Positions 1 to 64,000 of a DNA stretch of 64,000 nt are shown here, one piece after another. Location of the stretch: the NCBI GenBank assembly GCA_032718475.1, contig JAUCBJ010006900.1, positions 1 to 64,000 on the forward strand, read 5' to 3'. How positions within the stretch are numbered: the first letter of the stretch is position 1; every line of letters begins with the position of its first letter. The notes under the pieces were generated by a model. It did no database searches, was not told the origin of the DNA, and saw only the letters and a list, made by a program, of their open reading frames with translations. This stretch comes from Nemertoderma westbladi. Its lineage: Eukaryota > Animalia > Xenacoelomorpha. A program made the translations under genes and the position numbers.

Positions 1-568
1 TCTTCGTACCTGTGTGCATTAAACACATTGTACCATATAAAGTACCCGAAAACTACCGGAAACTACGGTCTATTTAACTTGATTCTCTCTCTTCGGTCAT
101 TAAGGGAACAGTTTTCCGAAATAGACCGGCTCATTGTTAAATATATGTTATAAAAAAATTTACTTAATATTAATAATAAAAATTTTAAATGTGAAATAAG
201 TTGATAAAACTGACAATTTTATTGTTGTTACAGAGATTGATAAAGCAATAAAATTTAGCGGATGTAATACACCCCGTTTATAAGCCAACCAAAGATCAAA
301 CACAATGGTTACTACTGGCCGTCGGGCTTTGTAGCTGATAACCAAGTAATAATATGACTAAAAACCGTGAACTTTGTTACGAGTTGGAAATATATATTGT
401 GTAGTTGGAGAGATAAAGAGTCAATGTATCAGATGGGCGGCTCTGTTAAGGAAGTGGGTGTTGTTGGATGAGTTAATGTGTTTGTTTTTATCCCCCCCCC
501 CCATATATGCTATTACCTCACTCTGTTTTGCTTTAAATGTCACGCTTCTGATATGATTTCCTATTAGT

Positions 569-739
569 ATTAATTTATTCCACAAAATTTCCTTTGTAGC
601 CAACTTAACAGACATTTCACAAATAATTTATAAATATACGGTAGCATTCTTTCTACAAATGCTACAGTATATACAGTAACTATATTTGTGAAATGTCAGT
701 TAAGTTGGCTACAGAGGAAATTTTGTGCAATAAATTAAT
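569..739. repeat. ~170 bp AT-rich fold-back (57 bp arms plus inner 14 bp stem), MITE-like
   Basis: 569-625 ATTAATTTATTCCACAAAATTTCC...CACAAATA is the reverse complement of 683-739 with 3 mismatches; inner TATACGGTAGCATT/AATGCTACAGTATA stem. Confidence 0.8.
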
Positions 740-767
740 TATAAATCAATACCTAATCATCGTTCCC

Positions 768-1020
768 CTCGCTCCCCAGTAATCTCGCCGCGAGCGCAAC
801 AGCCGGGCACCGTGTTATCGATGGGGCAGGGAACATAAAGACCGTGAAGTATGAGGAATTTGTTGATCGGGGCTGCTACCTACTGTATTTTATCCGGTAG
901 CCTTCAATACCTTAGGTATATCCAGCCCTGAGACTGCTGCGTTTCTAAAGGAGGTGGGCAACTGCCTCCATGCAGTCACGCAGGAGCCACGATCCCATTT
1001 GGTTCCTCCTCCAACCGCCT
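768..1020 (+). pseudogene. Degenerate C-terminal RLE endonuclease region of a CRE-type non-LTR retrotransposon, continuous with the first satellite monomer
   Basis: Frameshifted translation LAP/SNLAASATAG..IDGAGNIKTVKYEEFVDRGCY / FYPVAFNTLGISSPETAAFLKEVGNCLHAVTQEPRSH fits the TLAPS..AG.AA..AE..K..KY...F.P.A.ETLG...FL..LG.RL...T.EPRS..FL.QRL pattern of RLE elements. Confidence 0.75.
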
Positions 1021-4000
1021 CCATGCAGTCACTCAGGAGCCGCAATCCCATTGGTTCCTCCTCCAAGCGCCTCCATGCAGTCACTCAGGAGCCACGATCC
1101 CATCAGTTCGTCCTCCAACCGCCTCCATGCAGTCACTCTGGAGCCACAATCCCATCAGTTCCCCCTCCAACCTCCTCCATATAGTCAATCCGGAACCGCG
1201 ATCCTATTGGTTTCTCCTCCAACCGCCTCCATGCAGTCACTCAGGAGCCGCGATCCCATTGGTTCCACCTCCAACCGCCTCCATGCAGTCACTCAGGAGC
1301 AGCAATCCCATTGGTTCTTCCTCCAAGCGCCTCCATGCAGTCATACAGGAGCCACAATCCCATCAGTTCGTCCTCCAACCGCCTCCATACAGTCACTCAG
1401 GAGCCACAATCCCATTTGGTTCCTCCTCCAATCGCCTCCATGCAGTCACTCAGGAGCCGCGATCCCATTTGGTTCCTCCTCCAACCGCTTCCATGCAGTC
1501 AGACTCGAGAGCCGCGATCCCACCAGTTCCTCCTAAAACCGCCTCCATGCAGTCACTCAGGAGCCGCGATCCCATTGGTTCCTGCTCCAACCGCTTCCAT
1601 GCAGTCAGACTCGAGAGCCGCGATCCCACCAGTTCCTCCTCCAACCGCCTCCATGCAGTCACTCAGGAGCCGCGATCCCATTGGTTCCTCCTCCAACCAC
1701 CTCCATGCAGTCACTCAGGAGCCGCGATCCCATTGGTTCCTCCTCCAACCGCCTCCATGCAGTCAGACTCGAGAGCCGCGATCCCACCAGTTCCCCCTAC
1801 AACCGCCTCCATGCAGTCAGTCATGAGCCGCAATCCCATTGGTTCCTCCTCCAACCGCCTCCATGCAGTCACTCAGGAGCCGCGATCCCATTGGTTCCTG
1901 CTCCAACCGCTTCCATGCAGTCAGACTCGAGAGCCGTGATCCCACCAGTTCCTCCTACAACCGCCTCCATGCAGTCACTCAGGAGCCGCGATCCCATTGG
2001 TTCCTGCTCCAACCGCTTCCATGCAGTCAGACTCGAGAGCCGTGATCCCACCAGTTCCTCCTACAACCGCCTCCATGCAGTCACTCAGGAGCCGCGATCC
2101 TATTTGGTTCCTGCTCCAACCGCTTCCATGCAGTCAGACTCGAGAGCCGCGATCCCACCAGTTCCTCCTACAACTGACTCCATGCAGTCACTCAGGAGCC
2201 GCGATCCCATTGGTTCCTCCTCCAACCGCCTCCATGCAGTCACTCAGGAGCCGCGATCCCATTGGTTCCTGCTGCAACCGCTTCCATGCAGTCACTCAGG
2301 AGCCGCGATCCCACCAGTTCCTCCTACAACCGCCTCCATGCAGTCACTCAGGAGCCGCGATCCCATTGGTTCCTGCTGCAACCGCTTCCATGCAGTCAGA
2401 CTCGAGAGCCGCGATCCCACCAGTTCTTCCTACAACCGCCTCCATGCAGTCACTCAGGAGCCGCGATCCCATTGGTTCCTCCTCTAACCGCCTCCATGCA
2501 GTCACTCAGGAGCCGCGATCCCATTGGTTCCTGCTCCAACCGCTTCCATGCAGTCAGATTCGAGAGCCGTGATCCCATTGGTTCCTTCTCCAACCGCTTC
2601 CATGCAGTCAGACTCGAGAGCTGTGATCCCACCAGTTCCTCCTCCAACCGCCTCCATGCAGTCACTCAGGAGCCGCGATCCCATTGGTTCCTCCTACAAC
2701 CGCCTCCATGCAGTCACTCAGGAGCCGCGATCCCATTTAGTTCCTGCTCCAACCGCTTCCATGCAGTCAGACTCGAGAGTCGCAATCCCACCAGTTCCTC
2801 CTACAACTGCCTCCATGCAGTCACTCAGGAGCCGCGATCCCATTGGTTCCTCCTCCAAGCGCCTCCATGCAGTCACTCAGGAGCCACGATCCCATCAGTT
2901 CGTCCTCCAACCGCCTCCATGCAGTCACTCAGGAGCCGCGATCCCATTGGTTCCTCCTACAACCGCCTCCATGCAGTCATTCAGGAGCCGCGATCCCATC
3001 AGTTCCTCCTCCAACCGCCTCCATGCAGTCACTCAGGAGCCGCGATCCCATTGGTTCCTGCTGCAACCGCTTCCATGCAGTCACTCAGGAGCCGCGATCC
3101 CACCAGTTCCTCCTACAACCGCCTCCATGCAGTCACTCAGGAGCCGCGATCCCATTGGTTCCTGCTGCAACCGCTTCCATGCAGTCAGACTCGAGAGCCG
3201 CGATCCCACCAGTTCTTCCTACAACCGCCTCCATGCAGTCACTCAGGAGCCGCGATCCCATTCGGTTCCTGCTCCAACCGCTTCCATGCAGTCAGACTCG
3301 AGAGCCGCGATCCCACCAGTTCCTCCTAAAACCGCCTCCATGCAGTCACTCAGGAGCCGTGATCCCATTCGGTTCCTGCTCCAACCGCTTCCATGCAGTC
3401 AGACTCGAGAGCCGCGATCCCACCAGTTCCTCCTAAAACCGCCTCCATGCAGTCACTCAGGAGCCGCGATCCCATTGGTTCCTGCTCCAACCGCTTCCAT
3501 GCAGTCAGACTCGAGAGCCGCGATCCCACCAGTTCCTCCTAAAACCGCCTCCATGCAGTCACTCAGGAGCCGCAATCCCATTGGTTCCTGCTCCAACCGC
3601 TTCCATGCAGTCAGACTCAAGAGCCGCGATCCCACCAGTTCCTCCTACAACCGCCTCCATGCAGTCACTTAGGAGCCACGACCCCATTTGGTTCCTCCTC
3701 CAACCGCCTCCATGCAGTCAGACTCGAGAGCCGCGATCCCACCAGGTCCTCCTAGAACCGCCTCCATGCAGTCACTCAGGAGCCGCGATCCCATTGGTTC
3801 CTCCTTCAACCGCCTCCATGCAGTCACTCAGGAGCCGCGATCCCATTGGTTCCTGCTCCAACCGCTTCCATGCAGTCAGACTCGAGAGCCGTGATCCCAC
3901 CAGTTCCGCCTACAACCGCCTTCATGCAGTCACTCAGGAGCCGCGATCCTATTTGGTTCCTGCTCCAACTGCTTCCATGCAGTCAGACTCGAGAGCCGCG

Positions 4001-7000
4001 ATCCCACCAGTTCCTCCTACAACTGCCTCCATGCAGTCACTCAGGAGCCGCGATCCCATTGGTTCCTCCTCCAACCGCCTCCATGCAGTCACTCAGGAGC
4101 CGCGATCCCATTGGTTCCTGCTGCAACCGCTTCCATGCAGTCAGACTCGAGAGCCGCGATCCCACCAGTTCTTCCTACAACCGCTTCCATGCAGTCACTC
4201 AGGAGCCGCGATCCCATTGGTTCCTCCTCCAACCGCCTCCATGCAGTCACTCAGGAGCCGCGATCCCATTGGTTCCTGCTCCAACCGCTTCCATGCAGTC
4301 AGACTCGAGAGCCGCGATCCAATTGGTTCCTTCTCCAACCGCTTCCATGCAGTCAGACTGGAGAGCCACGATCCCACCAGTTCCTCCTACAACCGCCTCC
4401 ATGCAGTCAGTCAGGAGCCGCGATCCCATTGGTTCCTGCTCCAACCGCCTCCATGCATTCACTCAGGAGCCGCGATCCCATTTGGTTCCTGCTCCAACTG
4501 CTTCCATGCAGTCAGACTCGAGAGTCGCGATCCCACCAGTTCCTCCTACAACTGCCTCCATGCAGTCACTCAGGAGCCGCGATCCCATTGGTTCCTCCTC
4601 CAACCGCCTCCATGCAGTCACTCAGGAGCCGCGATCCCATTGGTTCCTGCTGCAACCGCTTCCATGCAGTCAGACTCGAGAGCCGCAATCCCACCAGTTC
4701 CTCCTACAACCGCCTCCATGCAGTCACTCAGGAGCCGCGATCCCACCAGTTCCTCCTACAACCGCCTCCATGCAGTCACTCAGGAGCCGTGATCCCATCA
4801 GTTTCTCCTACAACCGCCTCCATGCAGTCACTCAGGAGCCGCGATCCCATTGGTTCCTCCTCCAACCGCCTCCATGCAGTCACTCAGGAGCCGCGATTCC
4901 ATTGGTTCCTGCTCCAACCACTTCCATGCAGTCAGACTCGAGAGCCGCGATCCCATTGGTTCCTTCTCCAACCGCTTCCATGCAGTCAGACTCGAGAGCC
5001 GCGATCCCACCAGTTCCTCCTACAACCGCCTCCATGCAGTCACTCAGGAGCCGCGATCCCATTGGTTCCTCCTCCAACCGCCTCCATGCAGTCACTCAGG
5101 AGCCGCGATCCCATTTGGTTCCTGCTCCAACCGCTTCCATGCAGTCAGACTCGAGAGCCGCGATCCCACCAGTTCCTCCTAAAACCGCCTCCATGCAGTC
5201 ACTCAGGAGCCGCGATCCCATTGGTTCCTGCTCCAACCGCTTCCATGCAGTCAGACTCGAGAGCCGCGATCCCAAAAGTTCCTCCTACAACCGCCTCCAC
5301 GCAGTCACTCAGGAGCCACGATCCCATTTGGTTTCTCCTCCAACCGCCTCCATGCAGTCAGACTCGAGAGCCGCGATCCCACCAGTTCCTCCTACAACCG
5401 CCTCCATGCAGTCACTCAGGAGCCGCGATCCCATTGGTTCCTCCTCCAACCGCCTCCATGCAGTCACTCAGGAGCCGCAATCCCATTGGTTCCTGCTGCA
5501 ACCGCTTCCATGCAGTCAGACTCAAGAGCCGCGATCCCACCAGTTCCTCCTACAACTGCCTCCATGCAGTCACTCAGGAGCCGCGATCCCATTGGTTCCT
5601 CCTCCAACCGCCTCCATGCAGTCACTCAGGAGCCGCGATCCCATTGGTTCCTGCTCCAACCGCTTCCATGCAGTCAGACTCGAGAGCCGTGATCCCACCA
5701 GTTCCTCCTACAACCGCCTCCATGCAGTCACTCAGGAGCCGCAATCCTATTTGGTTCCTGCTCCAACCGCTTCCATGCAGTCAGACTCGAGAGCCGCGAT
5801 CCCCCCAGTTCCTCCTACAACTGACTCCATGCAGTCACTCAGGAGCCGCGATCCCATTGGTTCCTCCTCCAACCGCCCCCATGCAGTCACTCAGGAGCCG
5901 CGATCCCATTGGTTCCTGCTGCAACCGCTTCCATGCAGTCAGACTCGAGAGCCGCGATCCCACCAGTTCTTCCTACAACCGCCTCCATGCAGTCACTCAG
6001 GAGCCGCGATCCCATTGGTTCCACCTCCAACCACCTCCATGCAGTCACTCAGGAGCCGCGATCCCATTGGTTCCTGCTCCAACCGCTTCCATGCAGTCAG
6101 ACTCGAGAGCCGCAATCCCATTGGTTCCTTCTGCAACCGCTTCCATGCAGTCAGACTCGAGAGCCACGATCCCACCAGTTCCTCCTACAACCGCCTCCAT
6201 GCAGTCAGTCAGGAGCCGCGATCCCATTGGTTCCTGCTCCAACCGCCTCCATGCAGTCACTCAGGAGCCGCGATCCCATTGGTTCCTCCTACAACCGCCT
6301 CCATGCTGTCACTCAGGAGCCGCGATCCCATTTAGTTCCTGCTCCAACCGCTTCCATGCAGTCAGACTCGAGAGTCGCAATCCCACCAGTTCCTCCTACA
6401 ACTGCCTCCATGCAGTCACTCAGGAGCCACGATCCCATCAGTTCGTCCTCCAACCGCCTCCATGCAGTCACTCAGGAGCCGCGATCCCATTGGTTCCTCC
6501 TACAACCGCCTCCATGCAGTCACTCAGGAGCCGCGATCCCATCAGTTCCTCCTCCAACTGCCTCCATGCAGTCACTCAGGAGCCACAATCCCATCAGTTC
6601 CCCCACCAACCGCCTCCATACAGTCACTCAGGAGCCGCGATCCCATTTGGTTCCTGCTCCAACCGCTTCCATGCAGTCAGACTCGAGAGCCGCGATCCCA
6701 CCAGTTCCTCCTAAAACCGCCTCCATGCAGTCACTCAGGAGCCGCGATCCCATTGGTTCCTGCTCCAACCGCTTCCATGCAGTCAGACTCAAGAGCCGCG
6801 ATCCCACCAGTTCCTCCTACAACTGCCTCCATGCAGTCACTCAGGAGCCGCGATCCCATTGGTTCCTCCACCAACCGCCTCCATGCAGTCACTCAGGAGC
6901 CACGATCCCATTGGTTCCTGCTCCAACCGCTTCCATGCAGTCAGACTCGAGAGCCGTGATCCCACCAGTTCCTCCTACAACCGCCTCCATGCAGTCACTC

Positions 7001-8826
7001 AGGAGCTGCGATCCCATTGGTTCCTCCTCCAACCGCCTCCATGCAGTCACTCAGGAGCCGCGATCCCATTGGTTCCTGCTCCAACCGCTTCCATGCAGTC
7101 AGACTCGAGAGCCGCGATCCCACCAGTTCCTCCTACAACCGCCTCCATGCAGTCACTCAGGAGCCGCGATCCCATTGGTTCCTCCTCCAACCGCCTCCAT
7201 GCAGTCACTCAGGAACCGCGATCCCATTGGTTCCTGCTCCAACCGCTTCCATGCAGTCAGACTCGAGAGCCGTGATCCCACCAGTTCCTCCTACAACCGC
7301 CTCCATGCAGTCACTCAGGAGCCGCGATCCTATTTGGTTCCTGCTCCAACTGCTTCCATGCAGTCAGACTCGAGAGCCGCGATCCCACCAGTTCCTCCTA
7401 CAACTGCTCCATGCAGTCACTCAGGAGCCGCGATCCCATTGGTTCCTCCTCCAAACGCCTCCATGCAGTCACTCAGGAGCCGCGATCCCATTGGTTTCTG
7501 CTGCAACCGCTTCCATGCAGTCAGACTCGAGAGCCGTGATCCCACCAGTTCCTCCTACAACTGCCTCCATGCAGTCACTCAGGAGCCGCGATCCTATTTG
7601 GTTCCTGCTCCAACCGCTTCCATGCAGTCAGACTCGAGAGCCGCGATCCCACCAGTTCCTCCTACAACTGCCTCCATGCAGTCACTCAGGAGCCGCGATC
7701 CCATTGGTTCCTCCTCCAACCGCCTCCATGCAGTCACTCAGGAGCCGCGATCCCATTGGTTCCTGCTGCAACCGCTTCCATGCAGTCAGACTCGAGAGCC
7801 GCGATCCCACCAGTTCCTCCTACAACCGCCTCCATGCAGTCACTCAGGAGCCGCGATCCCATTGGTTCCTCCTCCAACCGCCTCCATGCAGTCACTCAGG
7901 AGCCGCGATCCCATTGGTTCCTGTTCCAACCGCTTCCATGCAGTCAGACTCGAGAGCCACGATCCCATTGGTTCCTTCTCCAACCGCTTCCATGCAGTCA
8001 GACTCGAGAGCCGCGATCCCACCAGTTCCTCCTACAACCGCCTCCATGCAGTCACTCAGGAGCCGCGATCCCATTGGTTCCTCCTCCAACCGCCTCCATG
8101 CAGTCACTCAGGAGCCGCGATCCCATTGGTTCCTGTTCCAACCGCTTCCATGCAGTCAGACTCGAGAGCCACGATCCCATTGGTTCCTTCTCCAACCGCT
8201 TCCATGCAGTCAGACTCGAGAGCCACGATCCCACCAGTTCCTACAACCGCCTCCATGCAGTCAGTCAGGAGCCGCGATCCCATTGGTTCCTGCTCCAACC
8301 GCCTCCATGCAGTCACTCAGGAGCCGCGATCCCATTTGGTTCCTGCTCCAACCGCTTCCATGCAGTCAGACTCGAGAGTCGCGATCCCACCAGTTCCTCC
8401 TACAACCGCCTCCATGCAGTCACTAAGGAGCCGCAATCCCATTGGTTCCTGCTCCAACCACTTCCATGCAGTCACTCAGGAGCCACGATCCCACCAGTTC
8501 CTCCTACAACCGCCTCCATGCAGTCAGTCAGGAGCCGCGATCCCATTGGTTCCTGCTCCAACCGCCTCCATGCAGTCACTCAGGAGCCGCGATCCCATTT
8601 GGTTCCTGCTCCAACCGCTTCCATGCAGTCAGACTCGAGAGTCGCGATCCCACCAGTTCCTCCTACAACCGCCTCCATGCAGTCACTAAGGAGCCGCAAT
8701 CCCATTGGTTCCTGCTCCAACCGCTTCCATGCAGTCAGACTCGAGAGCCACGATCCCACCAGTTCCTACAACCGCCTCCATGCAGTCAGTCAGGAGCCGC
8801 GATCCCATTGGTTCCTGCTCCAACCG
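960..8826 (+). repeat. Satellite array, 52-54 bp monomer (CCGCCTCCATGCAGTCACTCAGGAGCCGCGATCCCATTGGTTCCTCCTCCAA and a 54 bp AGACTCGAGAG variant), segment 1
   Basis: Directly visible tandem repeat, ~150 monomers, with 106/107 and 158 bp higher-order units. Confidence 0.99.
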
Positions 8827-9096
8827 TGTGCGGAATATACGCACACCAAATATATCAGTGCTGACTGTATCCAACAGTCAGCCTTCAGTCGAACATAATG
8901 CTGACTGCATCCGGCAGTCAGCTAAGGCAACAAGAAAATGGGGGTCAGCTGTCAGACAATACTAAATATATAATCTGCTTGCTGGCTTGTCCCTCAAACA
9001 ATAATTCATCTATCAGCACTGTACCGGTAGCAAACCTTCACCAAAAGAAGTATACAGTATAAAATAGTATAAATCTACTGTAATAACTTTATTACA
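8827..9096 (-). repeat. 3' LTR of small BEL/Pao element
   Basis: Direct repeat of 14638-14907; preceded on the minus strand by PPT TGGGCGGGAGAA (9097-9108). Confidence 0.97.
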
Positions 9097-9226
9097 TTCT
9101 CCCGCCCAAAAATAATCAATTGGGTACAGTTGCAAATAATATACACTAAAATTATTACAAACATCTTTCGTAAATAATAATTACTGAACAATACATATTA
9201 ACTAACTACAAATCCGTCATTTGTTA

Positions 9227-11359
9227 CTAAAAACTTTCACTTCCAGAACTGCACTCAGACTTTGAAGAGTCACTAATATCGTCATAATAAGATGAAACTC
9301 TCTCTCTAGCCGATTGAGCCGCCTTACGCTGTGAGGGCTGGCGTTCTGAAGGATTGTCGAACTTAACCACCGCTTGGGGGCGTGCAGAAACCACAGGGTT
9401 GTTACCAATAGGATCGTCGGAGGCGGGAGACGCTAATTCTATTGGATAGAGTTTCTTAATTGGTCTCTTGTATATTCCCGTAGCAGTACGTAAGGTTACG
9501 AATCGAACCCACCCGTCATTACCCGGATGTAAGTCTATCACCTTGCCTAGATTCCAACGCCCACGCGGTAGGACATTATCATGGATGAGAACTACGTCTC
9601 CAACACTCACAACATTACTAGGGTCACGAGAATCCCAACGATGGTGCTCCCGCAATGTTGTTAAATATTCCTTGGACCACCGGGTCCACAGATCACTCAA
9701 TAACTTTAGCAAAGGAAGATGACCACGAGTTAGACTATCTCTAGATACAGTTGGACAATAATCGGGATCACGCCACACATCACTATCGAGGCTATTGGGA
9801 TTATACAATGTATTAATGCGGTGACCTGATATTAACATTGATGGAGTTAGTGGCTGTGGATCATTATTATCTCCCGAAACATAGGTAAGAGGTCTGTCAT
9901 TCATTATACACTCAACCTCAACAATAAGCGTTTGCAACTCTTCTAGAGATATTAACGCGCAACCTAACACCTTCTTCAAACTAGTCTTCATCATTCGCAC
10001 CAGGCGTTCCCATATCCCGCCAAACCATGGTGCTGCTGGGGGGATAAAATCCCATGTAATTCGATGTGACAATAAGAACTTACTGACACTAGGGTCTTCT
10101 TTGGCCTGCCTTAAACAACCATCTGCTGAGGTGAATGTCGACGAATTATCACTTAACAATCTCGAAGGACACCCTCGCCGCCCAACAAATCGTCGCAGAG
10201 CCAGTAGGAAAGCATCAGTACTATTATCACGCACTATTTCTAAATGGACCGCACGACTCGCAGCACAAGTAAATAATGCTATATACACTTTGAATTTGTA
10301 GTCGTTGTCTTTCACTAATAAACTGCCGGTGTAATCTACACCACTACACTTAAATGGATGACATTCCTGTACTCGAATGTTAGGTAATGGGGGAGGAGAT
10401 TCTTCGATTCTTCCCACACTACGAATCACACCATCCATCATAGTAAGACGTAATTGGCGCACAATAGTTGGCATACGACCTTTAGAAGTAATCAAGTAAT
10501 CCCAAACCTCCAGATAAGATTCACGCTGTGCCTGTTGGACTAACCAAATTTCAGCATCGCGCACTTCACTCACTCGTAACAATGGAAAAATATTAAAATG
10601 CACATTACTTGGCACAATATCAACTATAGTACGAGTACGAGATTTATCAACAATTGCACACTTTACATTTCTAATAAAACAAAATACTAAAGCTGTTACA
10701 GTTATCAACTTATTGAAATTCCCAAAACGTTTAATATCGATTGGACTATCAGTCCACAAAAATAATTTATTACTATTATCAGTTTCAACTTTATAAACGT
10801 TTGTTACAAACTTTAGAAGCTTTGATCCAATAGCAGCAGCTGTCAATTCTAGCTGCGGTAATGAAGGCGTGGTTTTACCACCCTTGATTGGAGCAAGTTT
10901 ACACTTGGAAATCACAAGTTTAGAAATATTATCTAAAACAATATAAATAACAGCACCGAAAGCTTTTCCTGATGCATCACAAAAAGCGTGTATAGATGCT
11001 TCAGGAGTTACACATAATTGCCTAGGCAGACAAAAACTAAAGCACAAAATAAGATCAGAAACAATGTTATGCCACTCTTTTACAATGTTGTCTGGGAGTG
11101 GGGCGTCCCATTTAATACCGAGAGCCCATATATCCCGTATTAATAAACGAGATCGTATTGTCACTGGATTTATGAATCCCAATGGATCAAAAACCCTTGA
11201 TGCCAAACTAACAACCTTACGTTTTGTTAAAATAACCGCTGATGATGTCATGTTCCTATCTTGGAATCCTATGACGTCATCAGACATGTTCCAACATAAT
11301 CCCAAAACCTTTTGTTCATTATGAGTTACTTTAGGTCCGTCATGGTTTACTTTTATCAA
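9227..11359 (-). pseudogene. pol: BEL/Pao pol C-terminal part (RT end, Pao RNase H, integrase), frameshifted from the upstream ORF and internally deleted
   Basis: KVLGLCW, TKRKVVSLASRVFDPLG, HAFCDAS, LWTDS, SGVDYTG, FTCAASRAVHLE, SDNSSTF, APWFGGIWERLV, RPLT and RGRWNLGKV motifs; integrase HHCC segment missing. Confidence 0.92.
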
Positions 11360-11491
11360 CTTAGCTAATTCTGGTGAATTAGTAACCCACTCCCTTAAAG
11401 GAAACCCACCAGCGGCTAAAATACCGCGACTTTCGTTATAAAAATTAATTAAACAATGCTCAGAATTATCATTAGCTTGTAAATTGTCTAC

Positions 11492-14233
11492 CTACAAACC
11501 ATTGAGAATACGTTGAGCGCATGGAGGGTTTAGTTTGCGGACATGATGACGCACAGTAGCATTGAGAAGGAATTGGGAACAAGTAGCACCAAAAAGGACT
11601 ACTCGAAATCGATATGTGACCCAAGGACTGTGAGGATTGGTTGGATCCTCTGGCCACATGAAGCGTGTGACGTCACGATCGTTTTCATCTAATATCACCT
11701 GTAAGTAAGCCTTCTCAATATCCGCCAATGCGCAATACAGGTTCAGACGAAAACGCAGTAGCATTTCAATGAGATCTTGTGAGATTAAACTCGGTCCCGA
11801 ATACAAACAATCGTTGAGACTCGGTAACCCGCGACCAGCCCGTGCCGAACAATCGAATACGATTCGTAATGGAGTTGTTATCGACTGTTTTTCAACTCCA
11901 TGGTGGGCTAGGTAGTGTATTTTAGAACCCGTAGCAATATAGGGGGGTGCTAGTTCTATAAATCCACGTTCTAACTGTTGAAGAATAATACTATTATAAC
12001 ATTCCAATAACAAAGGATTCTTTGACAACTTCGTCAATGTCGACTGAAGTCGCTTTATCGTTAATCCGTAATTGGATGGTAGACTTGGAAAATCCGGTTT
12101 CCAAGGTAGACGAACAACATATCTTCCATCAACATACTTAGTGTTTTCTTCAAATTCCTTCATAACAACTTCATCAATAGGGTTGGTGTCATCAGGTGAG
12201 ATACCGATTGTATCTAATCTCCAAAGTCGTTCGAGGGCATCATCAAGATTATCCGACTCTTCAGCACAACCAATAAGGAGAGCCGTAATAACATTTGATT
12301 GAATTGAGTTTGATTGGGAATCACATAAAGGCAATGTACCAGTAATGACATCACCAAGATTAGAAGGAAGCCGATAAATACCACCTTGAATACATTCCCC
12401 ATAAACGAAGTTAAAGTACTGGTCGACTCCTATCAACAACCCAATGTCAGATAAATCATCTCCGGTACGAGGATCTGCTAACTTAAATCCACGCAGCTGT
12501 AGTTGAGAGACCATCTTGGTACGACCCGGGGAAGATAATCTAAGAGGCAACTTATCTACAACTAACGCCCAAGTCTCAATTAAACCATCCAAAGTTGAAA
12601 TTCGGAAACGAACTTCATCATAAACCTTCCTTGGTCCTTCCTTATTAAAACCGTCTATAGAAGATGACACCTTATTAATTGTCTTCAATCCTAATGCCTT
12701 GACAATTCGACGGAGTATAAAAGTACGTTGTGCAGCTTGATCGAGAATTGTACGAACAGAGTAATCATCTTCCTTCCCATCATTTAGGAATCTTATAGGA
12801 CAGATTGCGGTAGGAAGTAATGTAGATCCACCCGAAGTTGCCAAACAAACATCCCCTGAATCAGATGTAATAGCTGCAACTGTACTAGGATTTGGTTTAG
12901 AATCCAAATGTAGAATGGTATGGTGACCCTTCCTACATACTTGACAACCTTCCTCACTGAGACAAGGTTTACCTTCTGAATGTTTATGTCTAAGACATCT
13001 TGTACATAAACGCAATTCTCTAACTCGAGATAATTTAAGATTTGGAGTCTTATACTGGTCACACAATCGGGCAGGATGATCTGCCTTACATAGATAACAG
13101 GAAACCGGTCTGCGTTTCCTATCGAATGGTGTACTTGCTGTCGTGCTGAAAGAGCCAAGTGTTCCTCCAGTTTCAGAACCCACAGAATTGGCTGATGAAT
13201 TTCTACTATCGCTTTTAAATTTACTACCATAGTTATTCTGAGGTTTTAGGTAAGTACTTTGTGACTCAGTAGACCTTAACTGTTCGATTTCATCATTTAG
13301 AGCTACCCGTAACTCCTCAAGCGTCCAATAAGTGGAGCGAGCGGCCCTATTTATGTTACTACGAACTGAAGCAGGAAGCTTACGAAGAATTAGTTCGGCG
13401 TATACGTAGCCAGATTCCTCCACATTACCTCCTAGTTGTTTGATTCCACGCAGTTGCGCTTCATAATTTGCTCGAAATGAAGCTAAATCCTTCGAAGTCG
13501 CTTTAGGAGACTCCATATCGAACACTGTATTGAGACGAGCCCTCATAATTAACTTTTTCTGACCATAAGTAGTCCTAAGAAGTTCAATGGCCTCAATATA
13601 ATCATCATTACTTCTCTGGAAGTTTTTTACTAAAGAAGAAGCATCACCAGAGAGTTGGCCTTCTAGATACGTAAATTTAGTGGCTCCAGCTAGATCAGTT
13701 CTCTTATGTATTGCATCCTCAAATCGATCCCAGAAATTGGGCCATTCTATCGGATCGCCACTAAATTTTGGGAGTTTAAGGTTTGGAAGCTTCTGAGAGG
13801 TTAATCCCATAGGCCTCGTATTTCCTATCTGGGTTCTATCTAACCCAGTATTTTCCGGATTAAAACCGATGTGATCAGAAGGGTGGATTTGGCCATGCTG
13901 ACTTACAGAATTACTTAGACCTAATAACTTATCTACTCGACGCAATAAGGAACCTATCTGCATGTCATCCTTAGCAGATGAATTGATTTCGGTAACTAAC
14001 TTATCTTCATCTTCTACAAGATGTTGAATCTCCTCAGTCAACTCAGCTATTTTCGCCCTCTGATTTCGCAATCCCTCGGATAAATCCTCTATAGTTTCAA
14101 CATTGACATCATCGTGTAATGTACGGTTGGCGAAATCTGAGTACATTTCGCCATGGAGATCTCCCATTAAACGAGTAGCGGTTGCTTTATGACCTGCTCT
14201 CCGTTTCCTTAACTTACCCAGCGGTTCAGCCAT
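11492..14233 (-). CDS. gag: BEL/Pao gag-protease-RT N-terminal polyprotein (913 aa, ends at a frameshift)
   Basis: LPKFSGDPIEWPNFWDRF (Pao gag), three Cys/His knuckles, ILDQAAQRTFI protease, RYVVRLPWK, YLAHHGV, LRIVFDCS, SLNDCLYSGP, ADIEKAYLQV, FRVVLFGATCS RT motifs. Confidence 0.92.
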   Translation of the reverse strand: MAEPLGKLRKRRAGHKATATRLMGDLHGEMYSDFANRTLHDDVNVETIEDLSEGLRNQRAKIAELTEEIQHLVEDEDKLVTEINSSAKDDMQIGSLLRRVDKLLGLSNSVSQHGQIHPSDHIGFNPENTGLDRTQIGNTRPMGLTSQKLPNLKLPKFSGDPIEWPNFWDRFEDAIHKRTDLAGATKFTYLEGQLSGDASSLVKNFQRSNDDYIEAIELLRTTYGQKKLIMRARLNTVFDMESPKATSKDLASFRANYEAQLRGIKQLGGNVEESGYVYAELILRKLPASVRSNINRAARSTYWTLEELRVALNDEIEQLRSTESQSTYLKPQNNYGSKFKSDSRNSSANSVGSETGGTLGSFSTTASTPFDRKRRPVSCYLCKADHPARLCDQYKTPNLKLSRVRELRLCTRCLRHKHSEGKPCLSEEGCQVCRKGHHTILHLDSKPNPSTVAAITSDSGDVCLATSGGSTLLPTAICPIRFLNDGKEDDYSVRTILDQAAQRTFILRRIVKALGLKTINKVSSSIDGFNKEGPRKVYDEVRFRISTLDGLIETWALVVDKLPLRLSSPGRTKMVSQLQLRGFKLADPRTGDDLSDIGLLIGVDQYFNFVYGECIQGGIYRLPSNLGDVITGTLPLCDSQSNSIQSNVITALLIGCAEESDNLDDALERLWRLDTIGISPDDTNPIDEVVMKEFEENTKYVDGRYVVRLPWKPDFPSLPSNYGLTIKRLQSTLTKLSKNPLLLECYNSIILQQLERGFIELAPPYIATGSKIHYLAHHGVEKQSITTPLRIVFDCSARAGRGLPSLNDCLYSGPSLISQDLIEMLLRFRLNLYCALADIEKAYLQVILDENDRDVTRFMWPEDPTNPHSPWVTYRFRVVLFGATCSQFLLNATVRHHVRKLNPPCAQRILNGL

Positions 14234-14616
14234 TCTATCTACAAGGCCTAGGTTAGGTAGATTAAATTACAAATATTTCTGGCCGGATTGACTTCGTAAT
14301 TTGCGTTGTGTCACAGTTCCAGTTTATTTCCGAATGCAGAAATGCAGTACCGGTACCGTTATATACCGTACTGACTAATACAGCAATATGAATATAGGTA
14401 GGCCAATAGGCTCGTTAGGCCTAACCGTCTGACCGTAGATACAGGTACGTCCGTCGAATACGCAGTTTACTGCTGTACTGTATCCAAATATAACAGTTTG
14501 CAGTTTGAGCCTATCTGATTAATTACTCCAGTTCAGTACTGCAGTAGGTATTCCAGTATTCACCAAACTGCCAAACAGTATTCCCAAACACCGATTATAT
14601 TCCTTCATTCAACAGG

Positions 14617-14634
14617 ATCCGGGTCCAGGCACCA
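14617..14634 (-). promoter_or_regulatory. tRNA primer-binding site (TGGTGCCTGGACCCGGAT, tRNA-His-like)
   Basis: TGG-initiated 18-mer 3 nt downstream of the 5' LTR; resembles the complement of the tRNA-His 3' end with mismatches. Confidence 0.7.
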
Positions 14635-14637
14635 AAA

Positions 14638-14907
14638 TGTGCGGAATATACGCACACCAAATATATCAGTGCTGACTGTATCCAACAGTCAGCCTTCAGT
14701 CGAACATAATGCTGACTGCATCCGGCAGTCAGCTAAGGCAACAAGAAAAAGGGGGTCAGCTGTCAGACAATACTAAATATATAATCTGCTTGCTGGCTTG
14801 TCCCTCAAACAATAATTCATCTATCAGCACTGTACCGGTAGCAAACCTTCACCAAAAGAAGTATACAGTATAAAATAGTATAAATCTACTGTAATAACTT
14901 TATTACA
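14638..14907 (-). repeat. 5' LTR of small BEL/Pao element
   Basis: 270 bp direct repeat of 8827-9096. Confidence 0.97.
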
Positions 14908-17532
14908 AACCGCCACCATGCAGTCACTCAGGAGCCGCGATCCCATTTGGTTCCTGCTCCAACCGCTTCCATGCAGTCAGACTCGAGAGTCGCGATCCCA
15001 CCAGTTCCTCCTACAACCGCCTCCATGCAGTCACTAAGGAGCCGCAATCCCGTTGGTTCCTGCTCCAACCACTTCCATGCAGTCACTCAGGAGCCACGAT
15101 CCCACCAGTTCCTCCTACAACCGCATCCATGCAGTCACTCAGGAGCCGCGATCCCATTGGTTCCTGCTCCAACCGCCTCCATGCAGTCACTAAGGAGCCG
15201 CAATCCCATTGGTTCCTGCTCCAACCACTTCCATGCAGTCACTCAGGAGCCACGATCCCACCAGTTCCTCCTACAACCGCATCCATGCAGTCACTCAGGA
15301 GCCGCGATCCCACCAGTTCCCCCTACAACCGCCTCCATGCAGTCAGTCAGGAGCAGCGATCCCATTGGTTCCTCCTCCAACCTCCTCCATGCAGTCACTC
15401 AGGAGCCGCGATCCCATTGGTTCCTCCTCCAACCTCCTCCATGCAGTCAGTCAGGAGCCACAATCCCATCTGGTTCCTCCTACAACCACCTCCATGCAGT
15501 CACTCAGGAGCCGCGATGCCATTGGTACCTCCTACAACCGCCTCCATGGAGTCACTCAGGAGCCGCGATGCCATTGGTACCTCCTACAACCGCCTCCATG
15601 CAGTCACTCAGGAGCCGCAATCCAATTGGTTCCTCCTACAACCGCCTCAATGGAGTCACTCAGGAGCCGCGATCCCGTTGGTTCCTCCTACAACCGCCTC
15701 CATGCAGTCACTCAGGAGCCGCAATCCCATTGGTTCCTCCTACAACCGCCTCCATGCAGTCACTCAGGAGCCGCAATCCCATTGGTTCCTCCTACAACCG
15801 CCTCCATGCAGTCAGTCAGGAGCCGCGATCCCATTGGTTCCTCCTACAACCGCCTCCATGCAGTCACTCAGGAGCCACGATCCCATCAGTTCGTCCTCCA
15901 ACCGCCTCCATGCAGTCACTCAGGAGCCACAATCCCATCAGTCCCCCCTCCAACCTCCTCCATATAGTCACTCCGGAACCGCGATCCTATTGGTTTCTCC
16001 TCCAACTGCCACCATGCAGTCTGACTCAGGAGCCACGATCCCATCAGTTCCCCCACCAACCACCTCCATGCAGTCACTCAGGAGCCACAATCCCATTTGG
16101 TTCCTCCTCCAACCGCATCCATGCAGTCACTCAGGAGCCACAATCCCATCTGGTTCCTCCTCCAACCGCCCCCATGCAGTCAGACTCAAGAGCCGCGATC
16201 CCATTGGTACCTCCTCCAAGCGCCTCCATGCAGTCACTCAGGAGCCGCGATCCCACCAGTTCCTCCCACAACCGCCTCCATGCAGTCACTCAGGAGCCGC
16301 GATCCCATTGGTTCCTCCTACAACCGCCTCCATGCAGTCACTCAGGAGCCGCAATCCCATTGGTTCCTCCTCCAAGCGCCTCCATGCAGTAACTCAGGAG
16401 CCGCGATCCCACCAGTTCCTCCTACAACTGCCTCCATGCAGTCACTCAGGAGCTGCGATCCCACCAGTTCCTCCTACAACCGCCTCCATGCAGTCACTCA
16501 GGAGCCGCGATCCCATTGGTTCCTCCTACAACCGCCTCCATGCAGTCACTCAGGAGCCGCGATCCCATTGGTTCCTCCTCCAACCACCTCCATGCAGTCA
16601 CTCAGGAGCCGCGATCCCACCAGTTCCTCCTACAACCGCCTCCATGCAGTCACTCAGGAGCCGCGATCCCATTGGTTCCTCCTACAACCGCCTCCATGCA
16701 GTCACTCAGGAGCCGCGATCCCATCAGTTCCTCCTATAACCGCCTCCATGCAGTCACTCAGGAGCCGCGATCCCATTGGTTCCTCCTACAACCGCCTCCA
16801 TGCAGTCACTCAGGAGCCACGATCCCATCAGTTCCTCCTATAACCGCCTCCATGCAGTCACTCAGGAGCCGCGATCCCATTGGTTCCTCCTACAACCGCC
16901 TCCATGCAGTCACGCAGGAGCCGCGATCCCATTGGTTCCTCCTACAACCGCCTCCATGCAGTCACTCAGGAGTCGCGATCCCATTGGTTCCTCCTACAAC
17001 CACCTCCATGCTGTCAGACTCAAGAGCCGCGATCCCACCAGTTCCACCTCCAACCGCCTCCATGCAGTCACTCAGGAGCCGCAATCCCATTGGTTCCTGC
17101 TCCAACCGCCTCCATGCTGTCAGACTCAAGAGCCGCGATCCCATCAGTTCCACCACAAACCACCTCCATGCAGTCACTCAGGAGCCACAATCCCATTTGG
17201 TTCCTCCTCTAACCGCCTCCATGCAGTCTGACTCAGGAGCCACAATCCCATTTGGTTCCTCCTCCAACCGCCTCCATGCAGTCACTCAGGAGCCACGATC
17301 CCATTTGGTTCCTCCTCCAACCGCCTCCATGCAGTCTGACTCAGGAGCCGCGATCCCATCAGTTCCACCACAAACCACCTCCATGCAATCACTCAGGAGC
17401 CACAATCCCATTTGGTTCCTCCTCTAACCGCCTCCATGCAGTCTGACTCAGGAGCCACAATCCCATTTGGTTCCTCCTCCAACCGCCTCCATGCAGTCAG
17501 ACTCAAGAGCCGCGATCCCACCAGTTCCTCCT
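14908..17532 (+). repeat. Satellite array segment 2 (same 52-54 bp monomer, more diverged)
   Basis: Same monomer resumes in register after the AACCG TSD. Confidence 0.98.
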
Positions 17533-18719
17533 TGTTCGCGCTTTTAGACCTTTAGCAGTTTAACCCGCTAATTTTAGGTGTCTTCTAGTTTATAAATCGA
17601 CTTTAGCCTATAACAAGTATTTGTTGCATATAAGATATAAAGTTACACTAGCCGAAGCCAGCCTATGCGCGACCATTCACCCACACTGGTTCAGGGATGA
17701 CTGGATTCGGAGGCTCTGACCTTATTGCGGTGTAGACTTACTGTACTATTCGATTGATCGTTAATATATAATCTCTGACAAATATTATTTACTTTCGGGA
17801 AATATTAACAGTTCCTTTAGGACGTGGCGCTCTAAGTATGTAAACAGAGTTATGACTTACACTAAACACAACGGGATGGCTAATGATTTTCGTATAAAGC
17901 GCATTCTTTAGGAAATGCTTTGTTATCTGTCACACTCATGCACATTACCGCACACTGCTGCACACTGATCTGCCGACCTTCACTAAATTTGATCATATAT
18001 AAGGAGAACAGCAACTGACACATGTAGGGATTATGAAATAGCATTCAATTCACTCCAAAACCACTATAATGTAAGTCGCAATTGCTACAGGTAACCGGTC
18101 TCTCTAACCTTCAGTATATCAAGAAGATTGGGGTTTTATGATTATTTATCGATATTCTCCAAATATAACAACATATCCATCAACTGATAACAATTAATAA
18201 CCGACAGTAAATAGCAGTAAAATAATGCGGTGAAAGATTGAGTTGATTTGTTTGTATGTGATCAGGTTTGAGTCTGGTAAGGTTTGAGTCTGCTGTGTGC
18301 TGTTTGTTTTGATAACAGTTATACGTTCCTATAATCAAAGCCGTCGAATGTTTGGCTAAAGTCTGAAACTAAGAATAATTCCAAAGCTGATGTTCTGGGC
18401 TCAGGAAAAAGGTAAACAAAGACCGTCATGCATTGCACGATTTCCCGTAGGCTTCTGTGCAAATAAAATGAAAATCGCTCTGATTGGTCGAGTGAGCTGA
18501 ACAAAGAGAGTTAAAAAGCTCCACATCGACATCAAAATCAGTTGATAGATTTCGTCATCTAAGCCACACTGTATTAAGAGTATTTTGGCGTATTGCGGCA
18601 TAAAATGGCTTGTTATGTCCGCTAAAGTACACATACAGAAAAATGTCTTTTTATGTCCACTAAAACACCTACACAGTACTTTGCGGGGAAAATGACTGAT
18701 ATCCGCAAAAGCCTTTACA
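17533..18719 (-). mobile_element. Solo LTR (1187 bp) of the large BEL/Pao family
   Basis: Reverse-complement homolog of 22265-23405; TG...CA ends; CTCCT TSD at 17528-17532 and 18720-18724; no internal region. Confidence 0.95.
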
Positions 18720-18795
18720 CTCCTACAACCGCCTGCATGCAGTCACTCAGGAGCCGTGATCCCATTTGGTTCCTCCTCCAACCGCCTCCATGCAG
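18720..18795 (+). repeat. Terminal 1.5 monomers of the satellite
   Basis: CTCCTACAACCGCCTGCATGCAGTCACTCAGGAGCC... continues the array after the solo LTR. Confidence 0.93.
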
Positions 18796-19098
18796 CGAGT
18801 TTAGCATATGGGTACTGTGTAGTACACACCATTATCATGTAGTTATGTCTGCATGTCGTATGTTATGTTTACTTATACAATATACTATTCAGGTCACTCA
18901 GTATTCACCATCTGCTATCAGACATGGTGCATCCCCCGCAGTGTGTAGGCCTAGCAACCTACGCCAAACCACAGAACCAGCAATCAGCCCACCCAGCCGG
19001 CATTTCATTCATTTAAATAATAACATTTAATGATTACGGTAGCTGAAATTGAAATTGACCTCACTTATATCTACTAACTACTACGACGTCAAACATCA

Positions 19099-20310
19099 AT
19101 GGATCCAAAAGACCCGCGCAACCCCCACACCTTTATATTACGGGCAACCCTGCCCCGATTCGATATCGAAATGGAACGCCACTCTTGGCGCATCTGGAAG
19201 GAGGAATGGTCTGCCTTCCTCATATCATCCGGACTCGCTAACCTCTACATTGAGGATCCCGGTGAAAACCCCAATGCCGCCACCTCGGCCGCCCTTCTAC
19301 GCCAACGCAACTGCCACGCTCGGGCTGCCCTTACAGCGGCGTTCTCCCGACCAACTAATGGTATCGTGCGTGGCCTGGCCCTCCCTGCCGTGATAAACGA
19401 CGACGCCACTGCCGTCGTGGCCCGCCTTGACGCACACATCCAGGGTGGTACCAACATCCGCGTACACCGCCACGAGCTGCTCCGCTGCCGACGTGAACCC
19501 GAAGAAACGCCAGAGACATACCTCGTATGCCTACGAGATATCGCAATAAAATGTGGATTTCGCGAGTTCAACACAGCCGAAGCACACATGGATGACAGGC
19601 TCCTAGATCAGTTTATTGCGGGGTTTGGGGATAAAGATGTAACGGAGAAGCTCCTACGTCTCCCCGCTGGTCAAACCCTGGCCGACGCACTCCAATGCGC
19701 ACTGTCGGTGTGGACCGCACGGAAAGACGCAGCATCCCTCACACTAGCCCCCCCCCCAACCAGTACAGCGATACATACGGAACCCACCGCTAACGCTGCA
19801 TCTGCTGGGCGCCCAGGGCGTGGCCGCAACCGATACTTGGGCCACCCCACTGCCACTCGCGGAATGAGTGACAACAGCACCGGTAAGTGCCAACAATGTG
19901 GCTACCCGCCACACGCCCAGGGCAAGCCGTGCCCTGGCCTTAAAGCCACATGCCGCCATTGTGGCCGTACGGGCCACTATGATCGAATGTGCCTGTCCAA
20001 ATCCAACGCCAACACACAACCAACCCGCGCCCCCCGCCAACCACCAGCACAGGCCCACAACATTGGTGACAGCGAACTGACAGTTTATGATGGTTCCCCA
20101 GACAACGTCCAGCGTCTGGATAACTCGGCCCCACCTCCGCAACCACCCAGGATGGCGAATGGATCCCGCTCCGGTTGGACCTTCCGGGGCTCCTTCCCCG
20201 CCCCAATGAATTCCACCCGGCAAACCAAGTCTGCCGAACCGATGTCTGGGTCCTTGATGGGCTCCGGCAGTCCATCCTCTCTCACGCAGACTGTTTCATG
20301 CTGGAAATAA
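19099..20310 (+). CDS. gag: Gypsy gag with double zinc knuckle (C-terminus probably out of frame)
   Basis: W..WKEEWSAFL, R.RREPEETPETYLVCLR..A.KCGF, RLLDQFIAG, CQQCGYPPH...CPGLKATCRHCGRTGHYDRMC. Confidence 0.85.
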   Translation: MDPKDPRNPHTFILRATLPRFDIEMERHSWRIWKEEWSAFLISSGLANLYIEDPGENPNAATSAALLRQRNCHARAALTAAFSRPTNGIVRGLALPAVINDDATAVVARLDAHIQGGTNIRVHRHELLRCRREPEETPETYLVCLRDIAIKCGFREFNTAEAHMDDRLLDQFIAGFGDKDVTEKLLRLPAGQTLADALQCALSVWTARKDAASLTLAPPPTSTAIHTEPTANAASAGRPGRGRNRYLGHPTATRGMSDNSTGKCQQCGYPPHAQGKPCPGLKATCRHCGRTGHYDRMCLSKSNANTQPTRAPRQPPAQAHNIGDSELTVYDGSPDNVQRLDNSAPPPQPPRMANGSRSGWTFRGSFPAPMNSTRQTKSAEPMSGSLMGSGSPSSLTQTVSCWK

Positions 20311-20461
20311 TGTCGAGCCCATACCTCAACCCAGGCACTACCGCCACATTGCATCCCCAGGTCAGCTCAGCCACTGAGTCATACCCCAACCCAGCCGCAA
20401 CACTGTCTCCCACCACCAAACCCGACACCACTGTGATCACTCCCACCTTCCGCGACGCCGA

Positions 20462-22264
20462 GTGGGCCAAACTCCTGCGACAGTTCCCCACCCCCTCGCT
20501 GGGATCTGCTGTGTTATGGATTGGGGGCCTATCTCCATTAAACTACATCCCGGCTCGCGACCAGTGACCGCCTACCACCACCGGCCCATACCAGTCAACC
20601 TTCGTGCTGCCTTCGACCGCGAGGTAGACGAACAACTCCCGATAGGTATTATCGAACCGGCGGGTGATGAAAACGACCCGGGCACCTGGCTCAATCCAAT
20701 GGTAGTGACACGTAAGAAAGACCCGAACTGTGCAAGGATTACTGTAGATCTACGAGAACTGAATAAAGCTACAGTGCGACCGACCTACTTCAGTCCGAGT
20801 CCCTTCCACATTGTGTCTGCGATACCCACATCTGCGGGCATTTTCACAGTTCTCGATGGCCTCAAAGGCTTTCACCAGGTTGAACTCGATGCCCAAAGTT
20901 GACGCCTCACCACCTTCGTCGCTGCCCATCGCGGCCGAATGCGCTATCGCCGCATGCCGATGGGCTGGCATGGCAGCTCTGACGCCTTTAACACACGCAT
21001 GGACACTGCAATTTGTAACTTGCCTAATACAGGCCGCATCATCTACTCAAACACCATTGAGGAACACATCCAGCACGTCGCGGTGGCCCTGGACGCCTGC
21101 ACCCGCGCCAACATTTCCCTCAACCCACGTAAAACCCAGTTCTGCTGCACCGAGGTCAAGTTCGGTGGTTACCTCATCTCCAAGGGCCGCTTCTGCATCG
21201 ACCCAGACCTCACTCAGGACCTGCGGAACTTCCCCCCACCCAACAACCGCCGTGAGTTGCGCTCATTTCTGGGTCTTGCCCAACAGCTGGGAAATTCAAC
21301 CGCGGATATAACTCGCTTAGTGGAACCACTCCGCAGCCTGAACACCGACCGCCACCCCCGGGAGTGGTTCCCGCCCCACCAGACTGCATTCCTTGACACC
21401 CGGTCCGCCCTGTCTAGCCCACTCTACTTGTCGGGGTTCCACCCCGAGCGACGTACAGAACTCCCCACGGATGCCTCATGCCTCTATGGACTCGGCTTTC
21501 TACTTCGCCAATGGGACCCCGATAATGCTAAGTGGCTCACCATCCAGTGTGGCTCCCGTACCTTAGCCCCACACGAGTCAAACTGGTCTGGAATGGCGGA
21601 GTTGGAGGGGCTCGCCGCCGCCTGGGCAACCAAGAAATGCAGCTACTTCTTGGATGGGCTGAAGCACTTTGATTTAATCACAGACTGCAGCCCCCTTATC
21701 CCAATCCTAAATGACCGCCACCTTGACCAGGTCTCTAATGATCGGCTCTTGAAACTAAAGACAGTGCTGTCACGTTACAACCTAACAGTGCGTCACTAAA
21801 AGGGGGCCAAGCATCTCATTGCAGATGCATTCTCCCACACCCCACAACACCACCCCGTACCCGACGACTTCTTGCTCACCCCAGATGATGAGGCGGACTG
21901 CTCCTACATCATTTCTGTTGCAGCGACTGCGGCCCTGCAGACAGCGGCTGCTTCAACCACATCCATTGGGCCCACGCCATTGGCTGCTCAGGACGCCCGC
22001 CTCTGTCAGATACGAGAGGACGGTCAGAACGACCCAGTCTACTCATCACTGATCTCGCGCATCCACCACGGCTGGCCAGATTCGAAACTGGAACTTATAG
22101 ACCCCGATCTACAGCCGTACTTCAACCACCGAGTGGATCTACAAGTTATCGACAGCCTCGTTCTCCGTGGCCACCGACTGCTGATACCCTCAGCACTGCG
22201 ACCGGAGACCCTGCGCGTCCTCCATGCCGCCCACCAGGGTTTAACTAAAACTCGTCAACGGGCC
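20462..22264 (+). pseudogene. pol: Gypsy pol (RT, RNase H, integrase N-terminus), disrupted
   Basis: WLNPMVVTRKK, RITVDLRELNKA, FTVLDGLKGFHQV, RMPMG, LRSFLGL, TDASCLYGLG, ELEGLAAAWA, TDCSPL, LHAAHQG; internal stops and loss of the YxDD motif. Confidence 0.9.
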
Positions 22265-23405
22265 TGTAAAGGCTTTTGCGGATCTAGCTAGTCATTTTCC
22301 CCGCAAAGTACTCTGTAGGTGTTTTAGCGGACATAAAAAGCCATTTTTCTGTATGTGTACTTTAGCGGACATAACAAGCCATTTTATGCCGCAATACGCC
22401 AAAATACTCTTAATACAGTGTAGTTCAGATGACGACATCTATCAGCTGATATGTCGATGTGGAGCTTTTTGGCTTTCTTTGTTCGGCTCACTCGACCAAT
22501 CAGAGCGATTTTCATTTTATCTTGTACAGAAGCCTACAGAAGATCGCGCAATGCATTATGGTCTTTGTTTACCTTTTTTCCTGAGCCCAGAACATCGGCT
22601 TTGGAATTATTCTGTGTTTCAGACTTTAGCCAAACATTAGAACGGCTTTGATCATAGAAACGTATAACTGTTATCAAGTCAAGTCACATCAACTCAGCAT
22701 ATCATACTATACATACCTTTCACCGCATTATTTTACTGCTTTTACTGTCGGTTATTAATTGTTATCAGTTGATGGAATGTTGTTATATTTGGAGAATATC
22801 AATAAATAATCATAAAACCCCAATCTTCTTGATATACTGAAGGTTAGAGAGACCGGTTACATATAGCAATTGCGACATACATTATAGTGGTTTTGGAGTG
22901 AATTGAATGCTATTTCATAGACCCTACATGTGTCAGTTGCTGTTCTCCTTATATATGATTAAAATTAGTGAAGGTCGGCAGATCAGTGTGCAGCAGTGTG
23001 CAGTTGTGTGCATGAGTGTGATAGATAACAATGCATTTCCTAAAGAATGCGCTTTATACGAAAATCAATAGCCATCCCGTTGTGTTTAGTGTAAGTCATA
23101 ACTCTGTTTACATATTTAGAGCGCCACGTCCTAAATGAACTGTTAATATTTCCCGAAAGTGAATAATATTTGTCAGATATTATATTAATGATCAATCGAA
23201 TAGTACAGTAAGTCTACACCGCAATAAGGTCAGAGCATCCGAATCCAGTCTCCCTTAACCGCGGGTGAATGGTTGCGCATAGGCTGGCTTCGGCTAATGT
23301 AACTTTATGTGTATCAAATACTTGTTATAGGCTAAAGTCGATTTATAACCTAGAAGACACCTAAAATTGGCAGGTTAAACTGCTAAAGGTCTAAAAGCGC
23401 GAACA
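22265..23405 (+). repeat. 5' LTR of outer large BEL/Pao copy
   Basis: TGTAAAGGCTTTT...AAAAGCGCGAACA; direct repeat of 48539-49676. Confidence 0.96.
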
Positions 23406-23416
23406 ATAACAGTTAT
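23406..23416 (+). promoter_or_regulatory. Non-tRNA primer-binding site ATAACAGTTAT, complementary to LTR 11-mer ATAACTGTTAT (22664-22674)
   Basis: No TGG after the LTR; 11/11 complementarity; covarying equivalents in the inner and third copies. Confidence 0.75.
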
Positions 23417-24079
23417 TCTTTCTTTATTGCAACGTAGGCAATAAAGGCAAAAGTACCGGTCGACTGGTAACCAGTAGGCCTAACTACCTAACCACCCGAA
23501 CCGGTACTTACAGCAGTACAGGTACATCAGTATTATTCGATTTTGATAATTATATACCGGTAGGTCTTGATATTTAATCAGGGACTGCAGCCCTGGTTTT
23601 TTATTGGGATTTTACTTATTTCTGTCAGTTTTATTTATCTATAAGTTAATATTGAGCAGAAGGCATGTAAGCCTGCTCAGTTTGTACAGATAATTTGTAG
23701 GCTGGATTGTTGTCTGACTGTTGTTAAGTATGAAGAGATTGCAGTGTGTGTAGAGTGTATGTCCGATAAAGTACTAGTTAGGAACGTGGGGGCATCCAGT
23801 GCTGTAAGGTAAATCCCCCCCCCCCCCCCGAAAGAATAAGTTGTACTACTTGGTTAGAACGCATACTAACTAACCATTTCGGAGTCTGCATATACTGTAG
23901 TTTATTTAGGCTTGATAGTAGTCTGTCAGCATTTGGTTTGTATTTTGTTTGTGTAGTCTGTACGGGTAGCGTAATATTTATTATTCAGAGTATATGCGAT
24001 TATTCGCAACATTCACAACCCCAAGTTTATTCCTACAGTAATTGTGCTTGTTATACATACCGTTATAGTTAAATTAACC

Positions 24080-24783
24080 ACCGTTATCCGGTGAAACTTT
24101 CACCCATCGTACCACCTCGACGGACCAGCAGGCGAGGCTGGATGTGTCTGTGAGCGGCTTCTGGGGAAACCGATTCCAGCGGTCGTTCATCGACGTGTCC
24201 GTGTTTAACCCGCTGGCGGCGACGAACGCGGCTATGTCCCTAGACGCAGCGCACCTCCACCATGAGAATCGTAAGATTCTTAAGTACGAGGAGAGGATAC
24301 GGGAGGTGGAACATTCTACTTTCGTCCCCCTCATATTCTCGGCCTTTGGCGGGATGGCGCCGACCACGCGCCAGTTTGTTAAGCGCCTGGGACAGAAGCT
24401 CGCGGACAAACGCGAGGTCAGGTACTCGGAATGCGTCACGTGGATCCGGCGCAAGTTAAACTTCGCGTTGCTTCGTTCCTCCCTGCTCTGCCTTCGAGGT
24501 TGTAGGTCAGCCTCTAAACGGCCGGTTCATTGTCCAGTGTCTGATGCCTCCATTCGGTTGGACAACGCCGACACTGAGCCGTAGCCTGGTAGTACAGCGC
24601 AGTCGTACAGGCCTACAATAGCTGACCAGTAGGCCTACAACATAAACAACCAACTGTTTTGAATTTCCCCCTTACATCCGTATCACTGTACCTCATTGTA
24701 TAAATCAGATTTGGTGATAGGGTGTAATAGTGCAATTTGAAATCCATTGTATCAACTATGTTATTATACTATCATTCTCACCC
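24080..24783 (+). mobile_element. 5'-truncated CRE-type (RLE) non-LTR retrotransposon inserted in the BEL leader
   Basis: 13 bp TSD AGTTAAATTAACC (24067-24079, 24784-24796); absent from the other family copies; PLSGETF..ARLDVSVSGFW..FIDVSVFNP..KYEERIREVE..FVPLIFSAFGG..WIRRKLNFALLRSSLLCLRG. Confidence 0.9.
24144..24584 (+). pseudogene. RLE endonuclease C-terminal fragment
   Basis: RLD...D...E..K..KY restriction-like endonuclease motif pattern; 5' truncated. Confidence 0.85.
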
Positions 24784-26539
24784 AGTTAAATTAACCCCGG
24801 TACTACATCAGGGCTGTTTGGCGTAGGTAAAGACTGGTGATTTTATGCTCTAGTCACTCCAGCAGATACCATGGTTCTTTTAGCTGTACAAGTATTTTTA
24901 ACTGCTGGTTATTTGTTGTATAAGTACTTGTACCTAATTTAGGGTTTAGTGTACAGTGCTTTCCGAAGGTAATTAGTTTGTAGGCAGTATATTTGTGTTG
25001 TAAAGTGGTTAATAGGCACGTTAGCTATGGTTGGTTGTGGTAATTAACTTCTAGGTAGGAACACTCCGGGTACATAACGTAGTACTTATAGAGCTGTAAA
25101 GCTAGAGACTATAAGTCATCAGACGGTGGTATTTTCCTATCTAGACAATGCAATATATTTACTACTGCTTTATTATTTTCAAATACCGAAGTATCCTGTC
25201 CGTTTGTAATAACCAGAAATTCTAACTCCTTGTGTTCGCGCTTTTGAAGACCTTTAGCAGTTTAACCTGCCAAAATTTATATGTCTTTTAGTTAATTAAC
25301 ACACCTTTAGCATACGACAATATTTTATGCTAATAAACAAAACATTAGCCGAAGCCAGCCCATGCGCGATCATTCACCCGATGGATCTACACCCGGGAGG
25401 CTGAATTCGGATGCTTAGATTTTATTATTGCAGTGTAAGGTTGCAGTGTAAACCTATTGTATTATTCGATAGATCACTAATATGTAATTTCTGACAGATA
25501 TTATTAACTTTCGGGAAATATTAACAGTTCCTTTAGGACGTGGCGCTCTATCTATTTAAACAGAGCTAGGACTTATACTAAACGCAACGATAAGGCTTAT
25601 GATTAAAGTATAAGTCGCATTCTTTAGGAAATGCTTTGTTACCAGTCACATCACACTCACAATCATGCACACTATTCTGCCGACCGTCAGTATATTTGAT
25701 CACACATAAAGAGAACAGCAATTGACTCACGTAGGGTCTGCTAAATAACATTGGATTCAATACACACCACATTAATATAAATCGCAATTGTTATGTATAG
25801 CCGGTCTCTCTAACCTGTAGTGTATCAAGAAAATTGGGAATTTGGGTGATTTATCCGTATTATCCAAAGAGCAATATTTCCATCAACAAATAGGTACAAT
25901 TAATAACTGACGGTAAATAGCAGTACAAACAATATGATTAGTGCAGTTAAATTAAGTGAGGTAACACCGCCGGTAACAGTTATACTTTCTATAATCTAAG
26001 CAGTTTTACTAGAGTTTCTAGAGCCGGTGTTTCTGGCTTAGACAGCAATAACAACAAAGTATCAAGTAAGAGCAGTAAGACTGAACACTCTCCTTATGAT
26101 CGGCTGAAAAGCTACACGTCGACAGGAAAAATCGCTCTGATTGGCTCAAGCCAAACAAAGAACCGTACATCCAATGGCTGTTTCCATGTCAGCAACCAGC
26201 TGTTAGATGTCGTAATATGAATCATCACGGCTAAGCTGTGAAAGGTAATTGGTGCATTACAGGTTTTTTGCCTTACCATGTCCGCCAAAACACGTATATA
26301 GCAGAATTACTTTTATGTCCGTTAAAACACCTGTAAAGGTACCTTGCGGGCGAGGGGAATATATATACAGTCAGAGAACCCTTTTAGAGTATTCCAGCGC
26401 CTGGGGGGAAACTGGATTGCGAAGCAAAAGGGGCCAGTTATATCCCACAGAAGCTTTTACACCGCTCCCAGAAAATGGGATTTAAGTCTATAAAATATAC
26501 AAAATCACAGTTTCTAAAATATAAAAATACTCTAAACAG

Positions 26540-27829
26540 TTAGTCTTTCTTGCGCGGACGGCGTTTACGCAGTTTTTTAAAGCTAGCAAGAGTCTTTTTC
26601 TCTTTGGGGCGAGCCACTTTACGAGGAGGGCTATAACTCCTGGGTGAAGGGTGCAATATGATTGCATCAGAGGGTGTAGGATTATGGTCGGTGTATCCGC
26701 CGGTCGAAGTACCGGGTTGATTGACATCAACGTCCGGGGAGAGGGGTCTAACGGCTTTGAGAGCTCGTTTCAAGACAGCCGCTCTTACGGGTCCTGTACG
26801 AGTGGTCTGCACGAGGGCCGTGGGTGGACCATAAGTAGTTAGAAACTTCCTTGGTTTAATGGTTCTTTCCAACTCGCGTTCGCGGGCTCGGTACTCGTAA
26901 GGCCGTCGATATACTTCCTGTAACTCGATATGCGTGATTTCTGTTCGACAGAAGCGAATAGATAAGGATGGAACGCATAAATTCCTTTGTAAGCGCGTCC
27001 AGGATAATAGCGATGGCGCGAATCACGATGTAAATCAGCGTTCGCTTCCCAAGCTCTAATGTAACGTAGTGTGATCATTTCATCTACGCTTTCCAAATCG
27101 CGATTAAAAGGGCAATCGAAACTGGCGTGTCCCTTTAGTGGACAGTGGTGACATTGAGTCATAAATTGAGGGCAAACCGCAAAAATATGCAAATTATTAA
27201 ATCTGCAATACGCTCAATAAATTTCCATCGCCGGTTGTTCGTGGAAATAGGAACAGCGGACGTTTGTGTCCATGGGCGTAACATGGTCTCTCGATGCGCA
27301 TAACCGACAACGTTGCCGAGAAACATAGTTGGCATGGCGATAATCGTACGCAGTGAGACACTGTGGACCTTGATACCATTCTAGGATGTAATCGTTGTCG
27401 CTGTTCCGAGCGCGATAGGCTGAATCTCCTCAGATTCTAGGCATATTGGTTCGTCTTCACAGTCTGTTACGAATAGAATTTTCGTGATCTATTCTCGGTT
27501 TATCGTTACGACTCCGCTGGGTATGATATTTAAATAGAACCATTTCCCTTTAGGGTGTCTACATCGTCCGTATCATGTAAATCGATAGGATGGCCGGTAG
27601 TTAAGAAGTCCATATACGTACCATTACGATGCGTATAGCGAGCGGTTAATTTTCGATAGTCCAATTCACGCGTAAGTTGCTCTTGGGACATCGGCGGTTC
27701 GATATAACGACCATCGTCCTCCGTAATAGTCGGATCGGCTTCACCGCGTATCAAGCTATCCACAAACGCTTGTAAAGGTAGAGTATATCGCTCTCTAATA
27801 CCAAGGTCATCTTCTATCAATTCCGTCAT
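26540..27829 (-). pseudogene. Deleted, frameshifted remnant of the extra ORF (N-terminus, zinc-knuckle region and basic tail; exonuclease region missing)
   Basis: Homologous to 44247-44610 and 47380-48460; deletion junction near 27460. Confidence 0.88.
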
Positions 27830-29446
27830 ATCTGCTATCTGAGTTTGTTAATATCAATATAAGTTAATATTTTAGGCAAGCGGGCGTCGTTGCCTACTAG
27901 GCTTTTCGCCCCCGGACAGTGGGTTTCTCAGCGCCGATGTACCGTTGTCGCGGTGTTTGCGCCAACATGTAGCAACAGCACGACAACGATAATCGACACA
28001 AGTCCCACCACTGTCCGTCCCAAAGGCTTGAATCCACTTGAGGTTATCTCGGTAGAGTTAGGCTACTTTACAATTGCGATTAGCTACTGTAAACACACTT
28101 TAGTAGTATCATTCACCTATAAACGCACAAATTCCATACAATCATTACTTACTGCACACATGCAAGCCATTTTGTCCGTTAGTCATTGTCTTCCAGAATG
28201 TCACGTTATTACTATGTATCCTTGGATACTAATAGTGCGCTATGTATTCTCTTATGCTACGCAATGGGCAAGCCTTTTATTGTTACTTTAACTTGCTTCT
28301 AATTCTAGCGTGGGTGTTGCCATGGTGACATTATGGAAAACTAGCGGTAGAATTAGGGTAATTCTCATGCATACAGATCTGGGATGTTATTTAATAGTAA
28401 TTCTTTAATTGTCAATATCCTCTTTATGCATGATTTTATAAATTTTATCGGCTATTGACTATATATTGGAGATTCTCGCACTCTAGTACACTCAATATGA
28501 ATCTCCGCTCCCATGATCTATTAATTACTGGAATTTTGGGAATGTTGTAAATTGCACAAAATGACAATTTATGAAATTCATTCGAATATGAATTTAAATT
28601 TATTCCCGTGAATTTTATTATTTGATGTTAAATTTGACACAATTTGATTCCAGAGCAGGTCTGGGGACATAGGATCCTTAATTCTATGAAATTTGTCTTT
28701 TAAGAGTATCAGTAAGTGCTACGATATCTTAATCGACTAGAATTGTTAACGGATCTGAATTTTACAGATTTTAATAAATATTAAATTAATATTTAAGATG
28801 GGCACCGATTTATTCCAGAGCTTGTCTGGGGACGTTAACCACTGATTCTAGAATTTGTCTTTCAAGTATATCGGTGGGTGCCGCGATATCTTAATCGACT
28901 AGAATTACAGATGGTCAAAAGGTTTAACAGATTTATTTGCGTTTTACGCTACTGTTAGAGGGACATCACGCTACTATATGTATTATCTGTTATAAGGTAG
29001 AAGAGCAATATCGCACGAAGCAATGTCAGTGTGAAGAGGCAAGTCGTTTCCAAGGTCTACCCAGAGCTTGGTTTAGCCGAGACACGAGGATCTGAACTTT
29101 GCATTCCTAATACTCTGCCTACCAATAATACTTAAATATAGTAGGAGCTTTATTGTACTTTAATAAGTACGGACATGTCATCTTACTATAGTCTCGCATT
29201 TATAATATAATACGGACAGTAAGGAAAGAGAAAAGAATTATTTCTCGCCGTCGCACTAGATATATTATGTAATTACGTAATAAACACTAATATATTGCAC
29301 TAATCTACTAAATAATCTAAATAACATTCCACTAAATAAAATTAAATAAAACGATTATAATAAAGTACATAATAATCCATACCTAAATATAAAATAATAA
29401 TAAAAAAATATAAAATAATATAGTCACACACCCACTCCATATATAA

Positions 29447-31789
29447 TTACGTTATGGAGTCCCTAGATCTTTGTCGAATTAGGGAAGTGGTCGTAGGAAG
29501 AGTATCCTGCCTTCCATGGTTTCCGGACAGTTTTCGGTCTCTTTCCAGTAAACCTAAGCGACCAGCTGGGCGATTAGGCTGTCGTGTTACTTCCTCCGCT
29601 CCCTTGGCCTGTCTAATCTCCTCAGTGGTAAGATGAGGAGGCCATTCATCTTCTTCTTTACTTAGGGAGTCGGGTCCACCTAACCAGCCGGGAGTATCTA
29701 TCCGTTCTTGAGGAGTCGCTCCTCTGGAAGCGATGTCGGCTAGATTAATCATCTCGGGGCGATGTCTCCATTGATCTTCATTGGAGTTAATATCGTCATT
29801 ATCTGAGGAGTATGGTGTTCCCTCAGTTAGTTCGTCCACTTCACTGCTCTCCACTTCCAAACCATTTATCTGGTATAGTCTTTCTGATGGTAGTCTCTCT
29901 TCGAGAGTTCTGCGGGAAGGACCAGTAAAGTACCAACCTACTCTAGTTCTTACCGCATAGGTTTGTAGTGGCTGCGGTTGAGCAGGTCGTTTTTCCAATG
30001 TCTCGAGCGCCTCGTGCGCGTTTTGGCCGATAAGTATTTGCACTCCAGGATAATCTGTCTGGAATCGAGGTATCTTAAGATGTTGGATGCTCTCATCCTC
30101 GTCCCAATTATAAAGGTCTGCTTGGGTAGTAGCGAAGTTCTTTATAGCCACCATTTTTACTGACCTTATACTTTGTGCTCCTAATTTATCCTGGGGGGTG
30201 GACAACGCACCTACATAGTAATCTGCCGTTATGGTAGATTTCCAAACCTGCATAATTCCGGATATATTCAACTTAGTTTGGAATTTGGGTTGTCCAGCAA
30301 AGATATCTTCGGCTAGTTCTTGATCGATGAATGTTCCTGTGCTGCCGGAGTCAAGGAGTGCGTTCACTATGTAACTTTTGTTGGGACCGTGAACTCTTAC
30401 CTGCACTACAGGAAATTCTCTGATTCCTACGTTGGAAGCTGGAGCTTTCCAAGATGGTTGTTTGTCAAAGGTGGTTGGGGGGAACTCCGTGTCGGTGTCT
30501 TTTTCGTACGTAAGTGCTCGATACACTGCGGTATTTATTAGATAACAGGATTCGTTGGCATCGGAGAATTCGTCCGTATAGAATCCTTCCCACTCAGAAC
30601 TTTGGTCAGTGTCGTTCACATCACTGAATTGGACATGTGATTTGGGCTCACTTACCTGACTCGGGCTGTTTCGTTCGAATTCCGTGTGCAACAAGCTATG
30701 ATGTTTCGCGCCGCACTTAGCACACCTTGCGTCAGAGTAACAGGTTCGCCGCTGGTGTCCGCGTCTGAGACAGTTATAACATAACCGCTTATCCCACAGG
30801 ACTCCACGTCTATCTGCCATGGATTTCTTTAGGAATTCTGCACACGCACTCAAACGGTGGGGCCCGTCGCACAGCGCACATTTTGGTTTGATGTTACTCA
30901 CCTTAACTTGGTTAACGTTCTGCACTCTCGTTCTTTCTTCGGGCTTTCTTCCGTGAATTCTCTTAGGAGACGTAGGAGGAGTTGTTGTTACCTGTTCTCT
31001 CCTGTCACTGGTTCGAGACTTGTATTTACTTACGTCTTTATAGGTCTTGTTGTCATAGTAAGATCGTTCGGTGTCTTTCCCGCTGTCCTCTTCTTGAGAA
31101 GCTTGGCTTTCGCCGTCGTCAGTATAACACACTGGTATTATCCTTCTCCTAGAATCGGGTTTCTCACTTACCTTATTTTCCGATGTTTTCTCTCTGGCCT
31201 GCCTTATGAGTTGTAATTTTACTTCACTATCTAAGAAGGACATGAGATCAGCCATGATAGGACTTCGTCGTTGTTGTTCATTCATGTACAACACTTTCTT
31301 GTCCCAGCGCGTACATACTCCACCCTTTGGTAAAGTAGAGACTACGGCTCCAATGACCATGGAACTCTGATATTCATGCGACTTACCTAACCAGTCCAGT
31401 TGTCTACAGATCTCTTGAATTTCATCGGAAAACTCTATAATCCCGCTACTAAGGAAGTGTCGGGGGGCTACTAATTTTGCATACAAATACTTAGCTATGT
31501 TATCCTTGTTACCATACCTGATGTTTAATGTATCCCAAACTTGTCTTAATCCATCTGGATGTCCAATAAACTTTAACGCCATTAACTTGGGAGGTCCTTC
31601 CAAGCACTTGATGAGGAATCTAAGTTTCTCTCCGTTAGATAGTACAGAGTTCTGTATGCTATCTTTGTAATATTCGTTGAAAGGTAACCATTTCATCTCA
31701 TCTCCATTGAATTTGACGATCTCTCCCACTTTGACCGCTTGGCGGGCTTCTGTTCTAGCCATCTGACGCGTAAAGCTTTCTTGGACCAT
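29447..31789 (-). pseudogene. gag: Large-BEL gag core plus aspartic protease, fused by deletions to short RH/IN remnants
   Basis: KFNGDEMKWLPF..Y..SI, EKLRFLIKCLEG, CALCDGPHRLSAC / CYNCLRRGHQRRTC / CAKCGAKHHSLLH knuckles, ALLDSGSTGTFI protease; then QWRH..INLADIASRG and NRPAGRL remnants. Confidence 0.9.
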
Positions 31790-31797
31790 CGTGTTAT

Positions 31798-33618
31798 TTA
31801 ATATCGAATTATCGGTATATAAATTTCTCGGATCATTATCAGGTCTATAGGGAATATCATTAATAACAGGTCTATAATCACCCTTAATAGGGTTTCAACT
31901 TCACTAGCAGTATAGATGCGTGTAGGCTCCACACCTTGCGCATGTAGTACTTCAGACCTAACAGGTTGACACAATGTTACAGGGGGTATTGGTATGCCCT
32001 TTTGTATATTGACTAATTTGTCGCGTTCTAGCGCGATACTTTGCTGCACTTCTTGCAACTCTGCTCTACCTTCCCTCACTGTTCCCTTAAGTTGGTGGAC
32101 AGTCTCCTGCATCTGTCCTAGCAGGAGATTCATCCCCCGCCGTCCCTCTTCCACCCACTCAACCGCCGAAGCGGGAGTCGCCAACATAGTAGCGGGCTGA
32201 CGCGGGACGACGGGAGACAAATTATTGATTTCTCTCTCTGCTATCTGGACAGGGGTATTTGCATGGACTGTTCCACCGGGTACAGGCAGTGTAGTACTAT
32301 GTAAAGGGAATTTAGAGTTAAGCTCTGGAAGTGTAGGGGTCTCTAGCACAGAAGTGACTTTGGGAACAACAGGCCTAATTATTTCAGGTTCATCGACTAT
32401 AGTAGGGAGTCTTTTGACCTGGATAAATTGTTCTATGGGTTCTGCACTACCTAAATCTGTGCTAGTTAGCTGTCTTTTAACAGCTGGGGGCAAATCAGGC
32501 AATTTGCGACGGTAATATGTTTTTCTACGCCTACTTAGATGAGATCTATTTCCTCCGCCTTCAGGGTCGGTAGTATCGCCTTCCTCCGAGGATGTGTACC
32601 CTTGGCGCTTGGGAGTAGATTTTCTCATCATCTGCATTTGATTAGCAGTAAACTGTTTATTTATACTGTCTTGTGTCTCTTGCAGATTTTCCAACTCCAG
32701 TTGGGTAGTCTGCTCAAATGCTCTCCTTTCTGCTTCTGCCACTGTTGCCTTTCTTTCGGCTTCCGCCGCTTTTCTTTCTTCTTCTGCTTCTGCCGCTTTT
32801 GCCTTTCTTTCGGCTTCTGCTTCTTTTCTTTCTGCTTCTGCTTCCGCCGCCGCTGCTGCTGCTACCTTTCTTCTCTCTATCAGTTCTTTCTTTACTTGTT
32901 CTTCTCGGACTCTAATGAGGCGGAGTTTTTCATCACATTCAGCTTGGTTTGCAGCTAACATTTCGGCATCGATTGCGTCCAACACAAGCTTGGTTCCTTC
33001 ACTATTAGGGGAAAGTCCAGACAGCCGTCTCCTCAACTCTTCGTCTCCTAGGAATCGCTGATAGTCGGACAAATAAATGTCGATAGCGTCTCTAGTTCGC
33101 GGCTTCTCTGCTGATGTTAATTCGCTTTCCACTTCGCTTTCCACCTCGCTTTCCACTTCGCTTTCCACCTCACTTTCCACTTCGCTTTCCACCTCACTTT
33201 CCACTTGAGAAGAAGTGGCGTCGGTTGATTCCCCACAGGCTGGCCGCCCATCATAAACCGTATCCGCCATCTTCGCTCCGCGTTCTGGCGTCCGCTCAAC
33301 AGTATCCGAACTACTGGAGCTATCGGGCCGCTGAGAACTAGGTTCTTGGCTAGGAGGTTGCTGCTGTTTTATAGCTTCTTCTTGATCCCGCTTGACTTGG
33401 GCCCGAGTGCCTATGGCAGACCAACGGCGCTTCACTAACTTCGCAAATTGCGAAATCTTTTCTACCAACCTAGGTTCTGTCACAACCACTGCAGGGGTTG
33501 CCCTTCTTACAGTATGAGGGGTTTCAGACCTCGGTCTGGGATTCTCTACACTTTGATCTGAGAAACAGGCTGTTGTTTCTAGGAGACTATCTGACAGAGT
33601 TTGCCTTGTGTCAGCCAT
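31798..33618 (-). pseudogene. gag: Long N-terminal gag extension (low-complexity/coiled-coil), frameshifted from the gag core
   Basis: Homologous to 37952-39949; (ESEV)n 12 bp repeats at ~33122-33207 and AEAERKA repeats. Confidence 0.8.
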
Positions 33619-35893
33619 GTTTGATTGTACAGTCGAATGCCTACTGCTATATTACAGTTAAAGCAAGTCTAGTAATTCAGTATCACTGTTAGCCTAATAA
33701 TTAATTACCGATACTGCTACTCAGTGTAGCGTGATATATATATAATATATTAGAATACCGGTATGCTTATAGTATATATAAGTATTATTACAGACTAGAT
33801 TTGTCACAGAGTACCGGTATATAAATTTAGCACAAATATATATAAATATATAATAGGCCTATAGTGAATACCGGTATACAGCTTACACTTACAGCATGTA
33901 AGTATAATTATGAACTAGAATTAATTACAGAGTACCGGTATGATTTCAGCTCAAATTTATAGAGATAAATATAATAAGCCTATAGTGAGTACCGGTATGT
34001 CAATTATTTTAGAATAATTGAATCTCTGAATATTTTAGGGCTACTTGGTTACTTTAACTTACTTTGTTACCGTTATTTAAGCAGTAGTCCAACTGATAGT
34101 GAGACCTAGTTTTTGTATGACAGGCCTACTATTTATAAATCGTTTGATTTGATTTATAATATTTATATACCCGTTATATGGGTTTTTGTCAATATTTGAA
34201 ATAAATGTTATTATTTCTGGGGGAGTCACTACACAGAAGCTGAACGCCTCTCAGTGAAGTGCTATTTATTTGACACTAAAACTGATAATTCTAATTTACC
34301 TAAGTTACTTAATACTACAAATTACTTACGATATGGGTGAGATTAATTCTCTAATTAAACACAACAAAATATTACGTACGAAATTTTTAGGGTAATTTTA
34401 CAGGAAGTCTACAAACCAGCCTAACAAAGGGTTAGAATTCTGGTTATTACTGTATTACAACGGACAGGGTACTACGGTATTTGAAAATAATAAGTAGTAG
34501 TAAATATACTGCGTTGTCCAGATAGGAAAATACCACCGCCTGACGACCTATAACCGTATCGCTATAGGTACTACGTTATGTATCACGGATTGTTCCTACC
34601 CAGAAGCTAATAGAGCTAACGAATGTGCCTATCAACCACTTTACAACACAAATATACTGCCTACACTAATTACTTCGGAAAGCACTGTACACTAAACCCT
34701 AAATTAGGTACAAGTACCGGTATAACAAATAATCAGTAGTTAAATATACTTGAACAGTTAAAAGAACCACGGCATTTGCTGGAGTGACCGAAGCACAAAA
34801 TCTCCAGTCTTTACCTACGCCGAGCAGCCCTGATGTAGTACCGGGGTTAGTTTAACTATAACGGTATGTATAACAAGCACAATTACTGTAGGAATAAACT
34901 TGGGGACATGAATGTTGCGAATAATCGCATAAACTCTGAATAATAAATATTACGCTACCCGTACAGAATACTCAAACAAATACAAACCAAAACGCTGGCA
35001 AACTACTATCAAGCCTAAACAAACTACAGTATGTGCAGATTCTGAAACTGTTAGTTAGTATGCGTTCTAACACGGTAGTACGACTTACTCTTTAAGAGGG
35101 GATTGTCCTTACAGCATATGGCTGCCCCAACTTACTAACGGCACTTGATCAGACCAACTCTACACACGCAGCAATCCCTTCAGACCTAAAAATAGCTAGA
35201 CAACAATCCAGCCTACAAATATTTGAGTAATAACTATTACGGTACCTGAACAGACCACACAAACAAACTCAGGCTAAAACACTGGCAGACTACGATCAAG
35301 CCTAGATAAACTACAGTATATGCAGATTCTGAAATAGTTAGTTAGTATGCGTTCTAACACGGTAGTACGACTTATTCTTTAAGAGGGGATTGACCCTACA
35401 GCATATGGCTGCCCCAACTTACTAACGGCACTTTATCAGACAAACTCTACACACGCCGTAATCTCTCCAAACTCAACAACAGTCAGACAGCAACTCAGCC
35501 TACAATTATCTGAACAATCTGAGCAGGGTCACACGCCTTCTGCTCAATATTAGCCTACTAGTAAATAAAACTGACAGAAATAGACCTAAGTAAAATCCCA
35601 ATAAAAACCAGGCGTCCCCGATTTAATATCGAGACCTACCGGTATACAATAATCAAAATCGAATAATACTAAATGTACTTGTACAGCAGTACCGGTACCA
35701 GTGATGACAGTTAGGCCTACTGACCTACAGAAGCACCGGTTCAGTTTTACCAGTCACTACGGTATTTTGCAACCTTATTGCCTACTGCAATAAGATTATT
35801 AACTGTTACTGTTCGACAGAACAGTATTAAACTGTATTTAATGCCTACACTTGCAACCTTATTGCCTACTGCAATAAGATTAATAACTGTTAC

Positions 35894-37122
35894 TGTTCGC
35901 GCTTTTGAAGACCTTTAGCAGTTTAACCTGCCAAAATTTATATGTCTTTTAGTTAATTAACACACCTTTAGCATACGACAATATTTTATGCTAATAAACA
36001 AAACATTAGCCGAAGCCAGCCCATGCGCGATCATTCACCCGATGGATCTACACCCGGGAGGCTGAATTCGGATGCTTAGATTTTATTATTGCAGTGTAAG
36101 GTTGCAGTGTAAACCTATTGTATTATTCGATAGATCACTAATATGTAATTTCTGACAGATATTATTAACTTTCGGGAAATATTAACAGTTCCTTTAGGAC
36201 GTGGCGCTCTATCTATTTAAACAGAGCTAGGACTTATACTAAACGCAACGATAAGGCTTATGATTAAAGTATAAGTCGCATTCTTTAGGAAATGCTTTGT
36301 TACCAGTCACATCACACTCACAATCATGCACACTATTCTGCCGACCGTCAGTATATTTGATCACACATAAAGAGAACAGCAATTGACTCACGTAGGGTCT
36401 GCTAAATAACATTGGATTCAATACACACCACATTAATATAAATCGCAATTGTTATGTATAGCCGGTCTCTCTAACCTGTAGTGTATCAAGAAAATTGGGA
36501 ATTTGGGTGATTTATCCGTATTATCCAAAGAGCAATATTTCCATCAACAAATAGGTACAATTAATAACTGACGGTAAATAGCAGTACAAACAATATGATT
36601 AGTGCAGTTAAATTAAGTGAGGTAACACCGCCGGTAACAGTTATACTTTCTATAATCTAAGCAGTTTTACTAGAGTTTCTAGAGCCGGTGTTTCTGGCTT
36701 AGACAGCAATAACAACAAAGTATCAAGTAAGAGCAGTAAGACTGAACACTCTCCTTATGATCGGCTGAAAAGCTACACGTCGACAGGAAAAATCGCTCTG
36801 ATTGGCTCAAGCCAAACAAAGAACCGTACATCCAATGGCTGTTTCCATGTCAGCAACCAGCTGTTAGATGTCGTAATATGAATCATCACGGCTAAGCTGT
36901 GAAAGGTAATTGGTGCATTACAGGTTTTTTGCCTTACCATGTCCGCCAAAACACGTATATAGCAGAATTACTTTTATGTCCGTTAAAACACCTGTAAAGG
37001 TACCTTGCGGGCGAGGGGAATATATATACAGTCAGAGAACCCTTTTAGAGTATTCCAGCGCCTGGGGGGAAACTGGATTGCGAAGCAAAAGGGGCCAGTT
37101 ATATCCCACAGAAGCTTTTACA
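35894..37122 (-). repeat. 5' LTR of inner large BEL/Pao copy
   Basis: Direct repeat of 25233-26461. Confidence 0.96.
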
Positions 37123-37951
37123 CCTTGTTAGGCTGGTTTGTAGATTTCTTGTAAAATTACCCCTAAAAAATTGTACGTGTAATTTTTTGTGTTTATGTAG
37201 AGATTGTAATCTCACCCCGTAATTGTACGTAATTTGTAGTAATAAGTAACTTAGTAAATTAGAATTATTTGTTTTAGTGTCCAATAAGTAGCACTACACT
37301 GAGAGCGTTCAGCTTCTTTGTAGTGACTCCTTACCAGAAATAATAACATTTATTTCAAATATTGTAACAAAACCCATTAAACGGGTATATATATATTATA
37401 AATCAACTCAAACCGATTTATAAAATAGTAGGCCTGTCATACAACAATTAGGTCTTAATATCAGTTGGACTACTGCTTAAATAACGGTAATAAAGTAAAG
37501 TAAAGTAACTAAGTAACCCTAAAAATTCAGAAATTCAATTATTCTAAAATAATTGACGTACCGGTATTTACGATGGGCTTATTATATTTATTTCTATAAA
37601 TTTAAGCTGAAAATATATACCGGTATTCTGTAATTAATTCTAGTCTATAATTATACTTATATATACTATAAGTGTAAGCTGTATACCGGTATTCACGTTA
37701 GGCTTATTATATATCTATATATTTGCGCTGAAATTATATACCGGTATTCTGTGACGATCCCTAATATCCTATCCGTAATAATACTTATATACACTATAAG
37801 TGTATACCGGTATTCTAATATATTGTATATATATCACGTTACATAGAGTAACGATATCGGTAATTAATTACTAGGCTAACAGTTGATACTGAATTACTAG
37901 ACTTGCTTTAACTGTAATTATAGCAGTAGGCATACAACTGTACAAACAAAC

Positions 37952-39949
37952 ATGTCTGACCTAAAGCAAAACCTGTCAGACAGTCTCCTAGATACAACCA
38001 TCTGTGACCCAGATAGGAGTGCGGAACGTTTGAGACCGAAGTTCAACTCCCCTCCTACTGTAAGAAAGGTCATCCCTCCAGTAGTAGTATCAGACCCTAG
38101 GCTAGTCAAACACCGTAGGTCTATCATAGGCACTCGGGCTCAAGTCAAGCGAGACCAAGAAGCAGCTGTTAAACAGCAGCAACACCCGAGCCGAGAACTT
38201 ATTTCTCAGCGGCCCGATAGCTCCAGTAGTTCAAATACTGTAGAGCTGACACCCGAGCGTGGAGCAAAGATGGCAGATGCGGTTTATTCGGATCCCCTTC
38301 TCATTCTTCCTGCAGCCGTACTCACTAGGGTATTGATTGCGGTGGAGGAACACCAAATCGATTGGGCGAGAAGTAAGCGATCGACCAAGGACAGTTATGC
38401 GGGATACACAAGGGAAGAACTGAAGTCTATTGTCGAGACGCAATGGAACTTCCCCGGACCCGGACTCCCGTTTCACTTATCGGAAGCTGCCTGGGAGGAC
38501 TTATACAGGATGGGAGTGACAAAAGACACTAGTGATCCAGCTGTGTGGAAGAGGTCGGCAGCAGGATATGTACAGGGATTCTTCAGCTCTTTGGAGCGAT
38601 TAGAGGAACAACTGTTTCAACAACATCAAGGACCTCAAGAGCAGGGAGAGCTGCTTTATCAAGTTCGAGTAAGAATCCTAAGAATCAGACTACTCCTATC
38701 AGCCTTTGAGGAAGCTTCGAAGAGAACCCAAGACACGTCGTTGCAAGTTGCCGTCAAGACTTGGTTCCAACGGGTGAGTCTCAAGGTTCAAGGAACGACC
38801 CAATGGAAATTTCAGCTGTCTGAGCGCTCAACCTACGGAGAATCAACAGACGCTACCTTTTCTCAAGTGGAAAGCGAAGCGACAGCAGAGAAACCTCAGA
38901 AGAAGGATGCTATTGACATCTATCTGTCGGACTATCAACGATTTCTAGGTGACGAAGAGTTGAGGAGACAGCTGGCTGGACTTCGTCCTAATAGTGAAGG
39001 AGCCAAGTTTGTGTTGGACGCAATAGATGCGGAAATGTTAGCTGCGAACCAAGCTAAATTTGGTGAAAGCAGCCGCATCGCTAGGGTTCAAGAATAACAA
39101 ATAAAGAAAAAACGTATAGAAGACAGAAAGACAGCAGCAGCGGCAGCGGCAGAGGCAGAAGCGGAAAGAAAGGCAGCAGAAGTGGAAAGGAAAGCGGCAA
39201 TGGCAGCGGCAGAAGCGGAAAGAAAAGCGGCCGAAGCGGAAAGAAAAGCGGCCAAAGTGGAAAGAAAAGCGGCAGTGGCAGCGGCTGAAGTGGAAAGAAA
39301 AGCGGCCGAAGCGGAAAGAAAGGTAGCAGTGGCAGAAGCAGAACGGAGGGCGTCTGAAGAGACCACCCAACTAGAGTTGGAAAATCTTCAAGAGAAGCAA
39401 GACTACATAGATAAACAGAGAACAGCTAGTCAGTGGCAGATGATAAGTCGATCTACTCCCAAAAGACAGGGATTTACATCATCTGATGAAGGCGATACAA
39501 CAGATCCTGAAGGCGGAGGAAATAGAACTCGTTCCAGTAGGTGTAGAAGAACGCCCCACCGTCAGAATTTGCCTAATTTGCCCCCAGCTGTGAGAAGGCA
39601 ACTAGCTAGCACAGACTTAGGTAGTACAGAACCCACAGACCAAATTATTAGAGTAGAAAGACTCCCTACTATAGTAGATGAGCCTGAAATAATTAGGCCT
39701 GTTCTCGAAGCCACCCCTTCTGTGATAGAGACCCCTGTACTTCCAGAACCTAACTCTAAATTCCCTTTGCACAGTACTAAACTACCTGTATCCAGTGGGA
39801 CAGTTCCTCAGTCAACTCCGGTCCTGGACGCCGAGCGAGACATTAACAATTTGTCACCCGTCATCCCTCGTCTACCCGCTACTATGTTGGCGGCTCCCAC
39901 TTCGGCGGTCGAGTGGGTGGATGAACGACGGCGGGGGAGAAGCCATTGA
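37952..39949 (+). pseudogene. gag: Outer-copy gag N-terminal extension (one in-frame TAA at 39095-39097), truncated by deletion
   Basis: ORFs 37952-39097 and 39182-39949 are in the same frame; homology to 33618-32130. Confidence 0.85.
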
Positions 39950-42785
39950 TGTGGCCAAAGGAACGGTAGAATGCTTAAAAAGAGGTGGATTTCGATTAAC
40001 TAAATTCACCAGCAACTCCCGTGAGTTTCTGGAGTCGATCCCGGTAGAAGATCGAGGAGCGAAAGACCTAGATCTAATCAAAGATGATCTTCCAGAAACC
40101 AAGACACTTGGTTTGAAATGGGACACAGAGAGAGATATCCTGTTTTTCCAGCTAAAACAGCGAGATAATCCAGTTCGGACTAAACGGATTTGTCTAAGTA
40201 TCCTGAGCACTTATTTCGATCCATTGGGATTTATTAGCCCAGTTATATTGATTGCTCGGAGTTTAGTACAACAAATGTGGCTTGAAAACCACTCATGGGA
40301 CGATCCACTTAAGGGAGAACTATTAAAGAAATGGATGAAATGGGAAGATTCTCTACCATCCATCGAGAACTTTATAATTTCCCGTTCATATTTTGGTCAT
40401 GTTCTCCCCACGTATTCCTATCAACTCCATGTGTTTGGAGACGCCAGCGATATTGGAATAGGTATAGTAGCCTACCTGAGAGTTGAAACTCCGGATGGAA
40501 TCAAGGTCGCCTTGGTTACCTCTAAGGCCTTGATAAACAACAAGTTGAAAGTTCCTCGAGCGGAGTTAAAAGCGGCTCTATACGCTACAGCCATCGGCCG
40601 GAATGTAACAGAACAGATCGACTATCCACTGGAGAAAACTGTCTATTGGACCGATGCTTTACTCGTGTTGGAGTATATAACCAATGAAGTCTGTCAGTTC
40701 AGCGTCTTCGTTACCAACAGAGTAGCCATTATACTTAGTCGCACGAAGATAGATCAATGGAGACATTGCCCCGGAACGATTAATCCAGCCGACATCGCCT
40801 CCAGAGGAGCAACTCCACAAGAACGGATAGATACTCCAGATTGGTTAGGTGGACCCGACTTCCTAAGCAAAGAAGAGGATGAATGGCCTCCTCATCTTAC
40901 CACGGCGGAGATTAGACAAGCCAAGGGAGCGGAGAAAGTCAAACCTAAAACCCGAGCGAGTAAATCGAAGTTATTTAAACCCGTGATAGATCTGTCTGTA
41001 CTACACACTTCCGGAGACGACGCTTTGGATCCAAAAACCCCAGCCACAAATAAGTCTGTTGTGGAAATCAGAGAGAGAGATTGGAAATCTGGAACACCAG
41101 ACGTCTCGCAGGGACTCTCACCCCTCCTGCAGAGAGCGATACATCACTATAGTTCCTGGAATCGGCTCTGTAAGGCCGTTACATATTTAAAGCGATGTTT
41201 TCATCATCACTACGCCAGGACGAAGAACACTAGTGATACCGCTCCACTGACATCTGCGCAGGTACATGTTGTTAAAGATCTTCCCAAAAACAAGATATCA
41301 GACAGATTTCTGAAGGAGAAGATCAGTTACCAGGAGCATGAAGAAACCAATAAGCAGATACTGAGACTCCTGCAATGCTATGAGGATTCCGATAAGTATT
41401 TCCTGTTGTTGAGAAATCCACAGATGCACTTAAGGGATCGTTTCTCTAGCACAATGATAGATGGGTTAATACGCGTTGGAGGAAGACTAACTAATGCTCC
41501 ATTATCCTTTGACACTAAGTTTCCTATACTCATTAGAAATCTTGAAATACAAATCAAGATGATTGTAGATGTTCACAGTAAGCTTTATCATGCTGGTAGA
41601 GAACGAGTTCTTGGCGAAATTCGAACTCGCTATTATTTTCATAAACCCCGTAGAGCTCTGAACCAAGTTCTTAGGAACTGCATACCCTGTAAGAAAGCAT
41701 TCAGTAGGCCTTTAACACAGCGAGAGGCAGAATTACCTAGGGAACGAGTAAGCTTCTATGAACCACCCTTCACAAATACCGGTGTGGATTTATTTGGCCC
41801 TATTGAAGTATATCGTGCTAGGACTATAGTCAAGAGATGGTGTGTCATCTTTGTCTGTATGACTTGTAGAGCTATCCATCTCGATATGGTGAACAATTTA
41901 TCTACCAATAGCTTCATATTGAGCTTACGCCGACTGATCGCTCGCTTTGGAACTAGTAACACGATGAGATCTGATAAGGGAACAAACTTCATTGGTGCCA
42001 ACAATGAAATCAAGGCTTACGTCAAAGATTGGAACCAAAGACAGGTGGACGATCAGCTAAGGGTAACAGCGTCTAGCTGGACCTTCAACGCCGCCGACGC
42101 CCCTTGGTGGGGAGGAAGTTGGGAGAGATTAATCAGGAGCGTGAAGACCGCATTTCACTTTATAGTGCCGTGCCGCACGTATCTCACCGACGAACTTTTG
42201 CGGACGTTAATGGAGGAAATCACCGCCTATCTCAACGAGAGACAGCTTATGCCAGTCTCATTGAGTCCCGATTCCCTGGAAGCGCTAACACCCACGCACT
42301 TCCTACTGAAGAAACCTGTAGCCATGCTCCCACGATCGGAAATCACGGACGGGGACGAATACTGCCGGCAAACTTGGCAACTTATGCAGTTGTTATCCCG
42401 TCGTTTCGCTGACCATTTCGAAAAACATTATCTGCCTACGCTACAACTTCGAACTAAGTGGTTTGCGCAGCAAGAAAACGTCAGCGCAGGAGACATGGTC
42501 CTTATTGTGGAGTCAGATCTTCCACGTAAGCGGTGGCAGACAGGTCGTATCATCGAGACTCATATCTCAGATGATGGTTTGGTGCGATCGGTAGAACTCG
42601 TCGTCATGCGATGTAACTTTAAGAAACCGGGAATTATCTTCGAGACGCAGCAGCTCAATCGCCCAGTTGGTCGTTTATGTTTACTGGAAAGAGACAGAGA
42701 ACTCTCCGGAAACTATGGAAGGCAAGATACTCTTCCCACGACCACCTCCCTAATCCAACCAACATCCAGGGACTCCCCAACGTGA
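39940..42785 (+). pseudogene. pol: Outer-copy pol fragment: RT thumb, Pao RNase H, integrase (RT catalytic core deleted)
   Basis: GGFRLTKFTSN, KTLGLKWD, TKRICLSILSTYFDPLG, LHVFGDAS, YWTDA, NPADIASRG, H..LYHAG..CIPCKK, TGVDLFGP, CMTCRAIHLD, SDKGTNF, APWWGGSWERL. Confidence 0.93.
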
Positions 42786-44246
42786 CAGCGTCTGGAGTGA
42801 CTATATTATTTCATCTATTTTTATTATTTTTATATTTATGTATGTATTATTATGTAATTTTATTATAATCGTTTTCTTTAATTTTATTTAGTAGAATGTT
42901 ATTTTAGCGATTATTTAGTAGATTAGTGCAATATATATTAGTGTTTATTACTTACTTACTTATATTATATTATATATTTAGTGCGACGGCGAGAAATAAT
43001 TCTTTTTCTCTTTCCTTACTGTCCGTATCATATTATAAATACGTGACTACAGTAAGATGAAATGTCCGTACTTATTAAAGTACAATAAAGCTCCTACTAT
43101 ATTCAAGTATTATTGGTAAGTAGAGTATTAGGAATGCAAAATTCAGATCCTCGTGTCTCGGTTAAACCAAGCTCTGGGTAGACCTTGGAAACGACTTGCC
43201 TCTTCTCACTGACATTGCTTCTTGCAATATTGCTCTCATACCGTATATTAAATAATACATATAGTTGCGTGATGTCCCTTTAACAGTAGCGTAAAACGCA
43301 AAATAAATCTGTTAAACCCTTTGACCATCTGTAATTCTAGTCGATTAAGATATCGCGGCACCCACCGATATACTTAAAAGACAAAATTCTAGTCCCCAGA
43401 CATGCTCTGGAATAAAATTATGTCTGTTTTAAGGATAAATAATAAAATTTACGGGAATAAATTTAAATTCATCTCTTTTAATGAACTTGATAAATTGTTA
43501 TTTTATACAATTTATAATATTCCCAAATTTCCATTAATTAATAAATCATGGGAGCGGAGATTCACCCTATTAAGTGTATTAGTGTGCGAGAATCTCCAAT
43601 ATATAGTCAATAGCCGATAAAATTCATAAAATCATGTATAAAGGGGATATTGACAATTAAAGAATTACTATTAAATGGCATCCCAGATCTGTATGCATGG
43701 GAATTACCCTAATTCTACCGCTAGCTTTCCATAATGTCACCATAGCAACAACCACGCTAGAATTAGAAGCGAGTTAAAAGAACAATAGAAAGCTTGCCCC
43801 ATTGAATAGCACAGGGAATAAATAGCACACTGCTAGTATCTAAGGATACATAATAATAACGTGGCATTCTGGAAGGCACTTGACTAACGGACAAATGGCC
43901 CGAATGTGTACAATTTGTGACAGTTGTGTGGAATTTGTGCGTTTATAGGTGAATGTTACTACTAAAGTGTGTTTACAGTAGCGAGTCGCAATTGTGAAAG
44001 TAGCCCTACCTCTGCAGTAAGAACCTGAAGTAAATCTTTGCCCTTGGGACGGACAGTGGAGTGACTCGCGCTGGTTATCGTTGTCGTTGTGTAGCTACTA
44101 CGTTGGCGAAAAACACAGCGACGACGGTACATCGGCGCTGAGGATCTTGCGCTGTCCGGGGGCCGTGAGGGGTAGGCAGCGACGCCCGCTAGCCTAATAA
44201 CCCTCTAATAAACTCATTATAATATTGATAAACTCATATAGCAGCT

Positions 44247-47200
44247 ATGACTGAGTTGATAGAAGATGATCTTGGTATCAGGGAGCGATATACTCTACCT
44301 TTACAAGCGTTTGTTGATAGCTTGATACGCGGTGACGCTAGTCCAACTCCTATGGAGGACGATGGTCGTTATATCGAACCGCCAATGTCCCAGGAACAAC
44401 TTACGCGTGAATTGGACTATAGAAAATTCACCGCTTGCTATACGCATCGTAATGGTACGTATATGGACTTCTTAACTACTGGCCATCCTATCGATTTACA
44501 CGATACGGACGATGTAGACACCGAAAGGGAAATGGTTTTATTTAAATATCATACCCAGCAGAGTCAGAACGATAAACCAGAATAGAACACGAGAATTCTA
44601 TTCGAAACCGACTCGAAAGAGAAGATGTTGAAGAGCCGGATAAACGCAGTGACTTCAACGATTATCTGGAATTCTTGAGAGAAACATATCTCAATATTGC
44701 CAGTCAACAAAATCTAGAAACTCGCTATCCTCAAGGTATACATCATGACCCTATGATAGAACTCAAACGGCTCTATTTCACTATGATGTATCTTACCGCC
44801 GATTGACCGCTACCTGTCGTCCCAGATAGCTTCGAACAGATGGAGGAATATTGTAAAACTGGAGAACGATCACCCGCGTTTCCCCTGCAGGACGTGCGTC
44901 TTTGGTATTACTACGACGAATGCCCTAGACCCAATCAGCAAACGGAAAGACATAAACATCCGCGGAGACGTTGCGCTAAACACAGTTTTACACGATATAC
45001 TTATGGGAGTTTCGAGCGAAACCTGTTCGACGTATCACCTACGCTCGCTCGACTCAAACGATCCTTAAATAAACCCATGATCAGAGTTCCGGAATACTTG
45101 GTCAGACCTGCTCATTCCTTAGTGAGACCTCAAACGCTTGATCCTAATAGTATAACGGATCCCCCTGAACTGTACTCACTATTTAAAGATCTTGTGTTAC
45201 CCGAACAATTAATCGGTGGCACTCCGGTAGTGGGCTCGCTAGATATTCGCCCTTCCTACCTAGCCGGATTGGGACGCGGGCATCTAATATCGCCGTTCAA
45301 CCCATACAATCGTCCCGGTTTAACCCCGATACAACCCGTTACCAAAGTCGAGGAGAGCGTTGTACGAAACGCGTTAGACGCTATTCGGCAGAAGATCGGA
45401 AAAGGAACCTACGATTGTTTAGACAAACGCAAATTACAGCAACAAGTCCAAGCAGTGAAGGAATTAGCTTTACCTCAGTTCGATCGAGAAATCCAGAACC
45501 TCGAGGAAGACATCGAACTTGGACGAACCTATTCTCTACAAGAGTTCCTAAACGAGCGTTTACAATGACAAGCGGTGGAAAATCAGCTCGAGGAGAAACA
45601 CATAGAAATGGATGAGAGAGAAGAAGCAGCTTTAGCCCAGCCAGAAGCTCAAATCCTTATGACTGATCTCTATTCTAAAACCATCATTCATCCTTCGATG
45701 GTTCCCCATTTCGGAGACAAACTCTTCGCCACGGCACAACCTCAACTGGTTGATATCAACCTAAGATCTCGGGATCTTATCGCTGACGCTCCTATGTTAC
45801 AACGTCCGCCAATCGAGGCCGCTCGTGTCGATGGTATACTCGTAGAACCTCCGGACAATAGAGCTGATCTCGTCCGTCGTATGGTACACGAGGTCAACAT
45901 ACGCGCTAGACCTTTACCGAACTCGTTTTATGGGATCAAAGATCACCCTTATTATGTCAATCTAACTCAATATTACATGGTAAAACCGGAAGATCCTACA
46001 CATAGTCTAAGGTTTCTACCACTAATAAATCCTCTCGATCTTGTCGAACTCGAACAACTGCAGAAACATCTGGATCAGTTAGTGAAAGTAAACTCATTCC
46101 GAAAACCCTATAATGTTTCCAGAATAGAGAAGGATATAATACCTCCGTATAATCTCGATGGATTTATCAAAACTCGATTAGTCCACTGGAATCTCGACGT
46201 GTTATTCGAGGAGGAGATCTAGAAAAGTATAGAGATCTACCTAACGCTAGCGAATGCGCCACCTTGTGGCATCCAGTGGGAATGACCCTAGAAAACGCCA
46301 CTAAAGAGTGGAACGAAACTCTTAACGTTATAGAGATGTATGGAGTTGTCACTTACGATAACGAAGGTAGCGTTCCGGTTGGAGAACTGGGAACTACGCG
46401 CATGATACATATACAAGGACTAGCTGGTTCTACCCACGTATTTACTCGAGCGTGTTCCGACGTGATTGATTATTCTTTTGAGACCCTCACCGAGATACAA
46501 AAGAAACTCCGACATGGACAATTCGAACTCGAGCAGCGTTACGTCACTGACACCGAGCGCAAACCGGCCATGGGTATCGATGGATCGATGTTACCCCAGC
46601 CCGTGCTCGAGATGTTGTTTAACGAAAGAATCCTTAAAATCGGCTCAGCTGTTTATGGAGATCTCCAAAACGACTTTAGGAACATGGAGAATATCCCATA
46701 TCCTTTCGTAGATACTCAGCTGATTGCTCCCTGGGCAGAAGGCCGAGGTTTCTTCCGCACTATGTATGCCAATACGCCCAGCGGTATCACTAAAAGTACA
46801 ATGAACTTCCATCGGACATCTTGCCTTTCAAGAATACGGATGGAATTTCAAGGTCGGAAACCCTATCAACTATCAACAAGTATATGGAGATCATTATTCT
46901 CGATTATACTTTGATTGACCATTGACCGTACCTGGTGTCGTGTATAGCTTCATGAGTGTTCCACTTCGTCCCTCCTTAGCTATATACACGATCTTTGAAA
47001 ACGCCACACTTGCCGGGTGGCTAGCCGATGTGTGCAGTCGTACTATACGCGCCCATCCCTTAATACTTGGAACCAAACTCGCCAAGCTATATGAACACAA
47101 TAAATTCATCCGCTTCGAATGCTTCAGGCGCTTTCTGACTCCGTTCCGTAACGTTGATAGTCAGTTCAAGGACCGCGCTCTGACTAAGCTCAGCCTAAGA

Positions 47201-48460
47201 GACTCAGCTGCTGAGAAGTTAGACAGCGCTGGATTCGCCATTTTCAAGGACATTTGTATACAGAACTTACATTCCTCTGTTATACAAAGACCTCGAATAC
47301 CCACAGGTTATTCTATCGTGGAAGTTCAGACAGTGGGTTCGCTTGAGGAGACAGCCGCACCTACCTCAGCTATGCAATTGGAAGACGAACCAATATGCTT
47401 AGAATCCGAGGAGATTCAGCCTACAGCGCCCCGGAGCAGCGACAACGACTACGTCTTGGAATGGTATCAAGGTACACAATGTCTCACCGCATACGATTAT
47501 CGGCACGCCAACTATGTTTCTCGAAAACGTTGCCGATTATGCACATCGAGAGATCATCTCACCCCCATGGACTCAGACGTACCCTGCTCCTATTTCCACG
47601 AACAACCGGCGATGGAGATTTATTGTGCGTATTGCAGACTCAATAACTTGCACATTTTCGCAGTCTGCCCCCAATTTATGACTCAATGCCATCATTGTCA
47701 ACTTAAAGGACATCCCAGTTTTGATTGCCCTTTTAACCGCGATCTGGAAAGTGTAGATGAAATGATTACACTACGCTACATCCGAGCTTGGGAAGCGAAT
47801 GCGGATTTACATTGTGAGTCACGCCATCGTTATTACCCTGGATGCGCCTACGAAGGAGTTTATGCATTCCATCCTTATCTATTCGCGTCTGTTGAACAAA
47901 AATCACGCACACCGAGTTACGAACTAATGAAGCGTGTTGGTGAGTGTATTTCAACCAAATTTGTTCGTAAATATCTCAGGAACATTAATCCTAACGATAT
48001 TAACTCCTATAACTTGATCAACTTCATCCGTCAAGACCCGGAGTATGGCGATTTGTTCATCAACTCGCATCCAGAGTTACAGGAAGTGCATCGACGGCCC
48101 TACGAATATCGAGCCCGAGAACGCGAGTTGGAAAGAACCATTAAACCGAGGAAGTTTCTCACTACTCACGGTCCACCTACTGCTATCGTTCAGACGACTC
48201 GTCTGGGACCAGTAGGAGCTGCTGTCCTAAAACGCGCTCTAAAGGCCGTTAGACTTTGCTCCACTGAGGTTGATATCGATCAACCAGGTACCTCGACCGG
48301 CGGATACACCGACTGTAATCCTAAACCTTCCAATGCAATTGTATTGCACCCTTCACCCAGGAGTTATAGCCCTCCTAGTAAAGTGGCTCGCCCCAAAGAG
48401 AAAAGGACTCTTGCTAGCCTCAAAAAACTGCGTAAACGCCGTCCGCGCAAGAAAGACTAA
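44247..48460 (+). pseudogene. Extra post-integrase ORF (~1300-1400 codons when joined): unknown N-terminus, DEDDy-like 3'-5' exonuclease, three CCHC-type zinc knuckles, basic C-terminal tail
   Basis: Contiguous ORFs 44247, 44840, 45575, 46264 and 46922 separated by single in-frame stops or frameshifts; VVTYDNEG, LPQPVLEMLFNERILKIGSAVYGDL, FVDTQ motifs; CRLC..H..C, CAYC..H..C, CHHCQLKGHPSFDC; KKLRKRRPRKKD. Confidence 0.75.
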
Positions 48461-48538
48461 CTGTTTAGAGTATTTTTATATTTTAGAAACTGTGATTTTT
48501 TATATTTTATAGAATTAAATCCCATTTTCTAGGAGCGG

Positions 48539-49676
48539 TGTAAAGGCTTTTGCGGATCTAGCTAGTTATTTTCCCCGCAAAGTACTCTGTGTTTTAGCGG
48601 ACATAAAAAGCCATTTTTCTGTAAGTGTACTTTAGAGGACATAACAAGCCATTTTATGCCGCAATACGCCAAAATACTCTTAATACAGTGTAGTTCAGAT
48701 GACGACATCTATCAGCTGATATGTCGATGTGGAGCTTTTTGGCTTTCTTTGTTCGGCTCACTCGACCAATCAGAGCGATTTTCATTTTATCTTGTACAGA
48801 AGCCTACAGAAGATCGCGCAATGCATTATGGTCTTTGTTTACCTTTTTTCCTGAGCCCAGAACATCGGCTTTGGAATTATTCTGTGTTTCAGACTTTAGC
48901 CAAACATTAGAACGGCTTTGATCATAGAAACGTATAACTGTTATCAAGTCAAGTCACATCAACTCAGCATATCATACTATAAATACCTTTCACCACATTA
49001 TTTTACTGCTATTTACTGTCGGTTATTAATTGTTATCAGTTGATGGAATGTTGTTATATTTGGAGAATATCGATAAATAATCATAAAACCCCAATCTTCT
49101 TGATATACTGAAGGTTAGAGAGACCGGTTACATATAGCAATTGCGACTTACATTATAGTGGTTTTGGAGTGAATTGAATGCTATTTCATAGACCCTACAT
49201 GTGTCAGTTGCTGTTCTCCTTATATATGATTAAAATTAGTGAAGGTCGGCAGATCAGTGTGCAGCAGTGTGCGGTAGTGTGCATGAGTGTGATAGATAAC
49301 AAAGCATTTCCTAAAGAATGCGCTTTATACGAAAATCAATAGCCATCCCGTTGTGTTTAGTGTAAGTCATAACTCTGTTTACATATTTAGAGCGCCACGT
49401 CCTAAAGGAACTGTTAATATTTCCCAAAAGTGAATAATATTTGTCAGATATTATATTAATGATCAATCGAATAGTACAGTAAGTCTACACCGCAATAAGG
49501 TCAGAGCATCCGAATCCAGTCTCCCTTAACCGTGGGTGAATGGTCGCGCATAGGCTGGCTTCGGCTAATGTAACTTTATGTGTATCAAATACTTGTTATA
49601 GGCTAAAGTCGATTTATAACCTAGAAGACACCTAAAATTGGCAGGTTAAACTGCTAAAGGTCTAAAAGCGTGAACA
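48539..49676 (+). repeat. 3' LTR of outer large BEL/Pao copy
   Basis: Direct repeat of 22265-23405; preceded by short purine tract AGGAGCGG. Confidence 0.96.
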
Positions 49677-49681
49677 GGGCC

Positions 49682-50899
49682 AACGACTCAGTCTGGTGGT
49701 CTAACATACACAATGACGTCACACAGACGGTTGAACATTGCCAATCATGTCAAACCCTCCTCCCATCCCACGCACCGGAACCCCTCCAGTACAATGCCGA
49801 CGCCACCCTCCCCTTCGAACGGTCCATTCTGATTTATTTGTGGTGAACAACCAACACTACCTTGTGGTCACTGAAGAAGCCACTGGTTGGCCCCACCTTG
49901 TCGTCCTGGGAACCAACACTGCATCCAACGCTCTGGCTAACGCCTTCCGGAGCATGTTTCTGTCCACAGCAGTGCCCCTGATTCTGCGGCCAGATAATGG
50001 GCCACAATTTGTGTCGGCAGAGATTTTACGATTTTACGATTTCACGATTTTACTCCACTTGGGGGGTTCACCTCGACTCGTCTTCCCCCCACCTGCCACG
50101 CACAAACGGCCGCGCCGAAGCCGCCGTTAAGGCCTTAAAGAAACTAATAATTGGCGCTTCCAACCCCACTCTAAACCTCGACCAGTTGGCCCAAGGCCTC
50201 ATGGCCAATCGCAACACCCCCAGATATGGGGGCCGATCCCCGGCCCAACTCTTATATGGCCATAACCTGAGGGAAGCCTTGCCGGTACACTATCGCTCCC
50301 TAGACCCTCGATGGCACAAAACCTTCTCAGAGTTGGATTCAATAGCTGAAACCCAACGGTCTAAACTACTGGCCCATTACGATAGTGGAACCCGCCCCCT
50401 CCAACCAATGTTGGTGGGAGACCCAGTCCTGATCCAGGATCCTGTGAGCCATCGGTGGACGGGCCATGGCACCGTGGTCGAGGTGGCCCCCAAACATGAG
50501 TACCTTATATGCCAGATAAGCAGCCGAGTGATTCGCCGAAACCGGGTATTCCTCCGCACCCAACACCTCATACCCGCATCCACCCCCGTGCCCCCCCGAC
50601 CAGAGACCCAACCGGTTCAACCTCAACCGAAAGGGTCCATCCAGGACCCCCCACAGGAGACTCCAACCACGGCTGCCGAACAGCTCACGCCCCACGAGAT
50701 TCCGCCACCAGCCCCTCCCAAGCCCACCTGGTCCTCCGTTGTGGCTCGACCAGCACCACCGCGCATAACCGCCCAGGGGCCACAACCTATCGCAATCAGT
50801 GCTCCTCCATCTGTTTTCACCCGATCGGGGCGTATATCCCGCCCCCCACAACGCTATGCAAATAGTGACTACTCACTAGTCACTATTATTACCGACTAA
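49682..50899 (+). pseudogene. pol: Gypsy integrase (continuation after the nested insertion), frameshifted
   Basis: DSVWWSNIHNDV..VEHCQSCQ completes the HHCC; VHSDLF, PDNGPQF, SSPHLPRTNGRAEAAVK, RNTP..SPAQLLYG, RRNRVFLR, TRSGRISRPPQRY. Confidence 0.9.
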
Positions 50900-51494
50900 C
50901 TAACTTCCCCAATAGATAGAGACTATTGTATCTTAGAGACTATCGTATTTCAAATTTGTTTATTTTGTTTGTTAATGTTAGATTGGTTACCCCTAACTAC
51001 CGGAAGGGGGGTATGTGTAGTACACACCCTTATCATGTAGTTATGTCTGCATGTCGTATGTTATGTTTACTTATACAATATACTATTCAGGTCACTCAGT
51101 ATTCACCATCTGCTATCAGACAGGTACCACTAACTCAATCGGTTCTGTTATTCTGTGGGGCGAGCCACAAAAGTAAGCGAGCTTAGCATATGGGTACCAC
51201 TAACACAATCAGTCTGTTATTCTGCTATTCTGTTTTGTTCAATTTTAAACGTTAATAACTCAGCCAAATCTCGATAAAATCTAAGGTTGCCTCCACACCT
51301 CAAAATATATTGCTTTTAAATCACAAATTTCCTGTTAATATCTCTGCCTTTCATTAATCCTCTGTGCTCCATTGCGGTTGGGATGGTGCGGATTAAGAGG
51401 GCGGTTGAAGCGAGGGGGGAACTTTCCTCTCTTCTTTGATCTATTCTTATGGCGGTTTGGGTAAATTTCTTATTTATTTATTTAAATTTCTTAA

Positions 51495-52219
51495 GTACAC
51501 CATTTTGGTCCAAAATATGTCGAAATTTTTTTTATGGTCTATTATAATGCACCATTGAATGGTGTTTCCAAATCTGAAAACTGCTATTTAATAGCTCTTT
51601 TAGTTTTCAAGTTATAACAATTTCCATTTAGGGAATGCTATTGAAATTACTATTACTATGTATAATGAAAGGTCGATTATCTCCAAATATTTTTTTATGA
51701 AATTGTCAACTTCAAAACCCTACTACTTCTACAATTTTTGAGTAATTAGTCTGAAACTTTCTGTGGGTGTCGAGATAGCCACCCTGCATAAAAGAATCAG
51801 ACAACATCAGACAATTTTTTGTTAATAAAATTTAATACTATTTATAACAAACCTAAAAATTTAGCATAAATTTGCAGCGCCACCTAGCGGTTCAGAATTA
51901 TTTTCACAAAATTTCGCCTGATAGTTATGTTGCCCCATCCTTGGTCTATCATATAAAAAACTTTCATGTGACTAGATTCAAAACTGTAAAAGCATTAGGG
52001 TTTTAAGCGCAACCAAGTTTTTTTTATTGTTAACTAGTATTATAGTATTAACTAATATTAAATAGCGAAAAAAACATTTCTTTCCTGACCTGTCATCTAG
52101 AATAGAATCTTAGGCACCTATATGCCAAATTTTAGCCAAAACCGAACAATTTTGAAACGCTGAGAGTGATAAATCGAAGAGTTGTCCAAAAATGGTGCAC
52201 CCCCCCCCCCCCCCCCCCC
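51495..52219. mobile_element. Non-autonomous DNA transposon (MITE) flanked by TTAA, Kolobok/piggyBac-type target
   Basis: TTAA at 51491-51494 and 52220-52223; ends GTACACCATTTTGG / CCAAAAATGGTGCAC(C)n; absent from the homologous right arm. Confidence 0.7.
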
Positions 52220-52941
52220 TTAAGTACCGATTTTGGGATAGAATTGCTCAATTTTAATCTGTATCTGATAACTGAGCCACGTGCTGCGCGAAAGCCACAC
52301 GAAAGTGTTATTCTGTCGTTCTGTTAATGTTCAATTTTAAGGGTAAATAACTCTTAACTTGATAAAATCTAACCAAACTTGGTACACATGTAGTCTGGTA
52401 AAAGTTCCAGAAATTTTTAAAGTTGAGTTTGCGTGTGGCCTTCGAGAAGCAACGATAATAGCAATTAATTAGTTAATTAAGTTGATTAAGGGTAAAAACA
52501 GCCTCATATTTTCTATTATAAGATTTAAATAATTATACCTCAAAATTATAAAGCTGTATTCCTGTATTCCCCATACCCATTCCAATTATAGTTTTTAATT
52601 AGTTCAAGTGATTTGCTTTAAAAAGTGTGTTTTTAATTGATCTAAACGTAATTAAGTTATCAAAATGCATCCCGTCACTATACTTCCAGCTCCGTCATTC
52701 CTTGGCGTATTTGCTATTGACTATTAGTTGGAACCCAGTCCAATCTTCTCACCACTTACTTGGCAAAAGGTAATTACATCAGCAACAGTTGATTGTTTAA
52801 CTGTGGAATTAGGCCTATCGCTGTATCTGGAGTATTAGGACTCAGGCAAAACTGAAATGTACAGGTAGTTTCAAGTCGCAAAGTTAATTAGCTTGCGTCC
52901 GGTAACCATACTTAATACATACATACATACATACTTAATAC

Positions 52942-53001
52942 ATAATGTACTGTATTCTTCTGATTACCTGTACAGGTAATCAGAAGAATACAGTACATTA
53001 T
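52942..53001. repeat. Perfect 60 bp spacerless palindrome
   Basis: ATAATGTACTGTATTCTTCTGATTACCTGT|ACAGGTAATCAGAAGAATACAGTACATTAT. Confidence 0.97.
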
Positions 53002-54868
53002 CCTTCACTTTACTATGTTCCTCCTTGTTGGTTGCTGACTTGGTGCCTTCAGGGGTTCAGTGTTTGAATTCTGTATGGTGCTGTTCAACGGTGCCAGGTG
53101 TACCAATAATGCCCCATGTGCAATATCAGAGGGATTCTTGAATTGAAGAAAATTATATTTCCGTTGCTGGATACGTCCGCGCCCCGCAGTGAGTAAAGAA
53201 CAACAACTGAGACTCATTGTTAAGTATTATAAGGAACGATTCAAAATATCGATTCAATGATCCTCTCAAAATTTCGAGTTAATTAATGTATGCCTACACT
53301 GCACTACCAGGTTGGGCTGTGTACAGTAGATCACGTTGGAAGTGAGCTACCGGTAGGCCTACCTATGTTTACTGATATAGATACTACAATATACTTCAAT
53401 ATATCCCAGTATGTATTCTCTTCAAGATTCTTCTTCACTCTTCCAGTTTTCTGTAGAAGTAATGTAGAGATTTACTATTGTGAGCATGTGAGGTATATTG
53501 TGTATTACTAACACATTCGTGGGGCCTTCGCGCAGCACGACGCTCAGTCATCAGATACAGATTAAAATTGAGCAATTCTATCCCAAAATCGGTACTTAAG
53601 AAATTTAAATCAATAAATAAGAAATTTACCCAAACCGCCATAAGAATAGATCAAAGAAGAGAGGAAAGTTCCCCCCTCGCTTCAACTGCCCTCTTAATTC
53701 GCACCATCCCAACCGCAAAGGAGCACAGAGGATTAATGAAAGGCATTGGTATTAACAGGAAATTTGTGATTTAAAAGTAATATATTTTTAGGTGTGGAGG
53801 CAACCTTAGATTTTATCCCGATTTGGCTGAGTTATTAACGTTAAAATTGAACGAAACGAATAGCAGAATAACAGACTGATTGAGTTAGTGGTACCCATAT
53901 GCTAAGCTCGCTTACTTTTGTGGCTCGCCCCACAGAATAACAGACACACCGATTGAGTTAGTGGTACCCATATGCTAAACTCGCTTACATTTGTGGCTCG
54001 CCTCACAGAAGAACAAACACACCGATTAAGTTAGTGGTACCCGTATGCTAAGCTCGCTTACTTTCGTAGCTCGCCCCACAATATTGATGAAATTGTCATT
54101 ACTAACATCTTCTAAATATAAAAAATAAATATATTTATTTATGGCAATTATATAGGCGCTGACTGCATAAATACGTGCAGACCAATTTATTATTGATTCA
54201 GAATTATGAAAAATTGTCACTAATTCAGGGGGGTTTGTTGATGCAAGTCAGTCTGCAAGTCAAGCGTAACAATGACGTAGCATTAACATATTTATTTTAA
54301 AAAATTCAAAGAAATAATAATGTATAAATTATAAAGTTACATTATTTCATTCTATCATTTCATATCTCTATAGTCCAATAACTCAAAATCACTCTCTCAG
54401 ATTTATAGTTTGACTGAAACACAATAATATAATATCAACACAATGACAGTGATAATTGATCAGCTCTTATTGGTTATCTCACATACACCATCAATATCAA
54501 CATCATCTGACATCATCTTTCCTACATCGTAACCAATTATCATCTCATCTCATCTCTTCATCACGTATGAGAATATAAGTCAGCACACAACATCCATTAG
54601 TTGGTAGTGCCAGTGATTTGTTGTTATGGGTTTATAGATTATTAGGTGTTTGTAGATTACTTAGTGAATATTGATTTAAGTATAATTTAGGCCAATGTAA
54701 TGTATTATACATATCAATATGCGTTAATGAAACAAAGAATACATTAATATTCAGATACTTTACTAGACATAATTATATATTCCGATGCACAATAAAAGGC
54801 ACGAAACATTACCCACAAATAAAATTCCTTTCAGCACGAAATTGACTTAGATATGTTTTTTATATTAT

Positions 54869-57800
54869 TATTAGAAAACAATTTATAACTGTGTCTCAAA
54901 CAACCTTTTAATCAAAACATAAAAAACGCTTTTCAAACTAGAAATAATATATCGTACAGTAAGTTACATTAACAGCTGATAGTCCATTTGAGTTTAGAAG
55001 ACAAACAAACGCCCATCACCAATATACATAGAGATATTACAAAACAGAACTATATTGTGCAATACAGTTTGGCAGAGTACTTGACGAACCAATAATAAAA
55101 TATTTCCAACACTTCCCCTCGTCAAGTACGTCAGTTTATCTTGAGATCTGAGATGAAATTTAACCCATCATTTTTGTTCTGAATTTTAAAAATTTTTCTT
55201 TGAATAGTGGTTTGGTCATAATGTCTGCGATCATATGTTCAGTTGGGCAATGTTTTAGAACAACAATCTTCTTATTAACCATGTCTCGAATGTAATGATA
55301 TTTAATTTCTATATGCTTAGTTCTTCCATGAAAACGTGGATTTTCCGATAACGCAATACACCCATTGTTATCCTCGAATAACGTAGTGCTCCCATTTTGG
55401 TCAATGCCTAAATCCCCCAATAAAGTTCTTAACCACACTAACTCCCTGGTGGCGACACTAGCAGCAATATACTCTGCCTCCGTTGTACTCTGAGCCACAA
55501 GTGTTTGTTTTTTACACGCCCATGAAATAAGTGAATCGTTCACAAAGAACAAATATCCAGATATAGATTTTCTATCATAGTTTCTTCCCCAATCAGCATC
55601 TACATATCCAACTAATTGAACACGGTTGTTTGATTGATCAGCAACATATTCAATGCCGACATCCATCGTTCCTTTAATGTATCTGAATATTCTCTTCACC
55701 GCTTTCCAGTGTTCCTCGCCTGGATTAGAACTGAATTGATTAACATTACTTAGTGCTGCAGCCAAGTCCGGTCTTGTAGCACAAACAGCATATGTCAGCC
55801 CTCCAATAGCCGCTTGATAACTCTTCTGATTAACTGACTCCCCTTCATTAAGTGACAAATTTGAATTGGCATCAAACGGTGTTGAGACAGTATTACAGTC
55901 TTGCATTCCAAACTTATTTAAGAGATCTTCAAGATATGCTTGCTGATTTAATTTTAATTTTCGATTATCGCGATCTCTTTCTATCTTGATTCCCAAGCAG
56001 TAACGTACTTCACCTAAATCTTTTGTATTAAATCGCTCTGAAATTGCTAATTTTTCTTCCTTCAACATAATCATGGAATTGGAGCAAAGCAGTAAGTCAT
56101 CTACATATAACGCCAATATTAGAAAGTTATTACCTTCTCGTTTTATATAAATACATGGATCTGCATGCGATTACATGTAGCCATTATCAACCAGATTGTC
56201 ATGCATTGCTTTATTCCAACAACGAGATGCCTGCTTTAAGCCATATATGCTTTTCTCTAATTTACACACTAAATGTTCATCTCCTTTGAGAATAAAATGT
56301 TCAGGTTGTCTCATGTAAATTTCTTCCTCTAAAACTCCATTGAGAAATGCCGTTTCAACATCCATATGATGAACTTCCAAGTCAAGTTCATTGGCTAAAG
56401 ATAGAATAGTACGAACAGATGTGTAACGAACAACAGGAGCAAAAGTTTCTTGGTAGTCAATATTGGGTCTGAGCAACGAGACGAGCTTTATATCGTTCAA
56501 TTTGACCATCACAACCTGTTTTCTCTTTAAAAACCCATTTACAACCCACAGCATTTCTTCCTTCTGGCAATTCAACTAATTTCCACGTGTCATTCTTTAT
56601 CAACGAGTTATATTCCGTTTCAAGAGCCAATTTCCACTTTTCACTGTTCACACTATTGAGTACTTCATTTACTGTCTTTGGCGTTTCTCCTGACACAGAG
56701 AAAACCATATTCTCGAGATTCTCACCTTCTATCCAATCCCCATATCTATCTGGTTGTCTTTTTATGCGTGTAGATTTTCTTATAGACGATTCAGCCGATT
56801 CATCATCATGGACTTTGTCATTTATGGTTGTCCCCTTAGCTACAATAGGTTCACTCTTAATGATATTTTCCACATCATTATCCACATTGATCACTTCATC
56901 ACACTCATTGATAATGTCACTTGTACTATGACTAATACGTCCATCGAAACTTAATTCATTAAACTTAATATCACGACTTGTTGATACCTTTTTTGTATCC
57001 TTATTATATACTCTATATCCCTTCCTTTCACAATCATATCCAACGAACACATGTTTGACACTTTTAGCATCCCATTTCTTCCTTTTTTCGTCTGGAACAT
57101 GAACCCATGCGTCACACCCAAACACTTTAAACTCATCTACTGATGGTTTAACTCCATAAAAACATTCATATGGTACTTTAGAACAAACGGCTTTGGTTGA
57201 ACAGCGATTGTTTATAAACGCAGAAGTTAGAACAGCTTCTGCCCAAAATGAAATAGGTAGTTTAGCATATTGTAAAATTGCTCTCCCACTTTCAACCAAA
57301 GTTCGATTTTTTCTCTCAGCTATTCCGTTCTGTTGTGGTGAGTAACAAACAGTCATCTGTCTTAATATGCCTTTTTTCCTTAAAATAATTTTTGAATGCA
57401 TCATTGACGTACTCTGTTCCGTTGTCAAAGCGTAGTTTTTTAATTAGTTTTCCTGTTTGTCTCTCTGCCATATGTTTATATTCCAGAAACTTGTCTATCA
57501 CTTCGCTTTTGGCCTTCATAAAATATACCGCACAAAATCGAGATTTATCATCGATAAATGTCACAAAGTATCGATTCCCACCTAATGATACTTCAGACAT
57601 GGGACCGCATACGTCAGAATGAACAAGTTGTAGAACACAATCGGATTTAGAGCTACTTTCCTTTGGAAATTCATTTCTGGATTGTTTTCCCAAAACACAT
57701 CCTTCACAAAATTTCAACTGATCTTTCGTATTTAAGTCAATTCCATGTACAAATTCATCATTAAACATTTTTCTTAATGTTTGTTCATTGACATGTCCAA

Positions 57801-59632
57801 GGCGACAATGCCACAAATCTATGTTTGATTCAGATTGAGCAAAATTTACCTCATGTTTCTCTTTATTTACGTGGCCTTCAAGCTCATATTGATTACCATT
57901 CTCGGGAATTTTTGCAGTGATTAATAATTTATTGCTTTGTTCGCTAAATACATTACACATGTTCTCACTAAACACGACTTGGCAATCATGATTTGTTATT
58001 TTCTTCACTGATAATAAATTTTGACACAAACTCGGAACAAATAAAACATTCTCAAATTGACATCTTTTAATCATAAATGCATCATTTAAATTGTTCCATT
58101 TAACCATTCCAATACCCAAAGCTTCAACAGTTTCATTATTAGCTAAATGAATGACACTGGGATTTTGTAATTCAACGTATTCATGAAAATTATCACGTTT
58201 ACAGCACATATGTTGCGTAGCTCCTGAATCTATAAACCATTTACTACTATTATCATTTTTGTGAGATATTCCATTGCTCGATAAACACCAAAAGGTAAAA
58301 TCATTCTCATCGTTTTCTAATCGAACTACATTAGCACCTTGGTTTGATAAACCAGAACTTCCTCTACTGTTCGTACTCGTAACATTATTATCTGGCCGTG
58401 TGCAGTATCTAGCTATATGCCCATATGTACCACAATTGAAACACCTTGGCGATTGGCCGAAGCTGTTCCTAGCACTGTAACTATTATTATTATTATTAGA
58501 ATTACCTGCATTTCTAGGCCAGCTGCTACCTCTTCCTCGAGCACTACCTCCGCGAAGTCCTCTGTTCCATGACGCACGACCTCTACCTTGATAATTACCT
58601 GAAGCAGCATTGGCAAATAAAGCATCATTTTCGTTTGAATCAAATTTATGTGTTTCTTTCTTTTTTTGTTCTTCCATTAATAATTTTTGTCGCAGAAATT
58701 ATATAGATAGATCATTAGACATTTCTAATGTGCTTACCAGCATTTCGTACGATCTTGGTAAACTAAGCAGTAATTCCCATATTTGCTCTTTTTCCGGCAC
58801 ATTTGCTCCAATAGCATCCAGTTGAGCCGTCAATTCCTGATGCTTATTGATATGACTCATCATATCGTCGCCTTCTTGCATAACAGCGTCTCTATACTTT
58901 CTTTTATAATAAATTATATTTTGCATCGTTTGCATTTCGAACTGAGTCTTCAATCCATTCCACGCGTCTAATGCAGATGGTTTCCCCATCACTAGAGGTA
59001 ATTGTGAATCGGCAAGATGCAAACTAATTTCTGCGCGAGCTTTCTGATCTTTCTTCAACCATTTTTGAAACGCATCGCCTGCTGCTTGTGGTGCGGGTTC
59101 ACTACCATTTACAACATCCCACAGATCCATTGAAATCAGTACCATTTGCATTTTATGCTTCCACATAAACCAGTTTTGTCCTGTAAATTTATCAGTACGT
59201 AAACCAACTTTATATTCACTGGACATCCTCACAAGCTATATTACTCAACATAAATTTACTCTCAATTCTCAATAAAAGTTATACAGTACATTGTAATACA
59301 CAGTACGACAAACACAGTTCACATCATTTTACCCATACAACAGAGGTCGGTTAGTACATGTTGTAATTAAACGTCCTGGGCCCATAACCTATTAGAAAAC
59401 AATTTATAACTGTGTCTCAAACAACCTTTTAATCAAAACATAAAAAACGCTTTTCAAACTAGAAATAATATATCGTACAGTAAGTTACATTAACAGCTGA
59501 TAGTCCATTTGAGTTTAGAAGACAAACAAACGCCCATCACCAATATACATAGAGATATTACAAAACAGAACTATATTGTGCAATACAGTTTGGCAGAGTA
59601 CTTGACGAACCAATAATAAAATATTTCCAACA
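54869..59632 (-). mobile_element. Ty1/copia LTR retrotransposon (4764 bp, 243 bp LTRs)
   Basis: LTRs 54869-55111 and 59390-59632, identical by eye; ATTAT TSD 54864-54868 and 59633-59637; PBS GGTTATGGGCCCAG (59376-59389); PPT GAGGGGAAG. Confidence 0.97.
55160..59232 (-). pseudogene. pol: Copia gag-PR-IN-RT-RNase H polyprotein with 2 nonsense codons and 2 frameshifts
   Basis: NWFMWK, CFNCGTYGHIARYC, WFIDSGATQHM, WHCRLGH, VHSDVCGP, PQQNGIAERKNRTL, YKARLVA, HMDVETAFLNG, SIYGLKQ, LYVDDLL, YVDADW, STTEAEY, HIEIKYH, ADIMTKPL. Confidence 0.95.
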
Positions 59633-60643
59633 ATTATTCATATATTATATTATTCATATTTCACGTAAGGGCGATATTTATTGACAAATAACACAATGTT
59701 TTTACCAGATAGTTCGACTGTGACAGGATCGAGGGATCCCGACCGGGTCTAGTAAGTACGCGTCACAGCAGGCTGATATGTCGATGAAATATAAAAGGTT
59801 TGAGTTCGGTGTTCAACTGGTAGACTGATAATATAATATGAACTATTGATAGCATACAGGCATAGGAGCAATAACCAGAAATAATATGTAGGCCTATAGC
59901 AGCACCGCAATGACGGTCGAACTATGTCGCCGGTCCATGGTAAACTGGTGACTACTGAGTAAACTGACCGGTAGTGGGGCATGCAACATGATATATAGGT
60001 TACTGCACTTGTGGCCTTGTTACTCAGTCGATGCTTGCCCCCCATTGGCCAATAACCTAATTCTCGCCCTCCTATCTCTCTGGGAGTGTTCTCCCCTTGC
60101 TACTGTCATTCTCTCTCTCGGAGGTATCTTGACCTCTAACCTCTATTGTGCGAGGCCCTTTGGGGTTTGTCGTCCCCGTTTATTTGGGTGATACGAGGTT
60201 GATTGGCAATCAACCTCGTACTCCCCAATATTGCTTAAAGGCGCTCTTTCCCACTTTATGGGGGTTGGTGAGGCGGAATTGAATACGCTCACACTCCCCC
60301 CCATGCTATCTTCCCAGTGAGAAGATAGCATCAACCTCTAAGTGCGCTTCAATTCCGCTGGAAACTCGATCTACTATCGGGTGTGGGGTGGATTTATTTT
60401 TCTTTGGAGCTGGCTTTCCAGGCCGCTCCCTATGGGTATGATAACGCTACCCAGTCTGACGTCTAGTGTCGGGCCGATTGTGGACTCTCACACAATTTTG
60501 TTTCCCCAACACTCTCACCACTCTAACTCCGCTCTAACTTCTCCACTCGAACTCCGCTCTAACTCCGCTCTTACTCTCTCCCCACACCTGAATCGCACTC
60601 TTCTCTCTCTCACCAGCAGCTCCTCTCCATACTCCTCTCTACT

Positions 60644-63600
60644 TGTAAAAGCTTTTGTGGGATAACTGATTCGTTTGCCTTGTTGGCCAGTTCCCCCCCA
60701 GTCGCTAAGAATACTCTCAAAGTGATCTATAGTTAAAAATAGTGCAAGTTACCAGCTTATTGGCTGATTTGCTGTACGCAGGCATCTGGGCTCTGTTTAA
60801 TCGGCCAACAAGCCTAGGGAGGTTGCGTCATAGCCTTGTTTTTGTATCTCCCAATAGAATTTGAGTTAGCCTTGATTTTGACCTATCACAGAGCTGCTGA
60901 ACTGAAAATTTCCTATCTCACGGCTCTTTCTCTGTGTTGAACGGGAGCTTCGTGGAATAAGGGAGTTGGTATCCTCGTATAGAGCAGTAGTCACTAGTTT
61001 TTCAAAGCCACGAAAGAACGGCTTTTTAGAGTTTTATATTTTCTGCTTTTTAGCGCAACACTAGTAGGTTTAATTATAAGGACATATATCCGTTAACTGC
61101 ACCTCGCATTTAACTCGCATTTGACACACCGTAGTCACGGCCTTTAATAACTGGCTTTGTGAATACTGCATACTGCTATTTGTTGTCGGTTATTCATTAT
61201 ATTTGTTGATGAATTATTATATTGGAATAACGAGAAATAACCCCGACACCCAATATTCTTGATATACCGAAGGTAAGAGAGAAAGGTTACAGATAAACGA
61301 TTGTGACTTATGTTAAAGTGGTTTGAAGTGAATCTAATGTTATTTGATAGACCCTACATGAGTCAGTCTGTGTTCCTTTTATATGTGACTAAAATCAGTG
61401 AAGATCGGCAGATTAGTGTGCAGTATTGTGCAGCATTGTGTATGAGTGAGTCTGTTAAAGAAGCATTCCTAAAGAATGCGCCATATATGTGAATTATAAT
61501 TAAGCCATATCGTTGTGAGTAGTTTAAGTCATAACTCTGTTTATGTAGATAAAGCGCCACGTCCTAAAGGAACTGTTAATATTACCGAAGGTGAATAATA
61601 TTGTCAGAGATTATATAATACTGTCAGTCGAATAATACATTAGGCTTACATAGCAATAAAATTAAACCGTCGAACCCAATCTCCCGGGAATATCCAGCGG
61701 GTGAATGATCGCGCACAGATTGGTTTCGACTAGTGTAGTGAATCAAATACTTGTCATAGGCTAAAAAGCGATTTAATATCTAGAAGACATCTTAATTTGG
61801 CGGGTTAAACTGCCAAAGGTCTGAAAGCGCGAACATTAAAGGATATAGCTTCTGTATTGCAGTAGGCAATAAAGCTGAAGTACCGGCAACCGGTACCCAG
61901 TAGGCCTGACTACCTAACCACCCGGACCGGTACCTACAGCAGTACAGGTACAGCAGTATTATTCGATTTTGATAATTATATACCGGTAGGCCTTAATAAT
62001 TAATCAGGGAGGGCCCGCCCTGGTTTTTTATTGAGATTTTTACTTATTTCTGTCAAGTTTTATTTGTTTGTAGGCCAGTATTGAACAGAAGGCGTGTAAG
62101 CCTGATCAGATTGTACAGACAATTTGTAGGCTGAGCTGTTGTCTGATTGCTGTTAAGTCTGAACGGATTGCAGTGTGTGTAGATCACCTGTCCGATTAAG
62201 TACGGTTAGGAAGTAGGGGCAGCGAACGCTGTAAGGTAAACCCCCAACTAAAGAATAAGTCGCACTACTGGGTTAGAGCGCATACTCCCTAATCATTTTG
62301 GAGTCTGCATGTCCTGTAGTTTATTTAGGCTTGAGAGTAGTCTGCCATCGTTTGGTCTGTACTTTGTTTGTGTAAGTCTGTACGGGTAGCGTATAATTTT
62401 ATTTAAATAATTTGTAGGCTGGATAGTTGTCTGGCTGTTATTAGGTCTGAACGGATTGCTGCGTGTGTAGATCATCTGTCCGATTAAGTACGGTTAGGCA
62501 GTAGGGGCAGCGAACGCTGTAAGGTAAACCCCCAACTAAAGAATAAGTCGCACTACTGGGTTAGAGCGCATACTCCCTAATCATTTCGGAGTCTGCATAT
62601 ACCGTAGTTTGTTTAGGCTTGATAGTAGTCTGTCAGTGTTCGGTCTGTATTTTGTTTGAGTAGTTTGTACGCGTAGCGTAATATTTATTATTCAGAGTTT
62701 ATGCGATTATCCGCAACATTCATTCCCCAAGTTTGTTCCTACAGTAATTGTGTTTGTTATACATACCGCTATAGTTAAATTAACCCCGGTACTACACGGG
62801 CTGCTCGGCGTAGGTAAAGACTGGTGATTTTGTGCATCGGTCACTCCAGCAGATGCCGTGGTTCTTTTAGCTGTTCAAGTATATTTAACTACTGATTATC
62901 TGTTATACAAGTACTCGTACCTAATTTAGGGTTTAGTGTACAGTACTTTCCGAAGTAATTAGTGTAGACATTATATCTGTGTTGTAAGGTGGTTGATAGG
63001 CACATTCGATTAGCTCTATTAACTTCTAGGTAGGAACACTCCGTGATACATAACGTAGAACCTATAGCGATACGGCTATAGGTCGTCAGGCGGTGGTATT
63101 TTCCTATCTAGACAACGCAGTGTATTTACTACTACTTATTATTTCAAATACCGTAGTACCCTGTCCGTTGTAATAACCAGTTTTCTAACCCTTTGTTAGG
63201 CTGGTTTGTAGACTTCTTGTAAAATTACCCTAAAAATTCGTATTTGTGTTTTTGTAAATTTTTGTGTTTATTTAGAGATTGTAATCTCACCCGAATTGTA
63301 CGTAATTTGTAGTATTAAGTAACTTAGGTAAATTAGAATTATTTGTTTTAGTGTCCTATAAGTAACACTTCACTGAAAGCGCACCGCTTTGTGTAGTGAT
63401 TACCCCCCAGAAATAATAACATTTATTTCAACATTGACAAAACCCATTAAAACGGGTATATATATATTATAAATCAAATCTAACGATTTATAAATAGTAG
63501 GCCTACCATATAACAATTAGGTCTCAATATCAGTGGGATTACTGCTCAAATAACGGTAGTAAAGTAAGTAAAGTAATCAAGTAACCCTAAAATACAGAAA

Positions 63601-64000
63601 TTCAATTATTTAAAATAATTGATATACCGGTATTTACGATAGGCCTATTATCTTTATTTCTATAAATTTAGGCTGAAATTATACCGGTACTTATAATTAA
63701 TTCTAGTCCAGAATTATATATACTACAAACTGTAAACTGTATACCGGTATTCCCGATAGGCTTATTATATATTTATATATATTTGTGCTAAAATTATACC
63801 GGTATTCTGTGATAAACCTAGTCTGTAATAATACTTATATAGTTATATATACCATAAGCATACCGGTGTTCTAATATATTATATATCACGCTACACTGAG
63901 TAGCAGTACCGGTAATTAATTACTAGGCTAGCAGTTAATACTGAGTTACTAGACTTGCTCAAACTGTAATACAGCAGTAGACATTCAACGGTATACATAG
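60644..64000 (+). mobile_element. Third large BEL/Pao copy (divergent subfamily): 5' LTR plus ~2.2 kb leader, continuing past the window end
   Basis: LTR 60644-61835 (TGTAAAAGCTTTT...AAAGCGCGAACA); leader homologous to 23406-25232/37128-37951; window ends just before the expected gag ATG. Confidence 0.93.

What the first reader, a model, noticed from the sequence alone, without database searches (positions are those of the whole stretch)
22664..23416. BEL/Pao family with no tRNA PBS: candidate Tf1-like self-priming supported by covariation in three copies
Seen: none of the three full copies has TGG after the 5' LTR. Instead the first 11 nt are complementary to an 11-mer at a homologous LTR position 742-751 nt upstream of the LTR end. 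Outer copy: LTR ATAACTGTTAT (22664-22674) with ATAACAGTTAT (23406-23416), 11/11. Inner copy (minus): LTR ATAACTGTTAC (36644-36634) with GTAACAGTTAT (35893-35883), 11/11 including a compensatory T-A to C-G change. Third copy: LTR ATATCCGTTAA (61086-61096) with TTAAAGGATAT (61836-61846), 10/11 although both partners have changed at several positions. Established: S. pombe Tf1 (Ty3/gypsy) primes minus-strand synthesis with the first 11 nt of its own RNA after RNase H-dependent cleavage, whereas BEL/Pao elements normally use tRNA primers, as the small BEL at 14617-14634 does. Inference: this lineage independently evolved self-priming, with the transcript starting at or near the LTR 11-mer. I know of no such report for BEL/Pao but could not search.
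Basis: partly seen in the sequence, partly recalled or inferred. Interest (0 to 1): 0.92.

Follow-up and report, generated by a model that had tools for sequence, protein, structure and literature searches.

The report
Self-priming BEL/Pao retrotransposon with RNA switch
Three related jumping genes of the BEL/Pao group lack the usual tRNA landing site and instead carry 11 bases that match, through paired changes, a stretch of their own terminal repeat, so they likely start DNA copying with their own RNA, a trick known from other retrotransposon groups.

Summary
Observation confirmed. Three diverged BEL/Pao copies (LTRs about 80% alike downstream of the 11-mer) have no TGG after the 5' LTR. The 11 bases abutting the LTR end are complementary to a homologous LTR 11-mer ('A'): 32 of 33 pairs, four compensatory changes, best of 131,283 window pairs. 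Self-priming is the best explanation (about 0.75); no RNA data were obtained.

New here: A has a second covarying partner inside the LTR ('B', a PBS mimic split by an invariant hairpin), and a third covarying helix starts 19 nt upstream of A. So a start site exactly at 22664 is doubtful, and a two-state RNA switch is likely.

It is probably not this lineage's own invention. Five of six metagenome BEL/Pao relatives with a fixed LTR end also have a self-complementary PBS, there via a splice junction, and the window element groups with them at moderate support (90/92).

Self-priming is known for Tf1/sushi, Tcn1 and TAR; my searches found no printed report for BEL/Pao. This scan had already noted the same signature in at least three other genomes.

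The parts
22265..23405 (+). 5' LTR of outer BEL/Pao copy (1141 nt, TGT...ACA)
   Evidence: 98.7% alike to 3' LTR, TSD GGGCC
22664..22674 (+). Site A, candidate self-primer, outer copy
   Evidence: 11/11 complementary to 23406-23416
23406..23416 (+). PBS of outer copy, no TGG, abuts LTR end
23024..23060 (+). Site B: PBS mimic (PBS nt 1-6, invariant hairpin 23033-23050, PBS nt 8-11) that can pair with A from -3 to +12
   Evidence: equals PBS at 10 of 10 positions in all 3 copies; A:B 14, 16 and 14 of 16 positions paired
22645..22653 (+). 5' arm of helix H3, 19-11 nt upstream of A
   Evidence: 27/27 cells paired (G-U allowed), 4 compensatory columns
23228..23236 (+). 3' arm of helix H3, beside a poly(A)-signal-like hexamer at 23223-23228
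   Evidence: the hexamer's role is inferred
23367..23386 (+). Conserved hairpin near LTR end, kept through G-U changes
   Evidence: present in all five LTRs examined
23425..23443 (+). Conserved hairpin just downstream of PBS
   Evidence: present in 3 of 3 copies, one compensatory pair
39729..42785 (+). Outer pol remnant: RT C-terminus, RNase H, integrase; RT core deleted
   Evidence: Pfam Peptidase_A17 E 3e-36, DUF5641, Integrase_H2C2
48539..49676 (+). 3' LTR of outer copy
35894..37122 (-). 5' LTR of inner copy; A at 36644-36634, B hairpin 36295-36278, H3 arms near 36662-36654 and 36082-36074
   Evidence: 100% identical to 3' LTR, TSD CAAGG
35883..35893 (-). PBS of inner copy
   Evidence: 11/11 with A, one compensatory change against outer
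25233..26461 (-). 3' LTR of inner copy
29447..33651 (-). Inner gag-protease region (two frames); most of pol deleted
   Evidence: Pfam DUF1759 E 4e-12
60644..61835 (+). 5' LTR of third copy; A at 61086-61096, B hairpin 61463-61479, H3 arms near 61067-61075 and 61660-61668
61836..61846 (+). PBS of third copy
   Evidence: 10/11 with A; identical to B at the mismatched position
17533..18719 (-). Solo LTR of the outer subfamily, carries A, B and both H3 arms
   Evidence: TSD AGGAG, 94.1% alike to outer LTR
14617..14634 (-). Comparison: TGG-type PBS of the small, distantly related BEL element
   Evidence: 3-nt spacer then TGG; no self-complement found

Best explanation
This BEL/Pao family has an 11-nt primer-binding site complementary to its own LTR site A instead of to a tRNA 3' end, and likely primes minus-strand DNA synthesis with A cut from its own RNA. 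Shown: the sequences, the covariation, the exact abutment to the LTR end, the 11-nt length, and the extra partners B and H3. Inferred from Tf1: the leader folds A onto the PBS, the element's RNase H (supplied in trans for these RT-deleted copies) cuts after the 11th base of A, and RT extends the new 3' end. Inferred from this work: A can pair either with the PBS or with B, and A:B plus H3 need sequence upstream of A. Either (i) transcription starts 20 or more nt upstream and the leader toggles between a closed state (A:B, H3) and a priming state (A:PBS), or (ii) transcription starts at A and the closed state forms only in the 3' LTR copy, keeping that copy of A off the PBS. I put (i) at about 55% and (ii) at about 45%.
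For: A:PBS has 32 of 33 cells paired and 4 compensatory changes, top of 131,283 window pairs. Shuffles reached the observed match in 1, 2 and 58 of 2000. Pairing starts at base 1 after the LTR and stops at 11 nt (12 in the third copy); the Tf1 primer is 11 nt (PMC7175516, passage). No TGG within 60 nt. B equals the PBS at 10 of 10 positions in 3 of 3 copies. H3 is the only other helix of 8 bp or more with 3 or more compensatory columns; 1 of 12 column shuffles gave one such helix. Folding shifts from A:PBS to A:B as upstream sequence is added in the outer (0.94 to 0.01) and third (0.52 to 0.0) copies. Relatives: 5 of 6 families with a fixed LTR end have no TGG and a 10-15 nt complement to a GT-AG junction in their own LTR (0-1 of 200 shuffles each); 11 of 20 loci with an unfixed end give a complement of 11 nt or more (0-16 of 200 shuffles). 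The careful tree puts the window element as sister to these (90/92).
Against: No primer, cleavage product or start site was observed. Only three independent subfamilies were available in the window. The third copy has a central G-A mismatch (duplex -6.1 against -10.1 and -11.7 kcal/mol); there A keeps the base found in the other copies while PBS and B share the change, which strict primer-to-PBS copying does not predict unless this copy's A changed afterwards. The inner copy's leader is not predicted to form A:PBS from any start tried (0.0-0.02). No TATA box lies 25-30 nt before A. The Tf1 'pretzel' side helices were not found at homologous positions. H3 was predicted in only 1 of 4 single-sequence folds. 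Host tRNAs could not be searched. FastTree on a query-anchored alignment placed the element outside the self-complementary clade, and the AU test is marginal (p 0.044, group chosen after seeing trees).
Confidence: 0.75

Rival explanations
1. The primer is a host RNA in trans (a tRNA half as in some Copia groups, or another small RNA), and A:PBS pairing only masks the PBS until packaging.
For: Half-tRNA priming gives non-TGG PBSs in Osser, Bryco, Gymco-II and Bianca (PMC6317226, passages). The middle of A resembles a tRNA-Asn anticodon loop (recalled, not from a call). PBS and B agree with each other at the one position where A disagrees, as if both were matched to some other RNA.
Against: The three PBSs differ at 4 of 11 positions, and the relatives show many different PBSs, each matching its own LTR. 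One host RNA cannot track them all. No half-tRNA use is described for BEL/Pao in the papers seen.
Confidence: 0.1
2. A:PBS and A:B are a regulatory RNA switch (translation, polyadenylation or packaging), and priming happens by some other route at or near this site.
For: A has two mutually exclusive covarying partners. H3 abuts a poly(A)-signal-like hexamer. Helices extend upstream of the supposed RNA start.
Against: The LTR end is set by where minus-strand synthesis starts, and the duplex begins exactly at that base in 3 of 3 copies, and within 0-5 nt of it in relatives. A purely regulatory helix has no reason to do so, and no other primer site is seen.
Confidence: 0.1
3. The primer is the copy of A near the RNA's 3' end or comes from a second RNA molecule, while B sequesters the 5' copy.
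For: A is present in both LTRs, and B would tie up A whenever upstream bases are present.
Against: Folding of the predicted 3' end also favours A:B (0.74, 0.50, 0.33; 0.08 in the solo LTR), so the 3' copy looks sequestered too. It needs more unusual steps than the Tf1 route.
Confidence: 0.04
4. The complementarity is chance, helped by an AT-rich near-palindrome.
For: The outer 11-mer is an odd palindrome; 10/11 matches arise in about 3% of shuffles.
Against: Homologous position and four compensatory changes; the same signature with different letters in relatives.
Confidence: 0.01

Closest known systems
Tf1/Tf2 of Schizosaccharomyces pombe, Tj1, and the Tf1/sushi group (Ty3/gypsy chromoviruses)
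   Same: No tRNA PBS; 11-nt PBS right after the 5' LTR complementary to a site in the LTR (PMC7175516, PMC4600332, passages).
   Different: Different superfamily (Pao-type domains, no chromodomain hit). About 740-nt loop. No homologous 'pretzel' side helices found. An internal PBS mimic (B) and upstream helix (H3) are not described in the passages read. Primer not shown to be the RNA's 5' end.
Tcn1 (Ty3/gypsy) and TAR, Houba, Osr-1 (Ty1/copia) plant lineages
   Same: Self-priming predicted from the same kind of sequence evidence, 10 or more nt complement starting 0-5 nt after the LTR (PMC6317226, passages).
   Different: Other superfamilies and plant hosts. They show the trait arose more than once; BEL/Pao would be the third superfamily.
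Belpaoviridae (BEL/Pao) as profiled by ICTV
   Same: gag-pol order, Pao RNase H region, LTR length up to about 1.2 kb, 5-bp TSD here, PPT before the 3' LTR.
   Different: The profile states an 18-nt PBS complementary to a host tRNA 3' end (PMC8742986, whole text); this family has none.

Membership tests
BEL/Pao (Belpaoviridae) | Pao-type pol: Peptidase_A17, integrase, DUF5641; gag DUF1759 | tested here: met
   all 81 homologues listed bar one carry PF05380
BEL/Pao (Belpaoviridae) | LTRs with TG...CA ends, TSD, PPT | tested here: met
BEL/Pao (Belpaoviridae) | Intact RT core placing it by RT phylogeny | tested here: inconclusive
   RT core deleted in outer and inner copies; tree built on RT C-terminus, RNase H and integrase
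BEL/Pao (Belpaoviridae) | 18-nt PBS complementary to a host tRNA 3' end | tested here: not met
   no TGG within 60 nt in 3 of 3 copies; this is the departure reported, and it is filed as a variant on protein and LTR evidence
BEL/Pao named clades (Pao, BEL, Tas, Suzu, Sinbad, Dan, Flow) | Placement among reference elements | not tested
   no reference sequences were in the trees
Tf1/sushi group | Ty3/gypsy chromovirus pol with chromodomain | tested here: not met
   Pao domains only
Tf1-type self-priming | PBS complementary to 11 nt of own LTR, no tRNA match by TGG | tested here: met
Tf1-type self-priming | Primer is the first 11 nt of the transcript | tested here: inconclusive
   no RNA start data; covarying helices reach -4 and -19; duplex stops at A1
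Tf1-type self-priming | Three-duplex 'pretzel' around the PBS | tested here: inconclusive
   G-U-rich candidates at non-homologous positions, none covarying
Tf1-type self-priming | RNase H-dependent cleavage after base 11 | not testable with these tools
   needs biochemistry
Half-tRNA priming (Osser, Bryco, Bianca type) | PBS complementary to an internal tRNA half | not testable with these tools
   no host genome held; no tRNA gene in window

The most novel reading that the evidence does not exclude
A broad, undescribed BEL/Pao clade has replaced tRNA priming with self-priming, and in this family the primer is gated by a two-state RNA switch in which an LTR-internal PBS mimic split by an invariant hairpin holds the primer until it is handed to the real PBS; sister families build the same primer by splicing.
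Probability: 0.4. Interest if true: 0.85.

Novelty: new variant of a known kind. Interest (0 to 1): 0.7.

Why it matters
The ICTV profile describes BEL/Pao replication as tRNA-primed and poorly understood. Self-priming here would make it the third LTR superfamily to drop the tRNA, and would give a sequence rule for annotating BEL/Pao elements that lack a PBS. The B and H3 helices suggest how an element avoids cutting its own mRNA too early, which can be tested on a short RNA in vitro. It is not a new kind of mechanism, and this scan has flagged the basic signature in other genomes.

Tried and rejected
No whole genome is held, so genomic copies and host tRNAs could not be collected. ARAGORN found no tRNA in the window. 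Sequencing runs: 9 listed, 6 hold the stretch or part, no RNA holder listed; all four runs laid were contigs and cannot show a start site. That call showed the family is highly repeated (7392 contigs laid in one run), but the 40 of 119 difference rows shown included none at A or the PBS, so it gave no allele counts there. Whether the third copy's mismatch is private to that copy remains open. A 21-nt LTR pattern found 0 matches in metagenome contigs; a 16-nt pattern found 7 viral loci that match over 17-25 nt only and are chance. Rfam: no match up to E 5 over 22200-24100; B has no hammerhead core by eye. Splice-built primer in this family: none in outer or inner; one candidate in the third copy with a weak donor and no counterpart in the others, rejected as chance. 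One search had a bug (false 23-nt hits from cut strings) and is replaced; only its TGG listing for L062 is used. Of 79 related loci, 49 had no usable LTR and were not tested; 9 of 20 with an unfixed end gave no complement of 11 nt or more (one, L062, is TGG-type). A B-like PBS copy was clear (9 nt exact) in only 2 of 16 relatives, so B is not shown to be general. ESM Atlas on an accessory ORF gave leads under 0.9 only. No earlier notes by sequence or for this genome.

Full report
Layout. The window holds an outer BEL/Pao element (LTRs 22265-23405 and 48539-49676, 98.7% alike, TSD GGGCC), an inner one on the minus strand (LTRs 37122-35894 and 26461-25233, identical, TSD CAAGG), a third whose 5' LTR is 60644-61835 and which runs off the window, and a solo LTR at 18719-17533 (TSD AGGAG). 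Pfam finds Peptidase_A17, DUF5641 and an integrase zinc domain in the outer pol and DUF1759 in the inner gag. The best homologues are 33-35% identical over most of the length. Neither complete copy keeps the RT core, so the recently inserted inner copy was likely moved in trans. The three 5' LTRs are 79-80% alike from site A to the LTR end and 60-75% upstream of it. The host was not identified.

The observation. The 11-mers are as stated. No TGG lies within 60 nt of any 5' LTR end. The duplex starts at the first base after the LTR and cannot be extended in outer or inner, and by one base in the third. LTR shuffles reached the observed match in 1, 2 and 58 of 2000. In the three-copy alignment the pair has 32 of 33 Watson-Crick cells and four compensatory changes; it is the best of 131,283 window pairs and the only other two with 29 or more cells are itself shifted by one.

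Two further helices. RNAalifold paired A with an LTR-internal site B instead. B is PBS bases 1-6, an invariant hairpin, then PBS bases 8-11. It equals the PBS at all ten positions in 3 of 3 copies, including the base where the third copy's A mismatches, and the A:B helix runs 3-5 nt upstream of A with matched changes. A scan for helices of 8 bp or more with three or more compensatory columns returned only A:PBS and H3 (22645-22653 with 23228-23236, 27 of 27 cells); 1 of 12 column-shuffled alignments gave one such helix. B is missed by that scan because each arm is shorter; its 7-bp arm is one of three distinct helices in the 7-column scan. H3 and A:B nest; A:PBS excludes A:B and crosses H3. 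Single-sequence folding favours A:PBS when the RNA starts at A in outer (0.94) and third (0.52) but not inner (0.0), and A:B when 60 or more upstream bases are added. Such long-range predictions are weak, and H3 formed in only 1 of 4 folds of the predicted 3' end. These helices mean that an RNA containing A also contains at least 19 upstream bases: either the leader, if transcription starts upstream, or the 3' LTR copy. The hard stop at 11 nt favours a 5'-terminal primer. The lack of a TATA box at -25 to -30, and TATA-like sites 49-64 nt before the primer in 3 of 16 relatives, favour an upstream start. This is unresolved.

Relatives. Earlier AI notes (8 findings in at least 3 other genomes) reported the same signature and suggested looking for primers split by an intron; I tested that on other DNA. 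A protein scan returned 79 loci, the best of 577 confirmed from a partial scan. In six families (10 loci) the LTR end is fixed by a second copy; for L025/L034 that copy ends at the contig end, so it is less firm. One (L010) has a TGG PBS. Five have none and match a GT-AG junction in their own LTR over 10-15 nt after a 0-5 nt spacer (0-1 of 200 shuffles). Of 20 loci with an unfixed end, 11 gave a complement of 11 nt or more, six spliced and five contiguous (0-16 of 200 shuffles), and 10 of the 11 follow ACA although only CA was required. Forty-nine loci were not testable. The window family's own primer is contiguous.

Tree. With 26 of the rows (17 labelled, 8 unlabelled, the outer pol), IQ-TREE with a mixture model put the outer element as sister to all self-complementary families (90/92, unstarred, long branch), with the TGG types outside. 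A quick tree of 45 rows agreed (97). FastTree on a query-anchored alignment did not. Forcing it into the L010 group was marginally rejected (p-AU 0.044). Shared ancestry of the trait within BEL/Pao is therefore likelier than a private origin, but not shown.

What is known. [quoted passage not shown] It needs a three-duplex 'pretzel' (10.1101/2022.12.06.519325, passages; supplements closed). Tj1 and Tf2 are similar (PMC4600332, PMC5341516, passages). Self-priming is also predicted for Tcn1 and the Copia TAR lineage (PMC6317226, passages). The ICTV profile gives BEL/Pao an 18-nt tRNA PBS (PMC8742986, whole text). The BEL/Pao survey and the Sinbad paper have no occurrence of PBS or tRNA in the main text (PMC3118150; PMC554778). 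PMC3601003 and PMC8220671 were read as passages and added nothing. The original Levin papers were seen only as references. Searches returned no listing that reports self-priming in BEL/Pao; only 40 of 121 were listed, and subscription papers, Repbase and GyDB were not searchable.

Verdict. The feature is real and the self-priming reading is likely (0.75), resting on sequence covariation alone. It works like Tf1 but is not a Tf1/sushi member. It is a new variant of a known mechanism, apparently unpublished for BEL/Pao, already seen by this scan elsewhere. The PBS mimic and upstream helix are the new part. Interest 0.7.

Noticed in passing
window 22843-22920 (+), and homologous sites in inner and third LTRs: Conserved splice-donor-like site at +170 to +188 from A and acceptor-like site at +247 to +266, a candidate 77-78 nt intron or a subgenomic donor, in 3 of 3 copies.
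   Followed up: partly
window 35767-35899 (-): A 49-nt tandem duplication repeats the LTR end, PBS and hairpin in the inner copy; the displaced PBS differs at position 11 while the one abutting the LTR stays 11/11.
   Followed up: partly
window 44807-48460 (+); fragments at 26540-28744 (-): About 3.6 kb of broken accessory ORF(s) after pol with no Pfam hit; one has zinc-knuckle-like motifs, ESM Atlas leads at 0.85 or less.
   Followed up: partly
window 24080-24783: Insertion in the outer leader flanked by a 13-bp direct repeat; its ORF resembles the end of a non-LTR retrotransposon endonuclease (recalled; no Pfam hit).
   Followed up: no
window 19078-22264 and 49677-50899 (+): A Gypsy-like element (by eye from its ORFs) is split by the outer BEL, which is itself split by the inner BEL: three-level nesting.
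   Followed up: no
window 959-8826 and 14908-17532: Long tandem arrays of a 52-54 bp unit, about 87% alike, next to the small BEL's LTRs.
   Followed up: no
window 54869-59635 (-): Copia-like element with 246-nt LTRs 99.6% alike.
   Followed up: no
window 23042-23048, 23132-23138 region and 23383-23389: A short CTAAAG motif recurs three times in the conserved part of the LTR, once as the loop of the invariant hairpin in B; possibly a protein-binding signal.
   Followed up: no
L025, L044, L071, L069, L041, L013, L035, L050, L063, L046, L015: Relatives whose PBS matches a GT-AG junction in their own LTR; a nested clade (L009, L032, L045, L054) has a contiguous primer instead. Most candidate primers end in AC or AT.
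   Followed up: partly

Follow-up and report, generated by a model that had tools for sequence, protein, structure and literature searches.

A predicted RNase D-like third gene between the integrase and the 3′ LTR of a BEL/Pao retrotransposon in Nemertoderma westbladi

In the ICTV profile of the Belpaoviridae, retroelements of the BEL/Pao type measure 4.2-10 kb and the third gene, if present, is env-like (PMC8742986). The window analysed here (the whole 64,000-nt stretch of contig JAUCBJ010006900.1) contains an element in which about 4.2 kb of coding sequence of a different kind separates the integrase from the 3′ LTR. An earlier note, made from the sequence alone, had read this region as a WRN/Mut-7-like DEDDy exonuclease with triple CCHC knuckles and an NLS-like tail, carried by a BEL/Pao element. 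The question is what kind of protein such a gene would encode, and what use a retroelement would have for it. The features of the carrier are as follows:

22265..23405, + strand: 5′ LTR, with TG...CA ends, 98.2% like the 3′ LTR
22664..22674, + strand: LTR 11-mer complementary to the primer-site position, 11/11 paired; predicted transcript 5′ end
23406..23416, + strand: primer-site position, pairing with the LTR 11-mer; no tRNA-type TGG start
25233..37124, - strand: related element, nested, its two LTRs identical; RT, RNase H, and integrase are missing, as is the third gene's exonuclease part
37901..39949, + strand: 5′ part of gag, in two frames and cut short, resembling the gag of the nested copy
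39729..42785, + strand: 3′ part of pol through integrase (Pfam Peptidase_A17, 3e-36; Integrase_H2C2, 5e-7; DUF5641, 3e-20)
42786..44246, + strand: AT-rich spacer of 1,461 nt between the integrase stop and the third gene
48539..49676, + strand: 3′ LTR, from LTR comparison and target duplication

Judged by its Pfam domains rather than by an RT tree (RT being mostly deleted in the studied copy), the carrier is a highly repeated BEL/Pao retrotransposon, as had been claimed. The gag and pol domains, including DUF1759 in the nested relative, are those typical of the Belpaoviridae, with integrase last, and the LTR (1,141 nt, TG...CA ends, a 5-nt target duplication on the outer sides) falls within the family's 0.2-1.2 kb. 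Without the nested copy the element measures 15.5 kb even after its gag-pol deletion, which exceeds the range of the ICTV profile. The nested copy is a recent insertion that is missing the exonuclease part and most of pol, and its deletion joint recurs in two other sequencing runs. In one run, 52,958 contigs map onto 7.2 kb of this BEL/Pao family, and the third gene is found across the family in four runs.

With regard to priming, the ICTV profile gives tRNA-Arg or tRNA-Gly as the Belpaoviridae primer (PMC8742986). In all three copies compared here, the TGG start is absent after the LTR, and the primer site is not of the tRNA-Arg/Gly type. The 11-nt pairing between LTR and primer site co-varies in two related copies, with compensatory changes among the three. 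In predicted folding, the pairing is full in one of the three copies, shifted and partial in another, and absent in the third. The self-priming signature is real, and a link of the third gene to this unusual priming is therefore possible.

The third gene itself comprises about 1,400 codons, starting 1,461 nt past the integrase stop and ending 78 nt short of the 3′ LTR:

44247..46224, + strand: N-terminal part, about 650 codons, no family match; dN/dS 0.17 over the first 108 codons
46345..46368, + strand: ExoI-like motif VVTYDNEG, with Asp 46357 and Glu 46363; rank 3 of 760 places
46591..46731, + strand: ExoII-like block and DTQ motif, with Asp 46660, from RNase D profiles; ranks 1 of 743 and 1 of 759
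46904..46999, + strand: ExoIII-like region, two registers; rank 3 of 749, not significant alone
47195..47257, + strand: 21 residues resembling the first helix and loop of HRDC; rank 1 of 748
47531..47728, + strand: three Cys/His knuckles, the nested copy retaining 11 of the 12 ligands; dN/dS 0.08
48422..48460, + strand: basic tail and stop codon, from the sequence; also in the nested copy

The preceding spacer (42786..44246) lacks a codon signature in the comparison with the nested copy, and a candidate splice acceptor lies just upstream of ATG 44247 in both copies. The region had been called near-continuous coding sequence; the coding stretch of about 4.2 kb is where it was placed, but seven breaks interrupt its 4,214 nt, namely three frame changes (near 44580, 46217-46225, and 46792) and four stop codons (44804, 45566, 46802, and 46916). 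The frameshift put at about 46800 exists and lies nearer 46792. At six of the seven places the break is private, as other copies differ there. The product is predicted to be a soluble protein of about 1,400 residues. Across the seven pieces, the 19-residue Kyte-Doolittle mean does not exceed 1.17, and on this hydropathy scan the absence of a membrane segment, which the earlier note had taken as evidence against an env-like gene, was borne out; an env identity was rejected on this ground.

The third gene is broken in the studied copy, yet it is kept by selection in the family. In the frame proposed earlier, dN/dS against a second copy is 0.17, 0.08, and 0.22, compared with 0.85-1.76 in shifted frames, an estimate that belongs to two copies only. 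These values, which the earlier note had suggested calculating, are not near 1, and they are tighter than those of gag (0.31-0.39 against the nested copy). Synonymous distance between copies reaches 0.6 with dN about 0.05. In the exonuclease part, 25 of the 29 listed polymorphic places are at third codon positions (p 6e-9). A chance open reading frame was rejected on the codon pattern.

Each of the motifs listed in the earlier note was recovered at its position: the ExoI-like motif with its Asp-x-Glu (Asp 46357, Glu 46363), the ExoII-like stretch (46591-46665), FVDTQ (46705-46719), SIGHLAF... (46808-46852), LYFD*PLT... (46904-46957), and the basic tail. The top two matches among 18,950 NCBIfam models are RNase D (best E 0.0026), and an RNase D profile of our own gives 16.3 bits, with none of 1,000 shuffles above 4.5. 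The five DEDDy blocks and the HRDC-like block in order score 42.2 (shuffle maximum 16.6, reached in 0 of 300), and 19.0 without the two best blocks (maximum 13.4, again 0 of 300), with blocks that were picked after the sequence had been seen. Taken singly, only the ExoII block is significant; the HRDC-like block as an HMM domain reaches only 2.2 bits with no Pfam match (PF00570), the E. coli RNase D sequence alone is weak (25 of 2,000 shuffles reach its score), and the NrnC profile found no match in the third gene. The claim of a DEDDy-type domain is supported by the RNase D match, the profile, and the ordered blocks. On the other hand, its WRN/Mut-7 label was not upheld. A WRN-like profile scores 5.6 bits against 16.3 for RNase D, the stand-in being 20 shorter PF01612 hits from bacteria, labelled WRN-like by inference and containing no eukaryotic WRN, EXD, or Mut-7 sequences. 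Because the RNase D profile outscores this stand-in and the order of parts, exonuclease first and HRDC-like block second, is that of RNase D/Rrp6, the predicted domain looks RNase D/Rrp6-like rather than specifically WRN/Mut-7-like.

Whether the predicted exonuclease would be catalytically active depends on the ExoIII-like region. This region lay outside the top four places in a first block scan and ranked 3 of 749 when the scan was repeated with fixed anchors; it has no HMM match alone, and no Tyr-x3-Asp occurs in either of its registers. The better register pairs Tyr 46943 with Ser 46955 (Tyr-x3-Ser) and beats the second, Tyr 46985 with Glu 46997 (Tyr-x3-Glu), by 5-13 bits in all three profiles. 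The second register would give D-E-D-E, with RNase D-like spacing to the HRDC-like block. Since the better register puts Ser at the fourth acidic position, activity appears doubtful; of the nuclease proposed earlier, the three acidic residues are present and the activity is in question. Private decay is an unlikely cause of this Ser because no single base change makes its codon acidic. As the listing covers only 40 of the 210 variant places, the Ser is not proven for the family. That three acids and the Tyr are retained would be just as expected of an active enzyme.

The knuckles and basic tail of the earlier note are likewise supported. Three Cys/His knuckles are present, but the canonical CX2CX4HX4C pattern occurs in the third alone, the first two reading CX2CX4HX9C and CX2CX5HX4C, and Pfam zf-CCHC_3 (19.4 bits, E 0.00098) stays below its cut-off of 27. 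The NLS-like tail is confirmed, with its basic residues at 48422-48457 and a counterpart in the nested copy, and is likely to be a nuclear or nucleolar signal.

Searches for relatives were negative. None was found in a set of 5.8 billion proteins with pieces of 513, 216 (longer targets), or 171 residues, nor among 1.84 billion protein representatives with a 215-residue piece. Metagenome and viral contigs gave no match for the exonuclease piece, the knuckle piece, or the integrase; PDB sequences gave chance matches or none, and the Atlas gave no usable match for 44807-45565. A weak PHROGs exonuclease family (E 0.079) falls on a different stretch and was not used as evidence. The PF01612 or structural match that had been proposed as a check was not obtained, as Pfam places no DEDD or HRDC family in the third gene, and Foldseek with the first, low-pLDDT fold returned no match at E 0.001 (two single-sequence folds had pLDDT of 30 and 33 and were unusable). 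An exonuclease third gene in BEL/Pao was not found in the main texts of openly available papers, which yielded only the rotifer work and reviews of it; the word "exonuclease" is absent from the main texts of PMC3118150 and PMC2774666.

These results bear on the possibility that a host gene was recently captured, or that decaying passenger DNA carries chance motifs. Seven breaks, the missing Pfam DEDD match, and transposition of the nested copy without the exonuclease part would fit this explanation. However, a recent Rrp6 or EXD copy should match the protein sets and none did, the synonymous divergence is deep with low dN, and the gene is present across the family in four runs. Recent host transduction was rejected on these grounds, and the explanation as a whole is largely refuted and very improbable.

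The best-supported reading, held tentatively, is that the third gene encodes an Rrp6 look-alike with little or no activity, which would bind the element's RNA in the nucleus and protect it there more than cut it. Briefly, the protein would be translated from an mRNA of its own, either spliced or internally started, like genes in the env position, and its basic tail would carry it to the nucleus. The knuckles and the HRDC-like part would bind single-stranded RNA, a role that the knuckles have in TbRND, while the exonuclease pocket would hold RNA 3′ ends without efficient cutting, and the long genomic RNA would thereby be protected from host 3′-5′ decay until it is exported and packaged. The protein would act in trans, with deleted copies riding on intact ones, since the nested copy, which has lost most of pol together with the exonuclease part, inserted recently, and its deletion joint is seen again in two further runs. 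A wider version, which we consider somewhat unlikely, is that a giant BEL/Pao lineage that starts DNA synthesis with its own RNA has replaced env by an Rrp6 mimic of 1,400 residues, which finishes the primer or jams the nuclear exosome, the Rrp6-like gene being a tool shared across three retroelement classes, including gypsy and Penelope-like elements.

The same residues may also be read as an active 3′-5′ exoribonuclease that finishes RNA ends in replication, trimming a single-stranded overhang down to the duplex in the manner of RNase D acting on tRNA, either after the self-primer is cut from the transcript 5′ end or at the 3′ end of genomic RNA. Asp 46357, Glu 46363, Asp 46660, and the Tyr are all in place, the second register would supply Glu with RNase D-like spacing, the primer site is complementary to the element's own LTR with compensatory changes, and the rotifer authors suggested 3′-end processing for DEDDy ORF3 (available text of PMC5408684). 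However, Tf1-type self-priming is not known to need an extra nuclease. It relies on the RNase H of RT, according to the title of a paper cited in PMC4600332. The Ser register also scores better, and we consider this explanation unlikely. It was also considered, following the counter-defence idea of the earlier note, that the protein binds or trims piRNAs or siRNAs, or competes with host DEDD-fold pathway factors, as a small-RNA counter-defence. Host DEDD-fold proteins do work in small-RNA pathways (PMC5408684, as far as its available text goes) and the family is very abundant, but the layout is nearer RNase D/Rrp6 than the bacterial WRN-like stand-in, and the strong purifying selection, in two copies only, bears no sign of an arms race; we regard this as improbable. 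Distinctly improbable is a Rev/CERV-like export adaptor, in which the nuclease fold would be a mere scaffold and the protein would serve to export unspliced genomic RNA from the nucleus. The candidate splice acceptor before ATG 44247 agrees with CERV of Cer1, which occupies the env position and has a spliced mRNA, a basic signal, a Cys-rich loop, and a requirement in export (available text of PMC10309623). No sequence link to CERV was seen, the likeness being one of description only; CERV is not described as DEDD-like in that text, and keeping three acids is unnecessary for export.

A doubtful active site beside predicted RNA-binding knuckles, in an element with a self-priming signature, raises two sharply defined possibilities, nuclear exosome evasion and primer finishing. 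The DEDDy third genes in print come from gypsy-like and Penelope-like elements of rotifers, with variation reported as neutral, whereas the predicted one described here belongs to BEL/Pao, a different family, for which env-like third genes have been described. Its presence in this separate family, in a very abundant lineage and under stronger constraint than gag, suggests that the module does a real job for retroelements.

The rotifer precedent invoked in the earlier note is in print: DEDDy ORF3 is known from the bdelloid LTR retrotransposons Juno and Vesta and from Athena/Terminon elements (available text of PMC5408684 and PMC6431247). Like rotifer ORF3, the present gene is a non-env gene after pol with an RNase D-like DEDDy domain, an altered acidic motif, and no membrane segment. 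The rotifer carriers are gypsy-like or Penelope-like rather than BEL/Pao, and, in the available text of PMC5408684, their motif is DEED and their ORF3 variation mostly neutral; here, the motif is D-E-D-S (or D-E-D-E) and purifying selection is strong, the genes being compared by description only. HRDC has 0 mentions in the main text of PMC5408684, whereas a candidate HRDC-like block lies in the present gene.

Among cellular enzymes, E. coli RNase D shares the order of the blocks (ExoI, ExoII, DTQ, ExoIII-like, and HRDC-like), with spacings of 57, 70, and 68 residues compared with 101, 98, and 80 here; unlike RNase D, the present protein misses the fourth Asp and adds knuckles and a long N-terminal part. 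Rrp6/EXOSC10 has the exonuclease-HRDC layout (available text of PMC7797062) and is likened by layout, with no alignment. TbRND of Trypanosoma brucei, as described in the same text, also has an RNase D-type exonuclease followed by tandem CCHC fingers, which bind RNA, but this enzyme belongs to the cell, keeps all four acids, has four fingers, and lacks an HRDC (PMC7797062). CERV of C. elegans Cer1 likewise occupies the position of env without being an env protein, is nuclear, as is predicted for the present product, and has a Cys-rich part related to RNA; however, Cer1 is a gypsy element, and the available text of PMC10309623 does not describe a nuclease domain for CERV. Finally, Tf1 and Tj1 have a primer site complementary to a stretch of their own LTR (available text of PMC4600332), as does the present element, although these are Ty3/gypsy elements and the present one is a BEL/Pao element whose transcript start is predicted only.

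The element that carries the third gene belongs to BEL/Pao, as the earlier note had proposed. The pol remnant of this host copy matches Peptidase_A17, Integrase_H2C2, and DUF5641 in Pfam, and DUF1759 is matched by a related element nested in its leader; together these matches identify the group. No match to the DUF1759, protease, or RT families was found in the host copy's own frames, which indicates that it has lost the gag end and most of pol up to the late RT. Self-comparison of the window delimits the two elements as follows.

22265-23405, plus strand: 5′ LTR of the host element
48539-49676, plus strand: 3′ LTR of the host element
25233-37124, minus strand: nested relative in the host element's leader, LTRs 100% identical

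The host LTRs are 98.2% alike in the same comparison, and a 5-nt target duplication flanks the element. Without the nested copy it measures 15.5 kb, exceeding the 4.2-10 kb given for BEL/Pao in the ICTV profile (PMC8742986). The family is very abundant, with 52,958 contigs of sequencing run X1 mapping to 7.2 kb of its sequence. The nested relative, a very recent insertion, has gag and protease and is devoid of RT, RNase H, integrase, and the exonuclease part of the third gene. Since it moved recently without that part and without pol, and since its third-gene deletion joint also occurs in runs X4 and X5, the exonuclease domain is dispensable in cis. Also present are a solo LTR at 17533-18720 (minus strand) and, at 60644-64000, the 5′ end of a more distant third member of the family. 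Other repeats in the window are listed below.

900-8900 and 14640-17500: satellite with a unit length of 52-54 nt, broken up by insertions
8827-14907: element inserted in the satellite; its 270-nt direct repeats are identical, and long ORFs (9227-14266) lie on the minus strand
54869-59635: element whose direct repeats measure 246 nt, with ORFs on the minus strand

The third gene begins 1,461 nt past the integrase stop and runs from an ATG at 44247 to a stop at 48460. Each motif reported earlier was recovered at its position. The frame spans about 1,404 codons, and in the host copy seven breaks interrupt it. Six of the seven differ in other copies, so a single long frame across the family is likely.

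near 44580: differs in the nested copy
44804 and 46217-46225: differ in other copies of the family
46792, 46802, and 46916: differ in other copies of the family

For 46792, clear evidence comes from X4 and X5, while X1 and X3 contigs mostly have loose ends there. The remaining stop, at 45566, does not occur among the rows listed (40 of 1,863). The non-coding spacer (42786-44246, 1.46 kb) is 84-87% alike between the host and nested copies, matching the conservation of the coding part, and is retained in the deleted nested copy. An AT-rich stretch (44191-44249) ends in CAG two bases ahead of the ATG in both copies and may act as an acceptor site in the splicing of a subgenomic mRNA. The region 44247-46224 (about 650 codons) has no family match; near 44950-44985 it contains a short Cys/His stretch of basic character.

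With regard to selection, dN/dS for the host-nested pair, the only two copies compared, is far from the value near 1 that the earlier note had named as adverse, and the 0.08-0.22 range is a purifying pattern: 0.17 in the first 108 codons, 0.08 in 178 codons around the three Cys/His knuckles (47531-47728), and 0.22 in 128 tail codons. The corresponding values are 0.31-0.39 for gag, 0.69-0.82 for the spacer, and 0.85-1.76 for the third gene read in shifted frames. The exonuclease part is missing from the nested copy, so selection on it was read from family contigs. Among the 40 of 210 variant places listed, 29 vary among copies, 25 of them at third codon positions (p = 6e-9), and 11 are private to the host copy (5/4/2 at codon positions 1/2/3). 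Selection has preserved the third gene in active lineages, and the host copy of the gene has degenerated.

No relatives of the third gene were found in protein collections (5.8 billion; 1.84 billion representatives) or in metagenome and viral contigs, two structure predictions gave no usable fold, and the Pfam DEDD match proposed earlier as a check did not appear, even with X placed at the breaks. Against 18,950 NCBIfam models, the two best matches are both RNase D (E 0.0026 and 0.016, with scores far short of the models' cut-offs), over the ExoII block. A profile of 20 proteobacterial RNase D domains scored 16.3 bits on this block, compared with a maximum of 4.5 in 1,000 shuffles, 295 of which scored at all. 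Twenty shorter PF01612 sequences, taken as WRN-like, gave a profile score of 5.6 bits, and 17 sequences taken as NrnC-like gave none on the third gene. Ungapped blocks, chosen after the sequence had been seen, were derived from 57 sequences for the exonuclease and 29 for HRDC; by these blocks the places of the motifs ranked as follows.

ExoI: 3 of 760 places
ExoII: 1 of 743 places
DTQ: 1 of 759 places
helix: 43 of 757 places
ExoIII: 3 of 749 places
HRDC (47195-47257, 21 residues): 1 of 748 places

With these post hoc blocks, the ordered chain scored 42.2 against a shuffle maximum of 16.6, and 19.0 against 13.4 after removal of ExoII and DTQ; none of 300 shuffles reached either score. HRDC on its own gave 2.2 bits. 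A DEDDy domain is very probable, and HRDC is probably present after it.

Three of the four acidic positions are occupied, by Asp 46357, Glu 46363, and Asp 46660. ExoIII can be read in two registers, one pairing Tyr 46943 and Ser 46955 and the other Tyr 46985 and Glu 46997, and their cores tie or nearly tie; the downstream helix prefers the Ser register by 5-13 bits in all three profiles, every score being negative. By the genetic code, no one-base change turns the Ser codon into an acidic one, so private decay is an unlikely source of Ser; the rows listed are too few to establish Ser family-wide. In DEDD enzymes, loss of the fourth acid lowers activity sharply. Nuclease activity is predicted, with somewhat better than even confidence, to be weak or absent, and the product may resemble an RNase D-group protein in its working while departing from active DEDDy members at ExoIII.

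A tRNA-type primer site is absent in all three copies with a leader. The first 11 nt past the LTR are instead complementary to a homologous site in each copy's own LTR (11, 11, and 10 of 11), and letters that differ from copy to copy compensate each other. Among control 11-mers drawn from the leader, matches occurred in 0, 6, and 3 of 1,749 cases.

22664-22674 with 23406-23416: LTR site and primer site
36644-36634 with 35893-35883, minus strand: LTR site and primer site
61086-61096 with 61836-61846: LTR site and primer site

A hairpin about 15-45 nt past the 5′ LTR (23421-23447 and matching leader places) is predicted in two leaders, with similar arms in the third, and is possibly a packaging or priming structure.

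As to function, we tentatively favour a nuclear RNA-binding Rrp6 look-alike, for which we infer every functional step: the product would sit in the nucleus, bind the element's long RNA, and shield it. This choice follows from the basic tail (48422-48457), the knuckles as the most constrained part, the RNase D/Rrp6 layout, the doubtful fourth acid, and the lack of a membrane segment, the last of which also bears out the earlier view that the product is not env-like. Less likely is an enzyme that actively trims the self-primer or an RNA end; it would fit the pairing at the primer site and would need the activity that ExoIII puts in doubt. Small-RNA counter-defence is improbable, and an export adaptor resembling CERV (PMC10309623) slightly more so. 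A passenger sequence is very improbable given the selection on the gene, even with its exonuclease part dispensable in cis.

Several features have counterparts in known systems. Tf1 and Tj1 self-prime through a primer site complementary to their own LTR (PMC4600332); the co-varying 11-nt pairing would be the same signature in a BEL/Pao family, if transcription starts at the LTR site. The exonuclease-then-HRDC order is that of RNase D and Rrp6, and an exonuclease part followed by Cys/His knuckles recalls the CCHC fingers of TbRND (PMC7797062). No BEL/Pao element with an exonuclease third gene was found in the literature covered, which includes only some subscription papers. The RNase D-like third gene of this element is real and of a kind already known from rotifers, where, consistent with the precedent cited earlier, DEDDy third genes are described in Juno, Vesta, and Athena. 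Those genes have the motif DEED, vary for the most part neutrally, and are described without an activity test (PMC5408684), whereas the gene described here has Asp-Glu-Asp followed by Ser or Glu and is under selection.
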